Below, piece by piece: positions 1-61,868 of a DNA stretch of 61,868 nt. The position numbers and the translations under genes are program-made. The DNA is from a virus (lineage: Duplodnaviria; Caudoviricetes). Every line of letters begins with the position of its first letter. The stretch's first letter is position 1. The notes under the pieces were generated by a model that saw only the letters and a program-made list of their open reading frames with translations, searched no databases and had not been told where the DNA came from. The stretch is taken from positions 1-61,868 of IMG/VR virus record IMGVR_UViG_3300048599_000826. One strand, 5' to 3'.

Positions 1-234
1 ATGGGGTACAGCCCTCACGCGCTCCGGGAAATCGCTGCACTCGTCACTACTCTCGCTGAAGCCGTCCGCGAGCTGGAGCAGATCGCAGATGCCGCTACAA
101 GCCTGCGCCGCCTTGGCGTGATTCGGTCGTCGCGCGGACCGTTTTGCAGTGCAGAGTGCCTGGGCACCTGCGAACAGTGCCGAGCCATCGTGACATTCGA
201 ATCCGCGATCGTGAACCGAAAGGTGCCGCAATGA
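1..234 (+). CDS. phage hypothetical protein (Cys cluster; may extend left of window)
   Basis: ORF whose stop overlaps next start (ATGA). Confidence 0.5.
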   Translation: MGYSPHALREIAALVTTLAEAVRELEQIADAATSLRRLGVIRSSRGPFCSAECLGTCEQCRAIVTFESAIVNRKVPQ

Positions 235-821
235 GTATCCAGTTTCACGACGGCCCTGCACGTGGTCAGCATCTGATGTTGCGGTCCGCCCCGCTCGCGC
301 TGCGTGTCGTCGAATCCTCGCGCGGCAACTTCGACGCGCTCGACCAACCAGAGGACGTGGCGAATCCTCAGGAGAAGATCCACGTGTACCACCGCATGGG
401 CCCGGCCACGTGGATGCACATCCGCGCCGCCAAGCGGTCCGACGGCGGCCGGTTTTGGTCAGGAACGTATCGCCTGTTCGATGAGCAGCCGGCAGACGCC
501 TTGATTCGAGCGCGGCCGGACTGGCTGAACTGGCTGATTCCCCGGGAGCGGCTCTTCCGCGCGTTCGATCAATACACCCAGATGAGGTTTCTCGAACAGC
601 GGGGTTGGTGCGGTGTTGCGCCTCAGCTCTTCACCTGCGGCCTTTTCCATGGCCTGACACTGGACAGCTACGCCGGCCGCTTCTGCTACGCAAAGACGGA
701 GGAGGCGATGGAAGCATTGCGCACGTGGGACGGCAGCGGCGATCCGCCCGGCCCTTGGATCAAAGAGAAACCCAGTGATCGCCTCGGACCCGGTGCCGAC
801 GGCGTGGAGGAACAGCAATGA
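231..821 (+). CDS. phage hypothetical protein
   Basis: ATG at 231 overlaps upstream stop; ATGA overlap downstream. Confidence 0.7.
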   Translation: MSIQFHDGPARGQHLMLRSAPLALRVVESSRGNFDALDQPEDVANPQEKIHVYHRMGPATWMHIRAAKRSDGGRFWSGTYRLFDEQPADALIRARPDWLNWLIPRERLFRAFDQYTQMRFLEQRGWCGVAPQLFTCGLFHGLTLDSYAGRFCYAKTEEAMEALRTWDGSGDPPGPWIKEKPSDRLGPGADGVEEQQ

Positions 822-1099
822 ACAAGCCAATCGAACTTCAAGAACTGATCGATCGCTGCAACGAGTTCATCTGGGGCCACATGTTCACGCCGCCATATCA
901 CCTGGTGGACGGCTCGCTTCAGCATCGAGATCTCGTGCGCACGTTCTTCGCCGGCGCTCTAGAAACTCTCATGTGCAGGCTGGATGCCGCATCAATCGAA
1001 GTGCTCAAGCCTCTCTATACAGAGATGACGCAAGAAAGTTGGCGGCCCGGTACCGCATTCTTTCGGTACGCGCATCAGCAGAAGAGGGGCGGCCATTGA
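818..1099 (+). CDS. phage hypothetical protein
   Basis: Translationally coupled on both sides. Confidence 0.65.
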   Translation: MNKPIELQELIDRCNEFIWGHMFTPPYHLVDGSLQHRDLVRTFFAGALETLMCRLDAASIEVLKPLYTEMTQESWRPGTAFFRYAHQQKRGGH

Positions 1100-2766
1100 G
1101 CAAACCGAAACAGATGATCGATCTCGGCTACGAAGTCGGCACCGGCGAGCTCGTGCGGATCCCGCTCGCGCACACGTTCGTCACTGGCCAGACCCAGCAG
1201 AGCGGCAAGACCACCACGCTGCGCGCGATCGTCGAGCGGTCCGGCAGTCGCGCGCTCGCGTTTGTGACCAAGCGCGGCGAGACCTTTGACGGCCGCCGGA
1301 TCCGCCCGTTCCTGCCGCGCGAGGGTGAGAAGCCGATCCATTGGCGTCTGGTCGAGACGATCATCGCCAGCGCCCTCGGGCAACGCGCAATGAAGTATGA
1401 ACGGTTTCAGATCATGAACGCCGCGCGTGGCGCGATGTCGCTGGCCGATGTCCGGCGCAACGCCAGCCGGCTCCAGGAGAAGGCGAAGGGCTCGGCGGCG
1501 GAGATCTACGAGCTGCTCGGCGAATACCTCGACCTGGTGCTGCCGGAGATGCAGGCGCTGAACGCGGCCGAGCGGCTCGATCTGCAGCCGGGCCTGAACG
1601 TGATGGATCTGGCCGACGTCGGCCCGCAGCTGCAGGCGATGGTGATTCGCGCCGCGCTCGAGCACATCAACGGGCACGAAACCGGCGTGCTCACCGTCTT
1701 TCCCGAGGCGTGGGAGTTCGCGCCTCGCGCGGGCAACACGCCGGCGAAGGACCAGGCGATCGCCATGGCCCGCAAGGGAGCGGTGCTGAGGAACTTCCTG
1801 CTCTGCGACAGCCAGGACATTTCCGGAGTGGACACGGTCCTGCGCCAGGCGGCCAGCGTGTGGATCATCGGCGTGCAGCGCGAAGCCAACGAGCTCAAGC
1901 GCACGCTCGCCGTCGTGAAGTCCAGCGGCGTGAAGGTGCCGAAGCCGGCCGAGGTGGCCACGCTGCAGATCGGCCAGTTCTTCGTCTGCTTCGGATCCAC
2001 CGCGATCAAGACCTATGTGCGGCCGCCGTGGCTCAGTGAACAGGGCGCGCGTGGGCACGCGATTGGAGGAGGGCCGGTGCCACCTTTGCCGCCGGCTAGT
2101 GCAACGCCGCGCAAGCCTCGGGATCCAACCGGTGTTGAACGCGAAACCCTTTACGACAACCCGCTGCCGGCGACGGCTCCAACCCGCGTATGGAAGGACA
2201 TTGCCGAAGTCCGGGCCGCAGAGGCGAGATATCTCCAAGAAAGCGAGGAACCCGAATTGAGCGCCAATGTTGAGAAGAAACTTGATGCCCTGCTCGACTA
2301 CTTCAAGCAGCTGGTTACAGCGAGCCCACCACCGTTGCCGCCTCCGCGGACTACACCGGTGTCTTCATCCCAGAGCGAACAGACTACACACGTGTCGTCC
2401 GCCCCGATCGACGAAGAACAACTCTATCAGCGGATCAAGGCGCGGCTCACGGCCGAGGCGCCGGCGCTGATCAAGCTGCTGGTCGAAACGCCGGAGATCT
2501 CCGTCAAGGTCGAACGAACCACGATCGAGGCCGATGGGAAATCACTCTTCGGCCGCATCGCGTTGCTGGTGCGTAACGGCTTTCTGGATCAGCCGGTGAC
2601 CAATTCGGTGATCGCGAAGGAGCTCGGCCGCATCGGTGCGCAAACGCATCCGGCGCGCACGAAGGAAGCGCTCGCGAAGCTGCAACAACTCGGCTTCGTA
2701 ACCAGCGAGGGCGACGGCTATCAGGCAGTGAATGCCGCGAAGAAGCGCATCACGGAGGCTGGCTGA
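1096..2766 (+). CDS. HerA/FtsK-like P-loop ATPase with C-terminal winged helix
   Basis: Walker A variant HTFVTGQTQQSGKTT, Walker B-like TVFPEAWEFAP, ARKG..SQ motif; TTG start overlaps upstream stop. Confidence 0.75.
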   Translation: MSKPKQMIDLGYEVGTGELVRIPLAHTFVTGQTQQSGKTTTLRAIVERSGSRALAFVTKRGETFDGRRIRPFLPREGEKPIHWRLVETIIASALGQRAMKYERFQIMNAARGAMSLADVRRNASRLQEKAKGSAAEIYELLGEYLDLVLPEMQALNAAERLDLQPGLNVMDLADVGPQLQAMVIRAALEHINGHETGVLTVFPEAWEFAPRAGNTPAKDQAIAMARKGAVLRNFLLCDSQDISGVDTVLRQAASVWIIGVQREANELKRTLAVVKSSGVKVPKPAEVATLQIGQFFVCFGSTAIKTYVRPPWLSEQGARGHAIGGGPVPPLPPASATPRKPRDPTGVERETLYDNPLPATAPTRVWKDIAEVRAAEARYLQESEEPELSANVEKKLDALLDYFKQLVTASPPPLPPPRTTPVSSSQSEQTTHVSSAPIDEEQLYQRIKARLTAEAPALIKLLVETPEISVKVERTTIEADGKSLFGRIALLVRNGFLDQPVTNSVIAKELGRIGAQTHPARTKEALAKLQQLGFVTSEGDGYQAVNAAKKRITEAG

Positions 2767-3035
2767 TGAAGTGGACGCCGGAACAACTCGATGCGCACAA
2801 CCAGCGCCGGCGGGCTCGGCTGGAGCGGATCGCGCCGCACTTTCGATTTTACGAATGGATCGACGGCGCGTGGCGTCCGTGCGACGCGCACGCATGGGCA
2901 TGGGCTCGTTTCTGCCTGCGCGTGCGGATCCACTTGGCTGAGCTCGAAAGCGGTGGAGTCGCCGACGATCGTGTCTGCATGCGCGTGAGCGTCTACTCGA
3001 TGTTCATGCCACATCAGAAAGGAGCGGCTGCATGA
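2766..3035 (+). CDS. phage hypothetical protein
   Basis: Coupled ORF in operon. Confidence 0.55.
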   Translation: MKWTPEQLDAHNQRRRARLERIAPHFRFYEWIDGAWRPCDAHAWAWARFCLRVRIHLAELESGGVADDRVCMRVSVYSMFMPHQKGAAA

Positions 3036-3457
3036 TCCGCGGCCAGCCCGTCATCGTCGAACGCGTCGGCAACTACTACGTCCAGGAGTGCGACGAGTTC
3101 TACCGCGCGTATTCCGGCTACACGTACATCGTCTGCCATCAACCGCCGACGCTCTGCCGGCCGAAACAGTTGGCGGGGTTTCCGGCCGGCGGACGCGACC
3201 AGGCCATCGAACACATGCGCGTGTTGGCGGTGAGGGGTGTGGAGGATCGACGCTTCGCCGGCACGAAGCGTCGAATTGAAGCACGCATCAAGGCCGGCGA
3301 GATGCCCTGCCCTCATGACGACAACGCGCTCGCGATGCAGCTGATGAAGGACGGCTATCGCATGGTTCGTTCCGATCGCGCCTACCGCTGGTTCGCGCGC
3401 CCCAAACCACCAAAGAAACCTCAACCAACGCTGTTTGACGGGACACCCGGAAGATGA
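3032..3457 (+). CDS. phage hypothetical protein
   Basis: AAAGGAG RBS, ATGA overlaps. Confidence 0.65.
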   Translation: MIRGQPVIVERVGNYYVQECDEFYRAYSGYTYIVCHQPPTLCRPKQLAGFPAGGRDQAIEHMRVLAVRGVEDRRFAGTKRRIEARIKAGEMPCPHDDNALAMQLMKDGYRMVRSDRAYRWFARPKPPKKPQPTLFDGTPGR

Positions 3458-4572
3458 AGAGCGAGCTCAAATCCAACCCAAAGTTCAAGCGCCTCTGCAG
3501 GCTGGTCCGGCTGCCGGCTCCGTACGTCGCCGGTCTGCTCGAGTTCCTCTGGCAGGTTGGGTACGAGCAGGCGAACGACGTCATCGGCGATGCAATCGAC
3601 GTGGAGGTCGCATCCGAATGGACAGGCGAGCCAGGTGAGTGGACGAAGCTGCTGCTGAGCGAACGGTGGATCGACGAGCCTGAACCCGGCCGGTTCCAGA
3701 TCCATCATTTCTGGGATCACGCGCCGCAGTACGTGGATCGAAAGCGTGCGCGCCGAGTGGAAAAGGAGGCCCGTTCAGACATGACTAGCCATCGGCTAGC
3801 CAGTGGTGACATATACCCAACCCAACCCAACCCAACCCAACCAACCCCCCAGCCCCCGCACGCTCCGCGTGCTGAGTCGCCGCCGGAAGGCAGCCTCAGG
3901 GGCGGGGAGCCCGTGGTGCCGAAACGCACTGCGGACGCGGCACCGGAACGTGCTGCCCATCGCCCGTCGCTGCAAAGCGGCGAGCCCGTGACGCCGGGAG
4001 GCGTTGCGGACGCGACGCTGCGAAGTGCCGCTGACGCGCCGCCGAAAGCCGGCGCTGCCGAACCGCCCGGGTTTGCGAGGTTCTGGGAGGCGTATCCGCC
4101 GATCCGCAGGTCGGCGCGGTCGAAGTGCCTGCGGCTCTGGCAACGCGCCAAGCTCGAGTCGAAAGCCGACGAGATCCAGGCCGGGCTTGCGCGGTGGAAA
4201 GCGTCACGCGACTGGGCGAAGGAAGGCGGGCAGTTCATTCCTGGGCCCGAGCCGTTTTTGAACAAGGAGTACTGGCTTGCCATGCCGAAAGCGATGAGCG
4301 GCGGCGGGTCGGCTGCCGGCGTCGAGAAGACGCGCCAGCTGCTGGCCGAGCAGGCGTCCACGCAACGCCATGTCGATGAGCGCGTGTGGGAACGCGATCG
4401 CGTTCTCGCGACGCTCAGCCGTCATGAGCTCGACGATCTCGCGCGTGAGCTCATCAAGAAGCTGGGCCGCATGGGTGAAACGTTCGTCGGCAAGGACCCG
4501 CGGACGTACGAGCCGCTGCGGTGGAAAATCTACGAGTTGTTGAAAACTAAAGTGCCGGCGGTGACCGGCTAG
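3454..4572 (+). CDS. phage replication initiator/replisome organiser-like protein
   Basis: N-terminal wHTH-like region, PTQPNPTQP linker, C-terminal FARFWEAYP...FIPGPEPFLN motif typical of phage replication proteins. Confidence 0.75.
   Translation: MKSELKSNPKFKRLCRLVRLPAPYVAGLLEFLWQVGYEQANDVIGDAIDVEVASEWTGEPGEWTKLLLSERWIDEPEPGRFQIHHFWDHAPQYVDRKRARRVEKEARSDMTSHRLASGDIYPTQPNPTQPTPQPPHAPRAESPPEGSLRGGEPVVPKRTADAAPERAAHRPSLQSGEPVTPGGVADATLRSAADAPPKAGAAEPPGFARFWEAYPPIRRSARSKCLRLWQRAKLESKADEIQAGLARWKASRDWAKEGGQFIPGPEPFLNKEYWLAMPKAMSGGGSAAGVEKTRQLLAEQASTQRHVDERVWERDRVLATLSRHELDDLARELIKKLGRMGETFVGKDPRTYEPLRWKIYELLKTKVPAVTG
3816..3844 (+). repeat. (CCCAA)5 tandem repeat inside replication gene
   Basis: Five perfect CCCAA units followed by CCAA. 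Confidence 0.9.
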
Positions 4573-4582
4573 AAGGGTCAAG

Positions 4583-4858
4583 GTGCAAGTGATGGCGAAG
4601 CGAATAATCCCAGCTGACGTCGACGGCGATCCACCATGGAACGCTTCGAGCTTCCGAGGCTTCAAGATGCACATCATCGACGTTGTAGCCGGCGGACGCG
4701 TTGTGCTCTGCCGGGCCGATGTCCCGATCGAACGGTCGGGGCCGCCAGCGAAGGAACTGGATCATTACAACGCTTGCTTGAAGTGCGTCCGCTATTGGCA
4801 ACGGAGCGAGAGAGCCTCAGAGAGTCGAAGGAGTGCGTCAGCCCTTACGCAGAAATGA
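4583..4858 (+). CDS. hypothetical protein (CxxC)
   Basis: ORF in operon; start uncertain. Confidence 0.45.
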   Translation: MQVMAKRIIPADVDGDPPWNASSFRGFKMHIIDVVAGGRVVLCRADVPIERSGPPAKELDHYNACLKCVRYWQRSERASESRRSASALTQK

Positions 4859-4895
4859 CACCAGCAGCGAATGAATCCGCTGTTAAAATGCCGGC

Positions 4896-5618
4896 ATGAC
4901 AACAGGGAAGGTCAAGGCGCGCGCACGGACGCGCCCCGCAGATAGTGCGAAGGAAGCGTACGGCCGCTGGGGTTTGACCAGGGATGCGCGCGACGGACCG
5001 TCGCGCCTGCTCCGCGGCGGCCGTAAACGGGTGCCGGCGTACACTGCAGAGGATCACGAGCGGGACATCAAAGACGGTGTCGCCCTGCTGCCGCGCCTTG
5101 CCTACTCGTGCCCGCGCGATCGGCCCGAGCGCAACTGCCGTGGCCCATTCGAAGTGCCGGCGTCATACCTGGTCCAGTGGCATCAGCGCCTTGTGCACGA
5201 ACCGCGCAAGCCGACGGCGAAGCATCCCAACCCACTGCCCCGCCGCGAAACCACCCTCTCCAAGTTCATCTGCTTCGACTGCTACCTATGGCTCTTCCAG
5301 GTCGATCGATGGCGCTTCGCCGCCGAGCATGGTCAGTACGAGCTCGAGACCGCCTCCCTTGAATGCGCCGTCGTGAAGGACACGAACAAGCTGGCCGACA
5401 TCGCGGCCGTCGTCGCGCACCAGGTGGAGATGTTCGACCGCGAGGCGCGCGAGCTGGATGAGCTGACCGGCGGCCTGGATGACGAGGTGATTCCCTTCAC
5501 TCGCGTACACGTTGCGGAAGACGGTTCGATGAAGTCTGAGCGCTACGAGCAGGCGAACCTGCTGGCAAAGGTTCGACATTGCCTTGCCGCGTACGCCCGT
5601 GTCACTGGCTTGCTATAG
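4896..5618 (+). CDS. hypothetical protein with probable Zn ligands (late-regulator position)
   Basis: CPRD..NC and CFDC; strong GC3 bias. Confidence 0.65.
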   Translation: MTTGKVKARARTRPADSAKEAYGRWGLTRDARDGPSRLLRGGRKRVPAYTAEDHERDIKDGVALLPRLAYSCPRDRPERNCRGPFEVPASYLVQWHQRLVHEPRKPTAKHPNPLPRRETTLSKFICFDCYLWLFQVDRWRFAAEHGQYELETASLECAVVKDTNKLADIAAVVAHQVEMFDREARELDELTGGLDDEVIPFTRVHVAEDGSMKSERYEQANLLAKVRHCLAAYARVTGLL

Positions 5619-5722
5619 ATCCCTCGTTTTCAGGCCTTAAAACCGCGACTATCCGGGTGCTGCCTATGCGCATTTAGGGGACTGTGCGCATTTCCCAGGG
5701 TTAAGAGAGAGGGACCCACTTT

Positions 5723-5917
5723 TTGTCACCGCGCACGAAGCAAGCCCTGGACCTGTTCCGCGACGGGAAGGATGTGCGTGTGATCGCCGAGTTGATGGGC
5801 GTCAAGACAAGGCGCCTCCAGGTCCTGCTCCGCCAGGCCGGCATCAGGCGACGGGTCGGCCGGCCCAGTAATCGCAAGCTCGAGTTCGCCAGCGGTGCCC
5901 GTTGCGGCATGTTCTGA
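5723..5917 (+). CDS. small HTH protein
   Basis: GKDVRVIAELMGVKTRRLQVLL HTH pattern. Confidence 0.6.
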   Translation: MSPRTKQALDLFRDGKDVRVIAELMGVKTRRLQVLLRQAGIRRRVGRPSNRKLEFASGARCGMF

Positions 5918-5926
5918 AAGCCAACC

Positions 5927-6253
5927 GTGGACAAGATGATCCCCGACGACCGCATGGAACTGCTCATGCGGCTCTCGCCCGTTGTGCCCATCGATGTCGA
6001 CGTCCTGGTCCGAGGCCTCGGCTGGGTCACGACATCAGAGCGTCCGGACTGGGAACGCTATCACCGCGCGACACATGCGATCGCCGAGATGGATATCGCA
6101 CTGCGCACCAACCCGACCGGCGACACCCTCATCATCCACCGCGACTCGTGGCCGAAGGCTCAGGACCGAGCCAACTCCTATTACGAACTCATGTACCCCT
6201 TCACCCCGCGCGAGGCCTCGCCTCCGCAAAGGAGCTCCGAATGCGCCGCCTGA
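5927..6253 (+). CDS. hypothetical protein
   Basis: ORF with coding-like bias. Confidence 0.55.
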   Translation: MDKMIPDDRMELLMRLSPVVPIDVDVLVRGLGWVTTSERPDWERYHRATHAIAEMDIALRTNPTGDTLIIHRDSWPKAQDRANSYYELMYPFTPREASPPQRSSECAA

Positions 6254-6666
6254 ACTTTGTCTTCTCTCTCGCCATCGCCCTGCTCATGCTCGCTTCGCCT
6301 GGCTGTGCTCTCTTTCATCCGGCTCCCGATCGCGCACCGCGAGATGTGATCGCCGACGCCGAACGATCGGTGCAGCGGCTCACGGGTCTGGTGACGGCGC
6401 TGTCGCCGCTGATCGAAGATACGACCGTGCGTGAAGCCCTCGCCGTCGCTCTCGACGAAGCCAACGATGCCGTCGCCGATGCTCACGAGCGCGAGGCCCG
6501 CGGTGAGGCGCTCGATGATCGCTACCTGGAGGATCGTGTCTGGTCCGTCATCAACCGCGCCATCACGCTCTACACGCAGCACAAGCTCGAGGCGGACCGG
6601 AAGGCCGCTGAGAAAGCCTCGGTGTCAAGCGCGCATCCGGCCGTGTCCAATCAACCGGTGCCCTGA
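6241..6666 (+). CDS. lipoprotein (possible spanin-like lysis accessory)
   Basis: AAAGGAG RBS; signal peptide with lipobox-like SPGC, helical body. Confidence 0.65.
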   Translation: MRRLNFVFSLAIALLMLASPGCALFHPAPDRAPRDVIADAERSVQRLTGLVTALSPLIEDTTVREALAVALDEANDAVADAHEREARGEALDDRYLEDRVWSVINRAITLYTQHKLEADRKAAEKASVSSAHPAVSNQPVP

Positions 6667-6857
6667 TGCCGATTCCGATCGACCCTGTCGCCGTCATCGC
6701 GTTGCTGAACATCGCCGACCAGATCTACCGCGAGGCGACGCGCAAGCCCGAGCCGAAAACGACGCCCGAGGAAGCCGAGCTACTTCGGGCACTGACTGAA
6801 ATGCAGGTGGCTGGCGCTCAGTACATCCTGCGAAACCCTCCACAGAAGGCATCATGA
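6666..6857 (+). CDS. small hypothetical protein
   Basis: Coupled overlaps both sides. Confidence 0.6.
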   Translation: MPIPIDPVAVIALLNIADQIYREATRKPEPKTTPEEAELLRALTEMQVAGAQYILRNPPQKAS

Positions 6858-7279
6858 GCGCTACACAAACCATCGGCGGCCTCGGCGCTTCTCTCATGAC
6901 CAGCTACCTGGCCACCACAACGCAGCCGGTGTTTGGCATGGACCCATCCATCGCACTTGCAGGCTTTATCGGATCGGCCATCTCCATCCTGATGCAGAAG
7001 AGCCTGGCGACCCGTGAGACATTGCTGATCGCCGTCTGCGGCACTGCCTGCAGCGTGTACGGCACAAGCCTGGTCGCAAGGTGGATGGGCGTCGAAGGTG
7101 ATGCCCTGGGCACGATCGGTTTGCTGCTGGGCGTGCTCGGCATCTACATCTTTCGCCGAATCTCTGACATCGCGCAGGATCCTCAGCACATCATCGACGC
7201 GATCCGCAGCGGCAAGTGGTTTGATTTGCTCAAGACGCAGCCACGTGTCGAACCCCCTGTTGTCCCGCCCACCCTCTAA
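6854..7279 (+). CDS. putative holin
   Basis: 141 aa, 3-4 hydrophobic segments, charged/Pro-rich C-terminus. Confidence 0.6.
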   Translation: MSATQTIGGLGASLMTSYLATTTQPVFGMDPSIALAGFIGSAISILMQKSLATRETLLIAVCGTACSVYGTSLVARWMGVEGDALGTIGLLLGVLGIYIFRRISDIAQDPQHIIDAIRSGKWFDLLKTQPRVEPPVVPPTL

Positions 7280-7282
7280 ACC

Positions 7283-8680
7283 ATGAAGTTCAAACCCTTC
7301 CTCCTCGTCGCGACACTGTTCGCGGTTGTTTCTGTTGCGCTGGCCGGCCCGATCGACGATCGCCTGGACGCGATCAACCGGGAAGTGGCGGCGATCCGCG
7401 CCATTCTCAACCCGCCGGCGACTCCGCCGGCAACGCAACCCGCCACACAGCCGACGCTCCAGCCGGTTCGCGCCGACAACATCCAAGCTGTGCAGGCGGC
7501 GATCAACGCCGGCGCGAAGTGGATCCAGACCGCGGGTTTCGATCTGACGGGTGAACTCGACGGCCGCGACGCGCTGATCGAACTGCTGCCGGGCGGCCCG
7601 AACTGGAAGCCGGCGATTCAGGTCTTCGGCAACTCGAGGCTCTCCAACGTCAGGATCAAGACGCCTCCCTCGACGTTCAACGCGAAGGGCGAACGTACCG
7701 GCTTCTGGAAGGCGATTCAGCTCAGTTCCCGGACTGCGACCCTCGAAAACGTAACGTTCGCGCCCGATACAGGTTTCTGCCTGCACGTCAGCAGCGGCGA
7801 CACGGAACTGATCAACGTCAATGCCACGACGTTCAGCGAGTATTTCGTGTACCAGGAAGCGGGCAGTTACGTTCGATCGCGGCGATGCAAAGTCGTCGGC
7901 GGATCCAAAGCCGAGAGCGTTTATCGAACCAGTGGCGGTCGCTTCCTGCTCGAGGAATGCCTGTTCGACAACAGCCAGGGCGGCAAGGCCGCGCTGCGTG
8001 GTGACTGCCCTGCATGGCCTGACGGCTCCCCTGGCGGCGTGGTGCGCAACAGCACCTTCATTGGACAGGTCGGGCTCAACCCGCTCACTGAAGACGATGG
8101 CGGCCAGGCGATAGGCATCGACCGCTGGCGCATCGACGGCCAGTGGCTCTATCAGCTTGACGGCGGGATGAAGGCAGAGGCGGTTTCGTTCGCACAGGCG
8201 CAGCGTGCTCGAGGCTTCACGCCCTGGGACATCGTTCGCTCGGCCGCGGACAAGTTCATCAAGCCCGCCGAACTCAAGAAGCTGACCGGCCGCGAACGCC
8301 TCACCGACAAAGAAATTGATCTGACCATGGCGTTTCGCGCGTCCGAGCTCGGCCGCAAAGCCGTCTTCCTGATCGAGGACAGCACGATCCGCGGAGATCT
8401 GCGTCTCAACGCTCGATCGGTCGGAACGATCCGCCGCGCCAGCATCATCGCAGGCGCCACCACGCCGATCAGTGGCGCCAGTCAGACCACCTATCCATGG
8501 CCGCTCGATCGCGTCCTCTCGGCCGCCGAGGTTCAGCCGGCGCCGGTAGTGAACTTCGACCTGGTCACGATCGACGGCGGTCAATCGATCGGCATCGACC
8601 TCAAGGCGTATCCCGGTCTGAAGTTCAACGCGTCGACCTACAAGGGCACGGCGATCATCGAAGCGGCGCGCAACAACTGA
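7283..8680 (+). CDS. secreted protein, probable right-handed beta-helix
   Basis: Sec signal peptide, PATQPATQP linker, repeated short beta motifs (LENVTF, LEECLF, VRNSTF, IEDSTI). Confidence 0.7.
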   Translation: MKFKPFLLVATLFAVVSVALAGPIDDRLDAINREVAAIRAILNPPATPPATQPATQPTLQPVRADNIQAVQAAINAGAKWIQTAGFDLTGELDGRDALIELLPGGPNWKPAIQVFGNSRLSNVRIKTPPSTFNAKGERTGFWKAIQLSSRTATLENVTFAPDTGFCLHVSSGDTELINVNATTFSEYFVYQEAGSYVRSRRCKVVGGSKAESVYRTSGGRFLLEECLFDNSQGGKAALRGDCPAWPDGSPGGVVRNSTFIGQVGLNPLTEDDGGQAIGIDRWRIDGQWLYQLDGGMKAEAVSFAQAQRARGFTPWDIVRSAADKFIKPAELKKLTGRERLTDKEIDLTMAFRASELGRKAVFLIEDSTIRGDLRLNARSVGTIRRASIIAGATTPISGASQTTYPWPLDRVLSAAEVQPAPVVNFDLVTIDGGQSIGIDLKAYPGLKFNASTYKGTAIIEAARNN

Positions 8681-8886
8681 GGACATCCAATGGCATCCAG
8701 GCATGGCGGCACATCCGAGAGCGTGAACAGAAACTCTCAGACGCCGCGCCGGCTCGACAACACGTTGCCGGGCGAGATCGACGCATCACAACCGCGATAC
8801 GACCCGTGCATCGGGCGTTGGATCGTCCAGCGGCCCGGCGTTCCGGGGTTTGAGTTGCATGAACCCAAGGCGGAGGTATCAGAACG

Positions 8887-9729
8887 ATGATTCACCAGGC
8901 ATTTCGGAAGCCGGCGTTCCTCGCCAACGGCACCACCTACAACCTGCCCGACATGGTGCGAGTCCACATCGATGGCGGGCTGCGCTACAAGGTCAACGGC
9001 CGTGAGTACAGCGCATGGGAAGGCGGTTACGACGGCCCGAACGGACCGAAAGACTGGAAGACGCGCTGGCAAGCGTGGGATCCGACCCGGCTCGATCGCT
9101 TTTCCGATTCGATCACCGCGCCATACTTCGCGCTCAACGTCGAACACTACGGGCTCAATGGGCTCTCACGGCTCGTCGACATCATCGAACACATCCGCCG
9201 GCGACGGCCTGATGTGGCGATCGGCGTATGGTCCCTGCTGCCGAAGTCACTCTTCTGGCCGGTCTATGACTACTCGCAATGGCTCGACTACAAGGCGGGC
9301 CGTCCGCACCTGCAGCAAACCGACAAGTGGTGGGCAATCGTCGGACCTGATCGTGAGGTCGCCTTCCGTGCATGGCAGGCGGAGAACGACTTCGCTGCTC
9401 GAAAGCTTGTGCCCCACGTCGATTATCTCATGCCATCCTGCTACCCGGTGATCGAACCCACGCAGGAGCTGATGTGGACAGCGGCCCGTGAGCCTGAGTT
9501 GTCGATCGCCGAGTGTCGACGCGTCGCGCCTCACCTGCCGGTGATCGCCAGCTACTACGCCTACATCTCTTCGGCTCAGCGTGTCGCGTCGCCGCTGCTC
9601 ACCAAGACCATCCTTGACGCGATGAGAGCCGCGGACCACCGCGTGATCTGGGGCGACCAGAACACGCCGCAAGCGGTTGTCGCTGATGCCGTCGCCGCTC
9701 AAACCGCTCAGTCCACTTCGGAGTCCTAA
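8887..9729 (+). CDS. hypothetical protein, possibly glycoside-hydrolase TIM barrel
   Basis: GGAGG RBS; FALNVEHY and HVDYLMPSCY motifs reminiscent of GH barrels. Confidence 0.6.
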   Translation: MIHQAFRKPAFLANGTTYNLPDMVRVHIDGGLRYKVNGREYSAWEGGYDGPNGPKDWKTRWQAWDPTRLDRFSDSITAPYFALNVEHYGLNGLSRLVDIIEHIRRRRPDVAIGVWSLLPKSLFWPVYDYSQWLDYKAGRPHLQQTDKWWAIVGPDREVAFRAWQAENDFAARKLVPHVDYLMPSCYPVIEPTQELMWTAAREPELSIAECRRVAPHLPVIASYYAYISSAQRVASPLLTKTILDAMRAADHRVIWGDQNTPQAVVADAVAAQTAQSTSES

Positions 9730-11930
9730 TGCAGAGCAACGCTTCCGGCATCATCGGGTTGCGGCCCTGGCTGTACGCCCCGCTGAACGAAACCAGCGGC
9801 ACGGCCATCGCCGACGCGAGCGGCAACGGATCCACCGGCACGTACCTCAACGGCGTCACGCTGGGCAATGCCGGCACGCCGATCGCCGGCGTGGCCGAGA
9901 ACGGCCCGACCTTCGGCGGCGGCACTCAGTTCGCAAACATCGCCATGCGCAGCGGCTTCTTCACCGAGGCGATCGCGAACGGCGGATTCGCGTTGTCGTT
10001 CTGGTTCAAGGCGGCGAGCGGCATCGGGCCCGTGCTCGGCTTCAACGCCGGCGGTCAGCAACTCTCCATTGCCCGTCACAGCGGCATTGCCGAGTTGTTC
10101 CAGGTGTCGCTGACCTCGCCGACCTCCGGGCAGACGGTTTGCAGCGACGGCTGGGACATGACCGGGCTGTCCAGCCTGGTCGACAGCGCCTGGCATCACG
10201 TTTATCTCGGCTGCAACTTCGCGGGGCCTGGCTGGTTCTGCGCGATCGATAACACGCCACGCGGCCGGTGGAACGGCTCGGCGGGCGTCTACACGCTCAA
10301 TCCGGCGCTGCTGGTGAATCCGACGACGCCACTGGGCATTCAAGGCGTGGCGACCGGCTCGACGACGGCGACCAACATCCAGCCTGGCTCCATGATGCAC
10401 CTGGCGCTCTACACGCGGCTGCTCAAGGTCAGCGAGTGGCGCGAGCTCTACGAGGCCGGCCCATACATTCGGCGGCCGTTCTGGCGTGTGCCCAAGGTGT
10501 TCACGCTCTCGCCCTCGATCTGGCAATCCATCGGCCGGCGGATGCGTTCCGAGCGTGTGGAAGAGCACCGCTTCAGCGACTCGACGAACACCATGCCGGG
10601 CGGACAGGGAGCGGTCGTGTTGCCGGTCGAGCAGTCGATCTTGCGGGCGCTCACCGGTACACAGTCGCCGGCATCGCAGTGGATCGGCGACAACTCCTCA
10701 GACGGCCTGGGGATCCGCCCCTGGCCGCACATCTGGACCAACGTCACGACGACGGCCAACGTGCCCCCGGGCATAAAGGTGCATGAGTCGGTGAGCGGCG
10801 GCAACCCGTACACGGTCTACTTCGACGTCGTCGGGCTCTCCAACGCCTCGATCGAGGTCAGCGCCGCCAACCATGGCGAAACGCTTGTGCCGTCGCGCAT
10901 CACCTTCGAAGTGATCGCGCAGAAGAAGTCGGGCAGCGGCGCGCTCAACCTGACCGCCCTCGGCGCGAACGTGCCGTTTCAGTACGCCGGCGAGACGCGG
11001 CAGGTGATTCGCGCGACCGCCGAAATGTTCTCGGCCGCGGAGCTGACCAACGCCGACGGCTCGTATCTGAAGAAGGCCGTCACCATCGAAACGGCCGGCT
11101 ACGCGAACTGCACCTTCCAGCTTTCCTATGTGAGTGCCGGCGCGATCGTCGCCGCGGTCAGGGCTTACGACCCAGACAAGCCCGGCCGGGCGCTCTCGAC
11201 CTTCTCGGCCGGCGGCTACACCGCGGCCTCATTCGTCGCCAACCACAACAGCTGCGGGCCGCTCCTCCAGGCGATCGGCGCTCCGGACTATGTGTCGATC
11301 AACCTTGGCACGAATGATGAAGCGCAGAACAACTCATCGAGCACCTACAAGACAAACCTGCTGGCGCTAATCGCCAACCTCCGCACCAAATACGGCGTGT
11401 CGACGCTGCCAGTGCTGCTCTTCTCGCATCCTGTTCGCGCCAATGCGACGACGGCGCAGATGATCGCCAGCAACGAGTACGCGTCCGTGCTGTATGAGAT
11501 CTGCCAGGCCGATCCTTACTGCGCGATGATCAATGTCCGGCTCGTGCTGGTCGAGGACGGCTGGGATCACGCCAACAGCACCTACACGGCCACAGCCTGG
11601 GCAGACGCGACGTCCTACGCGGTTGGCAACGTTCGCTCAATCGTCGTCAATTCGACCACGAATGAGACCTGGATCTTCGAAGCGATCACCGCGCACACGT
11701 CATCGGCGTCGAATCGTCCACCGAACGCCACGAACTGGAAGCAGAAAGCGCAGTGGTACTCCGACGGCACCCACTGGAGCCGTATCGGCGGCGCGCTCGT
11801 CGGTGGCGCTGTCGGCAGCCTCATGGGGCAGCTCTTCGGTGACGTATCGGGTGCACTCAGCGGCGGCGGCGGATCCGGCATCAGCGGCGGCGCTGTCTGG
11901 CTTTCAACAGGTACAGGATTGGCGGTTTGA
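9729..11930 (+). CDS. virion-associated LamG/ConA-like + SGNH/GDSL esterase + CBM-like protein
   Basis: PLNETSGT..ADASGNG LamG start; INLGTND block III; DGTH catalytic motif; AWADATSYAVG CBM-like repeat. Confidence 0.75.
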   Translation: MQSNASGIIGLRPWLYAPLNETSGTAIADASGNGSTGTYLNGVTLGNAGTPIAGVAENGPTFGGGTQFANIAMRSGFFTEAIANGGFALSFWFKAASGIGPVLGFNAGGQQLSIARHSGIAELFQVSLTSPTSGQTVCSDGWDMTGLSSLVDSAWHHVYLGCNFAGPGWFCAIDNTPRGRWNGSAGVYTLNPALLVNPTTPLGIQGVATGSTTATNIQPGSMMHLALYTRLLKVSEWRELYEAGPYIRRPFWRVPKVFTLSPSIWQSIGRRMRSERVEEHRFSDSTNTMPGGQGAVVLPVEQSILRALTGTQSPASQWIGDNSSDGLGIRPWPHIWTNVTTTANVPPGIKVHESVSGGNPYTVYFDVVGLSNASIEVSAANHGETLVPSRITFEVIAQKKSGSGALNLTALGANVPFQYAGETRQVIRATAEMFSAAELTNADGSYLKKAVTIETAGYANCTFQLSYVSAGAIVAAVRAYDPDKPGRALSTFSAGGYTAASFVANHNSCGPLLQAIGAPDYVSINLGTNDEAQNNSSSTYKTNLLALIANLRTKYGVSTLPVLLFSHPVRANATTAQMIASNEYASVLYEICQADPYCAMINVRLVLVEDGWDHANSTYTATAWADATSYAVGNVRSIVVNSTTNETWIFEAITAHTSSASNRPPNATNWKQKAQWYSDGTHWSRIGGALVGGAVGSLMGQLFGDVSGALSGGGGSGISGGAVWLSTGTGLAV

Positions 11931-11931
11931 T

Positions 11932-12333
11932 ATGACCAACATCAGCGAAATCGAGGGGCACCTCGGCAAGCGAATCATCACGGAAACGTTTACGGCCGGT
12001 GGCTATCAGGAGGTCATCCGCTACCAGCCACCGGTGGGCAACAAGATGCTGCGCGTTCGCGGCCTGGTCACCGGTAGCGACTTGACCGGCCTGAAGCTCA
12101 CCAAGCGGATCACGCCCGAGGGTGTCGATTCGGATTTCCTGGTCGACGCGGATCTCGACACGCCCTTCGCGCTGCTGCCCTGGTCCAGCAAGTTGCCGGC
12201 TGGCCCGAGCCTCTACCTGACGCCGGCGGGCAGCTACTTCGAGTTCATGGTCGACCTGAGCGGCATTTACGAAATCGGCATCAGCGTGAAATCCGCTGGA
12301 TCCGGCAACGTGGCATTCGAACTGGCAATTTAA
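11932..12333 (+). CDS. hypothetical protein
   Basis: ORF tightly packed in operon. Confidence 0.65.
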   Translation: MTNISEIEGHLGKRIITETFTAGGYQEVIRYQPPVGNKMLRVRGLVTGSDLTGLKLTKRITPEGVDSDFLVDADLDTPFALLPWSSKLPAGPSLYLTPAGSYFEFMVDLSGIYEIGISVKSAGSGNVAFELAI

Positions 12334-12335
12334 AC

Positions 12336-12860
12336 ATGAAGAGCATCACCGACATCCTCGCTGAGAACCCGGCCGCATCCGACGCCGAGATCCTCGCCGC
12401 GATCGACGACTCACGCGCTTATCGCCGCGTGCCGGTTGCCACGGTCAAGCTCTGGTTGCTCGCCGAAGATCTCATCGGTCCGCTTTACGTGGTACGCGAC
12501 ACGACCGCAGATCTCCTGGTGAAGGGCGGCTTGTCGGAGTTTCTCGCCGGCATCACGCTTTTCGAATCACTGGACGCAACCGACGACCAGATCCTCACGA
12601 AGGCGCTCACGCTCGCCGCCGGGCTCCAGGCCGCAAATGTGATCACCGGCGAGCAATACGCGGCGTTCGTCGACCTGCTCAAAGAGCCGATGCCGGTGAC
12701 GCAAGCCGACGTCGACCAGTATCGACGCGCTCAGCTCGTGGCTTCGCACGTCGCCGCGGCCGGCAACGCGATCGCGGACGCCAACGCGTTCATCGGCGCG
12801 GCTCAGGACTGGGTGAGCACGGGTACGGGCGAGATGCCGACGTGGGGGGATGAAGAGTAA
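12336..12860 (+). CDS. hypothetical protein
   Basis: ORF in operon. Confidence 0.7.
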   Translation: MKSITDILAENPAASDAEILAAIDDSRAYRRVPVATVKLWLLAEDLIGPLYVVRDTTADLLVKGGLSEFLAGITLFESLDATDDQILTKALTLAAGLQAANVITGEQYAAFVDLLKEPMPVTQADVDQYRRAQLVASHVAAAGNAIADANAFIGAAQDWVSTGTGEMPTWGDEE

Positions 12861-13540
12861 TGTCCATCACTCGCGTCCAATCCAAGACGGCGAACACCGG
12901 CGGGAGCCTCACGTTCTCGTCGACGCTCGTCTTCGACGCATCGCCCGCGGCCGGCAACATCCTCGTGATAGCGATCGCCAGTCTCGCGGCCGCCACGCCG
13001 GTGATCCCCACATCGGCGAACACGACATGGGTCACAATGCAAGCCAACGGCGGCAGCTCCACGCTCTGTACGCTCGCAATAGGTTTTCCTCGCGCCAGCG
13101 CCGGCGCGACGGTGACAGTGCTGCATGGAGGCGGCGGTCTGGCGCTGGCCGGTGCAGAGTATGCTGGTCTATCTCCGCTATCGTTTGATGTGCTTGCGTC
13201 GGCAGTGGGATCATCCACGTCGGCCGCCAGCGGATCGACGCCGACGACCTCGGTGGCAGATGAGCTATGGATCGGCGCGATTTCGGCGCGCAATACGCCA
13301 ACATTTTCGAGCCCAACTAATAGTTTTGGCATCGTCGGCCAGACCGTGACGAGCATCGGCACGACCAACGATCGATCGGTTGCGCTCCTGGAGCGGATTG
13401 TCACGAGCACCGGCACTGCAAACGCGGGCGCGACCCTCTCAGGTACGAATAACTGGGCGGCGATCGCCGCAACGTTTTCCGCAGTCGCGAGCGGTGGCGG
13501 CCTCATCGGCGGCGGCAACCTCAGCGGGGGACTGCTGTGA
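12860..13540 (+). CDS. Ser/Thr/Ala-rich beta protein, probable virion fibre/decoration
   Basis: MSITRVQS start, two similar beta-sandwich halves, Gly-rich C-tail. Confidence 0.7.
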   Translation: MSITRVQSKTANTGGSLTFSSTLVFDASPAAGNILVIAIASLAAATPVIPTSANTTWVTMQANGGSSTLCTLAIGFPRASAGATVTVLHGGGGLALAGAEYAGLSPLSFDVLASAVGSSTSAASGSTPTTSVADELWIGAISARNTPTFSSPTNSFGIVGQTVTSIGTTNDRSVALLERIVTSTGTANAGATLSGTNNWAAIAATFSAVASGGGLIGGGNLSGGLL

Positions 13541-15108
13541 CCGAAGTATTCAAAGGCGCAACCTCGCAGAGCTTCATGTTCGAGCTCGTCGACTCCACAA
13601 CCGGACTGCCTAAGACCGGGATTGTCTATACCGACGTCACCGCGTCTTACGCCCGCACGCGCAGTGCCCGCGTCGCGATCACGCCGGCCACGCTCGCGAG
13701 CGCGTCCTCGTCCTACTCGAGCGGCGGCTTCATCGAGGTCGACGCCACCAACCAGCCGGGCCTCTACCGCGTCGACGTGCCGAACAACGCGTTCGCGAGT
13801 GGAGCGGAGGAAGTGGTCGTCACGATCAAGGCGACGGGGTGCCGCACGCAAAGCCGCGGCTTCACGCTGGTCGACTGGAATAAGCAGGTTGCGGCGATCC
13901 CCAACGCCGCGGCGAACGCGTCCGGCGGACTCCTCACGTTCGGTACCGGAGCCGGACAGTTCAATCCGAGCGGCGGTAGTGTCCTCCTCTCGGCGGCCGC
14001 GGTGCAATCGATCTGGGATGCGCTCACCTCGGCGCTGACAACCAACGGATCGATCGGCAAGCTCGTGTCGGACATCTTTGCGCGGCTCGGCGCTCCGGCC
14101 GGCGCAAGCCTCGCCGTCGACCTGGCAGCGATCCTTACCGCCATAGGCACACGCGCGGCTCCGGGCTCCGCAATGACGCTCACAAGCGGAGAGCGCACAG
14201 CGATCGCCAACGCGGTAGAGGCTGAGATCATCGACGAGACCGACAGTGAGAAGGTCCTGACGGCGATCACCAACAAGATTGCCTCCGTCAATCCGGACCT
14301 GGGCGGGCTCACGGTCGGCGCGATCGCTTCGGCGGTGCTTACGGCGATGTCCGACTACTTCAAGATTTACGACTCCGACACGATCGGAAAGAAGCTCATC
14401 GGGGCGCAGCTTGAGGAAACAGAGTTCGGAATCTCGACAGCCTCGCTCAACTCGATCGGCGCGTTGATCACGGCGCTAGGGGCGTCGATCGACGGGAAGG
14501 ACTTTGCAACCGTCGGTACCAAGCTCGCAAGCATGATCGAGTTCGTGGCGGCGGTGAATCGATTCAAAGCATCCGCGGTCTCGCAAGTGCCGGCCGGTGG
14601 TGGTGGTGGTGGTGGTGATGGTGCGACAGCGGCTCAGGTGTGGGCGCATCCGGATCGAACGCTCACCAGCTTCCCACCCACCATGCAGGCCGCTACACCT
14701 CACCCTGGTGTCGGGCTCTTCCTGCCGGGCGCTCGGCTCGAGGGCGGGCCCGTCAGCTATCGCGGCTCATCACTTGCGGGATCAACGATAAGCCTTCGCG
14801 CCCGTGTTGTTGGCACCGATGGCGACTGGATCCAGCAAGCGGACGTGTCGGCCGTCGAGTCGATCGTCGTCAACCTGCAGGATGCATCGGACACGGATAC
14901 CGATAGTCACACGGTTGCTGACGTTGTGTTCGATGAGCTCCGGGCGGACGGCACCTGGACGGAGGACAGCGTCGGCTACAACGTCGCCGTCGACATCGAC
15001 GGCGATCGCCTGCCAGCAGCCGGAACCGCTTATCGCGTCACGCTGACGCTCACGACGGCCGCAGGCCCGATCAAGACACTCTGGGAAATCCAGACAACGG
15101 CATCCTAA
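13537..15108 (+). CDS. probable virion structural/fibre adaptor protein
   Basis: GATSQS..DSTTGLPKTG N-domain, IWDALTSA..GSIGK and VWAHPDRTLT fibre-like repeats. Confidence 0.7.
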   Translation: MTEVFKGATSQSFMFELVDSTTGLPKTGIVYTDVTASYARTRSARVAITPATLASASSSYSSGGFIEVDATNQPGLYRVDVPNNAFASGAEEVVVTIKATGCRTQSRGFTLVDWNKQVAAIPNAAANASGGLLTFGTGAGQFNPSGGSVLLSAAAVQSIWDALTSALTTNGSIGKLVSDIFARLGAPAGASLAVDLAAILTAIGTRAAPGSAMTLTSGERTAIANAVEAEIIDETDSEKVLTAITNKIASVNPDLGGLTVGAIASAVLTAMSDYFKIYDSDTIGKKLIGAQLEETEFGISTASLNSIGALITALGASIDGKDFATVGTKLASMIEFVAAVNRFKASAVSQVPAGGGGGGGDGATAAQVWAHPDRTLTSFPPTMQAATPHPGVGLFLPGARLEGGPVSYRGSSLAGSTISLRARVVGTDGDWIQQADVSAVESIVVNLQDASDTDTDSHTVADVVFDELRADGTWTEDSVGYNVAVDIDGDRLPAAGTAYRVTLTLTTAAGPIKTLWEIQTTAS

Positions 15109-15398
15109 TGGCAATGAAAGCACAGAGCCTGCTGCCCAAACGAACGCAGCGTGAGCCCGATGTGCGCCCGTCAGCCCGCAAGCGTGGCTATGACGCTCGC
15201 TGGGACGCGTTCGCGAAGAGCTTCCTACGCAAGCACCCGTTGTGCGTCGACTGCTCGCGTGAGGGCCGAGACGAGCCCGCAACGCAGGTCGATCACATTG
15301 TGCCGCTGCGAGAGGCACCGAAGCGTAAGTTCGACCCGACCAACCTGCAGGGCCTTTGCAGGCCGCATCACACGATCAAGACCAGGGCGGGACGATGA
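15108..15398 (+). CDS. HNH endonuclease (terminase-associated)
   Basis: ARKRGYD..W, CVDC, VDHIVP, NLQGLC..HH directly upstream of terS. Confidence 0.9.
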   Translation: MAMKAQSLLPKRTQREPDVRPSARKRGYDARWDAFAKSFLRKHPLCVDCSREGRDEPATQVDHIVPLREAPKRKFDPTNLQGLCRPHHTIKTRAGR

Positions 15399-15444
15399 AC
15401 ACGACACGCGCCCGCATGCGAGCCCGAGCCCGCCAAGCCCCTCG

Positions 15445-15530
15445 TGGAGGGGGTATGGGGGTCAAAAAGCTGCGATCGTTTGATCGCCGGACCGCCCGTG
15501 AAATGCCGTCATTTTTCGCGCCGAATTGCG
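15445..15530. other. probable cos packaging region
   Basis: Intergenic GGGGGTATGGGGGTCAAAAAG...GACCGCCCGTG between HNH and terS, typical position for 3'-cos phages. Confidence 0.5.
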
Positions 15531-15540
15531 CTAGTACCCT

Positions 15541-15990
15541 ATGAGAGGCAGAAAACCACAACCGAAGTCGGGCGGCGTGACCGCTGTTGATTTCGGATTC
15601 CCGCCCCCGCCTGCCGGCATGACGCCGGCGGCGCGCGTCGAATGGCTTCGGATCGGCGCGCAGATGGGTGACCAGCTCATCAACCGTCTGGATGAAGCGG
15701 TACTCGAGGCCTACTGCGAGACGCGCGTGCGCGTCCGGAAGCTGAACCGGGCGATCGGGAGAATGAAGACGATCGTGTCGACCAACAAAAAGACCGGCAA
15801 CAAGATGGCAAGCCTGCTGGTGTCGCAAGTCGCAAAGCAGGAAGCGCATCTCTCAAAGCTGGCCAGCGAACTCGGGCTGACGCCGATCAGCCGAACACGC
15901 GTTGCCGCCACGGCAGCCGGCGAATCGAAGGAAGTCACGCTCGCCGACATGATCAAGAATCGTCCGCAACCGATGAGGATTGCCAAGTGA
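15541..15990 (+). CDS. terminase small subunit (P27 family)
   Basis: MRGRKP start, LEAYC, ELGLTPISR motif. Confidence 0.9.
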   Translation: MRGRKPQPKSGGVTAVDFGFPPPPAGMTPAARVEWLRIGAQMGDQLINRLDEAVLEAYCETRVRVRKLNRAIGRMKTIVSTNKKTGNKMASLLVSQVAKQEAHLSKLASELGLTPISRTRVAATAAGESKEVTLADMIKNRPQPMRIAK

Positions 15991-17708
15991 AAGACCTGCT
16001 CGAAGGGATCGAGTGCGATCCCATCACGCGTGCATGGGTGCGCAACGCATCGGATGTCGCTGCAGTGAGGGCGGGATGCTTTTTCGACCTCGCCGCGGCC
16101 GAGTACGTGCGGGACTTCCTCCAGTCGATGCTAATGCTCCCGCCAACGCAGGCCGAGCAGGAGCGACTGCTTGCCGCCGGCGAGAAAATCGAGGCCAAGC
16201 CGTTTCGTGTGCTCGATTGGCAATGGCTCTACGTGATCGCGCCGCTATTCGGCTGGAAGCGCAAGAACGGGTTTCGGCGGTTCCGCCGCGGCTACCTCAG
16301 CATTGCGAAGAAGAACGGGAAAACGGGACTCGCTGCCGCCCTCTCGATCTTCATGCTGACTGGCGATGGTGAACCAAGCCCGGAGATCTACACGGTGGCG
16401 GGCTCGCGCGACCAAGCATCTATCTGCTACGGCGATGTCGCCACGATGGTGAAAGTCTCGCCGAAGATCCAGGACGCGCTCACCGACCTGGAGAGTAAAC
16501 GAGAGATCCGGTGCAACCTCGAAACGGGTGGTGAGTATGCCGCGCTCGCGTCGGACGCGAGCAACAACGAAGGGTATAAGCCACATTTCACGGTGTATGA
16601 CGAGCTCCACACCGCGAAGGGTAGGAAGCTTTTCGATGCAATGCTCTACGGCGGCGCCAGTCGGCCGCAGTCCCTGCTGCTCACAATCACCACTGCCGGC
16701 GACGGTGCAGATGCCGAGCACATCTGCCGCGAACAGTACGACTATGCGAAGAACATCATCAAGGGCCTAGCGATCGACATCCAGTTCTTCGCCTGCATCT
16801 TCGAGGCTCCGGAGAAGTGTGAGCTCGATGATGTCGAAGCGATCAAGGCCGCCAACCCGAGCGTTGGTGAGACGATCGACCTCGACGAGGTTCTCGCCGC
16901 GGCCAATGAAGCCAAGATCACGCCCGGTGGTGAAGCTCGCTTCCGCCGTTACCGGCTCAATCAGTGGGTCAGCAACGCCGAGGCTTGGCTCACCGATCTG
17001 CTGTGGATTGCGCTGCCGGCAGATCTGACGATTGACGAGCTGGCCGGCTGCGACGGCTTCGGTGGCTTGGATCTGAGCTCAACGGATGACCTATCTGCGT
17101 TCTCGATCCTCATCCCGCCAAAGGACCCGGAGCGCGGCATTTTCGACCTGTGGGTGCGCTTCTACTGCCCCGAAGACAACATCATCCAGCTTGAGCAGAA
17201 GCACCGCGTGTCCTACACGGCCTGGCGTCGAGATGGCTGGATAAAGGCATTGCCCGGATCAGTGATCGACTACCCGCAGATCCGACGCGACGTGATGTCC
17301 TACGCCGAGACGATCAACCTCGTGAAGCTCGGAATCGATCGTGGTTTCCAGGGACAGGAGACCGAGTCAGCGTTGATTACAGCGTTCTCAGAGTTGCCGA
17401 AATATGCCGGCAAAGAGGTCGTTCATCCTGTCGGCGCCGGCTGGGTGAGCCAGAGTGAGCCGATCAAGTTCATCGAGAAGCTCGTGAAGTCGAAGCGACT
17501 GCGCCACAACGGCTCTCCCGTCTTGAGGTGGAACGCACTTAATGCCGTGGTGAAGAAGGATGAAAAGGACGGCTTCTCGCTAACCAAGAACAAGCGTCGC
17601 GCAAAAATCGACGGCATCGCCGCCACGGTCAGCGCAGTGCATTGCTACCTCTTCACGCGTGCTCCCAAAAAGAGCGTCTACGAAGGCCGCGGCATCCGCG
17701 TTTTCTAA
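15987..17708 (+). CDS. terL: terminase large subunit
   Basis: Walker A IAKKNGKT, Walker B YDELH, ITTAG, nuclease GLDLS and KIDG. Confidence 0.96.
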   Translation: MKDLLEGIECDPITRAWVRNASDVAAVRAGCFFDLAAAEYVRDFLQSMLMLPPTQAEQERLLAAGEKIEAKPFRVLDWQWLYVIAPLFGWKRKNGFRRFRRGYLSIAKKNGKTGLAAALSIFMLTGDGEPSPEIYTVAGSRDQASICYGDVATMVKVSPKIQDALTDLESKREIRCNLETGGEYAALASDASNNEGYKPHFTVYDELHTAKGRKLFDAMLYGGASRPQSLLLTITTAGDGADAEHICREQYDYAKNIIKGLAIDIQFFACIFEAPEKCELDDVEAIKAANPSVGETIDLDEVLAAANEAKITPGGEARFRRYRLNQWVSNAEAWLTDLLWIALPADLTIDELAGCDGFGGLDLSSTDDLSAFSILIPPKDPERGIFDLWVRFYCPEDNIIQLEQKHRVSYTAWRRDGWIKALPGSVIDYPQIRRDVMSYAETINLVKLGIDRGFQGQETESALITAFSELPKYAGKEVVHPVGAGWVSQSEPIKFIEKLVKSKRLRHNGSPVLRWNALNAVVKKDEKDGFSLTKNKRRAKIDGIAATVSAVHCYLFTRAPKKSVYEGRGIRVF

Positions 17709-17709
17709 A

Positions 17710-18984
17710 ATGAAATCATTCATCTCGCGCCTATTCGGTCGGGCACGTAACAGTGGCTTGATCGATGACATCCTGCGCCGATGGCGGATCGGCGGCGCCA
17801 CCCAGGCGGGCATCGACGTCACTCCTGATACGGCGATGCGTTGTGCGGCCGTCTATGCCTGCGTTCGGGTGATCGCCGAGTCACAGGCTCAGCTGCCGCT
17901 GTTCGTCTACAAGCGTCGCTCGGACGGCGGCAAGGAACGCGTTCGCGATCACCCCGTCAGCCGGCTGCTCAGTCAGAAGCCGAATGCATGGCAGACTCCT
18001 TTCGAGTTCCGCGAAATGATCAGCGGGCACCTGAGCCTGCGAGGAAACGCGCTCGTCTTCATCAACAAAGTGCGCGACACACCTTTTGAACTAATCCCGC
18101 TGCGGCCCGGTTCGGTTGAGATTGAGCAGCTCCCCGACTACTCGCTCCGCTACTGGCACACCAACGCCAAGGGCGACCGCAAACCGCTTCCTCCCCGCAG
18201 CGTTCTGCATATTCGGGGCTTGTCCTCAGACGGCATCAACGGAATCACGCCGATCACCGCTTACCGCGAATCCGTCGGACTCTCTCTGGCCACCGAGAAG
18301 CACCAGGCAAAGAGCTTCGCGAACGGCGCAAGATTCCGTGGCTACCTGAAGCATCCCACCGAGCTGAGTGCGGCTGCCGCCGAGCGGATGAAGAAAGAAT
18401 TCGACCAGATGCACGGCGGCGACAACGCGTACGCGACACCGCTTCTCGAGGACGGTGTCGACTGGGTTAGCGCCGGGATGAATGACAGTGACGCGCAGAC
18501 GATCGAGACCCGCAAGCTCGCACGATCAGACATCGCCAGCATCTTCCGCGTGCCTCCGCACATGATTGGAGATCTCGACCGAGCCACGTTCTCCAACATT
18601 GAAGAGCAGAACATCCAATTCGCCGCGGCGGCGCTCGCGCCGGCGTGCTGCCGCATCGAGCAGGCCATCGCTCGTGATCTCCTGACCGACAAGGAACGCG
18701 ACGAGTACTTCGTCGAGCACACGCTCGACGGGCTGCTGCGCGGCAACACATTGGCCCGGTACCAGGCCTACAACCTCGCCGTCAACGGCGGCTGGATGAA
18801 CCGCAACGAGGTTCGAATGCTAGAGAACCGCAACCCTGCGGAAGGTCTCGATGAGTTCCTGACGCCGCACAGCATGCGCGACGTGTCGAATGATCCGGAC
18901 ATGAAACCGCCCAAGGAAAAAACAGATGAGAAATCTCCCCCTGCCCGTGCCGGCAATCGGCAACCGACTGCCGCGGCCGCTTAA
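17710..18984 (+). CDS. HK97-family portal protein
   Basis: AVYACVRVIA, PNAWQT, IASIFRVPPHMIG, ATFSNIEEQ. Confidence 0.96.
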   Translation: MKSFISRLFGRARNSGLIDDILRRWRIGGATQAGIDVTPDTAMRCAAVYACVRVIAESQAQLPLFVYKRRSDGGKERVRDHPVSRLLSQKPNAWQTPFEFREMISGHLSLRGNALVFINKVRDTPFELIPLRPGSVEIEQLPDYSLRYWHTNAKGDRKPLPPRSVLHIRGLSSDGINGITPITAYRESVGLSLATEKHQAKSFANGARFRGYLKHPTELSAAAAERMKKEFDQMHGGDNAYATPLLEDGVDWVSAGMNDSDAQTIETRKLARSDIASIFRVPPHMIGDLDRATFSNIEEQNIQFAAAALAPACCRIEQAIARDLLTDKERDEYFVEHTLDGLLRGNTLARYQAYNLAVNGGWMNRNEVRMLENRNPAEGLDEFLTPHSMRDVSNDPDMKPPKEKTDEKSPPARAGNRQPTAAAA

Positions 18985-19777
18985 TCGCGACCCGAAAGCC
19001 AAGGTCGACCTGCGGATCACGAACACCGCGGCCGACACGACCGAGATCATGATTTACGACGAGATCGGCTATTGGGGCATCGACGCGAAGACGTTCATTG
19101 ATGAACTAAAGAACATCACCACGCCGAAGATTGTGCTGCGCATCAACTCACCAGGCGGTGACGTCTTCGACGCGGCCGCCATGTACAACGCACTCAAGCG
19201 CCACCCGGCGCAAATCTCAGCCACCGTTGACGGCATCGCGGCCTCGGCCGCGTCGTGGATCCCGCTTGCCGCGGAAACCGTCTCCATGGGCCGCGGCTCC
19301 TACATGATGGTTCACAATGCCATGGGATTTGGCTGGGGTTACGCCAAGGACCTGCGCTCGACCGCCGACATCCTGGACAAGCTCAGCAAAGGGATCGCGG
19401 AGCTTTATGCGAGCCGATCCGAAAAGAGCGTCGAGGACTGGCAGGCGCTCATGGATGCCGAAACGTGGTTCAGCGCATCCGAGGCCGTCGACGCCGGTCT
19501 CGCCAATGACGAGATCGACGCCCCACCCATCGAAAACAAGTTCGATCTGTCGCAGTTCGGCAATGTGCCCGACGAGCTGCGTAAACCGCGATCGCCTCGC
19601 GACGTTGAGAATGCCCTGCGTGACGCAGGTATCTCCCGTAACGATGCGAAAGCTGCCGTTTCCAAGCTGAAGGACGAAGCCCGGCGCGATGCCGATGCGG
19701 ACGTCTGGAACGCGATCGGCGAAATGGCCAAGGGCTTTCAGTCCATCAACGAAGCACGCAAAACGGAGCAGATATGA
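18926..19777 (+). CDS. ClpP-type head maturation protease
   Basis: INSPGGDVF, AASAAS, MMVHNA, ETWFSASEA. Confidence 0.93.
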   Translation: MRNLPLPVPAIGNRLPRPLNRDPKAKVDLRITNTAADTTEIMIYDEIGYWGIDAKTFIDELKNITTPKIVLRINSPGGDVFDAAAMYNALKRHPAQISATVDGIAASAASWIPLAAETVSMGRGSYMMVHNAMGFGWGYAKDLRSTADILDKLSKGIAELYASRSEKSVEDWQALMDAETWFSASEAVDAGLANDEIDAPPIENKFDLSQFGNVPDELRKPRSPRDVENALRDAGISRNDAKAAVSKLKDEARRDADADVWNAIGEMAKGFQSINEARKTEQI

Positions 19778-21198
19778 AAACACGTTACATGAACGCGGCG
19801 ATGCTAGCCGCTGTCGCCGCGGCCCCCATCTTTGACCTGGTCAATGGATTTGACCTCTCTCAGATCCCCCGCGGATCCATCTTCAACGACGGCAAGTCGA
19901 GCGATCCAAAGGAGATCCTCAACGAGCTGCAGACCACCTTCAACGCCTTCAAGATCGAGAACGACAAACTGCTCGAGCAGGTGAAGAAGAATGGCACGGA
20001 GAGCGCTACCACTCGCGATAACGTGGAAAAGCTCAACACCAAGATCACCGAGCTGCAGAACAAGCTCGACGAGGAAACCAAAGCCAACAAGGCAAACGAG
20101 GCCGCCATCAACCGGATCACGCTGGGTGGTGCCGGCAGCGAAGGAGCGGAGAACTCGGCCGAGGTGCGAAAGCACATCAACGCCTTCAACAAGCTCACCG
20201 GCAAGAAGCTCGACGCCGAGGCGTATGAAAACTTCAAGAAGGCGCAAAATGAGTACTGGCGCCTTGGCGAGAAAAAGCTCGGCGGCGAGACGCTCAACGT
20301 CCTGTCGGTGGCTGCCGATGGCGATGGCTACCTCGTCTCGCCTGATATCTCCGGCCGGATGATCAAGAAGGTGTACGAATCCTCGCCGCTGCGCGAGCTG
20401 GCGGCCGTGCAGAACACCTCCAAGCCATCCGTCGAAGGCATCTACGACAACGATGAAGTAACGGTCGGCTGGGTCGGTGAGGATGACAGCACGGCGCGCG
20501 ATGCCGAAACCGACACCGCGGACCTGGGCGGCTGGGAACTGAAGGTTCACGAGATGTACGCTCAGCCGCACGCAACCCAGAACATGCTCGACGACGCGGA
20601 TTTCGACGTCGAAGCGTGGCTGGGTGACAAAGTCGGCGCGAAGCTGGGTCGCACGGAGGCGACGGCATTCGTCAGTGGCAACGGAGTCAAGAAGCCGCGC
20701 GGTATCTTGAGCTACACCAATGTCGCCAACGCGAGCTTCACCTGGGGCAACATCGGCTTCGTGGTGACCGGCGCGGCGACGACCTTCGCGAGCAGCAACC
20801 CGGCCGACGTGTTGTTTGACGCCGAGGACGCACTCAAGCAAGCCTATCGAGAAGGCGCAGCCTGGCTGATGGCTCGGTCGACCGCCACGAAGATCCGCAA
20901 GTTCAAGGATGGCCAGGGCAACTACCTCTGGCAGCCCTCCATCCAGGTCGGGCAGCCGGCCACCCTGCTCGGCTACCGCCTGGCTCTGGGTGAGGACATG
21001 CCGGCAACCGGTTCGAACGCGTTCCCGATCGCCTTCGGCAATTTCAAGGAGGCGTATCAGATCGTCGATCGCCAGGGCATCCGCGTCCTGCGCGATCCGT
21101 TCACGAAGAAGGGCCGCGTGAAGTTCTACACCACCAAGCGCGTTGGCGGTGGCGTGATCAACTTCGAGGCGCTCAAGCTGATCAAGTGCTCGACCTGA
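19774..21198 (+). CDS. HK97-fold major capsid protein
   Basis: Coiled-coil delta domain, DGYLV, GNGVKKPRG, KDGQGNYLWQP, KRVGGGV. Confidence 0.96.
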   Translation: MKTRYMNAAMLAAVAAAPIFDLVNGFDLSQIPRGSIFNDGKSSDPKEILNELQTTFNAFKIENDKLLEQVKKNGTESATTRDNVEKLNTKITELQNKLDEETKANKANEAAINRITLGGAGSEGAENSAEVRKHINAFNKLTGKKLDAEAYENFKKAQNEYWRLGEKKLGGETLNVLSVAADGDGYLVSPDISGRMIKKVYESSPLRELAAVQNTSKPSVEGIYDNDEVTVGWVGEDDSTARDAETDTADLGGWELKVHEMYAQPHATQNMLDDADFDVEAWLGDKVGAKLGRTEATAFVSGNGVKKPRGILSYTNVANASFTWGNIGFVVTGAATTFASSNPADVLFDAEDALKQAYREGAAWLMARSTATKIRKFKDGQGNYLWQPSIQVGQPATLLGYRLALGEDMPATGSNAFPIAFGNFKEAYQIVDRQGIRVLRDPFTKKGRVKFYTTKRVGGGVINFEALKLIKCST

Positions 21199-21290
21199 TC
21201 GATCGCGGCGGCGGCGCGAGGGAGGGCGCCGCCGCTGCTTCTTTCCTCCCCTGTTCTGTTACTGACCCTGATTTTCACTGGGAGAACCCC

Positions 21291-21734
21291 ATGTATCGTA
21301 AGCCTGTAGATTTCTCGCAAGTTCCGGCGGTCGGGCCCATCGTGCTCTCCGCTGATCCCACGCCCGTCGCCGTCGATCTGCTCGGATGCAACTCCGCGTC
21401 GATCCAGATCGCCGTTGGCGTCGGCGGCATCACTTTCAGCGGCACCAACAAGATCGAGTTCAAAGTCACCCACAGTGATGATGATTCGACCTACTCCGAT
21501 GTGACCTCGTCGGATGTGATCCTCGGCGATAACGCCGATACCACTGTGGGAACGGGCGGCATTGTTCGCTCGCTCATCGCCGCGCACGCCGCGGCGACGG
21601 TTGCCCGCGTGGACTACATCGGCGCCAAGCGTTACCTGAAGATCCTTCCGGACTTCAGCGGAACGCATGGCACCGGCACGCCGATCAGCGTCACGGTCAT
21701 CAAGTCCCGCCGCGACCTGAAACCTTCCTACTAA
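21291..21734 (+). CDS. probable capsid decoration protein
   Basis: GGAGA RBS; beta-rich protein just after MCP. Confidence 0.6.
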   Translation: MYRKPVDFSQVPAVGPIVLSADPTPVAVDLLGCNSASIQIAVGVGGITFSGTNKIEFKVTHSDDDSTYSDVTSSDVILGDNADTTVGTGGIVRSLIAAHAAATVARVDYIGAKRYLKILPDFSGTHGTGTPISVTVIKSRRDLKPSY

Positions 21735-21740
21735 CCAGCA

Positions 21741-21774
21741 GCGTGCCGCACCCTGACCGGTGCGGCACGCCTTT
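21741..21774 (+). terminator. rho-independent terminator-like hairpin
   Basis: GCGTGCCGCACC-ctgacc-GGTGCGGCACGC followed by CTTT. Confidence 0.65.
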
Positions 21775-21778
21775 GAAC

Positions 21779-22357
21779 ATGAACATCGTCAACGTCACCC
21801 CGCCGGCGTCCGAGCCCGTCACCCTCGCCGAGGTCCTGCAGCATTGCCGGATCTCCACAAACGAGGACAACGACTACGTTCGGTCATTGATCCAGGCGGC
21901 CCGGGAGTACGTGGAAACGTCGACCAGCGTCATCATGATCGAAACGACGCTGCGCCAGTCGTTCGACGACTTCCCGCGCAACGGGCCGCTGCGCCTGATG
22001 CGTTCGCCGCTGCTCGAGGTGGGGTCGGTGAAGTACTTCGACTACGCCGGCGTCGAGCAGACGCTCGATCCTGCGGAGTATGTCGTCGACGCCGATTCCC
22101 GTCCGCCGCGCATCGCTGCCTGGCCATCCTGCTGGCCGACGGCGGACTGCGGCCGGCCAAACGCGGTGACGGTCACCTTCACGGCCGGCCATGCCAACGC
22201 GGCCGCGGTGCCGGCTCAGCTCAAAGCGGCCATCAAGTTCCTCGTTGCCCACTGGTACGAAATGCGGCAGCCGGTCGTCATCGGCACGATCTCCACGGAC
22301 ATCCCGTTGACGGTGACCTCGCTGCTCAGGCTCAACCGCGTGAGAGGTATTTTCTAA
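21779..22357 (+). CDS. head-tail connector (gp6-like)
   Basis: EPVTLAEV..H.RI, LIQAAREYVE, LVAHWYE.R. Confidence 0.88.
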   Translation: MNIVNVTPPASEPVTLAEVLQHCRISTNEDNDYVRSLIQAAREYVETSTSVIMIETTLRQSFDDFPRNGPLRLMRSPLLEVGSVKYFDYAGVEQTLDPAEYVVDADSRPPRIAAWPSCWPTADCGRPNAVTVTFTAGHANAAAVPAQLKAAIKFLVAHWYEMRQPVVIGTISTDIPLTVTSLLRLNRVRGIF

Positions 22358-23385
22358 TGAGTAAGGATCCCATTCCCTCCGCGGAAGCTGTAATCGCCAA
22401 GCTCCGGCGTGATCTGGCCATGGCGCAGCGGGAGGGCCGCATTCTCCGGAAGCGGTTGGAGAAGCCTGCGTCCCAGAAGGCGCCGGCAGCCACGCCGCCG
22501 GTGAACCCGAAACCGACGCGCACCTTCGCGATGATTTCGCGGCTCTCGCCTCACGAGCTGCTGCTCGATCGACTGACTCACGGGAAGGACAAGCCCTGCC
22601 TGTTCCTGCCGTTCGTCGGCGAGTTCGGGCATGAGATCATGAGCCATATCCGCCTCGTGCACTTTCACCACGCGAAGGAGAAGGTCGTCTGTTGCCGGCC
22701 GGGACACGAAGTTCTGTACCCGTCGGCGACGTCGTTCGTGACCGATTGGGAGGATCCGATTCCGGATTTCCGGAAAGTCGGAACGCTGCGCAATCGCGTG
22801 CTCCGCTGGCCGGAGCTCCGCGTGCGGTACCCCGATCACTACGCGGTGAAGGCCGGCATGCTCGCGCCCGAGCAGGAAGTGATGATCATTGAGCCTGGCC
22901 AGCGCATCCCATTCCAACCGAAGAAACGCGGGCTGACGGCCGACGTGGTCCTCGGCGTGCGCAATCGCGCGTTCTGCCCCGAGCGCAACTGGAAGCACTG
23001 GCAGCAGCTGGCGGACGCGATCACCGCGGCCGGCCTTACCTTCGCGGTGATCGGGAGAAAGGACACCAGCTGCGAGCTCACCGGCCAGACCCACCACAGC
23101 GGTGACTATGACACCGACGCGGCGATCGAGCTGCTGCAGAACTGCAAGCTCTATGTCGGCACCGACAGCGGTACCTCTCACCTGGCGGCGGAGGTCGGCG
23201 CAAAAATGCTTCTCTTTCGTGAGACCGCCGGGCGATCGCGGGATCTCACGGTGCGGATGGCGGAAGTGAACCCCGACCGTGTCGAGCAGATGGATGGCGC
23301 CGGCGGCTGGGAAGATCCGGTAGCCGTCGGATTCAGGACGCTGATGGCTGCTGGGCACCTCAAGATCACAACGAGTGAAGCATGA
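22357..23385 (+). CDS. glycosyltransferase (GT-B, family 9-like)
   Basis: GEFGHE, RNWKHWQQLA, LYVGTDSGTSHLA. Confidence 0.8.
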   Translation: MSKDPIPSAEAVIAKLRRDLAMAQREGRILRKRLEKPASQKAPAATPPVNPKPTRTFAMISRLSPHELLLDRLTHGKDKPCLFLPFVGEFGHEIMSHIRLVHFHHAKEKVVCCRPGHEVLYPSATSFVTDWEDPIPDFRKVGTLRNRVLRWPELRVRYPDHYAVKAGMLAPEQEVMIIEPGQRIPFQPKKRGLTADVVLGVRNRAFCPERNWKHWQQLADAITAAGLTFAVIGRKDTSCELTGQTHHSGDYDTDAAIELLQNCKLYVGTDSGTSHLAAEVGAKMLLFRETAGRSRDLTVRMAEVNPDRVEQMDGAGGWEDPVAVGFRTLMAAGHLKITTSEA

Positions 23386-23705
23386 GCACCCAAATCGGCG
23401 AGCTGAAAGAACGGGTCACCCTGCTGCGGCCCGTCGAGGGTGACGCGCGCGTGGGGCAGAAGCTCGTCAACTACGTTCCTTACGCCGCAAACCTGCCGGC
23501 GAAGGTCGAAGGCCTTAAGACTCGGGATGTTCCCCGCTTCCGCCAGGCTCAGCTGCGAACCGAAGCGATCATCACGATCCGCTACGTCTCGGCCGTGACG
23601 GTGGATTGGCACGTGATGCTCGACGGCGTCGAGTACCACGTCGAGGACGTCGGCCAGGACAAGCCCCGCTGGACCACACTCAACGTTTACCGATCGAAAA
23701 AATGA
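23382..23705 (+). CDS. head closure protein
   Basis: IGELKERVTLL, ITIRY; position. Confidence 0.8.
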   Translation: MSTQIGELKERVTLLRPVEGDARVGQKLVNYVPYAANLPAKVEGLKTRDVPRFRQAQLRTEAIITIRYVSAVTVDWHVMLDGVEYHVEDVGQDKPRWTTLNVYRSKK

Positions 23706-24283
23706 GCAACGGAACTCGCGACATCCTCATCACCGGTGTGGATGAGGTGAAGGCATTGATTTCACGCATTCCCTTTGGCGTGTGGGATGCCCTGCCCAAA
23801 GCTGTTGAAGCGATGATGATCCCGTACGCGCGAGCGATGCGCAGCCAGCTGCTGCAGCACCGCCGCGGCGGCTTCCTGCGCAAATCGATCGTGACGCGCA
23901 ACACTTACTACGAAAACAACAATGTCGCGTTTGGCGTTGTCGGGCCCGACCGAGAGTTTCGCGGCAGCTGGAAGGGAAAGACGGTACGGCCGAAAAACTA
24001 CGCCCACCTGCTGAACTACGGCACCAAACCGCATCACCTGCGACGGAAGGCCACCGGCAACTATGAGGCTGTCGCCGTGCGGTCCGCGGGAGGCAAGCGC
24101 AGAACCTACTTCAGGACTCGACAGGTTTACGAGGGTTTTGGCGCGATGCATCCAGGTGCCAAGCCGTTTCCATTCCGCACGCTCGCCGAGGAAGCGGCCC
24201 GGTCCGAGTCGCTGCGGCTCGGCGCGATCGTCGTCAATCGCGCGATCACCGAAACCCTGCGCAAGAGAGGCCAGGCAGCATGA
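23702..24283 (+). CDS. HK97 gp10-like tail completion protein
   Basis: YAHLLNYGT, HPGAKPFPF. Confidence 0.75.
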   Translation: MSNGTRDILITGVDEVKALISRIPFGVWDALPKAVEAMMIPYARAMRSQLLQHRRGGFLRKSIVTRNTYYENNNVAFGVVGPDREFRGSWKGKTVRPKNYAHLLNYGTKPHHLRRKATGNYEAVAVRSAGGKRRTYFRTRQVYEGFGAMHPGAKPFPFRTLAEEAARSESLRLGAIVVNRAITETLRKRGQAA

Positions 24284-24681
24284 ACGCAATTTCCGTCGCC
24301 GACATCATGGGCGTGCGCGTCGCCACGGAGATCCCCGCGCTTACCGCGGTGAGGCCGGTCAACGGCTCGCGCGAGAAGACGCCCTGGATCGCGTACGAAA
24401 CGGTGGAGATGAAGAACCGCCGGCGGCTCAACTGCTCGTCGAAGAAGTACGACGGCATCATCCGGATGTACATCGAAGCCGGCAGCTATGACCAGGCCAA
24501 CACGATCGCCGAACTGGTGAAGGATCTCCTGATCGGCCACACCGAAACCGGCACGGCCTACGGCATCAAGCGCATCAACCTCCACGATGAAACCGACATC
24601 GCCCAGGACGACGAGGGCGACGAAACCACTTACGTGAAGTCGATCGACTTCAAAGTCACCGCGGTCAAGCTGACCGCATAA
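24280..24681 (+). CDS. tail terminator-like protein
   Basis: PWIAYE motif; position before tail tube. Confidence 0.65.
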   Translation: MNAISVADIMGVRVATEIPALTAVRPVNGSREKTPWIAYETVEMKNRRRLNCSSKKYDGIIRMYIEAGSYDQANTIAELVKDLLIGHTETGTAYGIKRINLHDETDIAQDDEGDETTYVKSIDFKVTAVKLTA

Positions 24682-24697
24682 CCCCAAGGAGCACACA

Positions 24698-25153
24698 ATG
24701 GACTTCTTCGCAATTGGAACGGACGTCTATCTCGGCACGGGCGCCACGGTCGCAACGCATGGTCCCTGGACCTCTGCCGGCTGCGTCGTGCAGGCCAAAC
24801 CCTCTGGCCTGACGCGAGCGTTTCGCGAGAAGCGGCCCTGCCTGAATGCCGCCAGCCGGCTCATCAAACGAGTACCCGGCGCCGTCACGCCGAGCCCGGT
24901 CACCGTCACTCTCGAGTTCGACGCGACTCAGTACGACGCGATCAAGGCGCGGCTTGAAACCGAGGACACCGTGCCTGTCGCCGTTGTCCTGGGCGATTCG
25001 GATAAGGCCCAAGTTCAAACCTGCTGGGTGGAGTCGCTCGACATCCTGGAGCTGGTCGACGAGGGCGACGTGCAGATGACGGTTTCCTTCATGCCGGCCA
25101 ACGAGGAAGACCTCGCGCTCGTAGCGGCGGCGACGGTGACCGGCGGCTCGTGA
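24698..25153 (+). CDS. major tail tube protein
   Basis: AAGGAG RBS; 151 aa beta-rich, position. Confidence 0.65.
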   Translation: MDFFAIGTDVYLGTGATVATHGPWTSAGCVVQAKPSGLTRAFREKRPCLNAASRLIKRVPGAVTPSPVTVTLEFDATQYDAIKARLETEDTVPVAVVLGDSDKAQVQTCWVESLDILELVDEGDVQMTVSFMPANEEDLALVAAATVTGGS

Positions 25154-25193
25154 GCCGTCCGCTGGGACAAAGTGATATCACGACCCCCTTTTC

Positions 25194-25622
25194 ATGAAAG
25201 TTGACAGTATGAATCTCAAACATCAGATCCTCGGTACAACGTTCGAGCGCGTGCTCGAACCGATCAATGTTCCTCACTGGCCCGGCACGGAGGGGAAGCT
25301 CTTCATGCGCAACCTCAACGCGCTGGAGGCCGAGCAGTACGGCGATTTCGTCACTGGTCACAACCTGCCTCAGGGCACCTGTGTTGCGGCGGCCGTCACG
25401 AGCTTGGTCCTCGTTGACGCCGACGGCAAGCAGGTCTTTAGCGGCGAGGACACCGCGGCGCTCTCGCAGCTCGACGAATCGCCGCTCGCTTTTGTCTTCG
25501 ATCGATTCGTAGCTTGGTGGAAGGTGCGTCGCGAAACCCAAAAAAAACAGTTCGCGGAACTCACTGGCAAGCCTGGTACGACCTCGCCTGGGAACGCGGT
25601 TTCGTCCACCCAGACCACCTGA
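25194..25622 (+). CDS. tail assembly chaperone (gpG-like)
   Basis: LVDADGKQVF motif; A8 slippery site; start may be 25209. Confidence 0.75.
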   Translation: MKVDSMNLKHQILGTTFERVLEPINVPHWPGTEGKLFMRNLNALEAEQYGDFVTGHNLPQGTCVAAAVTSLVLVDADGKQVFSGEDTAALSQLDESPLAFVFDRFVAWWKVRRETQKKQFAELTGKPGTTSPGNAVSSTQTT

Positions 25623-25897
25623 AGGCATCGCTAACACCCGACCAGCTGGATGACCTGGTCGAGTACCTCAATCTCACCAGTGAGAAGCGACATCAGGCAA
25701 ACAGGCGGGTCGACTGGCGCGATCGCCTGCTCGCGCGAGCGTCCTGGTGGCTCGCCTTGAAAGTCCTTGGCGACAAGGCTCCCTCGCTGGACAGCCTGTT
25801 GCCTCCTGAGCTGAGCATTGCCTTGCGCAAAGCCGAAGCCGAGCAGAAGATCGCCGCAGCGGCCGCGGCGAAACTACGCGCGAAAGGAAAGGTCTGA
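25541..25897 (+). CDS. tail assembly chaperone gpGT extension (-1 frameshift)
   Basis: -1 frame ORF entered at CCC-AAAAAAAA; LAWERGFVHPDHL motif. Confidence 0.7.
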   Translation, partial: KKTVRGTHWQAWYDLAWERGFVHPDHLKASLTPDQLDDLVEYLNLTSEKRHQANRRVDWRDRLLARASWWLALKVLGDKAPSLDSLLPPELSIALRKAEAEQKIAAAAAAKLRAKGKV

Positions 25898-25899
25898 TC

Positions 25900-28320
25900 A
25901 TGGGTACGCCAACCGGACCGAATATCGGCGTCACCGCTTCGGCCGGTAACGTCAAAGTAGTGATGACCGAGGTCCAGAAGGAGCTGGACCGCATCAAGGC
26001 CACGCCGCTCGAACAGCTGCGTGACAAGTCAGAGGAGGCCCTCGAGAAGGTCAATCAGAGCATCGGCGACGCCGTGCGCAACCTGGGCACGCTGAAAACG
26101 GCGTTCGCCAATACCGGTACCGTCGATACGCGAAAGCTGAAGGCGACCGAGAAGCAGTTCGCGGCGCTGAAGAATCTGGGAGTGGATCCACGGATCCTCA
26201 AACAGATCGACAGCACCCTCGGCGAAGTCACGGGACGCGGCACGCGTGACGAACGTGCCAAGCAGTTGAAGGAGACACGGTCGAAAGAGCGGGCGGCCGC
26301 TGTTGAACGCGCCAACGAAGAACGGTCGCTAGCGCTCAAGAGCGCAAACGAGGAGCGGGCGGCCGCGGCCGCTCGCGTTGCGGAGGAGGAGCGGCGCGAG
26401 CGTGAAGCGCGATCCGCCAAAGCCAAGGCCTTGCGCAAGGACCGCGCCATTGCGCAGCGTGATGCGATCCGGGGGATCCAGGAAGAGGTTGCCGCCAAGG
26501 ATCGCGCTCAGAAGAATGCGGCAAGGCGGGAGTTTGAGCGTGGCGGATCGGATGGTGGTAAAACGACCGCGGGCGGCGGCGGCGGTGGCGGCCTGCAGTC
26601 CTTTGCCGGTGCTCTCGACGATCTGACCGGAGGCCGTAAGTTCGACCTGAAAAAGGGTGCGAAGTTCGGTATCGCTGGCCTGATCGGCGGTTTTGTCGCC
26701 GATACGCTCGCGCAGGCGACAGCCGCCGCCGTCGAACAGAAACGGCTGGGCGACCAGGGTGGGCTTTCCGACGCCTCGTTTTTCGGCGGCGGCGCGACTG
26801 GCGAGGTGCTCGGCATCACCAACGCGGTCGGCCGTTCCCTTCCGATCTTCCGCGGCGTAATCGAATCCTTCGAAAACATCCACGAGTTGGCGACCGGCGT
26901 CCGCCAGGAGGCCGAAGAGTTCAACAAAACGCTGGAGCTGCAGAACCGTGCAAGCGAGTACGCGAACACGATTCTGAAGGAGCGCAAGCGGCTGCAGAAG
27001 GAGAACGCTCGCCAGCTGGCGCTCGACTACGAACGGGAAAATCGCTCCGTGCGCGGCGGGCGCGAGGGTCGGGTGCAGGCTGTGAACATCCGCCAGGTGG
27101 AGGAGACATCCAATCTCGGCGCCCGGCGCGATGAGACTATTCGCCTAGCGACAGAGGAAGCAAAGAAGCTCATTGACGAGAACAAGGCTCGGATCAACGC
27201 ACTTCGCAATCAAAAGGGCCGGGACGGGAAGACATCGGCGGCCGCACTGAGCCAGATCACCGGGCTGGAAACGTCGAACAAGCTGATCGGTGATGCTCGC
27301 GACGGCCAGATTGCCGATGCCAACAAACTCTATGAAGAGCGGCTGCGACTCCTGACACAAATCTCCGAACGCAACAGGAACATCGCGCTCGGTGCCGCCG
27401 AGGATACGCGGGCTGTCGATGATCAGATCGATTCACTGAAACGTGCCCGCGAGACGATGGCCGGCGATCCGCTGGTGCAGGCCCGCAACGAGTTCCTCGA
27501 GCTCAAGCCCACCATTGATAATCTTAGGTTGTTCGATGAACAGGCCGAGCGGTACGTGAAACGGCTGGAAGAGGTTCGACGAGAGCGTCAGAAGTTCGAC
27601 GCTACCGAGGGCGCAAAGTCGTTTCTGTCCGGGCCCGGTTTCATTGGCGGCAATGCTATCGAGCAGGAGATCGGAAGGCTTCGCGCTAACAACGTCGACG
27701 AGTCCATCATCGCGAGCGTGAAAGTTCGACTCGAAACCGATGAGGCAAAACGCCAGGCCGAGGAATTCAAGCGGACGCTGCAGGAAATCGGCGGCGGAAT
27801 CCGCATCACGCTCGCCAGGACCTCGCTTGAGCGGATCCGCGAAGAAGTCGAAGCAGAGAATCGTAAACGCATCGCCGACACTGGCGTCGGCTACACGCGT
27901 CAGCAGCTCGACAAGGAGATCAAGGCGCGGCAGATCGCCGGTGACGCGAGTGCCGCGGCTCAGACGCGCGAGAACGCAAAGACCGCCGAGCAGCGCCGAG
28001 ATGAAGCACTCGAGAGTCTGAAACGCCAGGGACAGCTGGTTGACGCCAACGGCAACCGGATTCTCACTGACCAGGAGCTTCGCTTTGGCGTGAACAAGAC
28101 ACTTCAGGATTACGCCGCATCCATTGCCACCTCGCGGCCGCAACTGATCACCAGTGACGACAAGGCTGCCGCAGATGAGTTCGCGGCCACGCGGAGCGGA
28201 AAAGTCATCGACGCCGAAAACCCAATCCTCAACCTGCAAAGAGAGGCGACCGGGTACCTGAAAACGATCGCCGATCGCATCACGCGCGATGGCGATGTTC
28301 CAGTGGACATTTCGAGGTAA
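25900..28320 (+). CDS. tape measure protein
   Basis: 806 aa, Ala/Glu/Arg-rich helical, follows chaperones. Confidence 0.8.
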   Translation: MGTPTGPNIGVTASAGNVKVVMTEVQKELDRIKATPLEQLRDKSEEALEKVNQSIGDAVRNLGTLKTAFANTGTVDTRKLKATEKQFAALKNLGVDPRILKQIDSTLGEVTGRGTRDERAKQLKETRSKERAAAVERANEERSLALKSANEERAAAAARVAEEERREREARSAKAKALRKDRAIAQRDAIRGIQEEVAAKDRAQKNAARREFERGGSDGGKTTAGGGGGGGLQSFAGALDDLTGGRKFDLKKGAKFGIAGLIGGFVADTLAQATAAAVEQKRLGDQGGLSDASFFGGGATGEVLGITNAVGRSLPIFRGVIESFENIHELATGVRQEAEEFNKTLELQNRASEYANTILKERKRLQKENARQLALDYERENRSVRGGREGRVQAVNIRQVEETSNLGARRDETIRLATEEAKKLIDENKARINALRNQKGRDGKTSAAALSQITGLETSNKLIGDARDGQIADANKLYEERLRLLTQISERNRNIALGAAEDTRAVDDQIDSLKRARETMAGDPLVQARNEFLELKPTIDNLRLFDEQAERYVKRLEEVRRERQKFDATEGAKSFLSGPGFIGGNAIEQEIGRLRANNVDESIIASVKVRLETDEAKRQAEEFKRTLQEIGGGIRITLARTSLERIREEVEAENRKRIADTGVGYTRQQLDKEIKARQIAGDASAAAQTRENAKTAEQRRDEALESLKRQGQLVDANGNRILTDQELRFGVNKTLQDYAASIATSRPQLITSDDKAAADEFAATRSGKVIDAENPILNLQREATGYLKTIADRITRDGDVPVDISR

Positions 28321-28325
28321 ACACA

Positions 28326-29231
28326 ATGACGATTACCGAAGTCGATCTCATCAAGCACGAAGGGACGACCGACGACGCCGGCTCCGGTTTTGAAGTCGAG
28401 TACGACATCACCTTCACTGGCGCATACGACCCGTTCGCTGTGAAGGCGCTCGACTCGATCACCCACCTGGGCAGTCCGGTCGACCTGGAGATCGGCGCCG
28501 AGATCGCCGCGGATACCGGTATCTATCTGCGTCGGCGCCGGCCAAAGGTGATCGATTCCACCATCGATGGCGGATCGTTCACGCTTGAGCTCTCTTACCG
28601 CGACGGCGTCCAGTACATCGAAAACCCCTTGATGCGAAAGGACACGGTTGAGTTCCTGCGCTACGACGAATCAAAGCCGATCTCGAAGGACGCATTAGGT
28701 CGATACATCGCAACGTCTAAAGTGACGGCAGGCGATCCTCCAACCTACGACCCGATCGAGATCTTCGCGGACAAGCCGACAACCAACGTCGCGAAGTTCG
28801 CCGCGATCATCCGAGGTTTTCGAGAAGAGTACCTCCTTAGCTTCGACTCCGATTCTGAATACAACGTGGTCAATCACGCCAATGTCACCATCGACGGCGT
28901 CACGTTTCCGCCAAAAACGCTCCGCTACGCTGGCGGCAGAGCGACCCGTGACCGCATCAACGGCTACCTCTGTGTTGCTCACGAGTGGCGCTTCGAGATC
29001 AAGACTAGTTGGAACCTGAAGATTCTCAATCACGGCAATTACGAGTTTGCCAGCGGAGGCAATCGACGGCGCATCATTGATCCAGATACCAAACGCGAGC
29101 GGCCCGTCAGCTGGCCGATCAGCGCTCTCGGTGTCGGACTTCCGAACGGCTGGACGGAGGGAGATCTCGTGTACCTGGAGTTCGAAAACTCGATCCCTGC
29201 CAACTACGGCTATTTCGACTGGGAGTTTTGA
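28326..29231 (+). CDS. tail protein (distal tail-like)
   Basis: Position after TMP, GAGG RBS. Confidence 0.6.
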   Translation: MTITEVDLIKHEGTTDDAGSGFEVEYDITFTGAYDPFAVKALDSITHLGSPVDLEIGAEIAADTGIYLRRRRPKVIDSTIDGGSFTLELSYRDGVQYIENPLMRKDTVEFLRYDESKPISKDALGRYIATSKVTAGDPPTYDPIEIFADKPTTNVAKFAAIIRGFREEYLLSFDSDSEYNVVNHANVTIDGVTFPPKTLRYAGGRATRDRINGYLCVAHEWRFEIKTSWNLKILNHGNYEFASGGNRRRIIDPDTKRERPVSWPISALGVGLPNGWTEGDLVYLEFENSIPANYGYFDWEF

Positions 29232-29232
29232 G

Positions 29233-29679
29233 ATGGGCGAATCCGGATCCGCTCGAGCCCGCATTTCGGTCGATGGGGCTCGGGCGATCGCCTCCGTCGT
29301 GAAGGAATGGACGGAGTACCGTTTCAGCGGCGGAAAGACGACAGACGTCGGCAATGAAAAGCCGCGAGGACAGGATCTCCATTTCGTCGCGACGGCCGCA
29401 GACTCCGACGGCACCAACCACTGGATCTACACCGGCAATCTTTTCGACGGACCCGGCCTCGGTAACCCGGTCGCAGAGGACGCGCTGGCGTTCAACAACA
29501 TCGAGGTCGGCAACAACGGCACGGCGGCCAGCGGGTACACGATCGGCACCGATGGTGTTACCGGCGTTCGGCCCGCGCCACTGGGAAAGCCCTTTCGAGT
29601 GACCGGCCCCTACCTCGAAGGCGATCAGTGGGCTTACCGGTTCGAGTGGCCGAACATTCCAGACGTGGAGTGTGAGTGA
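29233..29679 (+). CDS. tail-associated hypothetical protein
   Basis: Packed in tail operon. Confidence 0.6.
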   Translation: MGESGSARARISVDGARAIASVVKEWTEYRFSGGKTTDVGNEKPRGQDLHFVATAADSDGTNHWIYTGNLFDGPGLGNPVAEDALAFNNIEVGNNGTAASGYTIGTDGVTGVRPAPLGKPFRVTGPYLEGDQWAYRFEWPNIPDVECE

Positions 29680-31835
29680 GCCTCATCCGGAAGCGGCGCT
29701 GTCCCAACTGTGGTTGCGGTGGCGATGACACCTGCGGGTGCGGCTGCCCCTGCGGCACCGAGGGAGGGCTCGAAGCATGCGACGGCCGCATCGCTTTTCC
29801 GCTCGACGTCACCATGAGCATCACCGCCGCGTCCGGTGAAACCGACATGTGGATAGAAGGCGTCGGCATGGACGGCCGCCTTTACAGCAGCCAGTGGGCA
29901 ATCGATCAGTTCATCGCCGAAACTGACCCCGGCGTCCTTGAATCGTGGGGCGTTCCACCTGATCACCCCGCACAGCATCCGGGCGTGATGATCAAGGTCA
30001 AATCGAAGTGGGAGGTTGTCGGCAGCTCGTACACGCTCACGGACAACACCAGCGTCGGTTGTGATAACGCCCACATCGGCCTCCTCGTGAAACGCAAAGC
30101 GCTCAATGGGGATGAGTACGTCTTCGACACGATGGAGGGAATGCCGCGCCTCAAGAACACAGTCACCCTCCTCGACACCGTTCGGCGAAGCGGCAACGAC
30201 TTCGAGGGGATCGTTTATGTGAACGACGGCAACTTCAGCTATCACTACCCGGGTGGAATCAACACGGAAGAATACTACGTCGAGAACCACACGTACCAGG
30301 ACGTCGCGCTGGCTGACGAGGGAGACTGGAACAAGCGATTTGAATCATCCGTGCACGTCGACAGCTACGGCAACGTGAGCTTCCGAACGTTCGTCATGTT
30401 TCAGTCGAGCACCAGCTATGGAAGCACGGGCGGCGGGCGCATCACGTACAGGAACAACTTTTACGCCGATCACTATGACCCTCCGAGCGGGACGCCTTAC
30501 GAGACCCAGAGCGAGAACCATCATTACAAGAACATCGGCCCGCTTCACGCGTTTCCCGTCACCGGTGGATATCACACCGTGCAGAAGTGGGATGAAGCCC
30601 TTTCATTTTCGGTGCCACCGGGGCCTGGAGAGCCGAATCCATCGGTCTGCGAAGGCGACGTCGAAACCGAGTACGTCGACCCGTTCACAGACACTTTCAC
30701 GTTTACGCCCGGATCGCTGGATGATCCGTCGGGTGTCTTCTGGCCTCCTCGCAGCGGCGCATACTTCACCGCCTCCTCCTACATCGACCGCGATCCGGCT
30801 TATGCCAACTACAACTTCGTCACCGGCATGGAGGCAACAGCCACCGTAGGCGAGCGCAGCAACCCCGGCGCCCAGGATTGCGACCGCTGCTATGACGCCG
30901 TTCTTAAAGTCACGGATGGCGACACGGACGAGCAGCGCATCATCTGGCAGGGCCAGCTCAGGCAACTGATGTCCAGCCGACTGACTGTCGGGGAAGATCC
31001 CGACTCGCGCGGCGACTGGCCGTCCACCCCGATATGGACTGGCATTGATGAGGACGGCCGACAGTTTCACCTTGCGCGCGGCGGCAAGTCGCTTTGGATC
31101 GGCAATTTGTTCACGGGCATCGAGTTTCAGGGCATTCCCTACAGCCAGCGATACAACTTCAAAGGCACCGGCGATTGCCCAAGCACGATCATCGAAGCGG
31201 AAGCCGAGGTCCTGGAGCAACCAACCTTCAGCTCTACCGGCGAAGGGACTCCGGCAAGTCCGCGCGTAACCCACTCGAGCACCCGACTGAAAATAGACGT
31301 AGTGGAGCTGTCGCTTTCGCCGATGACGTGCGATCCCTGCCTGGACGATCCCTGCGATGACCCATGTGATAGCCAGGTCATCAAGTGGAACACGGGTGAG
31401 GAGTCTTCTGGCGGCTTCGATTTGCACTGGGATGTAGAGACGTCGAATGGCGGAGGAGTTTTCACAGCCGCCACAATCGTCACATTCCCGAACGGCGCAT
31501 GGGTGACGCCCGCGTCGGATGCGACATGGATAGGAATCGACGAGTTTGGCTCCGGATACGGCGGGGTGCGAATCTACCGCACGAAAATCACTGTGATAGG
31601 CGGAATCACCGAGGACATCGCTGGCTTGATCGCCAGTGACAACCATGTTCTTAGCATCACCATCAACGGCATTGTTCGTCTGACGACATTTGATCAGCCG
31701 GAAGACAATGAGTTTTCCGTCAAGACGGCGTTCCTGTTGCTCAAGGAGTGGTTCGGTGTCGGAGAGAACGTCGTCGAGTTTGAAATCGAAGACGAGAGTG
31801 ATGCCGCAGGACTGGAAGTGGAGTGGGTGGATTGA
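29676..31835 (+). CDS. tail tip/receptor-binding candidate; Cys-rich N-terminus, C-terminal jelly-roll lectin-like domain
   Basis: CPNCGC..CGCGCPC; ATWIG..YRTKIT..IASDN..ITING..GENVVEFEI. Confidence 0.6.
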   Translation: MSLIRKRRCPNCGCGGDDTCGCGCPCGTEGGLEACDGRIAFPLDVTMSITAASGETDMWIEGVGMDGRLYSSQWAIDQFIAETDPGVLESWGVPPDHPAQHPGVMIKVKSKWEVVGSSYTLTDNTSVGCDNAHIGLLVKRKALNGDEYVFDTMEGMPRLKNTVTLLDTVRRSGNDFEGIVYVNDGNFSYHYPGGINTEEYYVENHTYQDVALADEGDWNKRFESSVHVDSYGNVSFRTFVMFQSSTSYGSTGGGRITYRNNFYADHYDPPSGTPYETQSENHHYKNIGPLHAFPVTGGYHTVQKWDEALSFSVPPGPGEPNPSVCEGDVETEYVDPFTDTFTFTPGSLDDPSGVFWPPRSGAYFTASSYIDRDPAYANYNFVTGMEATATVGERSNPGAQDCDRCYDAVLKVTDGDTDEQRIIWQGQLRQLMSSRLTVGEDPDSRGDWPSTPIWTGIDEDGRQFHLARGGKSLWIGNLFTGIEFQGIPYSQRYNFKGTGDCPSTIIEAEAEVLEQPTFSSTGEGTPASPRVTHSSTRLKIDVVELSLSPMTCDPCLDDPCDDPCDSQVIKWNTGEESSGGFDLHWDVETSNGGGVFTAATIVTFPNGAWVTPASDATWIGIDEFGSGYGGVRIYRTKITVIGGITEDIAGLIASDNHVLSITINGIVRLTTFDQPEDNEFSVKTAFLLLKEWFGVGENVVEFEIEDESDAAGLEVEWVD

Positions 31836-32260
31836 TTTATCAAACACTAGTGCAGCGCCGCACAGCCGCGTCCGAAGCCTGCACCACCTGCCCGCACTAC
31901 CGCGGCGGCGACATCACGCGCAGCGACTGTGCCCTCTCCGACCGCCCCGTGCCTCTGAGCGTCGGCGTGTGTCCAGATGGGCGATTCGACAACTCGAAAG
32001 TCGACGAAACCGCGCCGATCGCCGCGGCAATTGAGTCATCGCCGCGCGATCGGTGGCCGCTCTGGGCTCGACTCATCGCGCGACGAAAGATCGCGGCCGA
32101 CGTCGGCGTGGGCGACACGTTCAAACGCCTCGCCGATACCGGCGGCATCGGCAGCGCGTATGAAAAGCTGTGGAAGAAACTCGGCACCACCTGCGGCTGC
32201 AGCGATCGGCGCAAGCGGTGGAACCGGATGTTTCGGTATTCAGGTGGGCAAGCGAACTAG
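31823..32260 (+). CDS. Cys-rich hypothetical protein
   Basis: CTTCPH, CPDGRF, GVGDT, CGCSDRR..WN. Confidence 0.6.
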   Translation: MGGLIYQTLVQRRTAASEACTTCPHYRGGDITRSDCALSDRPVPLSVGVCPDGRFDNSKVDETAPIAAAIESSPRDRWPLWARLIARRKIAADVGVGDTFKRLADTGGIGSAYEKLWKKLGTTCGCSDRRKRWNRMFRYSGGQAN

Positions 32261-32586
32261 CTTCCACGCATGCGATTCATTTTGGCGATCGCCACAACTC
32301 CCCAGACGATCGCGGGAATCCCAAAGAGCACGGGTGACAGAAACAGGCCAATGACGATCGCCCACCACGCCATTCGACGAGTCAAACCGTACGCTTCCTC
32401 CGGCGCGCGCTTTGAATCAGGGAACTGCGATTTCTTCTTCGCAGTCGTCCCGACATTCACAGCCTCAATGCCGTCGAAGCCGAGATCCTTGGCAGCTGCC
32501 AGAGCCTCGCGCATACCGTTCGCGTCGACGGTGACGCTGCCTGCCTTGCCGTCTATCTTCCATTGCCCGCTTACAACCCACTTCAT
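32257..32586 (-). CDS. membrane protein (moron)
   Basis: Two C-terminal TM segments. Confidence 0.55.
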   Translation of the reverse strand: MKWVVSGQWKIDGKAGSVTVDANGMREALAAAKDLGFDGIEAVNVGTTAKKKSQFPDSKRAPEEAYGLTRRMAWWAIVIGLFLSPVLFGIPAIVWGVVAIAKMNRMRGS

Positions 32587-32690
32587 AAGAGCCCCGCGAT
32601 CGAGATGTGCCCACTGTCCAAATTGAATGTGCCGGCGGCGAGCGGCGTCGGCCCGCGAAAGTGTACCGCGCCGATTCGGCGAATAAACAT

Positions 32691-33431
32691 CTATTCGCGA
32701 ACGCGTTCGATCCGCCGGCTAGCGGCCGCGAAGATCTCCGGATCCCGTTCAATCCCGATCGCGTGCCGCCCTGCCGCGATCGCCGCGGCGATCGTCGACC
32801 CGCTCCCCATGAATGTGTCCAGAACAGTTTGCCCTGGCTTGCTGTAGCTCCGCACCAACCAGGCGAGAAGCGACGTGGGCTTCTCCGTTGGGTGCAGCCG
32901 ATCGCGCTGTGACGGTTTCTCGAATCTCAGGATCGACGTCGGATGCCGGCGGCCGGGGTTGACACTGCTGTAGGCGTTGGACGCTCTGTAGACCTGGGAC
33001 AACTTGCCGCCGGCTTTCTTCGTTCGGTACGGCGTACCGGGAGTGAACTGTGGGTTGTACGTGCTCAGGGCCGGCCGGCGGCAGAAGATCAGCACCTGCT
33101 CGTGCACGCGCATCGGTTGCCGGTTCGCGTTGAGATGCCCCACCGCCCTTACCTTGTCCCACGTCAGATCGTAGCGAAACCATTTCGGCCGCGAGTTGAT
33201 GAGCGCTGTCGTAAACGGTTGCGCGGCGAACAGCACGAACACGGCTCCCTCGGTCGCGATGCGCTCGAGCTGGATCCACCAGGCGTCCAGATCCGGTGCC
33301 TTGTCCCAGTGGCAATCGGTTGTGCCGTAAGGCATGTCGGTGATCACGCACTGCACTGAGCGATCGGAGAGTGTGGGCAAGATGGAGAAACAGTCTGCAT
33401 TGAACAGTTGAGATTTTTGGTTCCGTCCCAT
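32691..33431 (-). CDS. orphan DNA adenine/N4-cytosine methyltransferase (beta class)
   Basis: DMPY motif IV, HPTEKP, DTFMGSGST motif I. Confidence 0.92.
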   Translation of the reverse strand: MGRNQKSQLFNADCFSILPTLSDRSVQCVITDMPYGTTDCHWDKAPDLDAWWIQLERIATEGAVFVLFAAQPFTTALINSRPKWFRYDLTWDKVRAVGHLNANRQPMRVHEQVLIFCRRPALSTYNPQFTPGTPYRTKKAGGKLSQVYRASNAYSSVNPGRRHPTSILRFEKPSQRDRLHPTEKPTSLLAWLVRSYSKPGQTVLDTFMGSGSTIAAAIAAGRHAIGIERDPEIFAAASRRIERVRE

Positions 33432-33627
33432 GCGCGCAAGCTAGGAAATTCACGTCGCCGCACGAAGCGTGTTTGCCGGGCGATTCGTTCGTTTGAAAAC
33501 CAATGAATCACCCGATCGCATTTGTTTGAAGTCAGTGTTGATGTTCGGCATTTGTACGGTATGGTTCGAATGTCATACGTGGATGACGACTCACCTCATG
33601 GAACGGGGAATATCCGGAGCATCACCG

Positions 33628-34425
33628 ATGAACCAAGCGATTTGCACCTTGAACGTTGCGGGGGCTGGAAGCTACCGCGTCCTGATCACGGATGATGAAC
33701 TAAAGAACGCCGACGGCCTCCCGGCGATGAGCACCTGGGACCCGTTCACCAACGAGATCCTGGTGCATCGCAAGCACTCGGCCGACAGTGCCCTCGGCTC
33801 GATCGCGCACGAGTTCGTTCACGTCTGGCGCTTCCAGCTTCAGCACAACCGCGGCACGATTGATGCGTACCTTCGGCGGGCGGCCGAGTCGGATCCGCAG
33901 CTGCGGGCGCTCATCGAAGAGCGCGGCGTCGAGAGTGACGGCGCGATGATCGTCTGCTGGCTGAAGGAGTGCATGAGGCTGCGCCTCGTGGACCAGCTCT
34001 TCCGGCACTTCGGCGGGACAAATGCCGCCGATCCGGCGGCGGCGATGGCCAAGATCACGGATGATCGGCAGCCGGACACGGACGACAGGTTCCGTTACGT
34101 GCCTGATCTCGACTCACAGGACTGGCAGCGCAAGTGCGGCCGCAGCGGCCGTCGCTGCGAGTGCCCGCGTTGCGGCAAGACGATCAACGCGGCGAGTGTG
34201 CAGATCGGAGAGCCGAAGATCGATCTGAAGCTCGGTGGCGCGATGGCGCCGTGCTGGTTCCTCTGCGATCACTGCGGCGTGGTCGTGTCCTGGCGAAGCG
34301 GCTGGCCGATAACTGGCCCATTCGATCCGCGTTACGCCGGCTACGAAGTACTGACCGGCGACGAGGCCGAGAAGATGATCGAGTCGCTGCTGCGCCCATC
34401 ATCCGCCGGGGCGGCGTGCGCATAA
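33628..34425 (+). CDS. ImmA/IrrE-like Zn metallopeptidase with C-terminal Zn ribbon
   Basis: SIAHEFVH, downstream EE; CPRCG and CDHCG. Confidence 0.55.
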   Translation: MNQAICTLNVAGAGSYRVLITDDELKNADGLPAMSTWDPFTNEILVHRKHSADSALGSIAHEFVHVWRFQLQHNRGTIDAYLRRAAESDPQLRALIEERGVESDGAMIVCWLKECMRLRLVDQLFRHFGGTNAADPAAAMAKITDDRQPDTDDRFRYVPDLDSQDWQRKCGRSGRRCECPRCGKTINAASVQIGEPKIDLKLGGAMAPCWFLCDHCGVVVSWRSGWPITGPFDPRYAGYEVLTGDEAEKMIESLLRPSSAGAACA

Positions 34426-34469
34426 AGGTGCGCGGATATTTCAAATCGTAGTCCAGTTGCTGAAACGCT

Positions 34470-34502
34470 CGCGGCGAGGTCGACGACCTCGCCGCGGCTT
34501 TG
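34470..34502. terminator. hairpin between convergent genes
   Basis: CGCGGCGAGGTC-gac-GACCTCGCCGCG then GCTTT; second hairpin follows. Confidence 0.6.
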
Positions 34503-34539
34503 TCGCGCGAACAGCGTGCGCGAATGATCTTCTCTTTGC

Positions 34540-35175
34540 TTAGTTCTTCTTGATTCGAACAATGTTGCTGAGGTCGAAGGGCTGGAAAGTTCGCACGGTC
34601 TCGGAGCCGCCCGACGCGGTCGGATAAGTCTTTGTCGGACCAACCGTCATCGGGATGGGCTTTTCAAACATCCATAGCTCATGGTCGACAACGCCGGATG
34701 TGTCCACACTAGTGAGCCATGCTTTGCGACCACTGCCGTCGGCGACTATGGCGTTGTTCTTGTCGACCACCTGTACGACGTCGGCACTAACCATCAATCC
34801 CCAGCCGTCCTCCAGCATTCCGTATACGCCCTGGCGTGGCATTAGGAACTGGTCTTCGGCGATGAACTCCCGCAATTCAGTTTGGAGCTTTTGGTTCTGA
34901 TCGCGGATCGTTTTGCGACGCTCCGCAGACAGTGCCGTCTTCCGCAGCTCCCGGCCATTCAAAGAAATTGACTCGCGAATGCCCTTCATGTGCTGCGCTC
35001 GCCATTCGCGCTGGGCCTCGATGATCACTTGTGCTACTGACGGTGCCCCTTCCTTCACGCCCCATACGCCGTCAGCAACAGGCTTAACACCTTCGCCCGT
35101 CGGCTTTGTCGCCGGCTCTCCTAGTCCGACAAGGCATGAGCACATCAGAACGAAGGAGATCGCAATTCGCTTCAT
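34540..35175 (-). CDS. secreted protein, co-transcribed with repressor
   Basis: Signal peptide; GAGG RBS. Confidence 0.7.
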   Translation of the reverse strand: MKRIAISFVLMCSCLVGLGEPATKPTGEGVKPVADGVWGVKEGAPSVAQVIIEAQREWRAQHMKGIRESISLNGRELRKTALSAERRKTIRDQNQKLQTELREFIAEDQFLMPRQGVYGMLEDGWGLMVSADVVQVVDKNNAIVADGSGRKAWLTSVDTSGVVDHELWMFEKPIPMTVGPTKTYPTASGGSETVRTFQPFDLSNIVRIKKN

Positions 35176-35178
35176 CGC

Positions 35179-35559
35179 TTACCTCTTTTCCTCGCCCTTT
35201 GGCGCGCGTCGAGCAGCAATTCGCTGCTCGACCACTCGCCCGGTGGCCGCGCGACCCTTACTGCGTTCTGCCAATTCGTGTCGCCGTTTGATCTCCGCGT
35301 CCACCGAGACGCGTAAATGCCCATCAACGGCATCTGCGAGCAGCTGCTCCATGCCGGCAGGATCTCCGTCGGCTGCACGAACACGCCCGATGTATGTGCG
35401 CTGTTGGTCGGGAGTGAGCTCGCTGAACGCGACGATAGCAGCGGAGATCACTGTCCACTTCGAGTTGCCGCCGACCTCGCTCGAGAGCGAGTCGTAGACC
35501 GCATGAATACTCTCGGGCATCGATAAATTTACGACGACTTTCTTTTCCACAACCAACAT
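35179..35559 (-). CDS. probable ribbon-helix-helix repressor
   Basis: KVVVNLSMP strand then two helices; divergent from early operon. Confidence 0.55.
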   Translation of the reverse strand: MLVVEKKVVVNLSMPESIHAVYDSLSSEVGGNSKWTVISAAIVAFSELTPDQQRTYIGRVRAADGDPAGMEQLLADAVDGHLRVSVDAEIKRRHELAERSKGRAATGRVVEQRIAARRAPKGEEKR

Positions 35560-35585
35560 TCTGACAATCCCTTGCGCACAATCCA

Positions 35586-35684
35586 TGTTGAAGATGAATA
35601 GAGTTATTCAACAAAACGATTGACACACGTTGCCGCCTGGTTAATCTGCCGCCTATGTTGACCGATTCAACAATGACTGTTGAA
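35586..35684. promoter_or_regulatory. genetic switch: rightward sigma70 promoter with five TGTTGA(A) half-sites
   Basis: TTGACA 35620-25, 16 bp, TAATCT 35642-47; half-sites at 35586, 35607, 35656, 35666, 35678. Confidence 0.7.
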
Positions 35685-35864
35685 CGACCGGCGGCGAGCA
35701 CCGCGCGGGTGACGATTCGAAATTTGAGAGGGAAGGGCTCCTCGTCGTTCACCATCTACGGTGGCACGTTCGAAGACGCCGTGAAGGCGCTACGCGCCGC
35801 CTTTTCAGATCCCGAATCAAAACCACGCCGCGTGAAGTCGCGCAGCGGTAACGACCCAAATTGA
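35655..35864 (+). CDS. small first early gene (cro position)
   Basis: ATG at predicted +1. Confidence 0.55.
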   Translation: MLTDSTMTVERPAASTARVTIRNLRGKGSSSFTIYGGTFEDAVKALRAAFSDPESKPRRVKSRSGNDPN

Positions 35865-35966
35865 GGAGGAGGGGCCGCACGGATGAACGGACACAGTGTC
35901 CCGGCCCCGACTCTCCTCGGCCATTAGAGAACGAACGATTCATTTCAACCCCGAGAGGAACGCAGC

Positions 35967-36479
35967 ATGTCATCTGCCCTGTTTACCGAGATCTCCCGAA
36001 CCCTATCGCTTACCGGTGTTGTGTCGGCCGCCGTCGCGGCGATCGCCATCCGCAGCCTTGAAGACCGATTGAAGTCCGTCACCGCGGAGGAGTGGAAGGC
36101 ATCAAGCAACATCTCCGTCGATACGTGGCCGGCCCCCGAGGGCAAGGTGCCCGAGCTGGTTGCTGATGCCGTGCATGTTCTCAACAACGCGCATCGCGTC
36201 ACAAAAGGATCCGACGCCGACACGATCATCGAGGCCGCCTCGAAGGTTGTACAGACGCGCCTCGACGCGATCGCCGAGCACCTGCTCACGATGCCAACGC
36301 TGGTCGCCGGACTGGATGTCGCCGCGGAAGGTTCGCACTCGGTAGAGACGACGGTGAACGCCGACGGCACGATCGCGTCTCAACAGTTTGAGACTTCCGG
36401 AGCGCCAGCATCTTCGTCCGGTGAGGCTGCGCCTTCCGAACCCGTCGACACGAACGCTCAACCCGCAGCCGTTCAGTAA
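35967..36479 (+). CDS. hypothetical protein
   Basis: GAGG RBS, coding bias. Confidence 0.7.
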   Translation: MSSALFTEISRTLSLTGVVSAAVAAIAIRSLEDRLKSVTAEEWKASSNISVDTWPAPEGKVPELVADAVHVLNNAHRVTKGSDADTIIEAASKVVQTRLDAIAEHLLTMPTLVAGLDVAAEGSHSVETTVNADGTIASQQFETSGAPASSSGEAAPSEPVDTNAQPAAVQ

Positions 36480-36545
36480 CCCACCAACAAAAAACCCGCC
36501 GACGGCTCCACACCGCGGCGGGTTCCAGATTGAAGAGGAAGGCCC

Positions 36546-36791
36546 ATGCAGTCTACGCACGTCTCAACCGACCCGCAATCCGCCATGTACGCCGAGCTCG
36601 TGACGGTCGTCATCAACCAGGAATGGCGTCGCCAGGGCGATGACGCTCAGCTCGACGGCGTCGGCTTCGCGAGTCGCTTGTGCAAGCGCGGCCACTTCAG
36701 CGCGCTGCTCGACGCGCTCGGCTCTCTCAACGAATCACAAGTTGGCGATGTGCGCAACACGGGCGTGAGCGCGTGGGTGCGCATCGCGTGA
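36546..36791 (+). CDS. hypothetical protein
   Basis: GAGGAAGG RBS. Confidence 0.6.
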   Translation: MQSTHVSTDPQSAMYAELVTVVINQEWRRQGDDAQLDGVGFASRLCKRGHFSALLDALGSLNESQVGDVRNTGVSAWVRIA

Positions 36792-36797
36792 ACATCA

Positions 36798-36869
36798 CGC
36801 GGGGTAGCTCAACGGCAGAGCACGGCGCTCATAACGCCGAGGTTGAAGGTTCGATTCCTTCCTCCGCAT
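36798..36869 (+). tRNA. tRNA with CAT anticodon (fMet-like acceptor, no encoded CCA)
   Basis: Cloverleaf: CGCGGGG/CTCCGCA, GCTC/GAGC, CGGCG-CTCATAA-CGCCG, GAAGG-TTCGATT-CCTTC. Confidence 0.85.
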
Positions 36870-36970
36870 TTTCTGCATCCGCAGGACTCACGGACGTTCT
36901 GTGAGCGGCGTGTCCGGTGGGTAAACGGCGCGCCTTTTTGAAACAGGTTCGAGCCAAGGACGGTGACGCG

Positions 36971-37246
36971 ATGCTTGTGCTTTCGAGGCAGCGTGACGAG
37001 ACGGTGATGATCGGCGATGACATCCAGGTGGAGGTAGTGGACATCCGCGGCGACAAGGTTCGTCTGGGCATCACGGCGCCCAAGGGCGTGTCCATCCACC
37101 GCAAAGAAGTCTTCGACGCGATCAAGCGCGAGAACCACGCGGCCGCCACGCTCAAGCCCAGCGATCTCGGCTGCGGCAAACCGACCTCCTTTCCCTCAGC
37201 CGGCGGTGTGGATCCCGACACGCCGCCGGCGACACCGAACAGCTGA
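36971..37246 (+). CDS. csrA: carbon storage regulator CsrA
   Basis: MLVLSR..E.VMIGDDI.V.VV.I.GDKVRLGITAP..VSIHRKE. Confidence 0.95.
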   Translation: MLVLSRQRDETVMIGDDIQVEVVDIRGDKVRLGITAPKGVSIHRKEVFDAIKRENHAAATLKPSDLGCGKPTSFPSAGGVDPDTPPATPNS

Positions 37247-37250
37247 TGGA

Positions 37251-37325
37251 CCTGCGGTAGCTAATTGGCAAGCGCCGTACCGCCACGACAGTTCGGAGAT
37301 GCCGGTTCAAATCCGGCCCGCAGGA
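37251..37325 (+). ncRNA. tRNA-like RNA with expanded, U33-less anticodon loop
   Basis: CCTGCGG/CCGCAGG acceptor, D arm with TGG, GCCGG-TTCAAAT-CCGGC T arm; 10-12 nt anticodon loop. Confidence 0.75.
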
Positions 37326-37337
37326 TTGCGAGTGAAC

Positions 37338-37613
37338 ATGACCAAGCGTCGACGACCAACCTCGATCGCCCTGCCGTCCGACGTGACGAGCAGTTACGCA
37401 CCGCCTGGCTACGTCTACGCACGGATCGTGCGCGACGGCTTGGAAGTGCGGCTGGAGTTCCGGCCGTCGGCGGCGACGGGGATCGAATCGCGTGAGATCT
37501 GTGAGCTTGAGAACGCACTGGAGCTGAGCGATCAGCAGCTCCGCACATGGGCGGCCGCGATGTTCGCGATCGACCTGAGCAGTGCAGAGCAATTGGAAAT
37601 CGTGGATCTGTAA
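37338..37613 (+). CDS. hypothetical protein
   Basis: ORF in early operon. Confidence 0.55.
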   Translation: MTKRRRPTSIALPSDVTSSYAPPGYVYARIVRDGLEVRLEFRPSAATGIESREICELENALELSDQQLRTWAAAMFAIDLSSAEQLEIVDL

Positions 37614-37636
37614 CTCAATTGAAAGGAGCCTGCATC

Positions 37637-37981
37637 GTGGGAAGGCCAAAGAGTTCATACCCGACACAAGCCGAGTACCTGGTGCTCAAGTCTTTGTGGC
37701 GGCGCAAGACGGCAACCGTGCGCGACATCTGCGACGACTACCGGGCCGCCGGCAGGAAGACCGCCTACACGTCGATCGCGACCTTCGTCCGCATCATGGT
37801 CACGAAGGGTTACGTCGAGATCGTCGACGCCCGGCGTCCGCAGAAGTTCCGGGCGACGGCCGACCAGGTGACGGTGACCGGGCAGCGGCTACTCGAGTCC
37901 GTGGCCGACATCTTCGACGGCGATGTCACCGCGGCGATCCGGACGCTCCAGGCGATCAAGCCTCAACGGAAATCGGCATGA
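37637..37981 (+). CDS. BlaI/MecI/CopY-family regulator
   Basis: PTQAEYLVLKSLW..ATVRDI..AYTSIATFVRIMVTKGYV; AAAGGAG RBS, GTG start. Confidence 0.85.
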   Translation: MGRPKSSYPTQAEYLVLKSLWRRKTATVRDICDDYRAAGRKTAYTSIATFVRIMVTKGYVEIVDARRPQKFRATADQVTVTGQRLLESVADIFDGDVTAAIRTLQAIKPQRKSA

Positions 37982-38289
37982 ACCCAGCCAACGCCAACGA
38001 AGCCTGGCAGCTGATGGTGAAGGCCAGGCGGCCCAAACCGGATGTCGACGACATGCTGAAACTGGCCGGCCTTCATGCCGCCTGCGGTGATGCCGGCTTC
38101 AGACACCGGACGGCATTACCGGAAGAGACGATCGCGGATCTCACGCGGCTCGGATTCGTGGTTGATGACGATCGGCAAACAGTGTGGTGGCACGATGACG
38201 AACTCTCAGAGAAAGGACCGGAACCAGATGGACTCGACCGAACTCCAGGACTCCCTAAGCGGCGAAACAAACGCAAGACCTTGGGATGA
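37978..38289 (+). CDS. hypothetical protein
   Basis: ATGA overlap. Confidence 0.55.
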   Translation: MNPANANEAWQLMVKARRPKPDVDDMLKLAGLHAACGDAGFRHRTALPEETIADLTRLGFVVDDDRQTVWWHDDELSEKGPEPDGLDRTPGLPKRRNKRKTLG

Positions 38290-38722
38290 CTCCCGCGGCG
38301 ACGTCGGCATCCTGCGCCGATGGACTCACTCTCTCACCCGCCGTATGCAGGCAGTGTTGATCTCAGCGGTGCGAGGTTGCGACGGCGCGCCGAAGAATGA
38401 TCCGAGCAAGCCCATCTTGTGGGCGCTGCGTTGGGACACGATCAACCCCAGCGACGAATCGTTCGACCCAAACACCACGACCAGCTTCATGGGCTACACG
38501 GTCGATCTCAAAGTCGCGGTCCGCCAGTTCCTCGGCTCGATGGATCCTTACCCGCTGCACTTCGTGACGCACCTTCTCCACGCTGCAGAGATCTGCGGCT
38601 ACTTCCATCCGGATGAGAAGATCCGAGGTTTCTGGCAGAGCTTCTACAACCGGGCGTGTTCAGCACTACACATGAATCCAGAGACGCAGGCCGAGCTCGT
38701 GCATCGGCTGCGCGATCGGTGA
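38228..38722 (+). CDS. hypothetical protein
   Basis: AAAGGA RBS; AVRGCDG, HFVTHLLHAAEICGY conserved-looking His motifs. Confidence 0.65.
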   Translation: MDSTELQDSLSGETNARPWDDSRGDVGILRRWTHSLTRRMQAVLISAVRGCDGAPKNDPSKPILWALRWDTINPSDESFDPNTTTSFMGYTVDLKVAVRQFLGSMDPYPLHFVTHLLHAAEICGYFHPDEKIRGFWQSFYNRACSALHMNPETQAELVHRLRDR

Positions 38723-38830
38723 TGGTGCTTCCTACGAAACGTTGAGCGTGGCTCGTGGATGTGTGTACGCGACACACTGGAGCTAATCGAGAAAGAACGC
38801 AACGTGACAGCCGGGAGAGAAGCCGGCAAC

Positions 38831-38983
38831 GGTGGAGCGAGCCGGGAGCGGTCGAACCGGCACCGGGCTTTCAGTGACGCGAACAGGCCAACGAACCTGC
38901 GAGCGAAAACGGAGAGTCAAGCAATGGGCAACGGAGGCTGCTAGTGAGGGCAGCTTGTGTGGGTTCAAGTCCCACGTCCACCA
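38831..38983 (+). ncRNA. enlarged tRNA-like structured RNA (~153 nt)
   Basis: GGTGGA/TCCACC-A acceptor, GTGGG-TTCAAGT-CCCAC T arm, extra internal stems. Confidence 0.55.
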
Positions 38984-39016
38984 GTACGAGGAACTTGAGA
39001 TAAAGGCGACGCGATC

Positions 39017-39223
39017 ATGAGCCAGGCCACTAGTGAAGAAGTCGAAGCTGCCGCCGCGGCGATCGCCAACGCGCGTTGCATGCGCCGCGGCGCTCCACCC
39101 TTCTCCAACGTTCTGGATGTCCTGCGTCTGTTGCCGGGCAAGCTCCTGGATGAGGTCATGGAGGATGCGAAAGCGGCGATCGACGCGGTCGACGAACTCA
39201 GAAAGGGTAAGGCCGGATCATGA
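39017..39223 (+). CDS. hypothetical protein
   Basis: EEVEAAAAAI..EDAKAAIDA phage-type small helical protein. Confidence 0.6.
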   Translation: MSQATSEEVEAAAAAIANARCMRRGAPPFSNVLDVLRLLPGKLLDEVMEDAKAAIDAVDELRKGKAGS

Positions 39224-39786
39224 ACCCGCCACGTCTCAGCGAAATCTCGATCGACATGACCGGTGCAAAGGCGGTTCCGCCAATCGCCGGCGCATCGCCA
39301 GAGCGTACGTACGCGTCGGACGTGCTCGAAGCATTCCATCGGATGAACGGCATCTCGCTCGATGAGGAAGGCATCAAGATCCCTCACATGGTCGTCGCGG
39401 CGTCCGACGGACTACAGATGCACGCGCTCGCGCTCAAACCAGAGGAGATCTATGTGCATGTCGCACGTGTCCTGGTTCGCGAGCGGCCGCGTGAGCTCGT
39501 GTTCGGAATGGATCGCTACACCACGCCCGCGCAGGGCGTTGTCACCAAAGACTGCCTCAGTGTCGCCCATTGGACTGGCAGCGTGTGGCGCTTCGGCGTG
39601 ATCGCCTATCAGTTCCAGCCGCGGATCTGGGCGCCGATCGACTGGGGAAACAAGTTTTGGATCGACGGACTCACACGTGAAATGACATCGGCCTGGCGGG
39701 GCATCACCAACGCTCCGCATCGCCAACCGTCGCCGGCGATGGAATTGCCGCTGCCGGTCTACGGATCGGAGGGCATGCCGCAATGA
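39220..39786 (+). CDS. hypothetical protein
   Basis: Coupled ORF. Confidence 0.65.
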   Translation: MNPPRLSEISIDMTGAKAVPPIAGASPERTYASDVLEAFHRMNGISLDEEGIKIPHMVVAASDGLQMHALALKPEEIYVHVARVLVRERPRELVFGMDRYTTPAQGVVTKDCLSVAHWTGSVWRFGVIAYQFQPRIWAPIDWGNKFWIDGLTREMTSAWRGITNAPHRQPSPAMELPLPVYGSEGMPQ

Positions 39787-40112
39787 GTCTCGCCACCACG
39801 CTCGCCGTCGTTCACGCTTCGGGCCTAGCTGACCAGGACAAGCGGAAGATCTGCCGGCTGCTCGCGCTCCTGGATAAGTCGTCACTGCAGATGACTGACA
39901 GCGAGCTCGTCGCTGCTCGAGAGGCCGCCGGCCTGACGCGTACGCAGGCCGCCAGGCTGTTCGCGGTGAAAGTCGGTATGCCGATCGACTCGACCTGGCT
40001 GCGGATGATCGAACACGACTGGCGACCGGATCCGACCAGCACACTTCACGAGCGCTTCGCCCAGGCGTTCGACGAAATCTACGGCCTCGGCCAGGACGGA
40101 AAGCCATTATGA
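39783..40112 (+). CDS. Xre-like HTH protein
   Basis: LVAAREAAGLTRTQAA..WLRMIE. Confidence 0.7.
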   Translation: MSLATTLAVVHASGLADQDKRKICRLLALLDKSSLQMTDSELVAAREAAGLTRTQAARLFAVKVGMPIDSTWLRMIEHDWRPDPTSTLHERFAQAFDEIYGLGQDGKPL

Positions 40113-40396
40113 GCGCACCACGTCCCATGATCCAAGCCCACCAGGCTTACACCTACGCGAGCGCGTGTGAGCTGCTCGACGTCAGCCGGATGACGCTGTA
40201 CCGGCTGATCAAGGCGGGAGTCCTCAAACGCACAGTGCTCGCGTCGGGCGGCAAGCGTGGGATTCAGCGCATCACGGGTGAGTCGCTTCTGCGGGCAGCG
40301 TCGGGCCATGGTCCGAAGGCGCCACCACCTCGGCCGCCGATGGTGCTGGAGCGACCGAAGCGTCCGCTTGGTGTTCGGCCGAAGGCTTTTGTGTGA
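40109..40396 (+). CDS. xis: excisionase (MerR-like HTH)
   Basis: YTYASACELLDVSRMTLYRLIKAGVL adjacent to int. Confidence 0.75.
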   Translation: MSAPRPMIQAHQAYTYASACELLDVSRMTLYRLIKAGVLKRTVLASGGKRGIQRITGESLLRAASGHGPKAPPPRPPMVLERPKRPLGVRPKAFV

Positions 40397-41744
40397 GGAC
40401 TAGACGCGACCGCAGTTCACGTGTGATGAGGAGTAGATCGTGCATCTCGCTGGGATCCAGATAGAACGCCTGACGAACGCCGCCGGTGCTGTGGCCTTCG
40501 AAGAGACTGCGCGCGTCACTCGACGCCCCCGAGCTGCTCGCGAAAGTCGTCGCCGTGTGGCGCAGGCAGTAGAAGCCCCGCTTCATCAGCGGCTCGATCT
40601 TCTTCTCGCACTCAGGACAGAACATGCCCTTCCGGGCAAAGGGCCGACGCTCAACGATGCCGTGGACTTCGCACGAGCCCAGGCGCATGACCAGCCGTTC
40701 GAACTGCTGAGCCAGGTTGTCCGTCACATTCACACTTTCGATCAGTTGGTTCTCGTCGCGCTTTACGTTGTTCATCAACATCGGCCCGCCCGACTTACTC
40801 CGGAACATCAGGTGCCGGGTTTGCGGAGTCGCCTTTCTGCCGCGCAGTTCGCCGATCGCCGTTACGACTTCCGGCGGGACGATCGCGTAGCGATCCATCT
40901 CCGTCTTTGGTCTGGGGAAATAGATCATGCCCCAGCCGGCCGGGATCTCATCGTTGCGGCCGTGGAAGTGGATCCGCTGCGCCTGCTGATAAACGGTGAG
41001 GGCGTTGGTCGGCACTTCCGAGATATCCGTGTTGCCGTACGCGGCGTAGTAGCCCAGCAGGATGGCCGCCTTCAAAGGCTGTCGCGCATACCGAAGCATC
41101 GCGTGGATCTCGGGCACCGTCCAGGACCGCAGAACACCCTCGGCCCGGTCTTCGCGGTGCCGACGTCGGACTTCGCGCACGCTGCGAATCTCATGCAGCT
41201 CGACCCACTTGAATGGCCGGCCGAGGATGCCACGGCTTGGAGAACCGGCCCAGTTCCACATTGCAGCAACGGACCGCACGGTGCGGTTGTAGGCGTGCAC
41301 ACCAAGCCTGATGCGCAGCGCCTTGAGGTAGACGCGAATGGTGTCGGGATCCGCCTCGAGCTGGGCAATGGTGCGATCGAGGCCGACGACGTTGCCGTAG
41401 TCGGTCAGCGACCCCCGGGCCTCGGCAAAAGTTCGCACGTCGAGTTCCCCGGTTTCGGTCCGCTCATGCTTCTCGGCCAGGTAGGCGTTGATCACTTCGC
41501 GAAGGGTGTTGTCGAAAGGCCGGGCGGCATTGTGCAGACCCTTCGCCCTCGCCTCGAGCAGTTCATGGTAGCGGTCCAGCGCCGCCTGCCACGTGGCTCG
41601 ATACTCCGGATGATTGGCCGGCCGCGTCGGTCCGAACGACTGCTGTCGGCCGTCGATTTTCGCCTTCCAGCTGCCGCAGGCGTGCGCGAAAAGCGGGAAC
41701 GTGGGATACGGTTTGGGAATACCCTTCGGTCTAGAAACGGCCAT
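40272..41744 (-). CDS. int: prophage tyrosine integrase
   Basis: KPYPTFPLFAH N-domain, FPRPKT, FYCLRHT, EGHS...FY. Confidence 0.88.
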   Translation of the reverse strand: MAVSRPKGIPKPYPTFPLFAHACGSWKAKIDGRQQSFGPTRPANHPEYRATWQAALDRYHELLEARAKGLHNAARPFDNTLREVINAYLAEKHERTETGELDVRTFAEARGSLTDYGNVVGLDRTIAQLEADPDTIRVYLKALRIRLGVHAYNRTVRSVAAMWNWAGSPSRGILGRPFKWVELHEIRSVREVRRRHREDRAEGVLRSWTVPEIHAMLRYARQPLKAAILLGYYAAYGNTDISEVPTNALTVYQQAQRIHFHGRNDEIPAGWGMIYFPRPKTEMDRYAIVPPEVVTAIGELRGRKATPQTRHLMFRSKSGGPMLMNNVKRDENQLIESVNVTDNLAQQFERLVMRLGSCEVHGIVERRPFARKGMFCPECEKKIEPLMKRGFYCLRHTATTFASSSGASSDARSLFEGHSTGGVRQAFYLDPSEMHDLLLITRELRSRLVLTQKPSAEHQADASVAPAPSAAEVVAPSDHGPTLPAEATHP

Positions 41745-41757
41745 AGCGAGCTCTCAG

Positions 41758-41780
41758 CGGGTGTTGCTAACGGGTGTTGC
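41758..41780. repeat. tandem CGGGTGTTGC repeats, probable arm sites of prophage integrase
   Basis: Two perfect 10-mers at 41758 and 41771; partial third copy near 41840. Confidence 0.65.
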
Positions 41781-41865
41781 AAGGCTACCTACCTTTATCC
41801 TAACACTCGTAATCACTCGATGAAAGCGAATCGCTTTTGGGGTGTTGTCGGGAGCAAGCGCCACT

Positions 41866-41907
41866 TTTCTAAACCGACGGTCGCTGGTTCGAGTCCAGCC
41901 GGGCACG
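41866..41907 (+). other. att site: 3' half of tRNA-Arg(TCT)
   Basis: TTTCTAA loop, ACCGA, CGGTC, GCTGG-TTCGAGT-CCAGC, CGGGCAC-G; no pairing 5' half upstream. Confidence 0.85.
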
Positions 41908-41976
41908 TTGATTTTCGTGAGAAAATCCACTTCCTTTCGGTAACTGACCCCACTTTTTGAGAGTCTGTGTCCCACA

Positions 41977-41998
41977 CGACACAGGTTCCGACACAGGT
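41977..41998. repeat. tandem CGACACAGGT repeats, probable arm sites of island integrase
   Basis: Two perfect 10-mers at 41977 and 41989. Confidence 0.65.
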
Positions 41999-42004
41999 GG
42001 CGTC

Positions 42005-43075
42005 ATGCGAAGCGATCTTCCGTCCATCCCATATCCCGAGTTTCCGCTGCGTCCCCACAGGAACGGGCAGTGGTGCAAGTCCGTTTGGAATGCTCACTCG
42101 CATCGCAGCGAAATCAAGTATTTCGGTGCATGGCACGACGATCCCAAAGGAGAGCGGGCCCTGCATGATCCGGCCACGGGCTGGCTGACGCGTCGCACGG
42201 CCATCAAGGCCGGTACGGATCACTTGCGGTTGATCGCAAGCGTCGATTCGACCGCCCTCACTTTGGGGGAGTTGATGGGCCGCTTCCTTCAGTTCAACAA
42301 GCGCAAGGTGGATGCCGGCGATCTCTCGCTCCGGACCCTCAACGATTATCTGTGCGAACTCCCGAAGTTCGTGACGTTCTTCGGACCGCAGACGCCCGTA
42401 AGCGGGATGCTGGCGGAGCATTTCTCCGCTTACATGACGCATTTGGTCAGTGTGCGCAAGCTGGGCCGTTACGCGCGGCGCCGAGTTCGGGTGAACATCA
42501 ACGTGATGCTCAACTACGGCACCAAAAACGGCTGGATGCAGAAGCCGCCGACGGGCAGCGATTGGGTGGCTCCGGCAATCGATCCGGAATCGATGCGGGT
42601 CGCCAGAATGCGTTCGGGCAAGCCCGATCTCCAGAAACGCATCTTCACCGGAGATGAGATCGACCAGCTCTTGTCGATCGCGACGCCCGCGTGGAAAGCG
42701 ATGATCCTGATCGCGGTGAACTGCGGACTCGGGCCAGCGGATGTCGGCCGGCTCCGCTGGAAGAATCTGTCAATGACGACCGGCAGACTGGACTATCCCC
42801 GCGGCAAGACCGGCGTTGCCCGCGTCGGCTACCTGTGGAAGAAGACACGTCGCCAATTGGAGTTGGTGCGGAATCTGAAACGCACCCGGGCGGCGGTCGA
42901 GAAAGATGGTGACGAAGCGCTCGTCTTTCTCAGCGAACTCGGCAAGCCTGCGATTGCCGCAGCCGCTGCTGCAGCGCGGCCAGATGTTCGAGCATGGGCA
43001 CTTCCTCCCGCGGCGATCGCCCTGCTGACTGCCGCCGCGCTTCTTTGCTCGCCAGCCCTTCCGGCACATCCCTGA
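42005..43075 (+). pseudogene. tyrosine integrase, C-terminally truncated
   Basis: PYPEFPLRPH N-domain, NCGLGPADV, YPRGKT; no HxxR/Tyr; sequence becomes low-complexity after ~42950. Confidence 0.75.
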
Positions 43076-43355
43076 AATGCGAGAAGGCGATCCGCACCTC
43101 AGGGAGGTGGTTCTCCAGCCAGTCGTGCAAGGCGGGAAGGTCGCGAGACCAGGTCTCGCCGGCTTCCGAGACCGATTGCAGGTAATAGGATTTGTCGGCC
43201 TTGATCAGGACGGTCTCGCCGATGGGAAGGAGCAGCACCTGCATCCGCTCCTGCGGATGCCACCACGCGGTGACGCTGACGCGATAGTCGATGCCGCCGA
43301 TGGCAGTGAAGCCGGCCGCTCGAAGGGCATCAGTGTAGAAGGTGTCGACGGACAT
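42930..43355 (-). CDS. hypothetical protein, probably truncated at the same junction
   Basis: Start overlaps upstream gene; runs into integrase sequence. Confidence 0.5.
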   Translation of the reverse strand: MSVDTFYTDALRAAGFTAIGGIDYRVSVTAWWHPQERMQVLLLPIGETVLIKADKSYYLQSVSEAGETWSRDLPALHDWLENHLPEVRIAFSHFRDVPEGLASKEARRQSAGRSPREEVPMLEHLAALQQRLRQSQACRVR

Positions 43356-43911
43356 GCTGCACCATCCAACTTGAGGAGCGGCCAAGGAGTCCGAGCAACC
43401 ATCTACCGCGAGATGGCCGATTCTCGTGCAAGCCCAATCGCGCCGCCTGAAGTTGCAGAGACAAATGAGCCCGCTGGTCGTTGAGCCGCAGCGCCTCGAT
43501 CTGAGTACCAAGTCGCTGGTGAGCGATGTGCCGTTCGAAAGCAGCTTGTTCCTGATTCCGCTGGTTTTCCTGAATCTGCCGCAACACCAGTGCTTGCCGA
43601 CACACGTCGCAGACGGTCAGGATCTGCGTTCCGCCAAAGCCGCGGCGGCAACGCCCACAGAGTTGGCGCTGGCAGACCTGGCAGCGGCTGACACAATGAT
43701 CACAGCATTCACGAGTTCGGCAGACATCACAGACGCCGCGCGATTGGTCGACGTCCGTGACAAACCGCCCGCAGCCGGAGCAGGCGCGGGCGGTTCGCTC
43801 GTCGCTGAAGTGGATATGGCCGGCATCGTCGTCCGTGACCCGCTCGAAGCGGATCGCAATCGGGACGCCGGCCGCATCGCGGGTCACATACCGCTTGAGG
43901 ATGCGCCGCAT
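43330..43911 (-). CDS. 13-Cys multi-zinc-finger plus coiled-coil protein
   Basis: CSGC, CDVC, CCDHC, CQVC, CGRC, CDVC then Gln-rich helix; AGGAGG RBS. Confidence 0.75.
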   Translation of the reverse strand: MRRILKRYVTRDAAGVPIAIRFERVTDDDAGHIHFSDERTARACSGCGRFVTDVDQSRGVCDVCRTRECCDHCVSRCQVCQRQLCGRCRRGFGGTQILTVCDVCRQALVLRQIQENQRNQEQAAFERHIAHQRLGTQIEALRLNDQRAHLSLQLQAARLGLHENRPSRGRWLLGLLGRSSSWMVQHVRRHLLH

Positions 43912-44771
43912 ATCGCCTCCTGTTCAGATTGACGGATCGCCGCGCAATCCGGGCACCCCTCCTCGTGCAGCATCTCCAGCGCGATCGTGTTGAAGCTGAA
44001 GTTCGCCGAGTGGTTGCCCAGGTACTGGCCGAAGAGGTCCTTGCCGCCCATCGTGTAGGTCGGGTCGATCTTCACTTGCAGGAGATTCCGATGACCGAGT
44101 TGGGCGATCATCCGGCCCATGCGATTCTCCGCGCCGGCAGTGATCAGGCCGACGGCGATCTGGCCGGCAATGGCGTCGACGAGGTGAAGATCGAAGATCG
44201 TCCCGCCGGTGCTCGGCACGGTCGTAACCGGCGCGGCGAGCCCGCGTGCGTGTTGCTCGAACGCCTGATAGCGCGAACTGCACACGCAGCGGAAACAGGC
44301 GGGCGTGACACCAGGGGCGTAGTGAACGATCTCGCCGGCTCGGGCGTCCCGGTAAAGACCGATCCAGAGCGCCGGCTTGCTCAATCGCAGCGCCTCCACG
44401 TTGCCGCGGGCCTGCGCGGGGAAGGAGTCGGTAGCGAAGATCAGCAGATCGCTGCCTCCCAGGTGTTGGTCGATCTCTTCCTGCGAGAGTTCGCAGAAGT
44501 TGCGCAGCAGGTAGGTGACCTGAACATCGGGATTCAGTCGCTTGAGCGAGGCCGCCAGCGCCTCGGCCTTGTAACGGCCCACATCCGCCAAATCGAAATC
44601 CTGCCGGCTGGCGTTGCTGGCTTCGATGCGGTCGAAATCGATGTAGGTGACGGCGCCGAGTCCGCTGTGGACCAGGTCGCGGGTCAGACCATACGCGCCG
44701 CCGACGACGGTGACGTGGGCCTGCTGCATGCGCTCGACGTCGATAGAAGAACAAATTCGATCAAAGTTCAT
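43884..44771 (-). CDS. ThiF/E1-like adenylyltransferase
   Basis: IDFDRIEASNASRQ, VGRYKAEAL, LNPDV, ATDS, CFRC and CPDC Zn sites; AAGGAG RBS. Confidence 0.9.
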   Translation of the reverse strand: MNFDRICSSIDVERMQQAHVTVVGGAYGLTRDLVHSGLGAVTYIDFDRIEASNASRQDFDLADVGRYKAEALAASLKRLNPDVQVTYLLRNFCELSQEEIDQHLGGSDLLIFATDSFPAQARGNVEALRLSKPALWIGLYRDARAGEIVHYAPGVTPACFRCVCSSRYQAFEQHARGLAAPVTTVPSTGGTIFDLHLVDAIAGQIAVGLITAGAENRMGRMIAQLGHRNLLQVKIDPTYTMGGKDLFGQYLGNHSANFSFNTIALEMLHEEGCPDCAAIRQSEQEAICGASSSGM

Positions 44772-44845
44772 GACCAGACTCCTTAAGTTGAGGACTCGAT
44801 TCCTTGTTGGGCGTGCTCACGGGCTCGCCATGGGTGAATGACGGT

Positions 44846-45343
44846 TCACAGAAGACGCAGCACGGTCCTTCGCGGAACCTGAGGCTGCGAACGCAAGACG
44901 ACGATGGGCATCAGGCGGAACTGATGCGGAATGACGATCGGCGCGATGAACATTCCCATGTCCGGGTTGATCTCCAGCAGGCGGCGGATGTAGATCAGGT
45001 CGCCGCCGCTGAGGCGATCCAGCGTGCCGGGGTGCGAATGGACGAACCCTTTGAAGTCGAGGCTGTACGGCATCCACTCCTCTTTGAGCTTTCGACGAAG
45101 GGTCACATGGTCCGGCGAGTACGTCGCGCCGCTGCAACTGGCGGTCACGTCGAAGTAAAAACCGGTCACCTCGTCGCTGCCGATGGGACCGAGCAAAATG
45201 CCGCCGGTCTCGGCCGGCAAAGCGCAGACGCTGCTGAGGATCTGGCAAAGCACGTGCTTCGTCATGACGATCGGTGGCACGATGGACGTGTCCACGGACG
45301 CCGACTTGGGCGTGAGGGAAGTTGTCTTTGTCGAGCGCCGCAT
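44846..45343 (-). CDS. JAB/MPN (JAMM) isopeptidase
   Basis: ETGGILLG, FVHSHP, LSGGD. Confidence 0.9.
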   Translation of the reverse strand: MRRSTKTTSLTPKSASVDTSIVPPIVMTKHVLCQILSSVCALPAETGGILLGPIGSDEVTGFYFDVTASCSGATYSPDHVTLRRKLKEEWMPYSLDFKGFVHSHPGTLDRLSGGDLIYIRRLLEINPDMGMFIAPIVIPHQFRLMPIVVLRSQPQVPRRTVLRLL

Positions 45344-45371
45344 CGATCACCTGCTTGTGGTTGTTGAATGA

Positions 45372-45539
45372 TTACGATTGGGCCACGCCGGTTCGGCGAT
45401 ACTCCAGGAAACACTCCGCCCATTGCGCGGCCAACTGCTTGGCGCGTGACATGTCGCGCGGCTGGCGCCCCTCTACAAAACAGATCTTGCCCGAATCAAA
45501 CAGATGCGTGAGATGCGGGTTCTGTGTCAAATCTGACAT
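45372..45539 (-). CDS. 55-aa E2/UBC-like protein or C-terminal fragment (absent from ORF track)
   Basis: MSDLTQNPHLTHLFDSGKICFVEGRQPRDMSRAKQLAAQWAECFLEYRRTGVAQS; H-x-F-x-SGKIC resembles the UBC HPN..GxIC active site. Confidence 0.6.
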   Translation of the reverse strand: MSDLTQNPHLTHLFDSGKICFVEGRQPRDMSRAKQLAAQWAECFLEYRRTGVAQS

Positions 45540-46129
45540 TAGCTCGGAATGGTTAGGCCAGGCCGCTGAATGAGGTCACGCGGCAATTGGATGCCATTTG
45601 CCTCCGCGACAGCGAACATCATCGATCTTGGTGACTGCCGCCATATCCAGTATGCCTGCTCAACCGGTGTACCTGGGAACTGAGCCGACTCAGGCAGCTC
45701 TTGAAACCGCTTGAACACCGCAAGCACTTCGTCACTTAGGAAGTAATACTCCAATCGCGTCTGATTTCTCTCAATGGCGTCTTCTGCGAGTGCCAGAAAG
45801 AGTCCCATCGCGAAGTCAATTCCCTCGCCGCCCTGCGTGTCCATGGGCAACGCCAAATCCGGACGGCCATTGAATGCCTCGTGGGGCTCGGCGTGGCAGC
45901 GGCTACACAAGGTGATGCCATTCCCAGGCGAGAACTGCGCGAAGGATAGAAACGACTTGCGTATGATGTGGTGGGCAGAAAGGCCCTTGGTGCCGTGGCA
46001 AAGTACGCACTGATGACCATCCCGTGCCCGAATGAACTGACTCCATCGACGGAGGCAATAGGTTTTGCTTCGGCCAGACTCAACTGCAGTCATCAGTTTC
46101 TGCAGTGCTTGATCAACGTCCGTTTTCAC
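45539..46129 (-). CDS. HNH endonuclease
   Basis: IRARDGHQCVLC, AHHI, NGITLCSRCH. Confidence 0.85.
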   Translation of the reverse strand: MKTDVDQALQKLMTAVESGRSKTYCLRRWSQFIRARDGHQCVLCHGTKGLSAHHIIRKSFLSFAQFSPGNGITLCSRCHAEPHEAFNGRPDLALPMDTQGGEGIDFAMGLFLALAEDAIERNQTRLEYYFLSDEVLAVFKRFQELPESAQFPGTPVEQAYWIWRQSPRSMMFAVAEANGIQLPRDLIQRPGLTIPS

Positions 46130-46299
46130 AAAATCAGCTTATCATGATGTCGCGGAGATCGCTCGAATCCGCTTCCATCCTTGATGGCTCATCGCCCCGT
46201 CCGCTCCCGGAGTTGCGAGTACGTCGCCGTGCAAGATGGTTTCGTGCTGAGATACAAAACACATCCCTATTGCGTGAGTCAAAGCGATATAATCATGCC

Positions 46300-46719
46300 G
46301 TGGACAAAATAACGTCTCAGCAGCGTAGCGAGAACATGAGGAAAATCCGTTCCTCCAACACAAAGCCGGAGTTGCATGTGCGGAGTATACTGTGGAAGGC
46401 GAATTACCGTTTCCGCCTTCATGCGACCAACCTCCCCGGCCGGCCGGATGTCGTCTTTCGGGGTAGGAAGAAAGTGATTCTTATCCACGGATGCTTTTGG
46501 CATCAACATCCCAGATGCAAGGAAGCTAGCACACCGAAATCAAACCAGTTCTACTGGGAGCAAAAGTTACGCTTGAACGTTCATCGTGATCGGAAAACAC
46601 TAACGGCATTTGAGGAACTGGGATGGAGGGTTTTGGTGATATGGGAGTGCGAGGTGTTCGATGCAAAGCTCGAACGAAGGCTGCGCGCGTTCTTAGGCCC
46701 GCCATCATCAGCCGATTAA
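46300..46719 (+). CDS. vsr: very short patch repair endonuclease
   Basis: RSENMRKIRSSNTKPE, LPGRPD, HGCFWH, GWRVLVIWEC. Confidence 0.93.
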   Translation: MDKITSQQRSENMRKIRSSNTKPELHVRSILWKANYRFRLHATNLPGRPDVVFRGRKKVILIHGCFWHQHPRCKEASTPKSNQFYWEQKLRLNVHRDRKTLTAFEELGWRVLVIWECEVFDAKLERRLRAFLGPPSSAD

Positions 46720-47993
46720 GCAATCGCTGTCTTGCCTTCCAACACCCACTTCAGGTATTCCTGTCGATCATAACCTGACGCTTCAAGCAAGTCCGCCTGA
46801 GCGGTCACTAGCGCGTCTCGTAAGCCCGTTTCCGCTGACAGAAGTTCGTCAACATCCCTTACAGTTTCAGTCGCACTTAACATCGCCATCGCAACGTCCT
46901 TCTCTGAAGGTGCGGTCGACAGCTGTGGAGCCAACGCCGAGAGGCCGGTTTGGTCAGCCGGCAAAACGAAATGTGGCACCATCACAAAGGCCAATGAAAG
47001 CATTTCGACCTGCTTATGGTAGTCAGTCCGGTATCGATAAGCCGACACGAGCTTGACCTCGCAAATCGGTGTGCCACTCAACAAGATTTTGCATAACCAC
47101 TTTCCGAGAATGACCCCGAAATTCCCCGTAAGTTGATCTATATTTAGCTTTGCAATATCGCAATAAGGCTCGTCCTTCGTGAGCACTCCGGGCATCCTCA
47201 CACTCATCGCCTTATCAAATTCTGCATGGTCCCTCATGTTTTCACAGGTCGGTCCAATTAGTTTGACCAGCTCTTTAAGGCCGATAACTGAAGGATCAAT
47301 TTGAGTGGTGACAAACAACACCCATCGATTCGATTGGTACTGCACTTGGTATTTGAGCAGTTGGTCCAAGGCAGTGTAGATCGCCTCGGTCTTCTCGACG
47401 TCATCGCCTGGAACCAATGAATCACAGAGATCAAGGTTGATCGCGTCGTATGGACCTTCGCGTTTGAATTCGTGCCACGCTTTCGCATTTGATTTTCCGA
47501 TATCCTGAAATCGATGTGCCTTAACGCGGGAGCGTTTTGCGACGCGATCCCTCATGGTGAGAGCTGCTTCTCGCTTTTGGGACTGATCCTTCGACTTTGG
47601 ACTATTCAATGCCTCATTGAAGCCAAGAAACTGAAGTGTGCAATTTTCGTCATGCACAATGCCTACCGCAGTATGCAAGTCAAGGAGGTCATCGCCCGGC
47701 AATGTAAAGTACCTGACAACGCGGCCAGCAGTTTCCGCCACTGATTCGATTTCGGCGTCGCCACCATCATCCGGCGAGGTTGCTTCCGGCTGCGGCGACG
47801 CTGGCTTCCGCTTAATCTCCTGTATGAGTCGCAGGAGGCTCGCATTCCACTGCCGCACTCGAATGAAGTGCTTATGCGTCCGATGCCAAGGCTTGAAATC
47901 AGAAACCTTTGTAGGTTCAAGATGGGTAGGCACTTCACCCTGGACGATGTCACCTCCAAGATCAGATGGTTCACCCAAATCCGGTTTGCTCAT
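46716..47993 (-). CDS. hypothetical protein with SAM-dependent methyltransferase-like fold
   Basis: FKPWHR, YFTLPGDDLLD, GPYDAINLDLC; coupled to ATPase gene. Confidence 0.65.
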   Translation of the reverse strand: MSKPDLGEPSDLGGDIVQGEVPTHLEPTKVSDFKPWHRTHKHFIRVRQWNASLLRLIQEIKRKPASPQPEATSPDDGGDAEIESVAETAGRVVRYFTLPGDDLLDLHTAVGIVHDENCTLQFLGFNEALNSPKSKDQSQKREAALTMRDRVAKRSRVKAHRFQDIGKSNAKAWHEFKREGPYDAINLDLCDSLVPGDDVEKTEAIYTALDQLLKYQVQYQSNRWVLFVTTQIDPSVIGLKELVKLIGPTCENMRDHAEFDKAMSVRMPGVLTKDEPYCDIAKLNIDQLTGNFGVILGKWLCKILLSGTPICEVKLVSAYRYRTDYHKQVEMLSLAFVMVPHFVLPADQTGLSALAPQLSTAPSEKDVAMAMLSATETVRDVDELLSAETGLRDALVTAQADLLEASGYDRQEYLKWVLEGKTAIA

Positions 47994-49957
47994 TGTTCCC
48001 CCTCAAACAGCATCACTTCAGCTATTTCTCTGAGCAATTGCTCCTGTTGCTCATGCCTCAACTCCTTCAGCAATCCCCAAGTGGACAAAATTTGGGCGAC
48101 GGCAATCACTTTTTTCTCGACCAACGCGGCTCGCTCGTTACCCACACCAGTTCGTCTCTGCGCAACTGAGGTAGGTAACACTTCCGCGCGCCGAAACGCG
48201 AGCGCTCCATCGCGCCGCAACCTAGCAGCGTCCTTGCTGTCCTGATTTTCCGTTAGAAACTCGACTCGTGGCAGATCATCAACACCCCGCGACTCCAACA
48301 TTTCTGCGACTTTATTATCGAGCGCCTTGCGCGTAACTGTTCCCAGTTTTTTCAGTCGATCCGCTCGAACCGCCTTGCCCAGTTCTTTACTTTTATTCGC
48401 CAACTGCCTGATTGCTGAGTGAAGCCACTTCAAGACAAACTGATAGTGTGGGTGCGAATAGTTGAATGATTCCCGGTCCAGATTAATCGCCGCCTCAAAA
48501 CCCTCTTTTATGAAAATCTCAGCCGTTATTTGTCGAAGTCGAGTTTGCTCTGACACTGGGTAGCCCATAAATGTGCGGTCGAACAATGCGCCTGTAGCAT
48601 TTCCGACTCGAATCAATACACCTTGGTGCTGGGTCGGAACAACTTTTGGCGTCCAGAAGAGGTAAGCCTCAAACTCCAATGGTCCACCGGAAAGTTCTCG
48701 CGGCTTGCCTTTGAACTCCTCACGGCATGCACCGACAAACAAGAGGGGCGTTGTGAGCGCGGCAGTTCCCTTCGGCTGCGACTCAAAAACGATCGGTCGC
48801 GCAAGTTGGACTCCGTCGATTTCGACTCTGAACCCTCCATGCTTCCCGCCCGCGGTTAACTTCATCGCTGTCCGAGGCGTTTCTTTGCGCTTTAGAGAGA
48901 GTTGGGTCGATTGCCCGCGCAACGTATTACTTAAACGGAAGAACATTACATCGTCGTCTTCGAGGTCGAATGGATGGGACTGGAGGTAGTCTATTGGCGA
49001 GGCGAGGGCGAGGGTCCAGATTGTTTGAAGGTATCGGTCGCATAGCTTCTCTAGGTCGACCAACTCACGAACTGTGAACGCCTGTTCACGCACTGAATCA
49101 ACGAACGATCGAAATTTCTCCAAAGCGGCGCTAGTAACTTCCCATGGTGCAGACTCCTGCTCCAGCAGTTTTCCGGGATTCTTCAGATCGATGCGACCAA
49201 TATGGAATTTCGGAGGGTCGAGTTTCGTTTCGTGATCAATATCTTCTGGGTTCTGCTGATTTTGAAAATCGAGCCGCGCCCACCAGTCCATGCTCGCTAG
49301 TTCGGCCTTTGTACGAGGCAATAAATCGACTAATCTTATCTCTGTACCGTGTGACTCATACTCGTCTCTGGAAACTCGCTCCCGATAAATTCGGGCCTTT
49401 CCAGTTTCAATCTCCGGCTTATCGCTGCGGTCGTCCGTTTTTGCCTTTGTGATTCGTTCACCTTCGATCGCCCCAAGCGTGATGTCTGCCACTGTACGGT
49501 ACTTGTCATTTTTCTGTTTCGTGATTACTACAAAGTGCCGTGTAAATTGAGCGACGGCAAAGAGGCCGATCCCAAGTTTCCCGATAAGTTTTCGACCCTT
49601 CCTACTGAAGTTTGTGTTGACTGCTGTGATGTTGAGGTCTTTACCATCGGTGGTTCGCTTGGCACTACCGCCGATGTTCTTCAGCATGTGAGCTAGCGTA
49701 TTGGCGGACATTCCATCGCCATCATCGCGAACGGTAATGGACTCGAATTGCGGTGCATCGGTGAGGATGATGACCTCTGTTGCGTCGGCATCGTACGCAT
49801 TAGAGATGAGTTCGCGAAGTGCAGAAGCGGGTTGCCGGTAGATACCGTCCGTGATTCGTGCTAACACGCGTTCGTTGGTGGTAAGCGTTGTGTTTACCGG
49901 TTCGTCATCCGTGGATGCTGCGATTCTAGCGGAAAGGTCTTTTTCGTCCTTTGTCAT
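47990..49957 (-). CDS. GHKL (MORC/MutL/Hsp90-like) ATPase
   Basis: ALRELISNAYDA, DDGDGM, GKLGIG, HGTEI. Confidence 0.9.
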   Translation of the reverse strand: MTKDEKDLSARIAASTDDEPVNTTLTTNERVLARITDGIYRQPASALRELISNAYDADATEVIILTDAPQFESITVRDDGDGMSANTLAHMLKNIGGSAKRTTDGKDLNITAVNTNFSRKGRKLIGKLGIGLFAVAQFTRHFVVITKQKNDKYRTVADITLGAIEGERITKAKTDDRSDKPEIETGKARIYRERVSRDEYESHGTEIRLVDLLPRTKAELASMDWWARLDFQNQQNPEDIDHETKLDPPKFHIGRIDLKNPGKLLEQESAPWEVTSAALEKFRSFVDSVREQAFTVRELVDLEKLCDRYLQTIWTLALASPIDYLQSHPFDLEDDDVMFFRLSNTLRGQSTQLSLKRKETPRTAMKLTAGGKHGGFRVEIDGVQLARPIVFESQPKGTAALTTPLLFVGACREEFKGKPRELSGGPLEFEAYLFWTPKVVPTQHQGVLIRVGNATGALFDRTFMGYPVSEQTRLRQITAEIFIKEGFEAAINLDRESFNYSHPHYQFVLKWLHSAIRQLANKSKELGKAVRADRLKKLGTVTRKALDNKVAEMLESRGVDDLPRVEFLTENQDSKDAARLRRDGALAFRRAEVLPTSVAQRRTGVGNERAALVEKKVIAVAQILSTWGLLKELRHEQQEQLLREIAEVMLFEGEQ

Positions 49958-51021
49958 TTGCGCTCCGGTACCTGATCCAGAATTGCCGCCATCACGGCTT
50001 GCGCAAGTTGCGGGGGCACGGCATTAGTCACCTGTTCCATTTGATTGGCGAACGATCCGTAAACCCGAAAGCTGTCCGGAAAACCTTGGAGTCGACATGC
50101 TTCGCGCACGGTGATGCTCCTCGGCTCTGAAAAATGTGCGGGCGGTGCCCTATGGCCAGAGAATAGAGTATTGGACTGGCGGGTGGGATGAAGCCGCCTG
50201 TAAGACATTGGTCCGCTTCCGGGAGCGATCTTAGAAATCTTCAATTTGACAGCGTTGGAGTGGCGCATTGAAAAATGATTGGAGACCGTGCCGTCATCCT
50301 CGTCATCGATGTATTTTGTTGGTCTCTCCTGGGCGTGCGGAAGACCAGCGAGCGCACTTGCAACCGTGACCGTCGGCCTATGAAATTGACGAACGACGTC
50401 GACTACTCGATCCTTATCGATGCGTGTTTCGGTGACCAGGAAGAACGCACGCATTCTTTTTTGTGCGATACCAAAATCTGAGGCATTAAGAACCATGTGT
50501 GTGACGCAATAGCCGCCGTCTCGTAGAACACCTTCAAACTTGCCGACTCGGTTTCCATTCTTGGCCGCCATCAGCATGGACACATTTTCCACAAGCGCAA
50601 AATTTGGCCTCAGAAAAGTAACCGCTCGAGCCACCGCGACTAATACTTGATTTCGTGGATCGGCGGGATCGCGAGAGCCAGCCGCGGAAAAGCCTTGGCA
50701 AGGTGGCCCAGAAATCAAGCCGCGTCGCGAGGCCTTGGGCGCACAGTTCAACAACTTCCGACAAGTATCTAGTTGTTTTGATGAACGAACGCTCCCGAGA
50801 ATCGCATGCGCGCGCGGGAAATTTCTGGAAAACGTCCGCAAAGCAGTAGCATTCACATCGATTCCCGCCAGCACCTTCATTCCCGCCTGCTGTGCAGCCC
50901 AAGTAAGGCCGCCCATTCCGCAACAAAGATCGATGACGTGCGGCTGCGACGGAACGATACCGGTTTCCATTTCGCTTTGCCCTGCCGATGATGAAGTGAC
51001 GACCCGCGCTGGTTCTTCCAC
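49954..51021 (-). CDS. dcm: C5-cytosine DNA methyltransferase
   Basis: DLCCGMGG, GPPCQGFS, ENV, QKRMR, REACRLQGF, NAVPP. Confidence 0.95.
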   Translation of the reverse strand: MEEPARVVTSSSAGQSEMETGIVPSQPHVIDLCCGMGGLTWAAQQAGMKVLAGIDVNATALRTFSRNFPRAHAILGSVRSSKQLDTCRKLLNCAPKASRRGLISGPPCQGFSAAGSRDPADPRNQVLVAVARAVTFLRPNFALVENVSMLMAAKNGNRVGKFEGVLRDGGYCVTHMVLNASDFGIAQKRMRAFFLVTETRIDKDRVVDVVRQFHRPTVTVASALAGLPHAQERPTKYIDDEDDGTVSNHFSMRHSNAVKLKISKIAPGSGPMSYRRLHPTRQSNTLFSGHRAPPAHFSEPRSITVREACRLQGFPDSFRVYGSFANQMEQVTNAVPPQLAQAVMAAILDQVPERK

Positions 51022-51486
51022 TACCCAAAGCTCCTTTAGGCCGTTTCATTGGACTGTATCTGATGAGTGACGGTCCCACAACGACATCATTAAGTGCTCG
51101 CCTTCGCCGAACGAGATCGTGTCAAACGATTCTGCGCGTTTGATCTCGACGCGCTTCCAAGCCAAGAGGTCGGCGGCGCACCGACTGTCGTGACAATTCT
51201 CCCTCGTGGGCTCAACCTCCACAATCTTGAACCTACGACAGGTAAGGCGACCTCGCAACGAAATATCAAATCTGTGACAACATGGGTGGGAGCGACCCGC
51301 GACCGTCCGACCACTCCGCCCCGCGGAAGCAGGAACGAGGGTTGAGAGTGAAGGGATGAAGGTTTGGCGTCCGAGTATCTGCGGCTGTGGCGGAGGTTTT
51401 GTCGGCAATGGACGGCAGCCCTCGTTGTAGCTGCCGGGCAACTGCAGGATGGAGATCACAGCGCAATAGCTGGAGGCCTTCAATCA

Positions 51487-52815
51487 TCAAGCCAAAACTT
51501 CAACCGCAACTCGATTATCCACATCGTCGCGCTTCGCTCTATCGTGTCCCTCGCCGCCGTCAATAAAGTCCGCATTCCGCTCGCCATCGAAAACATCGTC
51601 GCCCGCGCCGCCATAAAGACGGTCGTTGGCGTTTCCGCCGACAAGCGTATCGTTGCCGGCTTCACCGTAGAGACGATCGCCGTGGCTGTGGCCCACGATC
51701 ACATCGTCTCCGCTCCCGCCGTAGAGACGGTCATTTCCGCCATGGCCGTATAGTCGGTCATGCCCTCCGTGACCGTTGATTCGATCGTTGCCACCGTTGC
51801 CGGAAAGCGTGTCTTTGCCGGACGCGCCAGAGAGAGTGTCGTTTCCAGTCCCGCCGGTGACGCTGTCGTTGCCCTTCCCGGCCTCGATCTGACATGGTTG
51901 GGAGAGGGAAGCGCAGTCGATGATATCGTTCCCATCCCCTCCGAAGACCTCAACACGCTTCACCTTCGAGAAAGCAAAAGCAGCCCCGGCGCCGTTAACG
52001 GTCGCGCTCACACGCAGGACGCCCCTCACGGTGGCTCGTGTGACCATGATCTTGTCGTTGCCGCCTGTTCCGGTAACGCTCAGCACACCGCCGGTGAGTG
52101 TGGCCACTGGCGGCGGGACGGGAATGGTCCCGGTGGCGGCGCGGTTCAGCACCTCATTCCATCCGCCATCCTGGGTGCCCGCGGGCAGCGCGTTCTGCCA
52201 GTTCCACCCGAGTTGCGTCACGCGCCCCTCGCCGACCGCGATCGTCGTCACGGCGGGCTGGTCGCCCTGATATCGGTACGGCATCTTCGTGCCGGCCGGG
52301 TAGCCGGCACTGAGAAGGAAAGTGTCGTCATTGTTGGGGAGCGTCGCCGGCCCCCCGGAGAATGGTGTCCCAGTCGCTTCGGACTCATCGAGCGTGATCG
52401 GCGCACCCGACTCGTAGTATTGGAATCCGATGGTCCATCCGAAGATATCGTTGAGGAGTTTGCTGTTTCGGAGCGACCCTCGAACGTCGCCGGCGCTGAT
52501 CAAGTCGCCGCCGGCAGTCACGAACTCACGGATCGCGTCATTGCCGCCGAAACTGTAAAGCCCGGCACGGAGATCGCCGTAGATCAGGCTCGGCAGCACG
52601 AGGGCATCGGCTCCGGCAAGTGAAGCGGCGGTCGAGAAGATGAACTCGTTGGCGGAGGGGATCGTGCGAACGGTGTGCCCTGCCGCTTCGAGAACGATGC
52701 GGAGGTTGTCTGCGGACGAAGCCGGCAGATCCCGCGTGTCCACATAGGCCGGATCATCGAAGAGTGCGATGACGGCAAGTAAGCGGCGCGGCTCAAGCGA
52801 ATCAATGAGGTGCAT
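51487..52815 (-). CDS. planctomycete LEPR-XLL protein with hemolysin-type Ca-binding repeats
   Basis: IDSLEPRRLLA N-motif; many GGxGND nonapeptides. Confidence 0.88.
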   Translation of the reverse strand: MHLIDSLEPRRLLAVIALFDDPAYVDTRDLPASSADNLRIVLEAAGHTVRTIPSANEFIFSTAASLAGADALVLPSLIYGDLRAGLYSFGGNDAIREFVTAGGDLISAGDVRGSLRNSKLLNDIFGWTIGFQYYESGAPITLDESEATGTPFSGGPATLPNNDDTFLLSAGYPAGTKMPYRYQGDQPAVTTIAVGEGRVTQLGWNWQNALPAGTQDGGWNEVLNRAATGTIPVPPPVATLTGGVLSVTGTGGNDKIMVTRATVRGVLRVSATVNGAGAAFAFSKVKRVEVFGGDGNDIIDCASLSQPCQIEAGKGNDSVTGGTGNDTLSGASGKDTLSGNGGNDRINGHGGHDRLYGHGGNDRLYGGSGDDVIVGHSHGDRLYGEAGNDTLVGGNANDRLYGGAGDDVFDGERNADFIDGGEGHDRAKRDDVDNRVAVEVLA

Positions 52816-52847
52816 GGCTTCTCCGTCTGTCGAGGTAGAGAACGACT

Positions 52848-53285
52848 TCACTTGTTGGTCTGGGTCTGCGTATTAGCTGAGCCGCCAAAGGCGCTGGAGC
52901 GCATCGCGGTGTCGCTCGTCTGGTCGCTGAACTCGTAGTCCCGGACGACGTCGCTGGCGTCCACGATCACCTGAAGGTTCTGGGTTCGCGCGGTTTGCCG
53001 ATCCGTGGCGGGGATGAGGCCGCCGACGAACGGGATCAGTCGCTTGCCGTCAAACTGGTAGTTCGTCTGGTGGCTGGCGTAGACGAGCATCCGGCGACCG
53101 TCGCCCATCATCTGCGTTGCGATCGGCTGGCCAAGCCGGTCGATGACTTCCTGCCGGGTGGTGACGCCCTTCTGAATGGAGTTGACGGCATTCTGATCCA
53201 GCTTGGGGCCGGTGCTGGTCGAGGTGCTCGTGCAGCCGGACAGGAGAATCAGGCAGACAAAGGACGAGAACATTCGTAACGACAT
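52848..53285 (-). CDS. SmpA/BamE-like lipoprotein
   Basis: Lipobox LSGC; IQKGVTTRQEVIDRLGQP. Confidence 0.8.
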   Translation of the reverse strand: MSLRMFSSFVCLILLSGCTSTSTSTGPKLDQNAVNSIQKGVTTRQEVIDRLGQPIATQMMGDGRRMLVYASHQTNYQFDGKRLIPFVGGLIPATDRQTARTQNLQVIVDASDVVRDYEFSDQTSDTAMRSSAFGGSANTQTQTNK

Positions 53286-53354
53286 GTCATTCCCTCCCAA
53301 TACGCTTGTACCCGTGATGGGCACAACCGCAGCGGATCGTAGCCTGTCCCCGTC

Positions 53355-53606
53355 TTGGGTGCAAGAGCATTACATCGTCCCGCCTATCGGAAGTTCTGTG
53401 CCCTATTGCGCGACTGGCGCGAGCAGGCGGGCCTTACGCAACGGCAACTCGCGGAGAAGCTCGGCAAGCCGCACTCGTTCGTTCATAAATCGGAGATCGG
53501 CGAACGGCGAATCGATCCGCTGGAGTTCGTCGACATCTGCAAAGCGCTGAACCTTGATCCTGCCAAGATGCTGACCAGCGCCGTTCGCAAACAATCCAAA
53601 TCGTGA
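53355..53606 (+). CDS. Xre HTH regulator
   Basis: REQAGLTQRQLAEKLGKPHSFVHKSEIGERRID. Confidence 0.85.
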   Translation: MGARALHRPAYRKFCALLRDWREQAGLTQRQLAEKLGKPHSFVHKSEIGERRIDPLEFVDICKALNLDPAKMLTSAVRKQSKS

Positions 53607-53922
53607 GTTGTTGAAATCATCTGGACGATGATGAAGCGCCACCGGTTTTTGTTGAATCTTCAGACAGTTGGTTGGTGTGACTCGATTACAGAAACAAAAA
53701 TGCCGCTCGTTGGCTCGGCAGGGGGACCGAGCCGGGGATACGAGCGGCGGGTGGAATGATACGTTCAGTGCCTCCAATGGCAAGACAATCCCGACCGAGC
53801 GACACACGCTTCAAGTGTGCGGCAATCCGGGTAGCGTTCGTCGTACCTTGTTCCACAAGTGTCACAGGATTCCGATCGGCTTTGGATTGATGCCAAGTGT
53901 CGTCGCGGCGCACTGCCGCGTG

Positions 53923-54138
53923 CTATCCCAGGATGCTCCGGTCAATCACGTAGCGCGGTTTTCCCGGTTCGGGTTGAACCGCCTCGCGGATGTCGATCAG
54001 GTGCTTCTCGATCCGTCCGAGACGACGAATCACGTCCGCGAGCTTTTCCTCCACCGTGACCGGTATCGGCCGCTTCGCACGACCATCGGGCCGCTGCGGT
54101 GGTGGACTTGGTTGTTGTGGCGGATGGTGGAAGCTCAT
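53923..54138 (-). CDS. small hypothetical protein
   Basis: Follows coiled-coil gene on same strand. Confidence 0.45.
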   Translation of the reverse strand: MSFHHPPQQPSPPPQRPDGRAKRPIPVTVEEKLADVIRRLGRIEKHLIDIREAVQPEPGKPRYVIDRSILG

Positions 54139-54144
54139 GGCTCT

Positions 54145-54393
54145 TTAATTGAACTGGAATCCGATCTTGGTCGCGATCTGGCGCAGCTTGTCCTCGAGGA
54201 TGCTGATCCGTTGGTCCTGGCCCGTGATGAGGAACTCGAGACGGTCCATCCGCTGTTCGATCGAATCGAGCCGTCGATCCACTCGGTCAAATCGCTGATG
54301 GATCTCGCTCAGTTGATTCGTCAGGTGCTCGAAGCCGCGGCCGACGATGACCACGAGTTCCTCGATCTGCTCCTCGGTGCTCATTCTGGGCAT
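54145..54393 (-). CDS. small coiled-coil protein
   Basis: RFDRVDRRLDSIEQRMDRLE heptads. Confidence 0.65.
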   Translation of the reverse strand: MPRMSTEEQIEELVVIVGRGFEHLTNQLSEIHQRFDRVDRRLDSIEQRMDRLEFLITGQDQRISILEDKLRQIATKIGFQFN

Positions 54394-54692
54394 GGTGATG
54401 ATTGATGACTGGTAATGCCTCCATTCTATCACAGGCCGAGCAAGCACTCGCGCGACGACACGGGCTGCTCTATAATGAATCGGTCTGCATCGCTGTCCTC
54501 TCTGACGATCGGCCCCGTCTCCATTGCCTCGACGACTCCAGACCAGCGGCATGTCGTCGATCGCGTCCAAGCCTCCACACCACGACGCAGGGGCGAACGA
54601 CGCGCGAAGGACGCGCATCCTTTGTCGGAGTGGGGACGTGCCCGGGCATCAGGATCTCGCATCATGCCTGCGCTCGGCATATCTGTTTCGTC

Positions 54693-55970
54693 ATGGAAGA
54701 GGATTTCATTCAACTGGGCACGTTCGAGCAATGGGGGAATCGTCATCCCTTCGGCTTGCTGCGCGCCGATCGCCGGCAACATCTCTATGTGGTCGGCAAG
54801 AGCGGGACGGGGAAGTCCACCTTGCTTAAGAACCTCCTGATTCAGGCGATCGAATCGGGCGAGGGCGTCGCATTGATTGACCCGCACGGCGATTTGTCGC
54901 TGGAGCTATTGGACGCGATTCCGCCTTGGCGGACCGACCACGTCGTCTATTTCGACGCGGCGGATGCCGAGCATCCGATCGGGCTGAATCTGCTTTTGAC
55001 CAAAACGGAACACGAGCGGCACCTGGTCGTCTCGGGCATCGTCGGCGCGTTCAAAGGGATCTGGGGGGACTCCTGGGGGCCGCGCCTCGAATACCTGCTG
55101 GCCAATACCTTGTCCGCCTTGCTGCACGCGCAGAATGTCAGCCTGCTCGGCGTGCCGCGCCTGCTGACCGACGAGCGCTATCGCGACTGGGTCGTGCGGC
55201 AAATCACCGACCCGGTCGTCCTGCGCTTCTGGCAACAGGAGTACGAAAGCTGGGACCAGCGGCAGCGAACCGAGGCCGCGAATCCCATCCTCAACAAGGT
55301 CGGCCGGCTGCTGACCTCGCCGCTGACCCGCAACATCCTGGGGCAGGTGAAGAGCCGCATCGACGCCGAGTTCATCATGAACCATCGGCGGATCCTCATC
55401 GCCAACCTGTCCAAGGGACGCATCGGCGCTGACCACGCGAACCTGCTGGGCGCTTTGCTCGTCGCCCAGTTCCAACTTGCGGCATTGCGGCGGGCCGGGC
55501 AATCCGAGCAGGAACGCGTCGACTTCAGTCTCGTGGTGGATGAGTGGCACAACTTCGTGACCGAGGATTTTGCGCACATCCTGAGCGAGGCCCGCAAGTA
55601 CAGACTCGGAATCGTCCTCGCCGGCCAGTTCATCGCCCAGACGCAGCCGACCCTGCGCGACGCCGTCTTCGGCAACGTCGGCACCATCCTCTCATTCCGA
55701 GTCGGGGAGTCGGATGCGACGATGCTGGCGCGGGAGTTCGGCAATGATTTCACCACCGAACACTTCACCGATCTCGACAACCACGTCGTCTGCATCAAAG
55801 GGTTAGAGGACGGCCGGCAGCGGGTGCCGTTCGTCGCCAGAACGCTGCCACCCGTCGGGAACCACTACGGGTGCCGCGAGAACCTAATCCGCCGCTCGCG
55901 CGAGCGCTTCGCTACGCCGCGAGCAATGGTGCAAGACAAGATCGCCCGCTGGTTCTCATCCCATCGCTGA
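54693..55970 (+). CDS. type IV coupling protein-like (TraD/TrwB/DUF87) ATPase, no TM anchor
   Basis: DRRQHLYVVGKSGTGKS, IDPHGD, VVDEWHNF, SEARKY. Confidence 0.88.
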   Translation: MEEDFIQLGTFEQWGNRHPFGLLRADRRQHLYVVGKSGTGKSTLLKNLLIQAIESGEGVALIDPHGDLSLELLDAIPPWRTDHVVYFDAADAEHPIGLNLLLTKTEHERHLVVSGIVGAFKGIWGDSWGPRLEYLLANTLSALLHAQNVSLLGVPRLLTDERYRDWVVRQITDPVVLRFWQQEYESWDQRQRTEAANPILNKVGRLLTSPLTRNILGQVKSRIDAEFIMNHRRILIANLSKGRIGADHANLLGALLVAQFQLAALRRAGQSEQERVDFSLVVDEWHNFVTEDFAHILSEARKYRLGIVLAGQFIAQTQPTLRDAVFGNVGTILSFRVGESDATMLAREFGNDFTTEHFTDLDNHVVCIKGLEDGRQRVPFVARTLPPVGNHYGCRENLIRRSRERFATPRAMVQDKIARWFSSHR

Positions 55971-56185
55971 GCACGTGCTGTCCCTTCACGGCAGAATTGA
56001 ACGTGCATATGCGGAAGCATCGCAGCGCTCGCATCGCACCCGTCCCTTCTCGCGCCGTCACCTTCGCCCCTTGCGCGTGGTTCCGACTCGTGATTTGCTG
56101 ATGGTGGAAGCACACACCCGCACGTTCCTGATCTCGTGATCTAGCGCCTGTTCCTTGTCATCCCCAATCCGAAAGGAGTCTCGAC

Positions 56186-57052
56186 ATGGCGAGTCCCACC
56201 CGCCGTCAGCGTGCTGGCACACGTTTGCCAGCGCCACAGCCCCCATCGTTCGCACAGTTGCTCGTCGAGGCCGTCAACACGCCCGGCGTCCTCAGCAGCG
56301 CGTACGAAGCGTTCTGGAACTACTCGATCGGCAACCAGTTGATCGCCCTCTTCGAATGCCACAGACGCGGCATGGCGCCCGGGCCCATCCACACCTTCAA
56401 AGGTTGGATCAAGCTCGGACGACAGGTCCGCCGCGGCGAGAAGGCGATCGAACTGTGCATGCCGGTTTCGTGGGCGGTGAAAGCCGATCCGCAACCGCGG
56501 TCGCAGCCCGACGAACAAGCCGCGGAACCGGTCCTGGTCCGACGGCGCTTCATCTTCAAACCGCATTGGTTCGTGCTCGCGCAAACGGATGGATCGGAGT
56601 ACGTTCCGCTTGCGATCCCCGCCTGGGAGGAAACACTGGCACTGAGCACGCTCCTGATGGAGAAGATTCCCTTCACGCTCGTGAACGGCAACGCGCAGGG
56701 ATACGCCCAGGCCCGACAGGTGGCGGTCTCGCCCGTGGCCCATCTTCCGCACCGCACGCTGATCCACGAGATCGCCCACATCGTCCTCGGCCACACCACC
56801 GAGATCGCGAGCCTGGTCGATCACGAGGAGCGGACGCCTCGCGAACTTCGTGAGGTCGAAGCCGAGTCGGTCGCGTACTTGGTGACCCAGTCCCTGGGTC
56901 TGCCCGGCGAGGCCTTCAGCCGCGGTTACCTTCAGCACTGGCTGGCAGGTGAGCAGATCTCCGAGCGCTCCGCGCACAAGATCTTCCACGCCGCCGACCA
57001 GATCCTCAAAGCCGGTCGGCCCAAACCGATCGACGAACCTTCCCACGCCTGA
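56186..57052 (+). CDS. ArdC-like ssDNA-binding antirestriction protein
   Basis: YSIGNQL, W.KLGRQVRRGEKA, HEIAH, EVEAES. Confidence 0.85.
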   Translation: MASPTRRQRAGTRLPAPQPPSFAQLLVEAVNTPGVLSSAYEAFWNYSIGNQLIALFECHRRGMAPGPIHTFKGWIKLGRQVRRGEKAIELCMPVSWAVKADPQPRSQPDEQAAEPVLVRRRFIFKPHWFVLAQTDGSEYVPLAIPAWEETLALSTLLMEKIPFTLVNGNAQGYAQARQVAVSPVAHLPHRTLIHEIAHIVLGHTTEIASLVDHEERTPRELREVEAESVAYLVTQSLGLPGEAFSRGYLQHWLAGEQISERSAHKIFHAADQILKAGRPKPIDEPSHA

Positions 57053-57147
57053 GCTGTTTCACACTTTCAACCGTTGTGATGCGCACCGATTTCCGATCGC
57101 CCGTCGTGTGACGGGTCGGGAGAGCGTGCGCGCCCAACCAAAGGAGA

Positions 57148-57480
57148 ATGGTCATGAGCAAGTCGAGTCGTACTTCGTCTGCTGTCCGTACCAACGATTC
57201 CGAGACGCGGCCCGAGAACCCATCGGACGACAAGCGTCCCGTTCACACCATCCGTTACCGCAACCTCAAGGGTGCGATCTGGAAGAACGCCGGCGGCAAC
57301 GGCGACTTCTACACCGTCACCTTGAGCCGCGCCTACCAGGACAAGCAAGAGCAGTGGCATGACGTGACGAGCTTCAACACCGGCGACCTGCCGATGCTCG
57401 CGAAGCTCGCCAACGACTGTCACAGCTGGATCACCTGGCAGGAGCGGAAGGCAACCGAGGAGAAGGGAGAACGCCAATGA
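57148..57480 (+). CDS. small ssDNA-binding-like protein
   Basis: AIWKN..FYTVTLSRAYQD..W...SF motif; AAAGGAG RBS. Confidence 0.65.
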   Translation: MVMSKSSRTSSAVRTNDSETRPENPSDDKRPVHTIRYRNLKGAIWKNAGGNGDFYTVTLSRAYQDKQEQWHDVTSFNTGDLPMLAKLANDCHSWITWQERKATEEKGERQ

Positions 57481-57749
57481 GCGTCTCCATCCCCTTGGGA
57501 CAGACCGTCATTACCGCCAATGCGCAGAACCGCCTTCATCCCGAAGACGTGCTTCTCTGTTTATCCCGCCACGCCCGTGGCGACTGGGGCGAGGAGCTGT
57601 GCGCCCAGGATCGCGCCGAGAACGAGCGTTCACTGCGCGACACCGGCCGCCTTTTCAGCCGCTACCGCGATCGTAACCGCGTGAAGTTTTACATCATCAC
57701 CGAGCACGACCGCTCGATCACCACGGTCCTTCTGCCCGAGGACTACTGA
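57477..57749 (+). CDS. conserved plasmid/ICE-associated protein
   Basis: RHARGDWG..RLFSRY..YIITEHDRSITTVLLPEDY. Confidence 0.75.
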   Translation: MSVSIPLGQTVITANAQNRLHPEDVLLCLSRHARGDWGEELCAQDRAENERSLRDTGRLFSRYRDRNRVKFYIITEHDRSITTVLLPEDY

Positions 57750-57812
57750 CGATCGAACCACGTTTTCTTTCTTTACCCGTTCCAACCATTCCTCAACCAA
57801 AGGAGGTGGCGC

Positions 57813-59048
57813 ATGCCATCCACATGGATCGACTTCCATGCCTTGCGGGAACAGCTTGATCTCGCCGACGTGCTGGAGCACTACGGCGTTTCGATCAAGC
57901 GCTTGCGGGGCGATCAACTCTCGTGTCTCTGCCCGCTGCCGGATCATCCGATCCGGCACGAACCCGGCAAACGCACCGCCAGCTTCAGCGGCAATGTTCG
58001 CAAGGGAGTCTGGCAATGCTTCGGCTGTGGGGCCTCGGGCAACTGCATCGACCTCGCGGTTCTCATGGAGGGGAAAGACCCGCAAGATCGCGAAGCGGTG
58101 CGGGAGGTCGCGTTGCACTTGGCAGAAACCTTCGACCTGCAGTTCGACCGACCGCAGCAGCAGCAGCAGCGACGATTACACCATCAGGAAAGGCCAGACC
58201 GTCCGCAGTTTCGTCGCAACGGCCGACGCCCGACCACAACAAAAAAGGCGATGGACGCTGAAACGTCCACCGCCTTTCGTGATCGAGCAAAGGAGTCCTC
58301 GGCTCAATGCACCCTTCGTGCCCATGAGCGTATCCTTCCCACATCGGTTCGTGAAGATGAAAAATCGGACACCGCGATGCTCCCGGGCAACGAGTTGCCG
58401 GTGGTGGTTAATCCGCCGCTGGGCTTCGAGCTCCAACATCTCGATCCGGCCCATCCGTATCTCGCCTCACGGGGCTTGAGCCCGGCGACGGTCGCGCATT
58501 TCGGACTGGGGCATTGCTCGCGCGGCATGCTGACGGATCGCATCGCGATCCCGCTGCACGACCCACAGGGAACTCTCGTCGGATACGGCGGACGCATCGT
58601 CAATGACAACCTCATCAGCGATGACGTTCCCAAGTATCTGTTTCCCGGAACGCGCGAGCGGGAAGGGATGCGGGTCGAGTTCCGCAAGTCGCTCCTGCTC
58701 TACAACGCCCATCGGATCGCCAAGCCCGTCGATGACCTGATCGTCGTCGAAGGCTTCGCCTCCGTCTGGCATCTGCATCAACTGGGCCACGTGAACGTGG
58801 TCGCGCTGATGGGGTCGAGCTGTTCATCCGAGCAGGCGAGGATCATCGCGGATCTCGTGCATGATGGCGGCCGGATCTGGCTCATGCCGGATGGGGATCA
58901 GGCAGGCGAGCAGTGCGCAACCAACTCGCTACATCACCTCGCATCGGAGCGGTTCTGCCGCTGGGTTCGTCTGAAGGACGGCCAGCAGCCGACCGATCTG
59001 GACGAGAACGCAGTGACGGTGCTGATGAGCATTGCGGTCATGGCGTGA
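57813..59048 (+). CDS. DnaG-like primase (CHC2 zinc finger + Toprim)
   Basis: CPLPDH..CFGC; VVEGF, VALMGS, PDGDQAG. Confidence 0.9.
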   Translation: MPSTWIDFHALREQLDLADVLEHYGVSIKRLRGDQLSCLCPLPDHPIRHEPGKRTASFSGNVRKGVWQCFGCGASGNCIDLAVLMEGKDPQDREAVREVALHLAETFDLQFDRPQQQQQRRLHHQERPDRPQFRRNGRRPTTTKKAMDAETSTAFRDRAKESSAQCTLRAHERILPTSVREDEKSDTAMLPGNELPVVVNPPLGFELQHLDPAHPYLASRGLSPATVAHFGLGHCSRGMLTDRIAIPLHDPQGTLVGYGGRIVNDNLISDDVPKYLFPGTREREGMRVEFRKSLLLYNAHRIAKPVDDLIVVEGFASVWHLHQLGHVNVVALMGSSCSSEQARIIADLVHDGGRIWLMPDGDQAGEQCATNSLHHLASERFCRWVRLKDGQQPTDLDENAVTVLMSIAVMA

Positions 59049-59060
59049 CGACATGTCATT

Positions 59061-59987
59061 TTAAAACAAACATTTCGAGCGATCCAAGAGGATCGCTCTT
59101 TCTTTACCAGCGGTTCCACCCGCAACGGGTTTGGGGACGGGCAGATAGTCTGCCGGCCGCAGCCAGATCGCGGCGAGCGGGTCGCGGATGAGTTGATTGA
59201 AGGTAGTAAGCTGCACCTGCGTGAGAACCGGCGGACGATTCTGCAGCATGCGCTTGGCGGCATTGTCGCGGCGGTCGGTGCTGCGGCAGGAGACGAGGAC
59301 ACGAAAAGGGAAGTCACGGAACTCGCTCCGCGGCCGGTCATATCGAACGGCCAATCCGCCGCGTCGATAGTAATCGGCATAGCAAGCGGCCTTGGTCGCC
59401 AGGGTCGATTGCATTTCCGTGGATCGATCGACTTCGAGGAAGAAGCGGTGCTCGGTGCGAATGCCATTGGCTTCCGTCTCGACGATGCGGATGAACGCGT
59501 CGGGACGGACCAACACCTCAGGAGCGCCGGGCGACGGCGACGCGGTGAACTGGAAGAGCATGGACCAGGTCGTGAACTCGACGATTTCAAATGCTGGCGC
59601 TTCGCCCAGGCGTTTCCAGAACGCCGCGCGCACCTCCAGCACGTCAAGCTCGTGTCGCAGCGTCAAGTCGCTGACCTGGGCGCGCTTGATGAGGTTCGAC
59701 CATCTGATCTGTGGGTAGTCGATCAGGACGCCACGATCCGCGAGCACCGCGAAGGCTGCCCGCGTCAGGTGAAGGATCGAAGGTTCGTAAGCGCGACGAG
59801 GCCGCTCGGCGAGCATTCCAGCGGCCTTGAGCTTCTGAACCCGTTTGGTCGCCGCCTCGACGCTGCCGTTGAAGTGGAACACGGCAGCGTGCCGTAGCGT
59901 CATCAGACGTGCCTCGAACAGGCCGCGCAGGAGCGCGAGATCGCGATCGGTAAGCTGAATCGTGATGCGCGACGGGATGACCGGCAT
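59061..59987 (-). CDS. replication-relaxation (Replic_Relax) family protein
   Basis: LTDRD wHTH start, LRHEL, VRPDAF, FFLEVDRSTE. Confidence 0.82.
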   Translation of the reverse strand: MPVIPSRITIQLTDRDLALLRGLFEARLMTLRHAAVFHFNGSVEAATKRVQKLKAAGMLAERPRRAYEPSILHLTRAAFAVLADRGVLIDYPQIRWSNLIKRAQVSDLTLRHELDVLEVRAAFWKRLGEAPAFEIVEFTTWSMLFQFTASPSPGAPEVLVRPDAFIRIVETEANGIRTEHRFFLEVDRSTEMQSTLATKAACYADYYRRGGLAVRYDRPRSEFRDFPFRVLVSCRSTDRRDNAAKRMLQNRPPVLTQVQLTTFNQLIRDPLAAIWLRPADYLPVPKPVAGGTAGKERAILLDRSKCLF

Positions 59988-60060
59988 CCAATGAATTTTA
60001 TCACAGCCGGCGCGATAGCGGCTGCCTCGCTCGTACACACGCGGGAAATATGGCTCTGTT

Positions 60061-60120
60061 GAGCCATTTTCGAGTGTCGCACAATATCTGTTTTGCGACT
60101 CATGACCTCGAAAACGGCTC
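60061..60120. repeat. nested inverted repeat upstream of relaxase (oriT/operator candidate)
   Basis: GAGCCATTTTCGAG...CTCGAAAACGGCTC enclosing GTCGCA..TGCGAC. Confidence 0.6.
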
Positions 60121-60505
60121 AGTCGAGCCGTTGTTCGTCTTTCGCTCGGCGCGGTAGCGAGCCGACTTCCCTTCCCGGCGTTCGTTCCGAACGCACGCCA
60201 AAGACGGCGCACTCGCAGCGGACGCGTCGGTGCCGATGTGCGCGCGGCGCTCGCACTTGACACCTCTTAGTATTCGTGTCGCGATGATCCCATCGCTGGA
60301 TGAGGCAGCGCAACGAATCTGGTGTGACGACACCACTGCCAGATCGCGATTCCCTCACCCTTCGCCGGAACCGTCGGCGAAGATGAACTTCATGACCGGC
60401 GAGAGACGATCCTCGCCGGCGGTGAGGGAATGGGATACGACAATTCCTTTCGTCATGGACCACACATGTAGAAGGACGTTTCGTCCACTTGGTTTTGGTT
60501 CGAGC

Positions 60506-60820
60506 CGAGCGTGAGCGGCTCGCTCACGCTCGTTCGTTGGTTCTCAACCCGCATCACGGGTTGAGCGTGGGGTGAGTTGTCGGTGCGGCGTCTGGCCGGT
60601 ATCCGGCCAGCGACGGCCCCGACTTCCCGCGGGATGGGCTTGGTCGAACGCGAGTGAGTCGGGCGATAGCTCGGCGAGCGTGTCCGAAAGGATGTCCTTG
60701 ACGATCCTGAAGGACGACGCCTGCGTCGACTTTGTCCGCGTGAGATCCCGAAGCCGATAGGAAGACCAAACCGCGGGAAGTCGGGGGCGGAGTCCGCCCG
60801 ACAACTCACCCCACCACGCG
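60506..60820. repeat. cluster of hairpins and nested 16-bp inverted repeats
   Basis: 60568-83/60798-813 and 60617-32/60771-86 perfect IRs; hairpins at 60506-32 and 60543-65. Confidence 0.8.
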
Positions 60821-60995
60821 TTCATGTCGCGGTTTTCGCGACCACGTGCCCTTCCGCTGTGCTCGGAAGGGAGTGCGGAAAGGCGGTGAGCCTTCAAGGA
60901 CGTCGTTGACGTCCCACCTGAATCCTCTGTCCCATATGAAAACGCGCTCGGTGAGCGCGCCTTCGCATTGCTTTTCATGTAAAGGACTGTCGCGT

Positions 60996-61868
60996 TTACG
61001 CAGTCGTCGACGATCCATTGAGTGCCCTGCCCAGCGCTTCCTGAAGCGCATCGATCACTTGATCGTTGGAAAGCTTCTCCGTCTCGGCCTGGATGATGAC
61101 GACCGCTTTGTACTTGGTGTAGTAGACCCGCTTGGGCTTGGGTGACGCTGAGTCTGCGGTCGAATCGACGTTCATCGGCTTGGCCGGCAACCCCCGCTTT
61201 TCACGGATGCGGTCACGGATCTCGTCCTGGCTGGCACCGGCGAGCAACGCATCGATCAGTTCCGTCTGATCCGCCTCCTTCTCCAGCCGCGCCACGGATG
61301 CCGCGGCGTCATAGCCAATGGAAACTTGCGTCGACGCAAGTTTGGTCTTCAATCGCGTCGGCAGGCTGAGGATCCGCAGCATGCGGCTCACCCAGGTCTC
61401 ATCTTTGCCGATCGCCAGCGCGAGTTGCCGCTGACTTGTGACCTGGTTGTCATCCAACAACGACTGAAGGGCCTCGGCCATCTCCACCGGGCCGACGTCC
61501 TCGCGCTGCACGTTGCTGACAATCGATTTGAGCCGCCGCATCTTCTCATCCTCCGGTTCGCGGATGAGCACTTCGACCTGGAGCAATCCCGCCGCCTTGG
61601 CGGCGCGGTAACGGCGATGGCCGGTGACGATCTGATAGTTTTCGCCTTCACTTCCCTGCGGGGTGACGGTGATCGGCTCGACGAGGCCGACGGACTTGAT
61701 CGAGGCGATGAGACTTTCCATTCCGTGGAAGGTCTTGCGTTCGTTGGCCGGGTCTTCGATCAGACGGTCGAGGCTCACGACCAGCCGGCCGCGTTTCTTG
61801 AATCCGCCCTCAACGAGTCCTTCGCGGATCAGGTCGAGACGGGTCTTTCCTTTAGGCAATTGGGTCAT
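60996..61868 (-). CDS. parB: ParB/Spo0J-family partition protein
   Basis: GLVEPITV, IVTGHRRYRAA, NVQRED, HTH SQRQLALAIGKD. Confidence 0.9.
   Translation of the reverse strand: MTQLPKGKTRLDLIREGLVEGGFKKRGRLVVSLDRLIEDPANERKTFHGMESLIASIKSVGLVEPITVTPQGSEGENYQIVTGHRRYRAAKAAGLLQVEVLIREPEDEKMRRLKSIVSNVQREDVGPVEMAEALQSLLDDNQVTSQRQLALAIGKDETWVSRMLRILSLPTRLKTKLASTQVSIGYDAAASVARLEKEADQTELIDALLAGASQDEIRDRIREKRGLPAKPMNVDSTADSASPKPKRVYYTKYKAVVIIQAETEKLSNDQVIDALQEALGRALNGSSTTA

Follow-up and report, generated by a model that had tools for sequence, protein, structure and literature searches.

A truncated copy of an apparently undescribed ubiquitination-like gene cassette of Planctomycetota integrative elements

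Introduction

The known prokaryotic relatives of ubiquitination are found in the type II CBASS (Cap2/Cap3), Bil and Bub systems, and each of these families, once characterised, has altered the view of how conjugation chemistry evolved. In type II CBASS, Cap2 is an E1-E2 fusion and Cap3 a JAB peptidase, and the two are accessory to a separate core. In published accounts, the Bil genes occur in the order Ubl-E2-DUB-E1, and the type I Bub systems contain a JAB-E1 fusion (BubCD) and a Ubl-E2 fusion (BubAB). The Bub E2 proteins are described there as lacking a catalytic cysteine, with the system acting via Ser/Tyr oxyesters.

Here we analyse a 61,868-nucleotide stretch of viral DNA (IMG/VR record IMGVR_UViG_3300048599_000826; hereafter the window) in which an earlier note had described four adjacent genes as a ubiquitination-like operon comprising an E2-like protein, a JAB peptidase, an E1 and a zinc-finger/coiled-coil (Zn) protein. 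Comparison of its sequence with 12 close related Planctomycetota loci indicates that the window copy is truncated at both ends, and that the genes belong to a larger, apparently undescribed ubiquitination-like cassette of Planctomycetota integrative elements, found mainly in Phycisphaerae-type genomes.

Results

Gene content of the window locus

The four open reading frames are all present, on the minus strand: a 5′-truncated mini-E2-like gene (45372–45539, 55 aa, containing HLFDSGKIC), an intact JAB/JAMM metallopeptidase gene (44846–45343, 165 aa), an intact gene for a single-domain ThiF/E1 adenylyltransferase with a four-cysteine zinc site (43884–44771, 295 aa), and the intact gene for the Zn protein (43330–43911, 193 aa). 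Two further genes are co-directional with them. One encodes an HNH endonuclease (45539–46129, minus strand; Pfam HNH_2/HNH), and its stop codon overlaps the ATG of the 55-aa ORF; the other is a 141-aa ORF (42930–43355, minus strand) that overlaps the end of the Zn gene and is recognised, by tblastn with full-length homologues, as a 3′-truncated HerA/FtsK-type ATPase gene. The HNH gene and a truncated tyrosine integrase gene (41957–43075, plus strand; Pfam Phage_integrase) form the boundaries of the locus and are not members of the cassette. The four ORFs are not chance occurrences, since matches to the window proteins recur in fetched loci at 38–71% amino acid identity (11 of 11 loci for Zn, seven for E1 and six for the 55-aa ORF).

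The three intact genes keep their catalytic or ligand residues. The JAB protein matches Pfam PF14464 Prok-JAB (E 5.3e-07, 30 bits against a cutoff of 25) and the PADLOC JAB model (4.4e-05), and the ETGG, HSHP and SGGD motifs from which a JAMM peptidase had been proposed are all found. Its JAMM residues E45, H102, S103, H104 and D115 are invariant in nine of nine aligned homologues, and this E...HxH...D metal site together with the HMM match identifies it as a predicted JAB/JAMM peptidase. The E1 likewise bears out the proposed ThiF protein with both zinc sites: it matches Pfam PF00899 ThiF (E 3.7e-22, 79.1 bits against a cutoff of 28.1), and its CxxC pairs, C159/C162 and C273/C276, are invariant in all nine homologues. 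The other invariant residues are G24, G37, D45, D47, N53, R56, Q57, K68 and D115, and the Rossmann nucleotide loop, R-Q and Asp motifs, four-cysteine zinc site and HMM match place it in the E1/ThiF/MoeB adenylyltransferase family. Canonical E1s, Cap2 and BilD have a catalytic cysteine for an E1~modifier thioester; here no cysteine outside the zinc tetrad is invariant in the nine aligned sequences, and C164 of the window E1 is alanine in two loci (L010 and L012).

Across the family the E1 is a single domain of 280–307 aa that starts straight at the Rossmann fold, with no extra N-terminal peptide-binding domain. The PADLOC Cap2 'E1-E2' models match it over their E1 part only (best 1.6e-15). By name, its best curated NCBIfam matches are ThiF and MoeB models (69 bits against the ThiF cutoff of 275), and there is a weak match to the 6A-MBL model cap2_3 (3.9e-10, 38.9 bits against a cutoff of 320). 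Its solved relatives include MccB (1.1e-05) and PaaA (6e-05), with ThiF, UBA5 and UBA7 matching better.

The mini-E2-like protein

The 55-aa ORF corresponds to residues ~50–95 of a mini-E2-like protein of ~96–101 aa. In tblastn searches full-length homologues match the window only at residues 50–95 of 96 and 57–101 of 101, and no second match to the N-terminal half is found in the whole window. The ORF keeps the H-L-F-x-S-G-x-I-C cysteine loop and a C-terminal helix ending in EYRRTG, and residues 1–49, the β-sheet half, are missing, so that a complete E2 domain is not encoded. All 79 full-length homologues are between 89 and 168 aa long.

The canonical E2 active site has the pattern HPN...G.IC. 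In an alignment of 34 family members Cys66 is invariant and His58 is at least 90% conserved; both lie in the motif K-T-H-L-F/Y-x-S-G-x-I/L-C and both are present in the window ORF. The UBC-like α/β fold consists of a β-meander, then the cysteine loop and a helix. For the homologue from locus L010, AF2 (pLDDT 89.6) predicts three strands followed by a loop and a single long helix. When this model was compared with the PDB using Foldseek, E2/UEV entries made up 38 of the 45 matches listed, with every E-value at least 0.15 and none of the 45 reaching E ≤ 0.001; the highest TM-score is that of 8hsb_B, a CBASS E2 (probability 0.91, TMq 0.61, E ≥ 0.15). Neither the window ORF nor four full-length homologues matched the curated E2 models in Pfam, PADLOC or NCBIfam (UQ_con, Prok-E2_A to E, PADLOC E2), a PDB profile search returned nothing relevant, and hhalign against the proteins in the other two E2 positions found nothing. 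The cysteine motif and the predicted fold thus give moderate support for regarding this ~100-aa family as E2-like. The E2-like character claimed for the 55-aa ORF is favoured by its invariant cysteine loop and by the mostly E2/UEV structural matches of its family, but the ORF is half a gene, its family matches no E2 HMM, and the E-values are not significant.

The Zn protein and the HerA/FtsK-type ATPase

The Zn protein comprises N-terminal β-hairpins, a cross-brace-like domain with 13 cysteines (residues 44–104), and then long helices. The six CxxC pairs followed by a coiled coil that had been described are borne out: these pairs and C69 make up the 13 cysteines, each of which is conserved without exception across all 17 homologues, and the AF2 model (pLDDT 83) places helices at residues 102–158 and 167–191. 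The family comprises 113 clusters and is unmatched by Pfam (including the zinc-finger and Prok-RING models), PADLOC and NCBIfam. Foldseek ranks the Rim2 zinc finger and FYVE domains first and PHD/PZP fingers next, with E-values of at least 0.03 and none at E ≤ 0.001; the RIM/FYVE matches have probabilities up to 1.00, TMt 0.60–0.67 and rmsd 2–3 Å over ~51–59 columns. RING and B-box E3s have a cross-braced binuclear zinc domain that binds an E2. For the suggestion that the protein resembles a B-box/RING-type adaptor and may be an E3 or the substrate, the comparison gives a likeness in fold class to FYVE/RIM/PHD fingers, at non-significant E-values.

The 141-aa ORF is the N-terminal ~138 residues of an ATPase of ~720–760 aa, from which the P-loop part is gone. 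An ATPase homologue matches the window by tblastn over residues 4–138 of 744 with 51% identity, with no further match in the whole window, and a Pfam scan of the fragment found nothing, the DUF87/HerA ATPase domain being absent from it. The full-length homologues match Pfam DUF87/HerA (2.9e-08 to 4.8e-09) and the PADLOC HerA (8.1e-15, ~1e-14) and mad8 (1.6e-19) models, and begin with ~340 residues of their own that include a coiled coil.

The intact cassette in related loci

In intact loci the gene order is a small motif ORF, mini-E2 (~100 aa, with the invariant cysteine), JAB, single-domain E1, Zn protein and HerA/FtsK-type ATPase. Among the 13 close Zn-bearing loci compared (the window, L002–L012 and L022), the E1 gene lies directly upstream of Zn in nine, and an ATPase N-terminus lies directly downstream of Zn in all 11 whose sequence runs past it. 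The arrangement of genes in the window is seen in no related locus, and the four genes do not form the complete operon that had been described: the 55-aa ORF is half a gene, the motif ORF is missing and the ATPase gene is cut.

Constant throughout the family is its Zn-HerA core, which accompanies three different conjugation-type gene sets and in one locus stands without any. In L002 and L003 the order is Zn-HerA-NYN-Prok-E2_E (PF14462)-JAB-E1 fusion, while L036 and L037 have an ~80-aa protein ending in ...EVG or ...EVGGNA, a 170-aa protein, JAB, E1, two small membrane/Zn proteins, Zn and HerA; in L038 neither E1 nor JAB is near the pair. In L004 the order is mini-E2-Zn-HerA, and JAB and E1 are absent both from the intervals between these genes and from the 350 nt upstream; mini-E2 may therefore have an E1-independent role. 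In distant mini-E2 relatives (L023, L025, L026) JAB and E1 are fused. Within sampled genomes of the class, mini-E2 is present in 6 of 401 and Zn in 9 of 401. As had been reported for the window, no CD-NTase and no Pfam-detectable Ubl were found in any ORF scanned, either there or in the intact loci, and the same scans found no MBL or DUF6527.

Intact loci had been proposed as the place to find the missing Ubl. The slot upstream of mini-E2 is indeed occupied there, but by a peptide of 50–80 aa with the motif G-G-E-E-I-x-P-G-T-F/L-H, which (in ORFs of 52–81 aa) has no Pfam match and no detectable Ubl and is probably not of the β-grasp type. This ORF is present in all six loci that have the whole cassette and its upstream sequence (L007, L009, L010, L011, L012, L022), and is evidently coding, since the differences between loci fall almost entirely at third codon positions; its C-terminus is not conserved between loci. 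In distant relatives the 11-aa motif, which contains a conserved acidic pair, occurs in tandem arrays (3.6–4 copies in each of L023, L025 and L026, as many as 15–16 in P0129) or is fused N-terminally to mini-E2, an arrangement shown by 23 of the 150 best representatives.

The motif peptide is the best candidate for a modifier. We raise as a tentative possibility, and one that we consider unlikely, that the ~11-residue unit G-G-E-E-I-x-P-G-(T/G)-(L/F/W)-(H/R) is a non-β-grasp substitute for ubiquitin: JAB would cut at the conserved Gly, E1 would adenylate the new C-terminus, the mini-E2 cysteine would carry the peptide to targets, and ring ATPases would recognise or process the tagged proteins. 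On such a reading the unit has three encodings: once in the small ORF in the Ubl slot (the family of the window), in head-to-tail arrays with a 3-residue tail (L025, L026), and as 1 to ~16 copies fused to the mini-E2 N-terminus. The JAB cut at Gly would be likened to polyubiquitin processing, and the ring ATPase would be of HerA type here and of Clp type in relatives.

Boundaries and mobile context

The truncation that had been suspected at both flanks is apparent from the tblastn matches described above, and both junctions can be placed. No related locus has a homologue of the HNH gene at the matching position. On the 5′ side this gene forms the left edge of a restriction-modification island that reaches ~51.0 kb and at which GC drops from ~0.62 to 0.50–0.54; where intact loci have the motif ORF and the 5′ half of the mini-E2 gene, the window has this island instead. 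At the other side the ATPase gene has lost everything past residue ~138 at its junction with the integrase gene, which is convergent with the stub and abuts it. The integrase is itself truncated, covering only positions 3–105 of 172 of the Pfam profile, and its homology to the L009 integrase stops near 42849.

A TraD/HerA-like (DUF87) ATPase gene of the surrounding integrative element lies at 54402–55970 on the plus strand, 9 kb from the cassette; its product has 44% identity to that of L009:13220–14596, the L009 and L002 proteins sharing 43%. Genes of this type adjoin the cassette in three loci (L009, L002 and the distant L015). Around the window copy and its relatives lie genes for integrases or serine recombinases, TraD-like ATPase, primase, Replic_Relax and ParB, and conflict-type neighbours include NYN, restriction-modification and NACHT-FGE genes. 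The location on a mobile island beside defence genes is thus as had been inferred, with restriction-modification genes adjoining and the integrase abutting, and this context suggests a putative defence role for the cassette.

Discussion

We consider it likely that the window holds a decayed copy of a six-gene conjugation-type cassette, in which a JAB-primed modifier would, via E1 and mini-E2, regulate or aim a Zn-HerA effector. E1 would adenylate the C-terminal carboxylate of the modifier once JAB had readied it. Since this E1 lacks a conserved catalytic cysteine, we propose that the acyl group goes straight to the mini-E2 cysteine and thence to a target. Conjugation would then switch on or aim the Zn-HerA machine, by analogy with the regulation of the CBASS core by Cap2/Cap3. 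The modifier would be of a non-β-grasp type, with the motif peptide as the leading choice. The window copy is probably inactive as a system, since half of the mini-E2, the whole motif ORF and the motor part of the ATPase are gone; some residual function is possible because three genes are still open and full-length. This copy is broken, and its annotation as a working system is unwarranted.

It is very improbable that the four genes of the window are a complete working operon, with the 55-aa protein as a minimal E2 and the Zn protein as an E3 or substrate. JAB, E1 and Zn are full-length with their key residues intact, and the 55-aa ORF keeps its cysteine loop and, with its ATG overlapping the HNH stop codon, could be translated; but every full-length mini-E2 homologue is longer, the window ORF lacks residues 1–49, the downstream gene is a stub, and no related locus is so arranged. 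A diverged member of type II CBASS, Bil, Bub/6E or 6A-MBL is similarly hard to credit. Cap2 is the best defence-library match of the E1, which also has the weak cap2_3 match, and the gene order is Bil-like with a type I Bub-like JAB-E1 fusion in distant relatives. Against this, no CD-NTase, MBL, DUF6527 or Ubl family is found in the window or the scanned intact loci, E1 and E2 are separate, the 295-aa E1 is a single domain and not IAD-AAD-CYS, the mini-E2 cysteine is invariant whereas the Bub E2s described lack one, and every NCBIfam score is far under its cutoff.

A RiPP-like peptide maturation pathway is unlikely, but would make sense of the tandem arrays of 11-aa units and their conserved acidic pair: the motif ORF would be the precursor, E1 would activate its carboxylate as in MccB and PaaA, which are among its solved relatives, JAB would trim it, mini-E2 would be a carrier or scaffold, and the ATPase would export or unfold. 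However, the E1 lacks the N-terminal peptide-binding domain and is closer to ThiF, UBA5 and UBA7, the cassette has no transporter or immunity gene, and the unit is strongly conserved across distant loci, which is unusual for RiPP cores. We also doubt that the role of the cassette lies in the mobile element's own DNA transfer, partition or establishment rather than in defence, with the HerA/FtsK and TraD-like proteins as DNA pumps and E1, E2 and JAB as regulators. It is always amid integrases or recombinases, the TraD-like ATPase is beside it in three loci, and Replic_Relax, primase and ParB are close by, yet it is missing from most such elements, is exchangeable and in the window is destroyed, which points to cargo rather than a core function; the neighbours are conflict-type genes and PADLOC HerA defence models match the ATPase. 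Least credible of all is a sulfur-carrier or cofactor pathway of ThiF/MoeB and JAB (Mec+/CysO-like), as the names of the best curated E1 matches might imply: the scores are far under the cutoffs, the scanned ORFs include no ThiS/MoaD, cysteine synthase, rhodanese or cofactor genes, and the context is a mobile island.

The decayed six-gene cassette that we favour shares features with several known systems. Bil (BilABCD; formerly '6C/6D' operons, with types I and II) has the same order of modifier slot, E2, JAB and E1, as separate genes, with a cysteine-type E2 and a location on mobile or defence islands. It differs in that the Ubl slot of the cassette appears to hold the short motif peptide rather than a β-grasp Ubl, the single-domain E1 lacks a conserved catalytic cysteine where that of Bil is IAD-AAD-CYS, the mini-E2 matches no E2 HMM, and Zn/coiled-coil and HerA ATPase genes are added. 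Type II CBASS likewise has E1, E2 and JAB functions without a classical Ubl, and provides the best PADLOC matches of the E1 and the best TM-score of mini-E2; the cassette, in contrast, has no CD-NTase or cyclic-nucleotide effector, its E1 and E2 are unfused, and its core is Zn-HerA. Bub systems (6E/DUF6527) are defined by the BubE protease, a Ubl, and an E2 and E1 that both lack a catalytic cysteine. Type I Bub is resembled by the BubCD-like JAB-E1 fusion of the distant mini-E2 relatives and by the candidate modifier units fused to the E2 N-terminus, as in BubAB; mini-E2 nevertheless has an invariant cysteine, the cassette lacks the DUF6527 serine protease (BubE), the fused units are 11-aa repeats and not β-grasp, and the ATPase partner is of the HerA or Clp type. 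As the defining partner genes of CBASS, Bil and Bub were not found in the ORFs scanned, the earlier view that the locus is none of these as described is upheld.

The effector components can be compared in the same way. HerA defence systems are related through the PADLOC HerA, mad8 and Pfam DUF87 models that match the full-length ATPase, but the cassette has neither Sir2, DUF4297 nor any other known HerA partner, its constant partner being the 13-Cys Zn protein. This protein resembles FYVE, RIM and PHD fingers in cross-brace fold class, which does not imply lipid binding or E3 activity, and differs from them in that its ligands are all cysteines, at very short spacings. What sets the cassette apart from the known systems is a ~100-aa cysteine-type E2-like protein without a curated model, an E1 without a conserved catalytic cysteine, a Zn-finger/HerA core found with three gene sets, and a short peptide unit in the place of a Ubl; should that peptide prove to be the modifier, proteins would here be tagged through E1/E2 chemistry without the ubiquitin fold, and the tagging would be coupled to a ring ATPase.

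Window ORFs and truncation of the window copy

Six co-directional ORFs lie on the minus strand at 42.9–46.1 kb of the window, an IMG/VR provirus record. An HNH gene (45539–46129, Pfam HNH) is followed by a 55-aa ORF (45372–45539), with its ATG overlapping the stop codon of the HNH gene, a 165-aa JAB peptidase (44846–45343; Pfam Prok-JAB, 30 bits against a cutoff of 25), a 295-aa ThiF/E1 protein (43884–44771; Pfam ThiF, 3.7e-22), a 193-aa cysteine-rich protein designated Zn (43330–43911), and a 141-aa ORF (42930–43355) whose ATG at 43355 overlaps the end of the Zn gene; a Pfam scan of the 55-aa, Zn and 141-aa proteins gave no match. An earlier note had described an E2-like, JAB, E1 and 13-cysteine zinc/coiled-coil operon here, and every sequence feature that it listed is present by ORF reading and Pfam; the observation is confirmed, and its interpretation is supported in part. 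NCBIfam searches of the cassette proteins returned ThiF/MoeB-type matches alone, far below threshold.

By ORF reading the 55-aa ORF is the C-terminal half of a 96–120-aa protein in related loci (the mini-E2), and the 141-aa ORF is the N-terminus of a Walker A motif-containing protein of 718–758 aa; at full length this protein matches Pfam DUF87/HerA and PADLOC HerA/mad8. In the reverse test, the full-length mini-E2 matches the window at residues 50–95 of 96 only and the full-length ATPase at residues 4–138 of 744 only, with no match to the rest of either elsewhere in the 61.9 kb, so both ends of the window copy are truncated. At the 5′ boundary the HNH gene starts a block of lower GC content (0.50–0.54 versus ∼0.62), and at the 3′ boundary is a convergent tyrosine integrase, itself cut at Pfam profile position 105 of 172. 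The suspicion of the earlier note that the operon is a remnant with truncated flanks is therefore borne out, and the window carries a broken remnant of the cassette that is ordinary in itself. We note that a 490-aa ORF without a Pfam match (40272–41744) adjoins the truncated integrase, and that its C-terminal part is tyrosine-recombinase-like by eye (R...H...Y spacing).

Related loci, gene order and rarity

A single Zn protein query yielded four homologues among 5.8 billion proteins, and a profile of 17 sequences yielded 113, all unnamed or 'hypothetical', with Planctomycetes, Sedimentisphaerales and Victivallales MAGs as the few named sources. A scan of genome contigs with the single Zn sequence found none; the profile scan then gave four loci, in a Phycisphaerales MAG, a Tepidisphaeraceae MAG, a Phycisphaerae MAG and the Planctomycetales ZRK34 chromosome (L012). 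Profile scans also gave seven metagenome loci, and L022 was added through a genome search. When the window proteins were compared by tblastn with the first 11 related loci, the Zn protein was matched in all 11, the 141-aa ORF in nine, E1 in seven, and JAB and the 55-aa ORF in six each.

Architecture was counted over 13 close Zn-bearing loci (the window, L002–L012 and L022). The E1 gene is immediately 5′ of Zn in nine of them (the window, L006–L012 and L022) and not directly 5′ in the other four (L002–L005), and a HerA gene comes next after Zn in all 11 that have sequence past Zn; L005 and L008 stop inside Zn and are left out of this count. The entire cassette with upstream sequence is present in six loci (L007, L009, L010, L011, L012 and L022). 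One cassette, L007, has two JAB paralogues in tandem (7972–9103), the first with HSHA instead of HSHP.

The cassette is rare among sampled genomes, with the mini-E2 profile found in 2 of 401 of the phylum and 6 of 401 of the class, and the Zn profile in 9 of 401 of the class. No related locus was found in other IMG/VR records by an E1 single-sequence scan or a mini-E2 profile scan, and tblastn with the Zn protein found none in 50,697 phage records (INPHARED) or 72,556 plasmid records (PLSDB).

Mobile-element surroundings

In the window, phage structural genes are at 15987–24283 and include TerL, portal, ClpP-like prohead protease and HK97-type capsid genes (16–21 kb) and a gp10-like tail component. 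The cassette is outside this module, in a separate block containing integrases, an HTH_17 protein, a restriction-modification island, a TraD-like DUF87 ATPase, a primase, Replic_Relax and ParB. The island (45539–51021, GC 0.50–0.54), which at its left edge interrupts the mini-E2 gene, encodes HNH, Vsr, a PP_RS20740-family protein (NCBIfam 4e-81), a BbrUII/HgiDII-like restriction enzyme with a GHKL-ATPase domain (Pfam HATPase_c_3) and a Dcm C5-methylase; direct repeats of att type sought around it were limited to short two-copy families without clear meaning. The stretch 54402–61868 carries integrative- or conjugative-element genes (TraD/HerA-like DUF87 ATPase, DnaG-type primase, Replic_Relax and ParB). 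Between the two, a 454-aa protein (51487–52851) has five matches to RTX calcium-binding repeats (Pfam 1.3e-32) and is followed by a BamE-like lipoprotein, with no relation to the cassette seen.

Similar neighbors recur in the other loci: L007 and L010 each have an integrase beside the cassette, L012 has a serine recombinase, L022 an HTH_17 protein, L009 a primase, and both L009 and L002 a TraD-like ATPase of the same type as in the 54402–61868 element. The cassette looks like cargo of integrative elements rather than of phage, and it seems prone to disruption by mobile DNA. A second independent remnant is present in L024 (genome G641; 9740–10291), where the last ∼26 residues of mini-E2 (...AQWAEYYLNYIATG) alone survive, in an ORF overlapping a serine-recombinase-type zinc-ribbon gene.

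Mini-E2, E1, JAB and Zn proteins

Homologues of the full-length mini-E2 number 79, are 89–168 aa long and have no Pfam domain. Alignment of 34 sequences shows an invariant Cys66 and a nearly invariant His58 in the motif K-T-H-L-F/Y-x-S-G-x-I/L-C; at the C-terminus, W-A-E-Y-F-L-E-Y-R-R-T-G is followed by some four residues. For the L010 protein, the AF2 model (pLDDT 89.6) shows three strands, the Cys loop and one long helix. A Foldseek search of PDB with this model gave no row at E ≤ 0.001; 38 of the 45 matches listed are E2 or UEV proteins (Ubc9, UFC1, Ube2T, Rad6, Vps23), and the top TM-score among them is to the E2 of the CBASS CdnG-E2 complex (8hsb_B; probability 0.91, TMq 0.61). A sequence-profile search of PDB found nothing. 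Judged by the predicted structure, the mini-E2 is probably a minimal UBC-like fold. Its hhalign comparison with the proteins in the E2 position of L037 and L003 shows no similarity (probability 0.2), and they are therefore not claimed as one family. A complex prediction for mini-E2 with Zn residues 1–125 scored 0.00 against a mark of 0.32, without controls, and speaks neither for nor against an interaction. The C-terminus of mini-E2 itself (...RRTG plus four residues) was considered as the adenylated end and set aside, because many relatives extend far past T-G. Some family members (P0103, P0106, P0110 and P0162) have two mini-E2 domains in tandem.

Among nine aligned E1 proteins the nucleotide-loop glycines, D45/D47, N53/R56/Q57, K68, D115 and four zinc cysteines are invariant, and the zinc four are the sole invariant cysteines. 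This makes an E1~modifier thioester of the canonical kind unlikely; the E2 cysteine would be loaded directly from the adenylate. The JAMM residues are invariant in the JAB alignment, and the window JAB is intact.

Thirteen cysteines of the Zn protein are invariant in all 17 sequences, and AF2 models the protein (pLDDT 83) with hairpins at the N-terminus, zinc knuckles over residues 44–104, and helices at 102–158 and 167–191. Foldseek gave no row at E ≤ 0.001, with Rim2 zinc finger and FYVE domains at the top (probability up to 1.00, TMt 0.60–0.67), then PHD/PZP fingers. The proposal of a RING/B-box-like protein stands as to the broad cross-brace class, and an E3 activity would be conjecture. 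The ESM Atlas matched the Zn protein to sub-threshold unnamed clusters only (best 0.76), and the ATPase N-terminal region to unnamed clusters of no family (0.92).

A small motif ORF and its 11-residue unit

All six full cassettes contain an ORF of 52–81 aa upstream of mini-E2, which starts M-x(2-7)-N-x-I/V-x-G-x-F-x-G-x-E/D-I/L-E-P-G-T/V-F-H and continues into a variable acidic tail. Differences in the motif DNA across loci are almost confined to third codon positions, and the ORF is hence translated and under selection. The pattern was not found elsewhere in the 13 loci scanned, and is absent from the window. The earlier note had seen no Ubl; in intact loci the slot upstream of mini-E2 is filled, by a motif peptide without a Pfam family.

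The distant mini-E2 loci L023, L025 and L026 carry a JAB-E1 fusion and, after it, a Clp-type AAA_2 ATPase in place of Zn-HerA, and the ORF upstream of mini-E2 is a tandem array of the motif unit with a period of 33 bp: (GGDEIPPGTFH)x4 in L023, (GEDDIPRGTFH)x4 ending ...GTFH-stop in L026, and (GDEELPPGGFR)x3.6 ending ...GGFR-stop in L025. In L023 (6108–8030 and 10606–11382) and L026 (6667–8985 and 13058–14164) the repeat-ORF/mini-E2/JAB-E1(/Clp) set is flanked by a ribonucleotide-reductase-like large ORF, recognized by eye, and a radical-SAM protein, for which the Pfam match is to the L026 copy only; the common flanks may reflect synteny or a functional link.

A full-library search with the mini-E2 profile gave 361 cluster representatives at E ≤ 0.001. 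Among the best 150 of these, 23 have one or more full units on the N-terminal side of the E2 domain and 12 at least two (P0129 has 15–16), and in 37 at least the unit end G-T/G-L/F/W-H/R is a few residues N-terminal to the E2 core. Successive units in this set are spaced by 11 residues in 35 of 48 cases, with the consensus G-G-E-E-I/L-P/K-P-G-T/G-L/W/F-H/R/C. No Pfam family covers the unit, and a search with the motif strings in the full text of accessible papers gave no match. In one subfamily of repeat-mini-E2 fusions (P0111, P0115, P0128, P0133, P0159 and P0206) there is a common amphipathic C-terminal motif (...F-W-S/E-R/W-L-F-x).

Alternative partners of the Zn-HerA pair

The constant core is a Zn-HerA pair. 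Downstream of it, L002 and L003 carry an NYN nuclease, a Prok-E2_E protein (PF14462; 2.5e-06 and 8.5e-06) and a JAB-E1 fusion. In L036 and L037 the pair is preceded, in order, by an ∼80-aa protein, a 170–175-aa protein with no family assigned, JAB, E1, and two small membrane/zinc-ribbon proteins. The two ∼80-aa proteins share 33% identity and their ends align at ...E-V-G, where one stops and the other runs on G-N-A; they have no Pfam match, and PDB phmmer rows are at chance level. By size, position and common C-terminus they are candidate Ubls. L004 has mini-E2-Zn-HerA with no JAB or E1 in between, and L038 a Zn-HerA pair without E1 or JAB nearby.

A distant variant in L015 (genome G289; 5108–15219) contains a 92-aa mini-E2, JAB, E1, a 228-aa membrane/coiled-coil protein without a zinc domain, a 630-aa TraD-like ATPase and Replic_Relax, with a 1138-aa NACHT-FGE-sulfatase protein upstream.

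Proposed working and comparison with known systems

Gene content, truncations, conserved catalytic residues and the linkage of motif to mini-E2 are observed. In the proposed working, JAB would expose a C-terminal carboxylate, E1 would adenylate it, the mini-E2 cysteine would accept the activated carboxylate and hand it over to a target, and conjugation would control or aim the Zn-HerA machine. That the motif peptide is the modifier we consider unlikely; the peptide is the cassette feature most deserving experiment. In favor of this reading, it occupies exactly the Ubl position of Bil operons, whose order is Ubl-E2-DUB-E1 in a preprint (Chambers et al. 2023), and the same slot as the ∼80-aa ...EVG protein of L036 and L037; its repeats are head to tail, as in polyubiquitin, and two arrays end three residues past the conserved Gly. 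The unit-E2 fusions resemble BubAB, a Ubl fused to E2 according to a preprint by Ye et al. 2024 (PMC11601596). Against the reading, neither cleavage nor an adduct is on record, an obvious peptide-binding domain is absent from the minimal E1, JAB and E1 are missing from L004, and a single-copy unit is also kept at the N-terminus of stand-alone mini-E2s, so that a docking element of mini-E2 would equally fit.

Other rivals concern the cassette as a whole, which could be a RiPP-like pathway, could serve the mobile element itself, or could be a member of CBASS, Bil or Bub. In PADLOC the window E1 matches the E1 part of Cap2 'E1-E2' models (best 1.6e-15) and the JAB is matched weakly. The set of mini-E2, JAB, E1, 13-Cys zinc protein and HerA ATPase is not described in the accessible parts of Ye et al. 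2024, Chambers et al. 2023, Iyer et al. 2006 (PMC1779556, Table 1 rows 6a–6e), Kaur et al. 2020 (PMC7159879), Gong et al. 2024 (PMC11601603) or one 2025 preprint, and neither is an 11-residue repeat in the Ubl position. Searches for HerA/JAB/E1/E2 operons or Planctomycetes AAA+ conjugation gave no description among the matches listed, and an earlier mention in print is possible. With that proviso, the cassette appears to be an undescribed variant of bacterial E1/E2/JAB conjugation systems. Taken together, the arrangements of L002/L003, of L036/L037 and of the mini-E2 type represent three conjugation-type gene sets attached to one Zn-HerA core, the same pattern as Cap2/Cap3 on CBASS.
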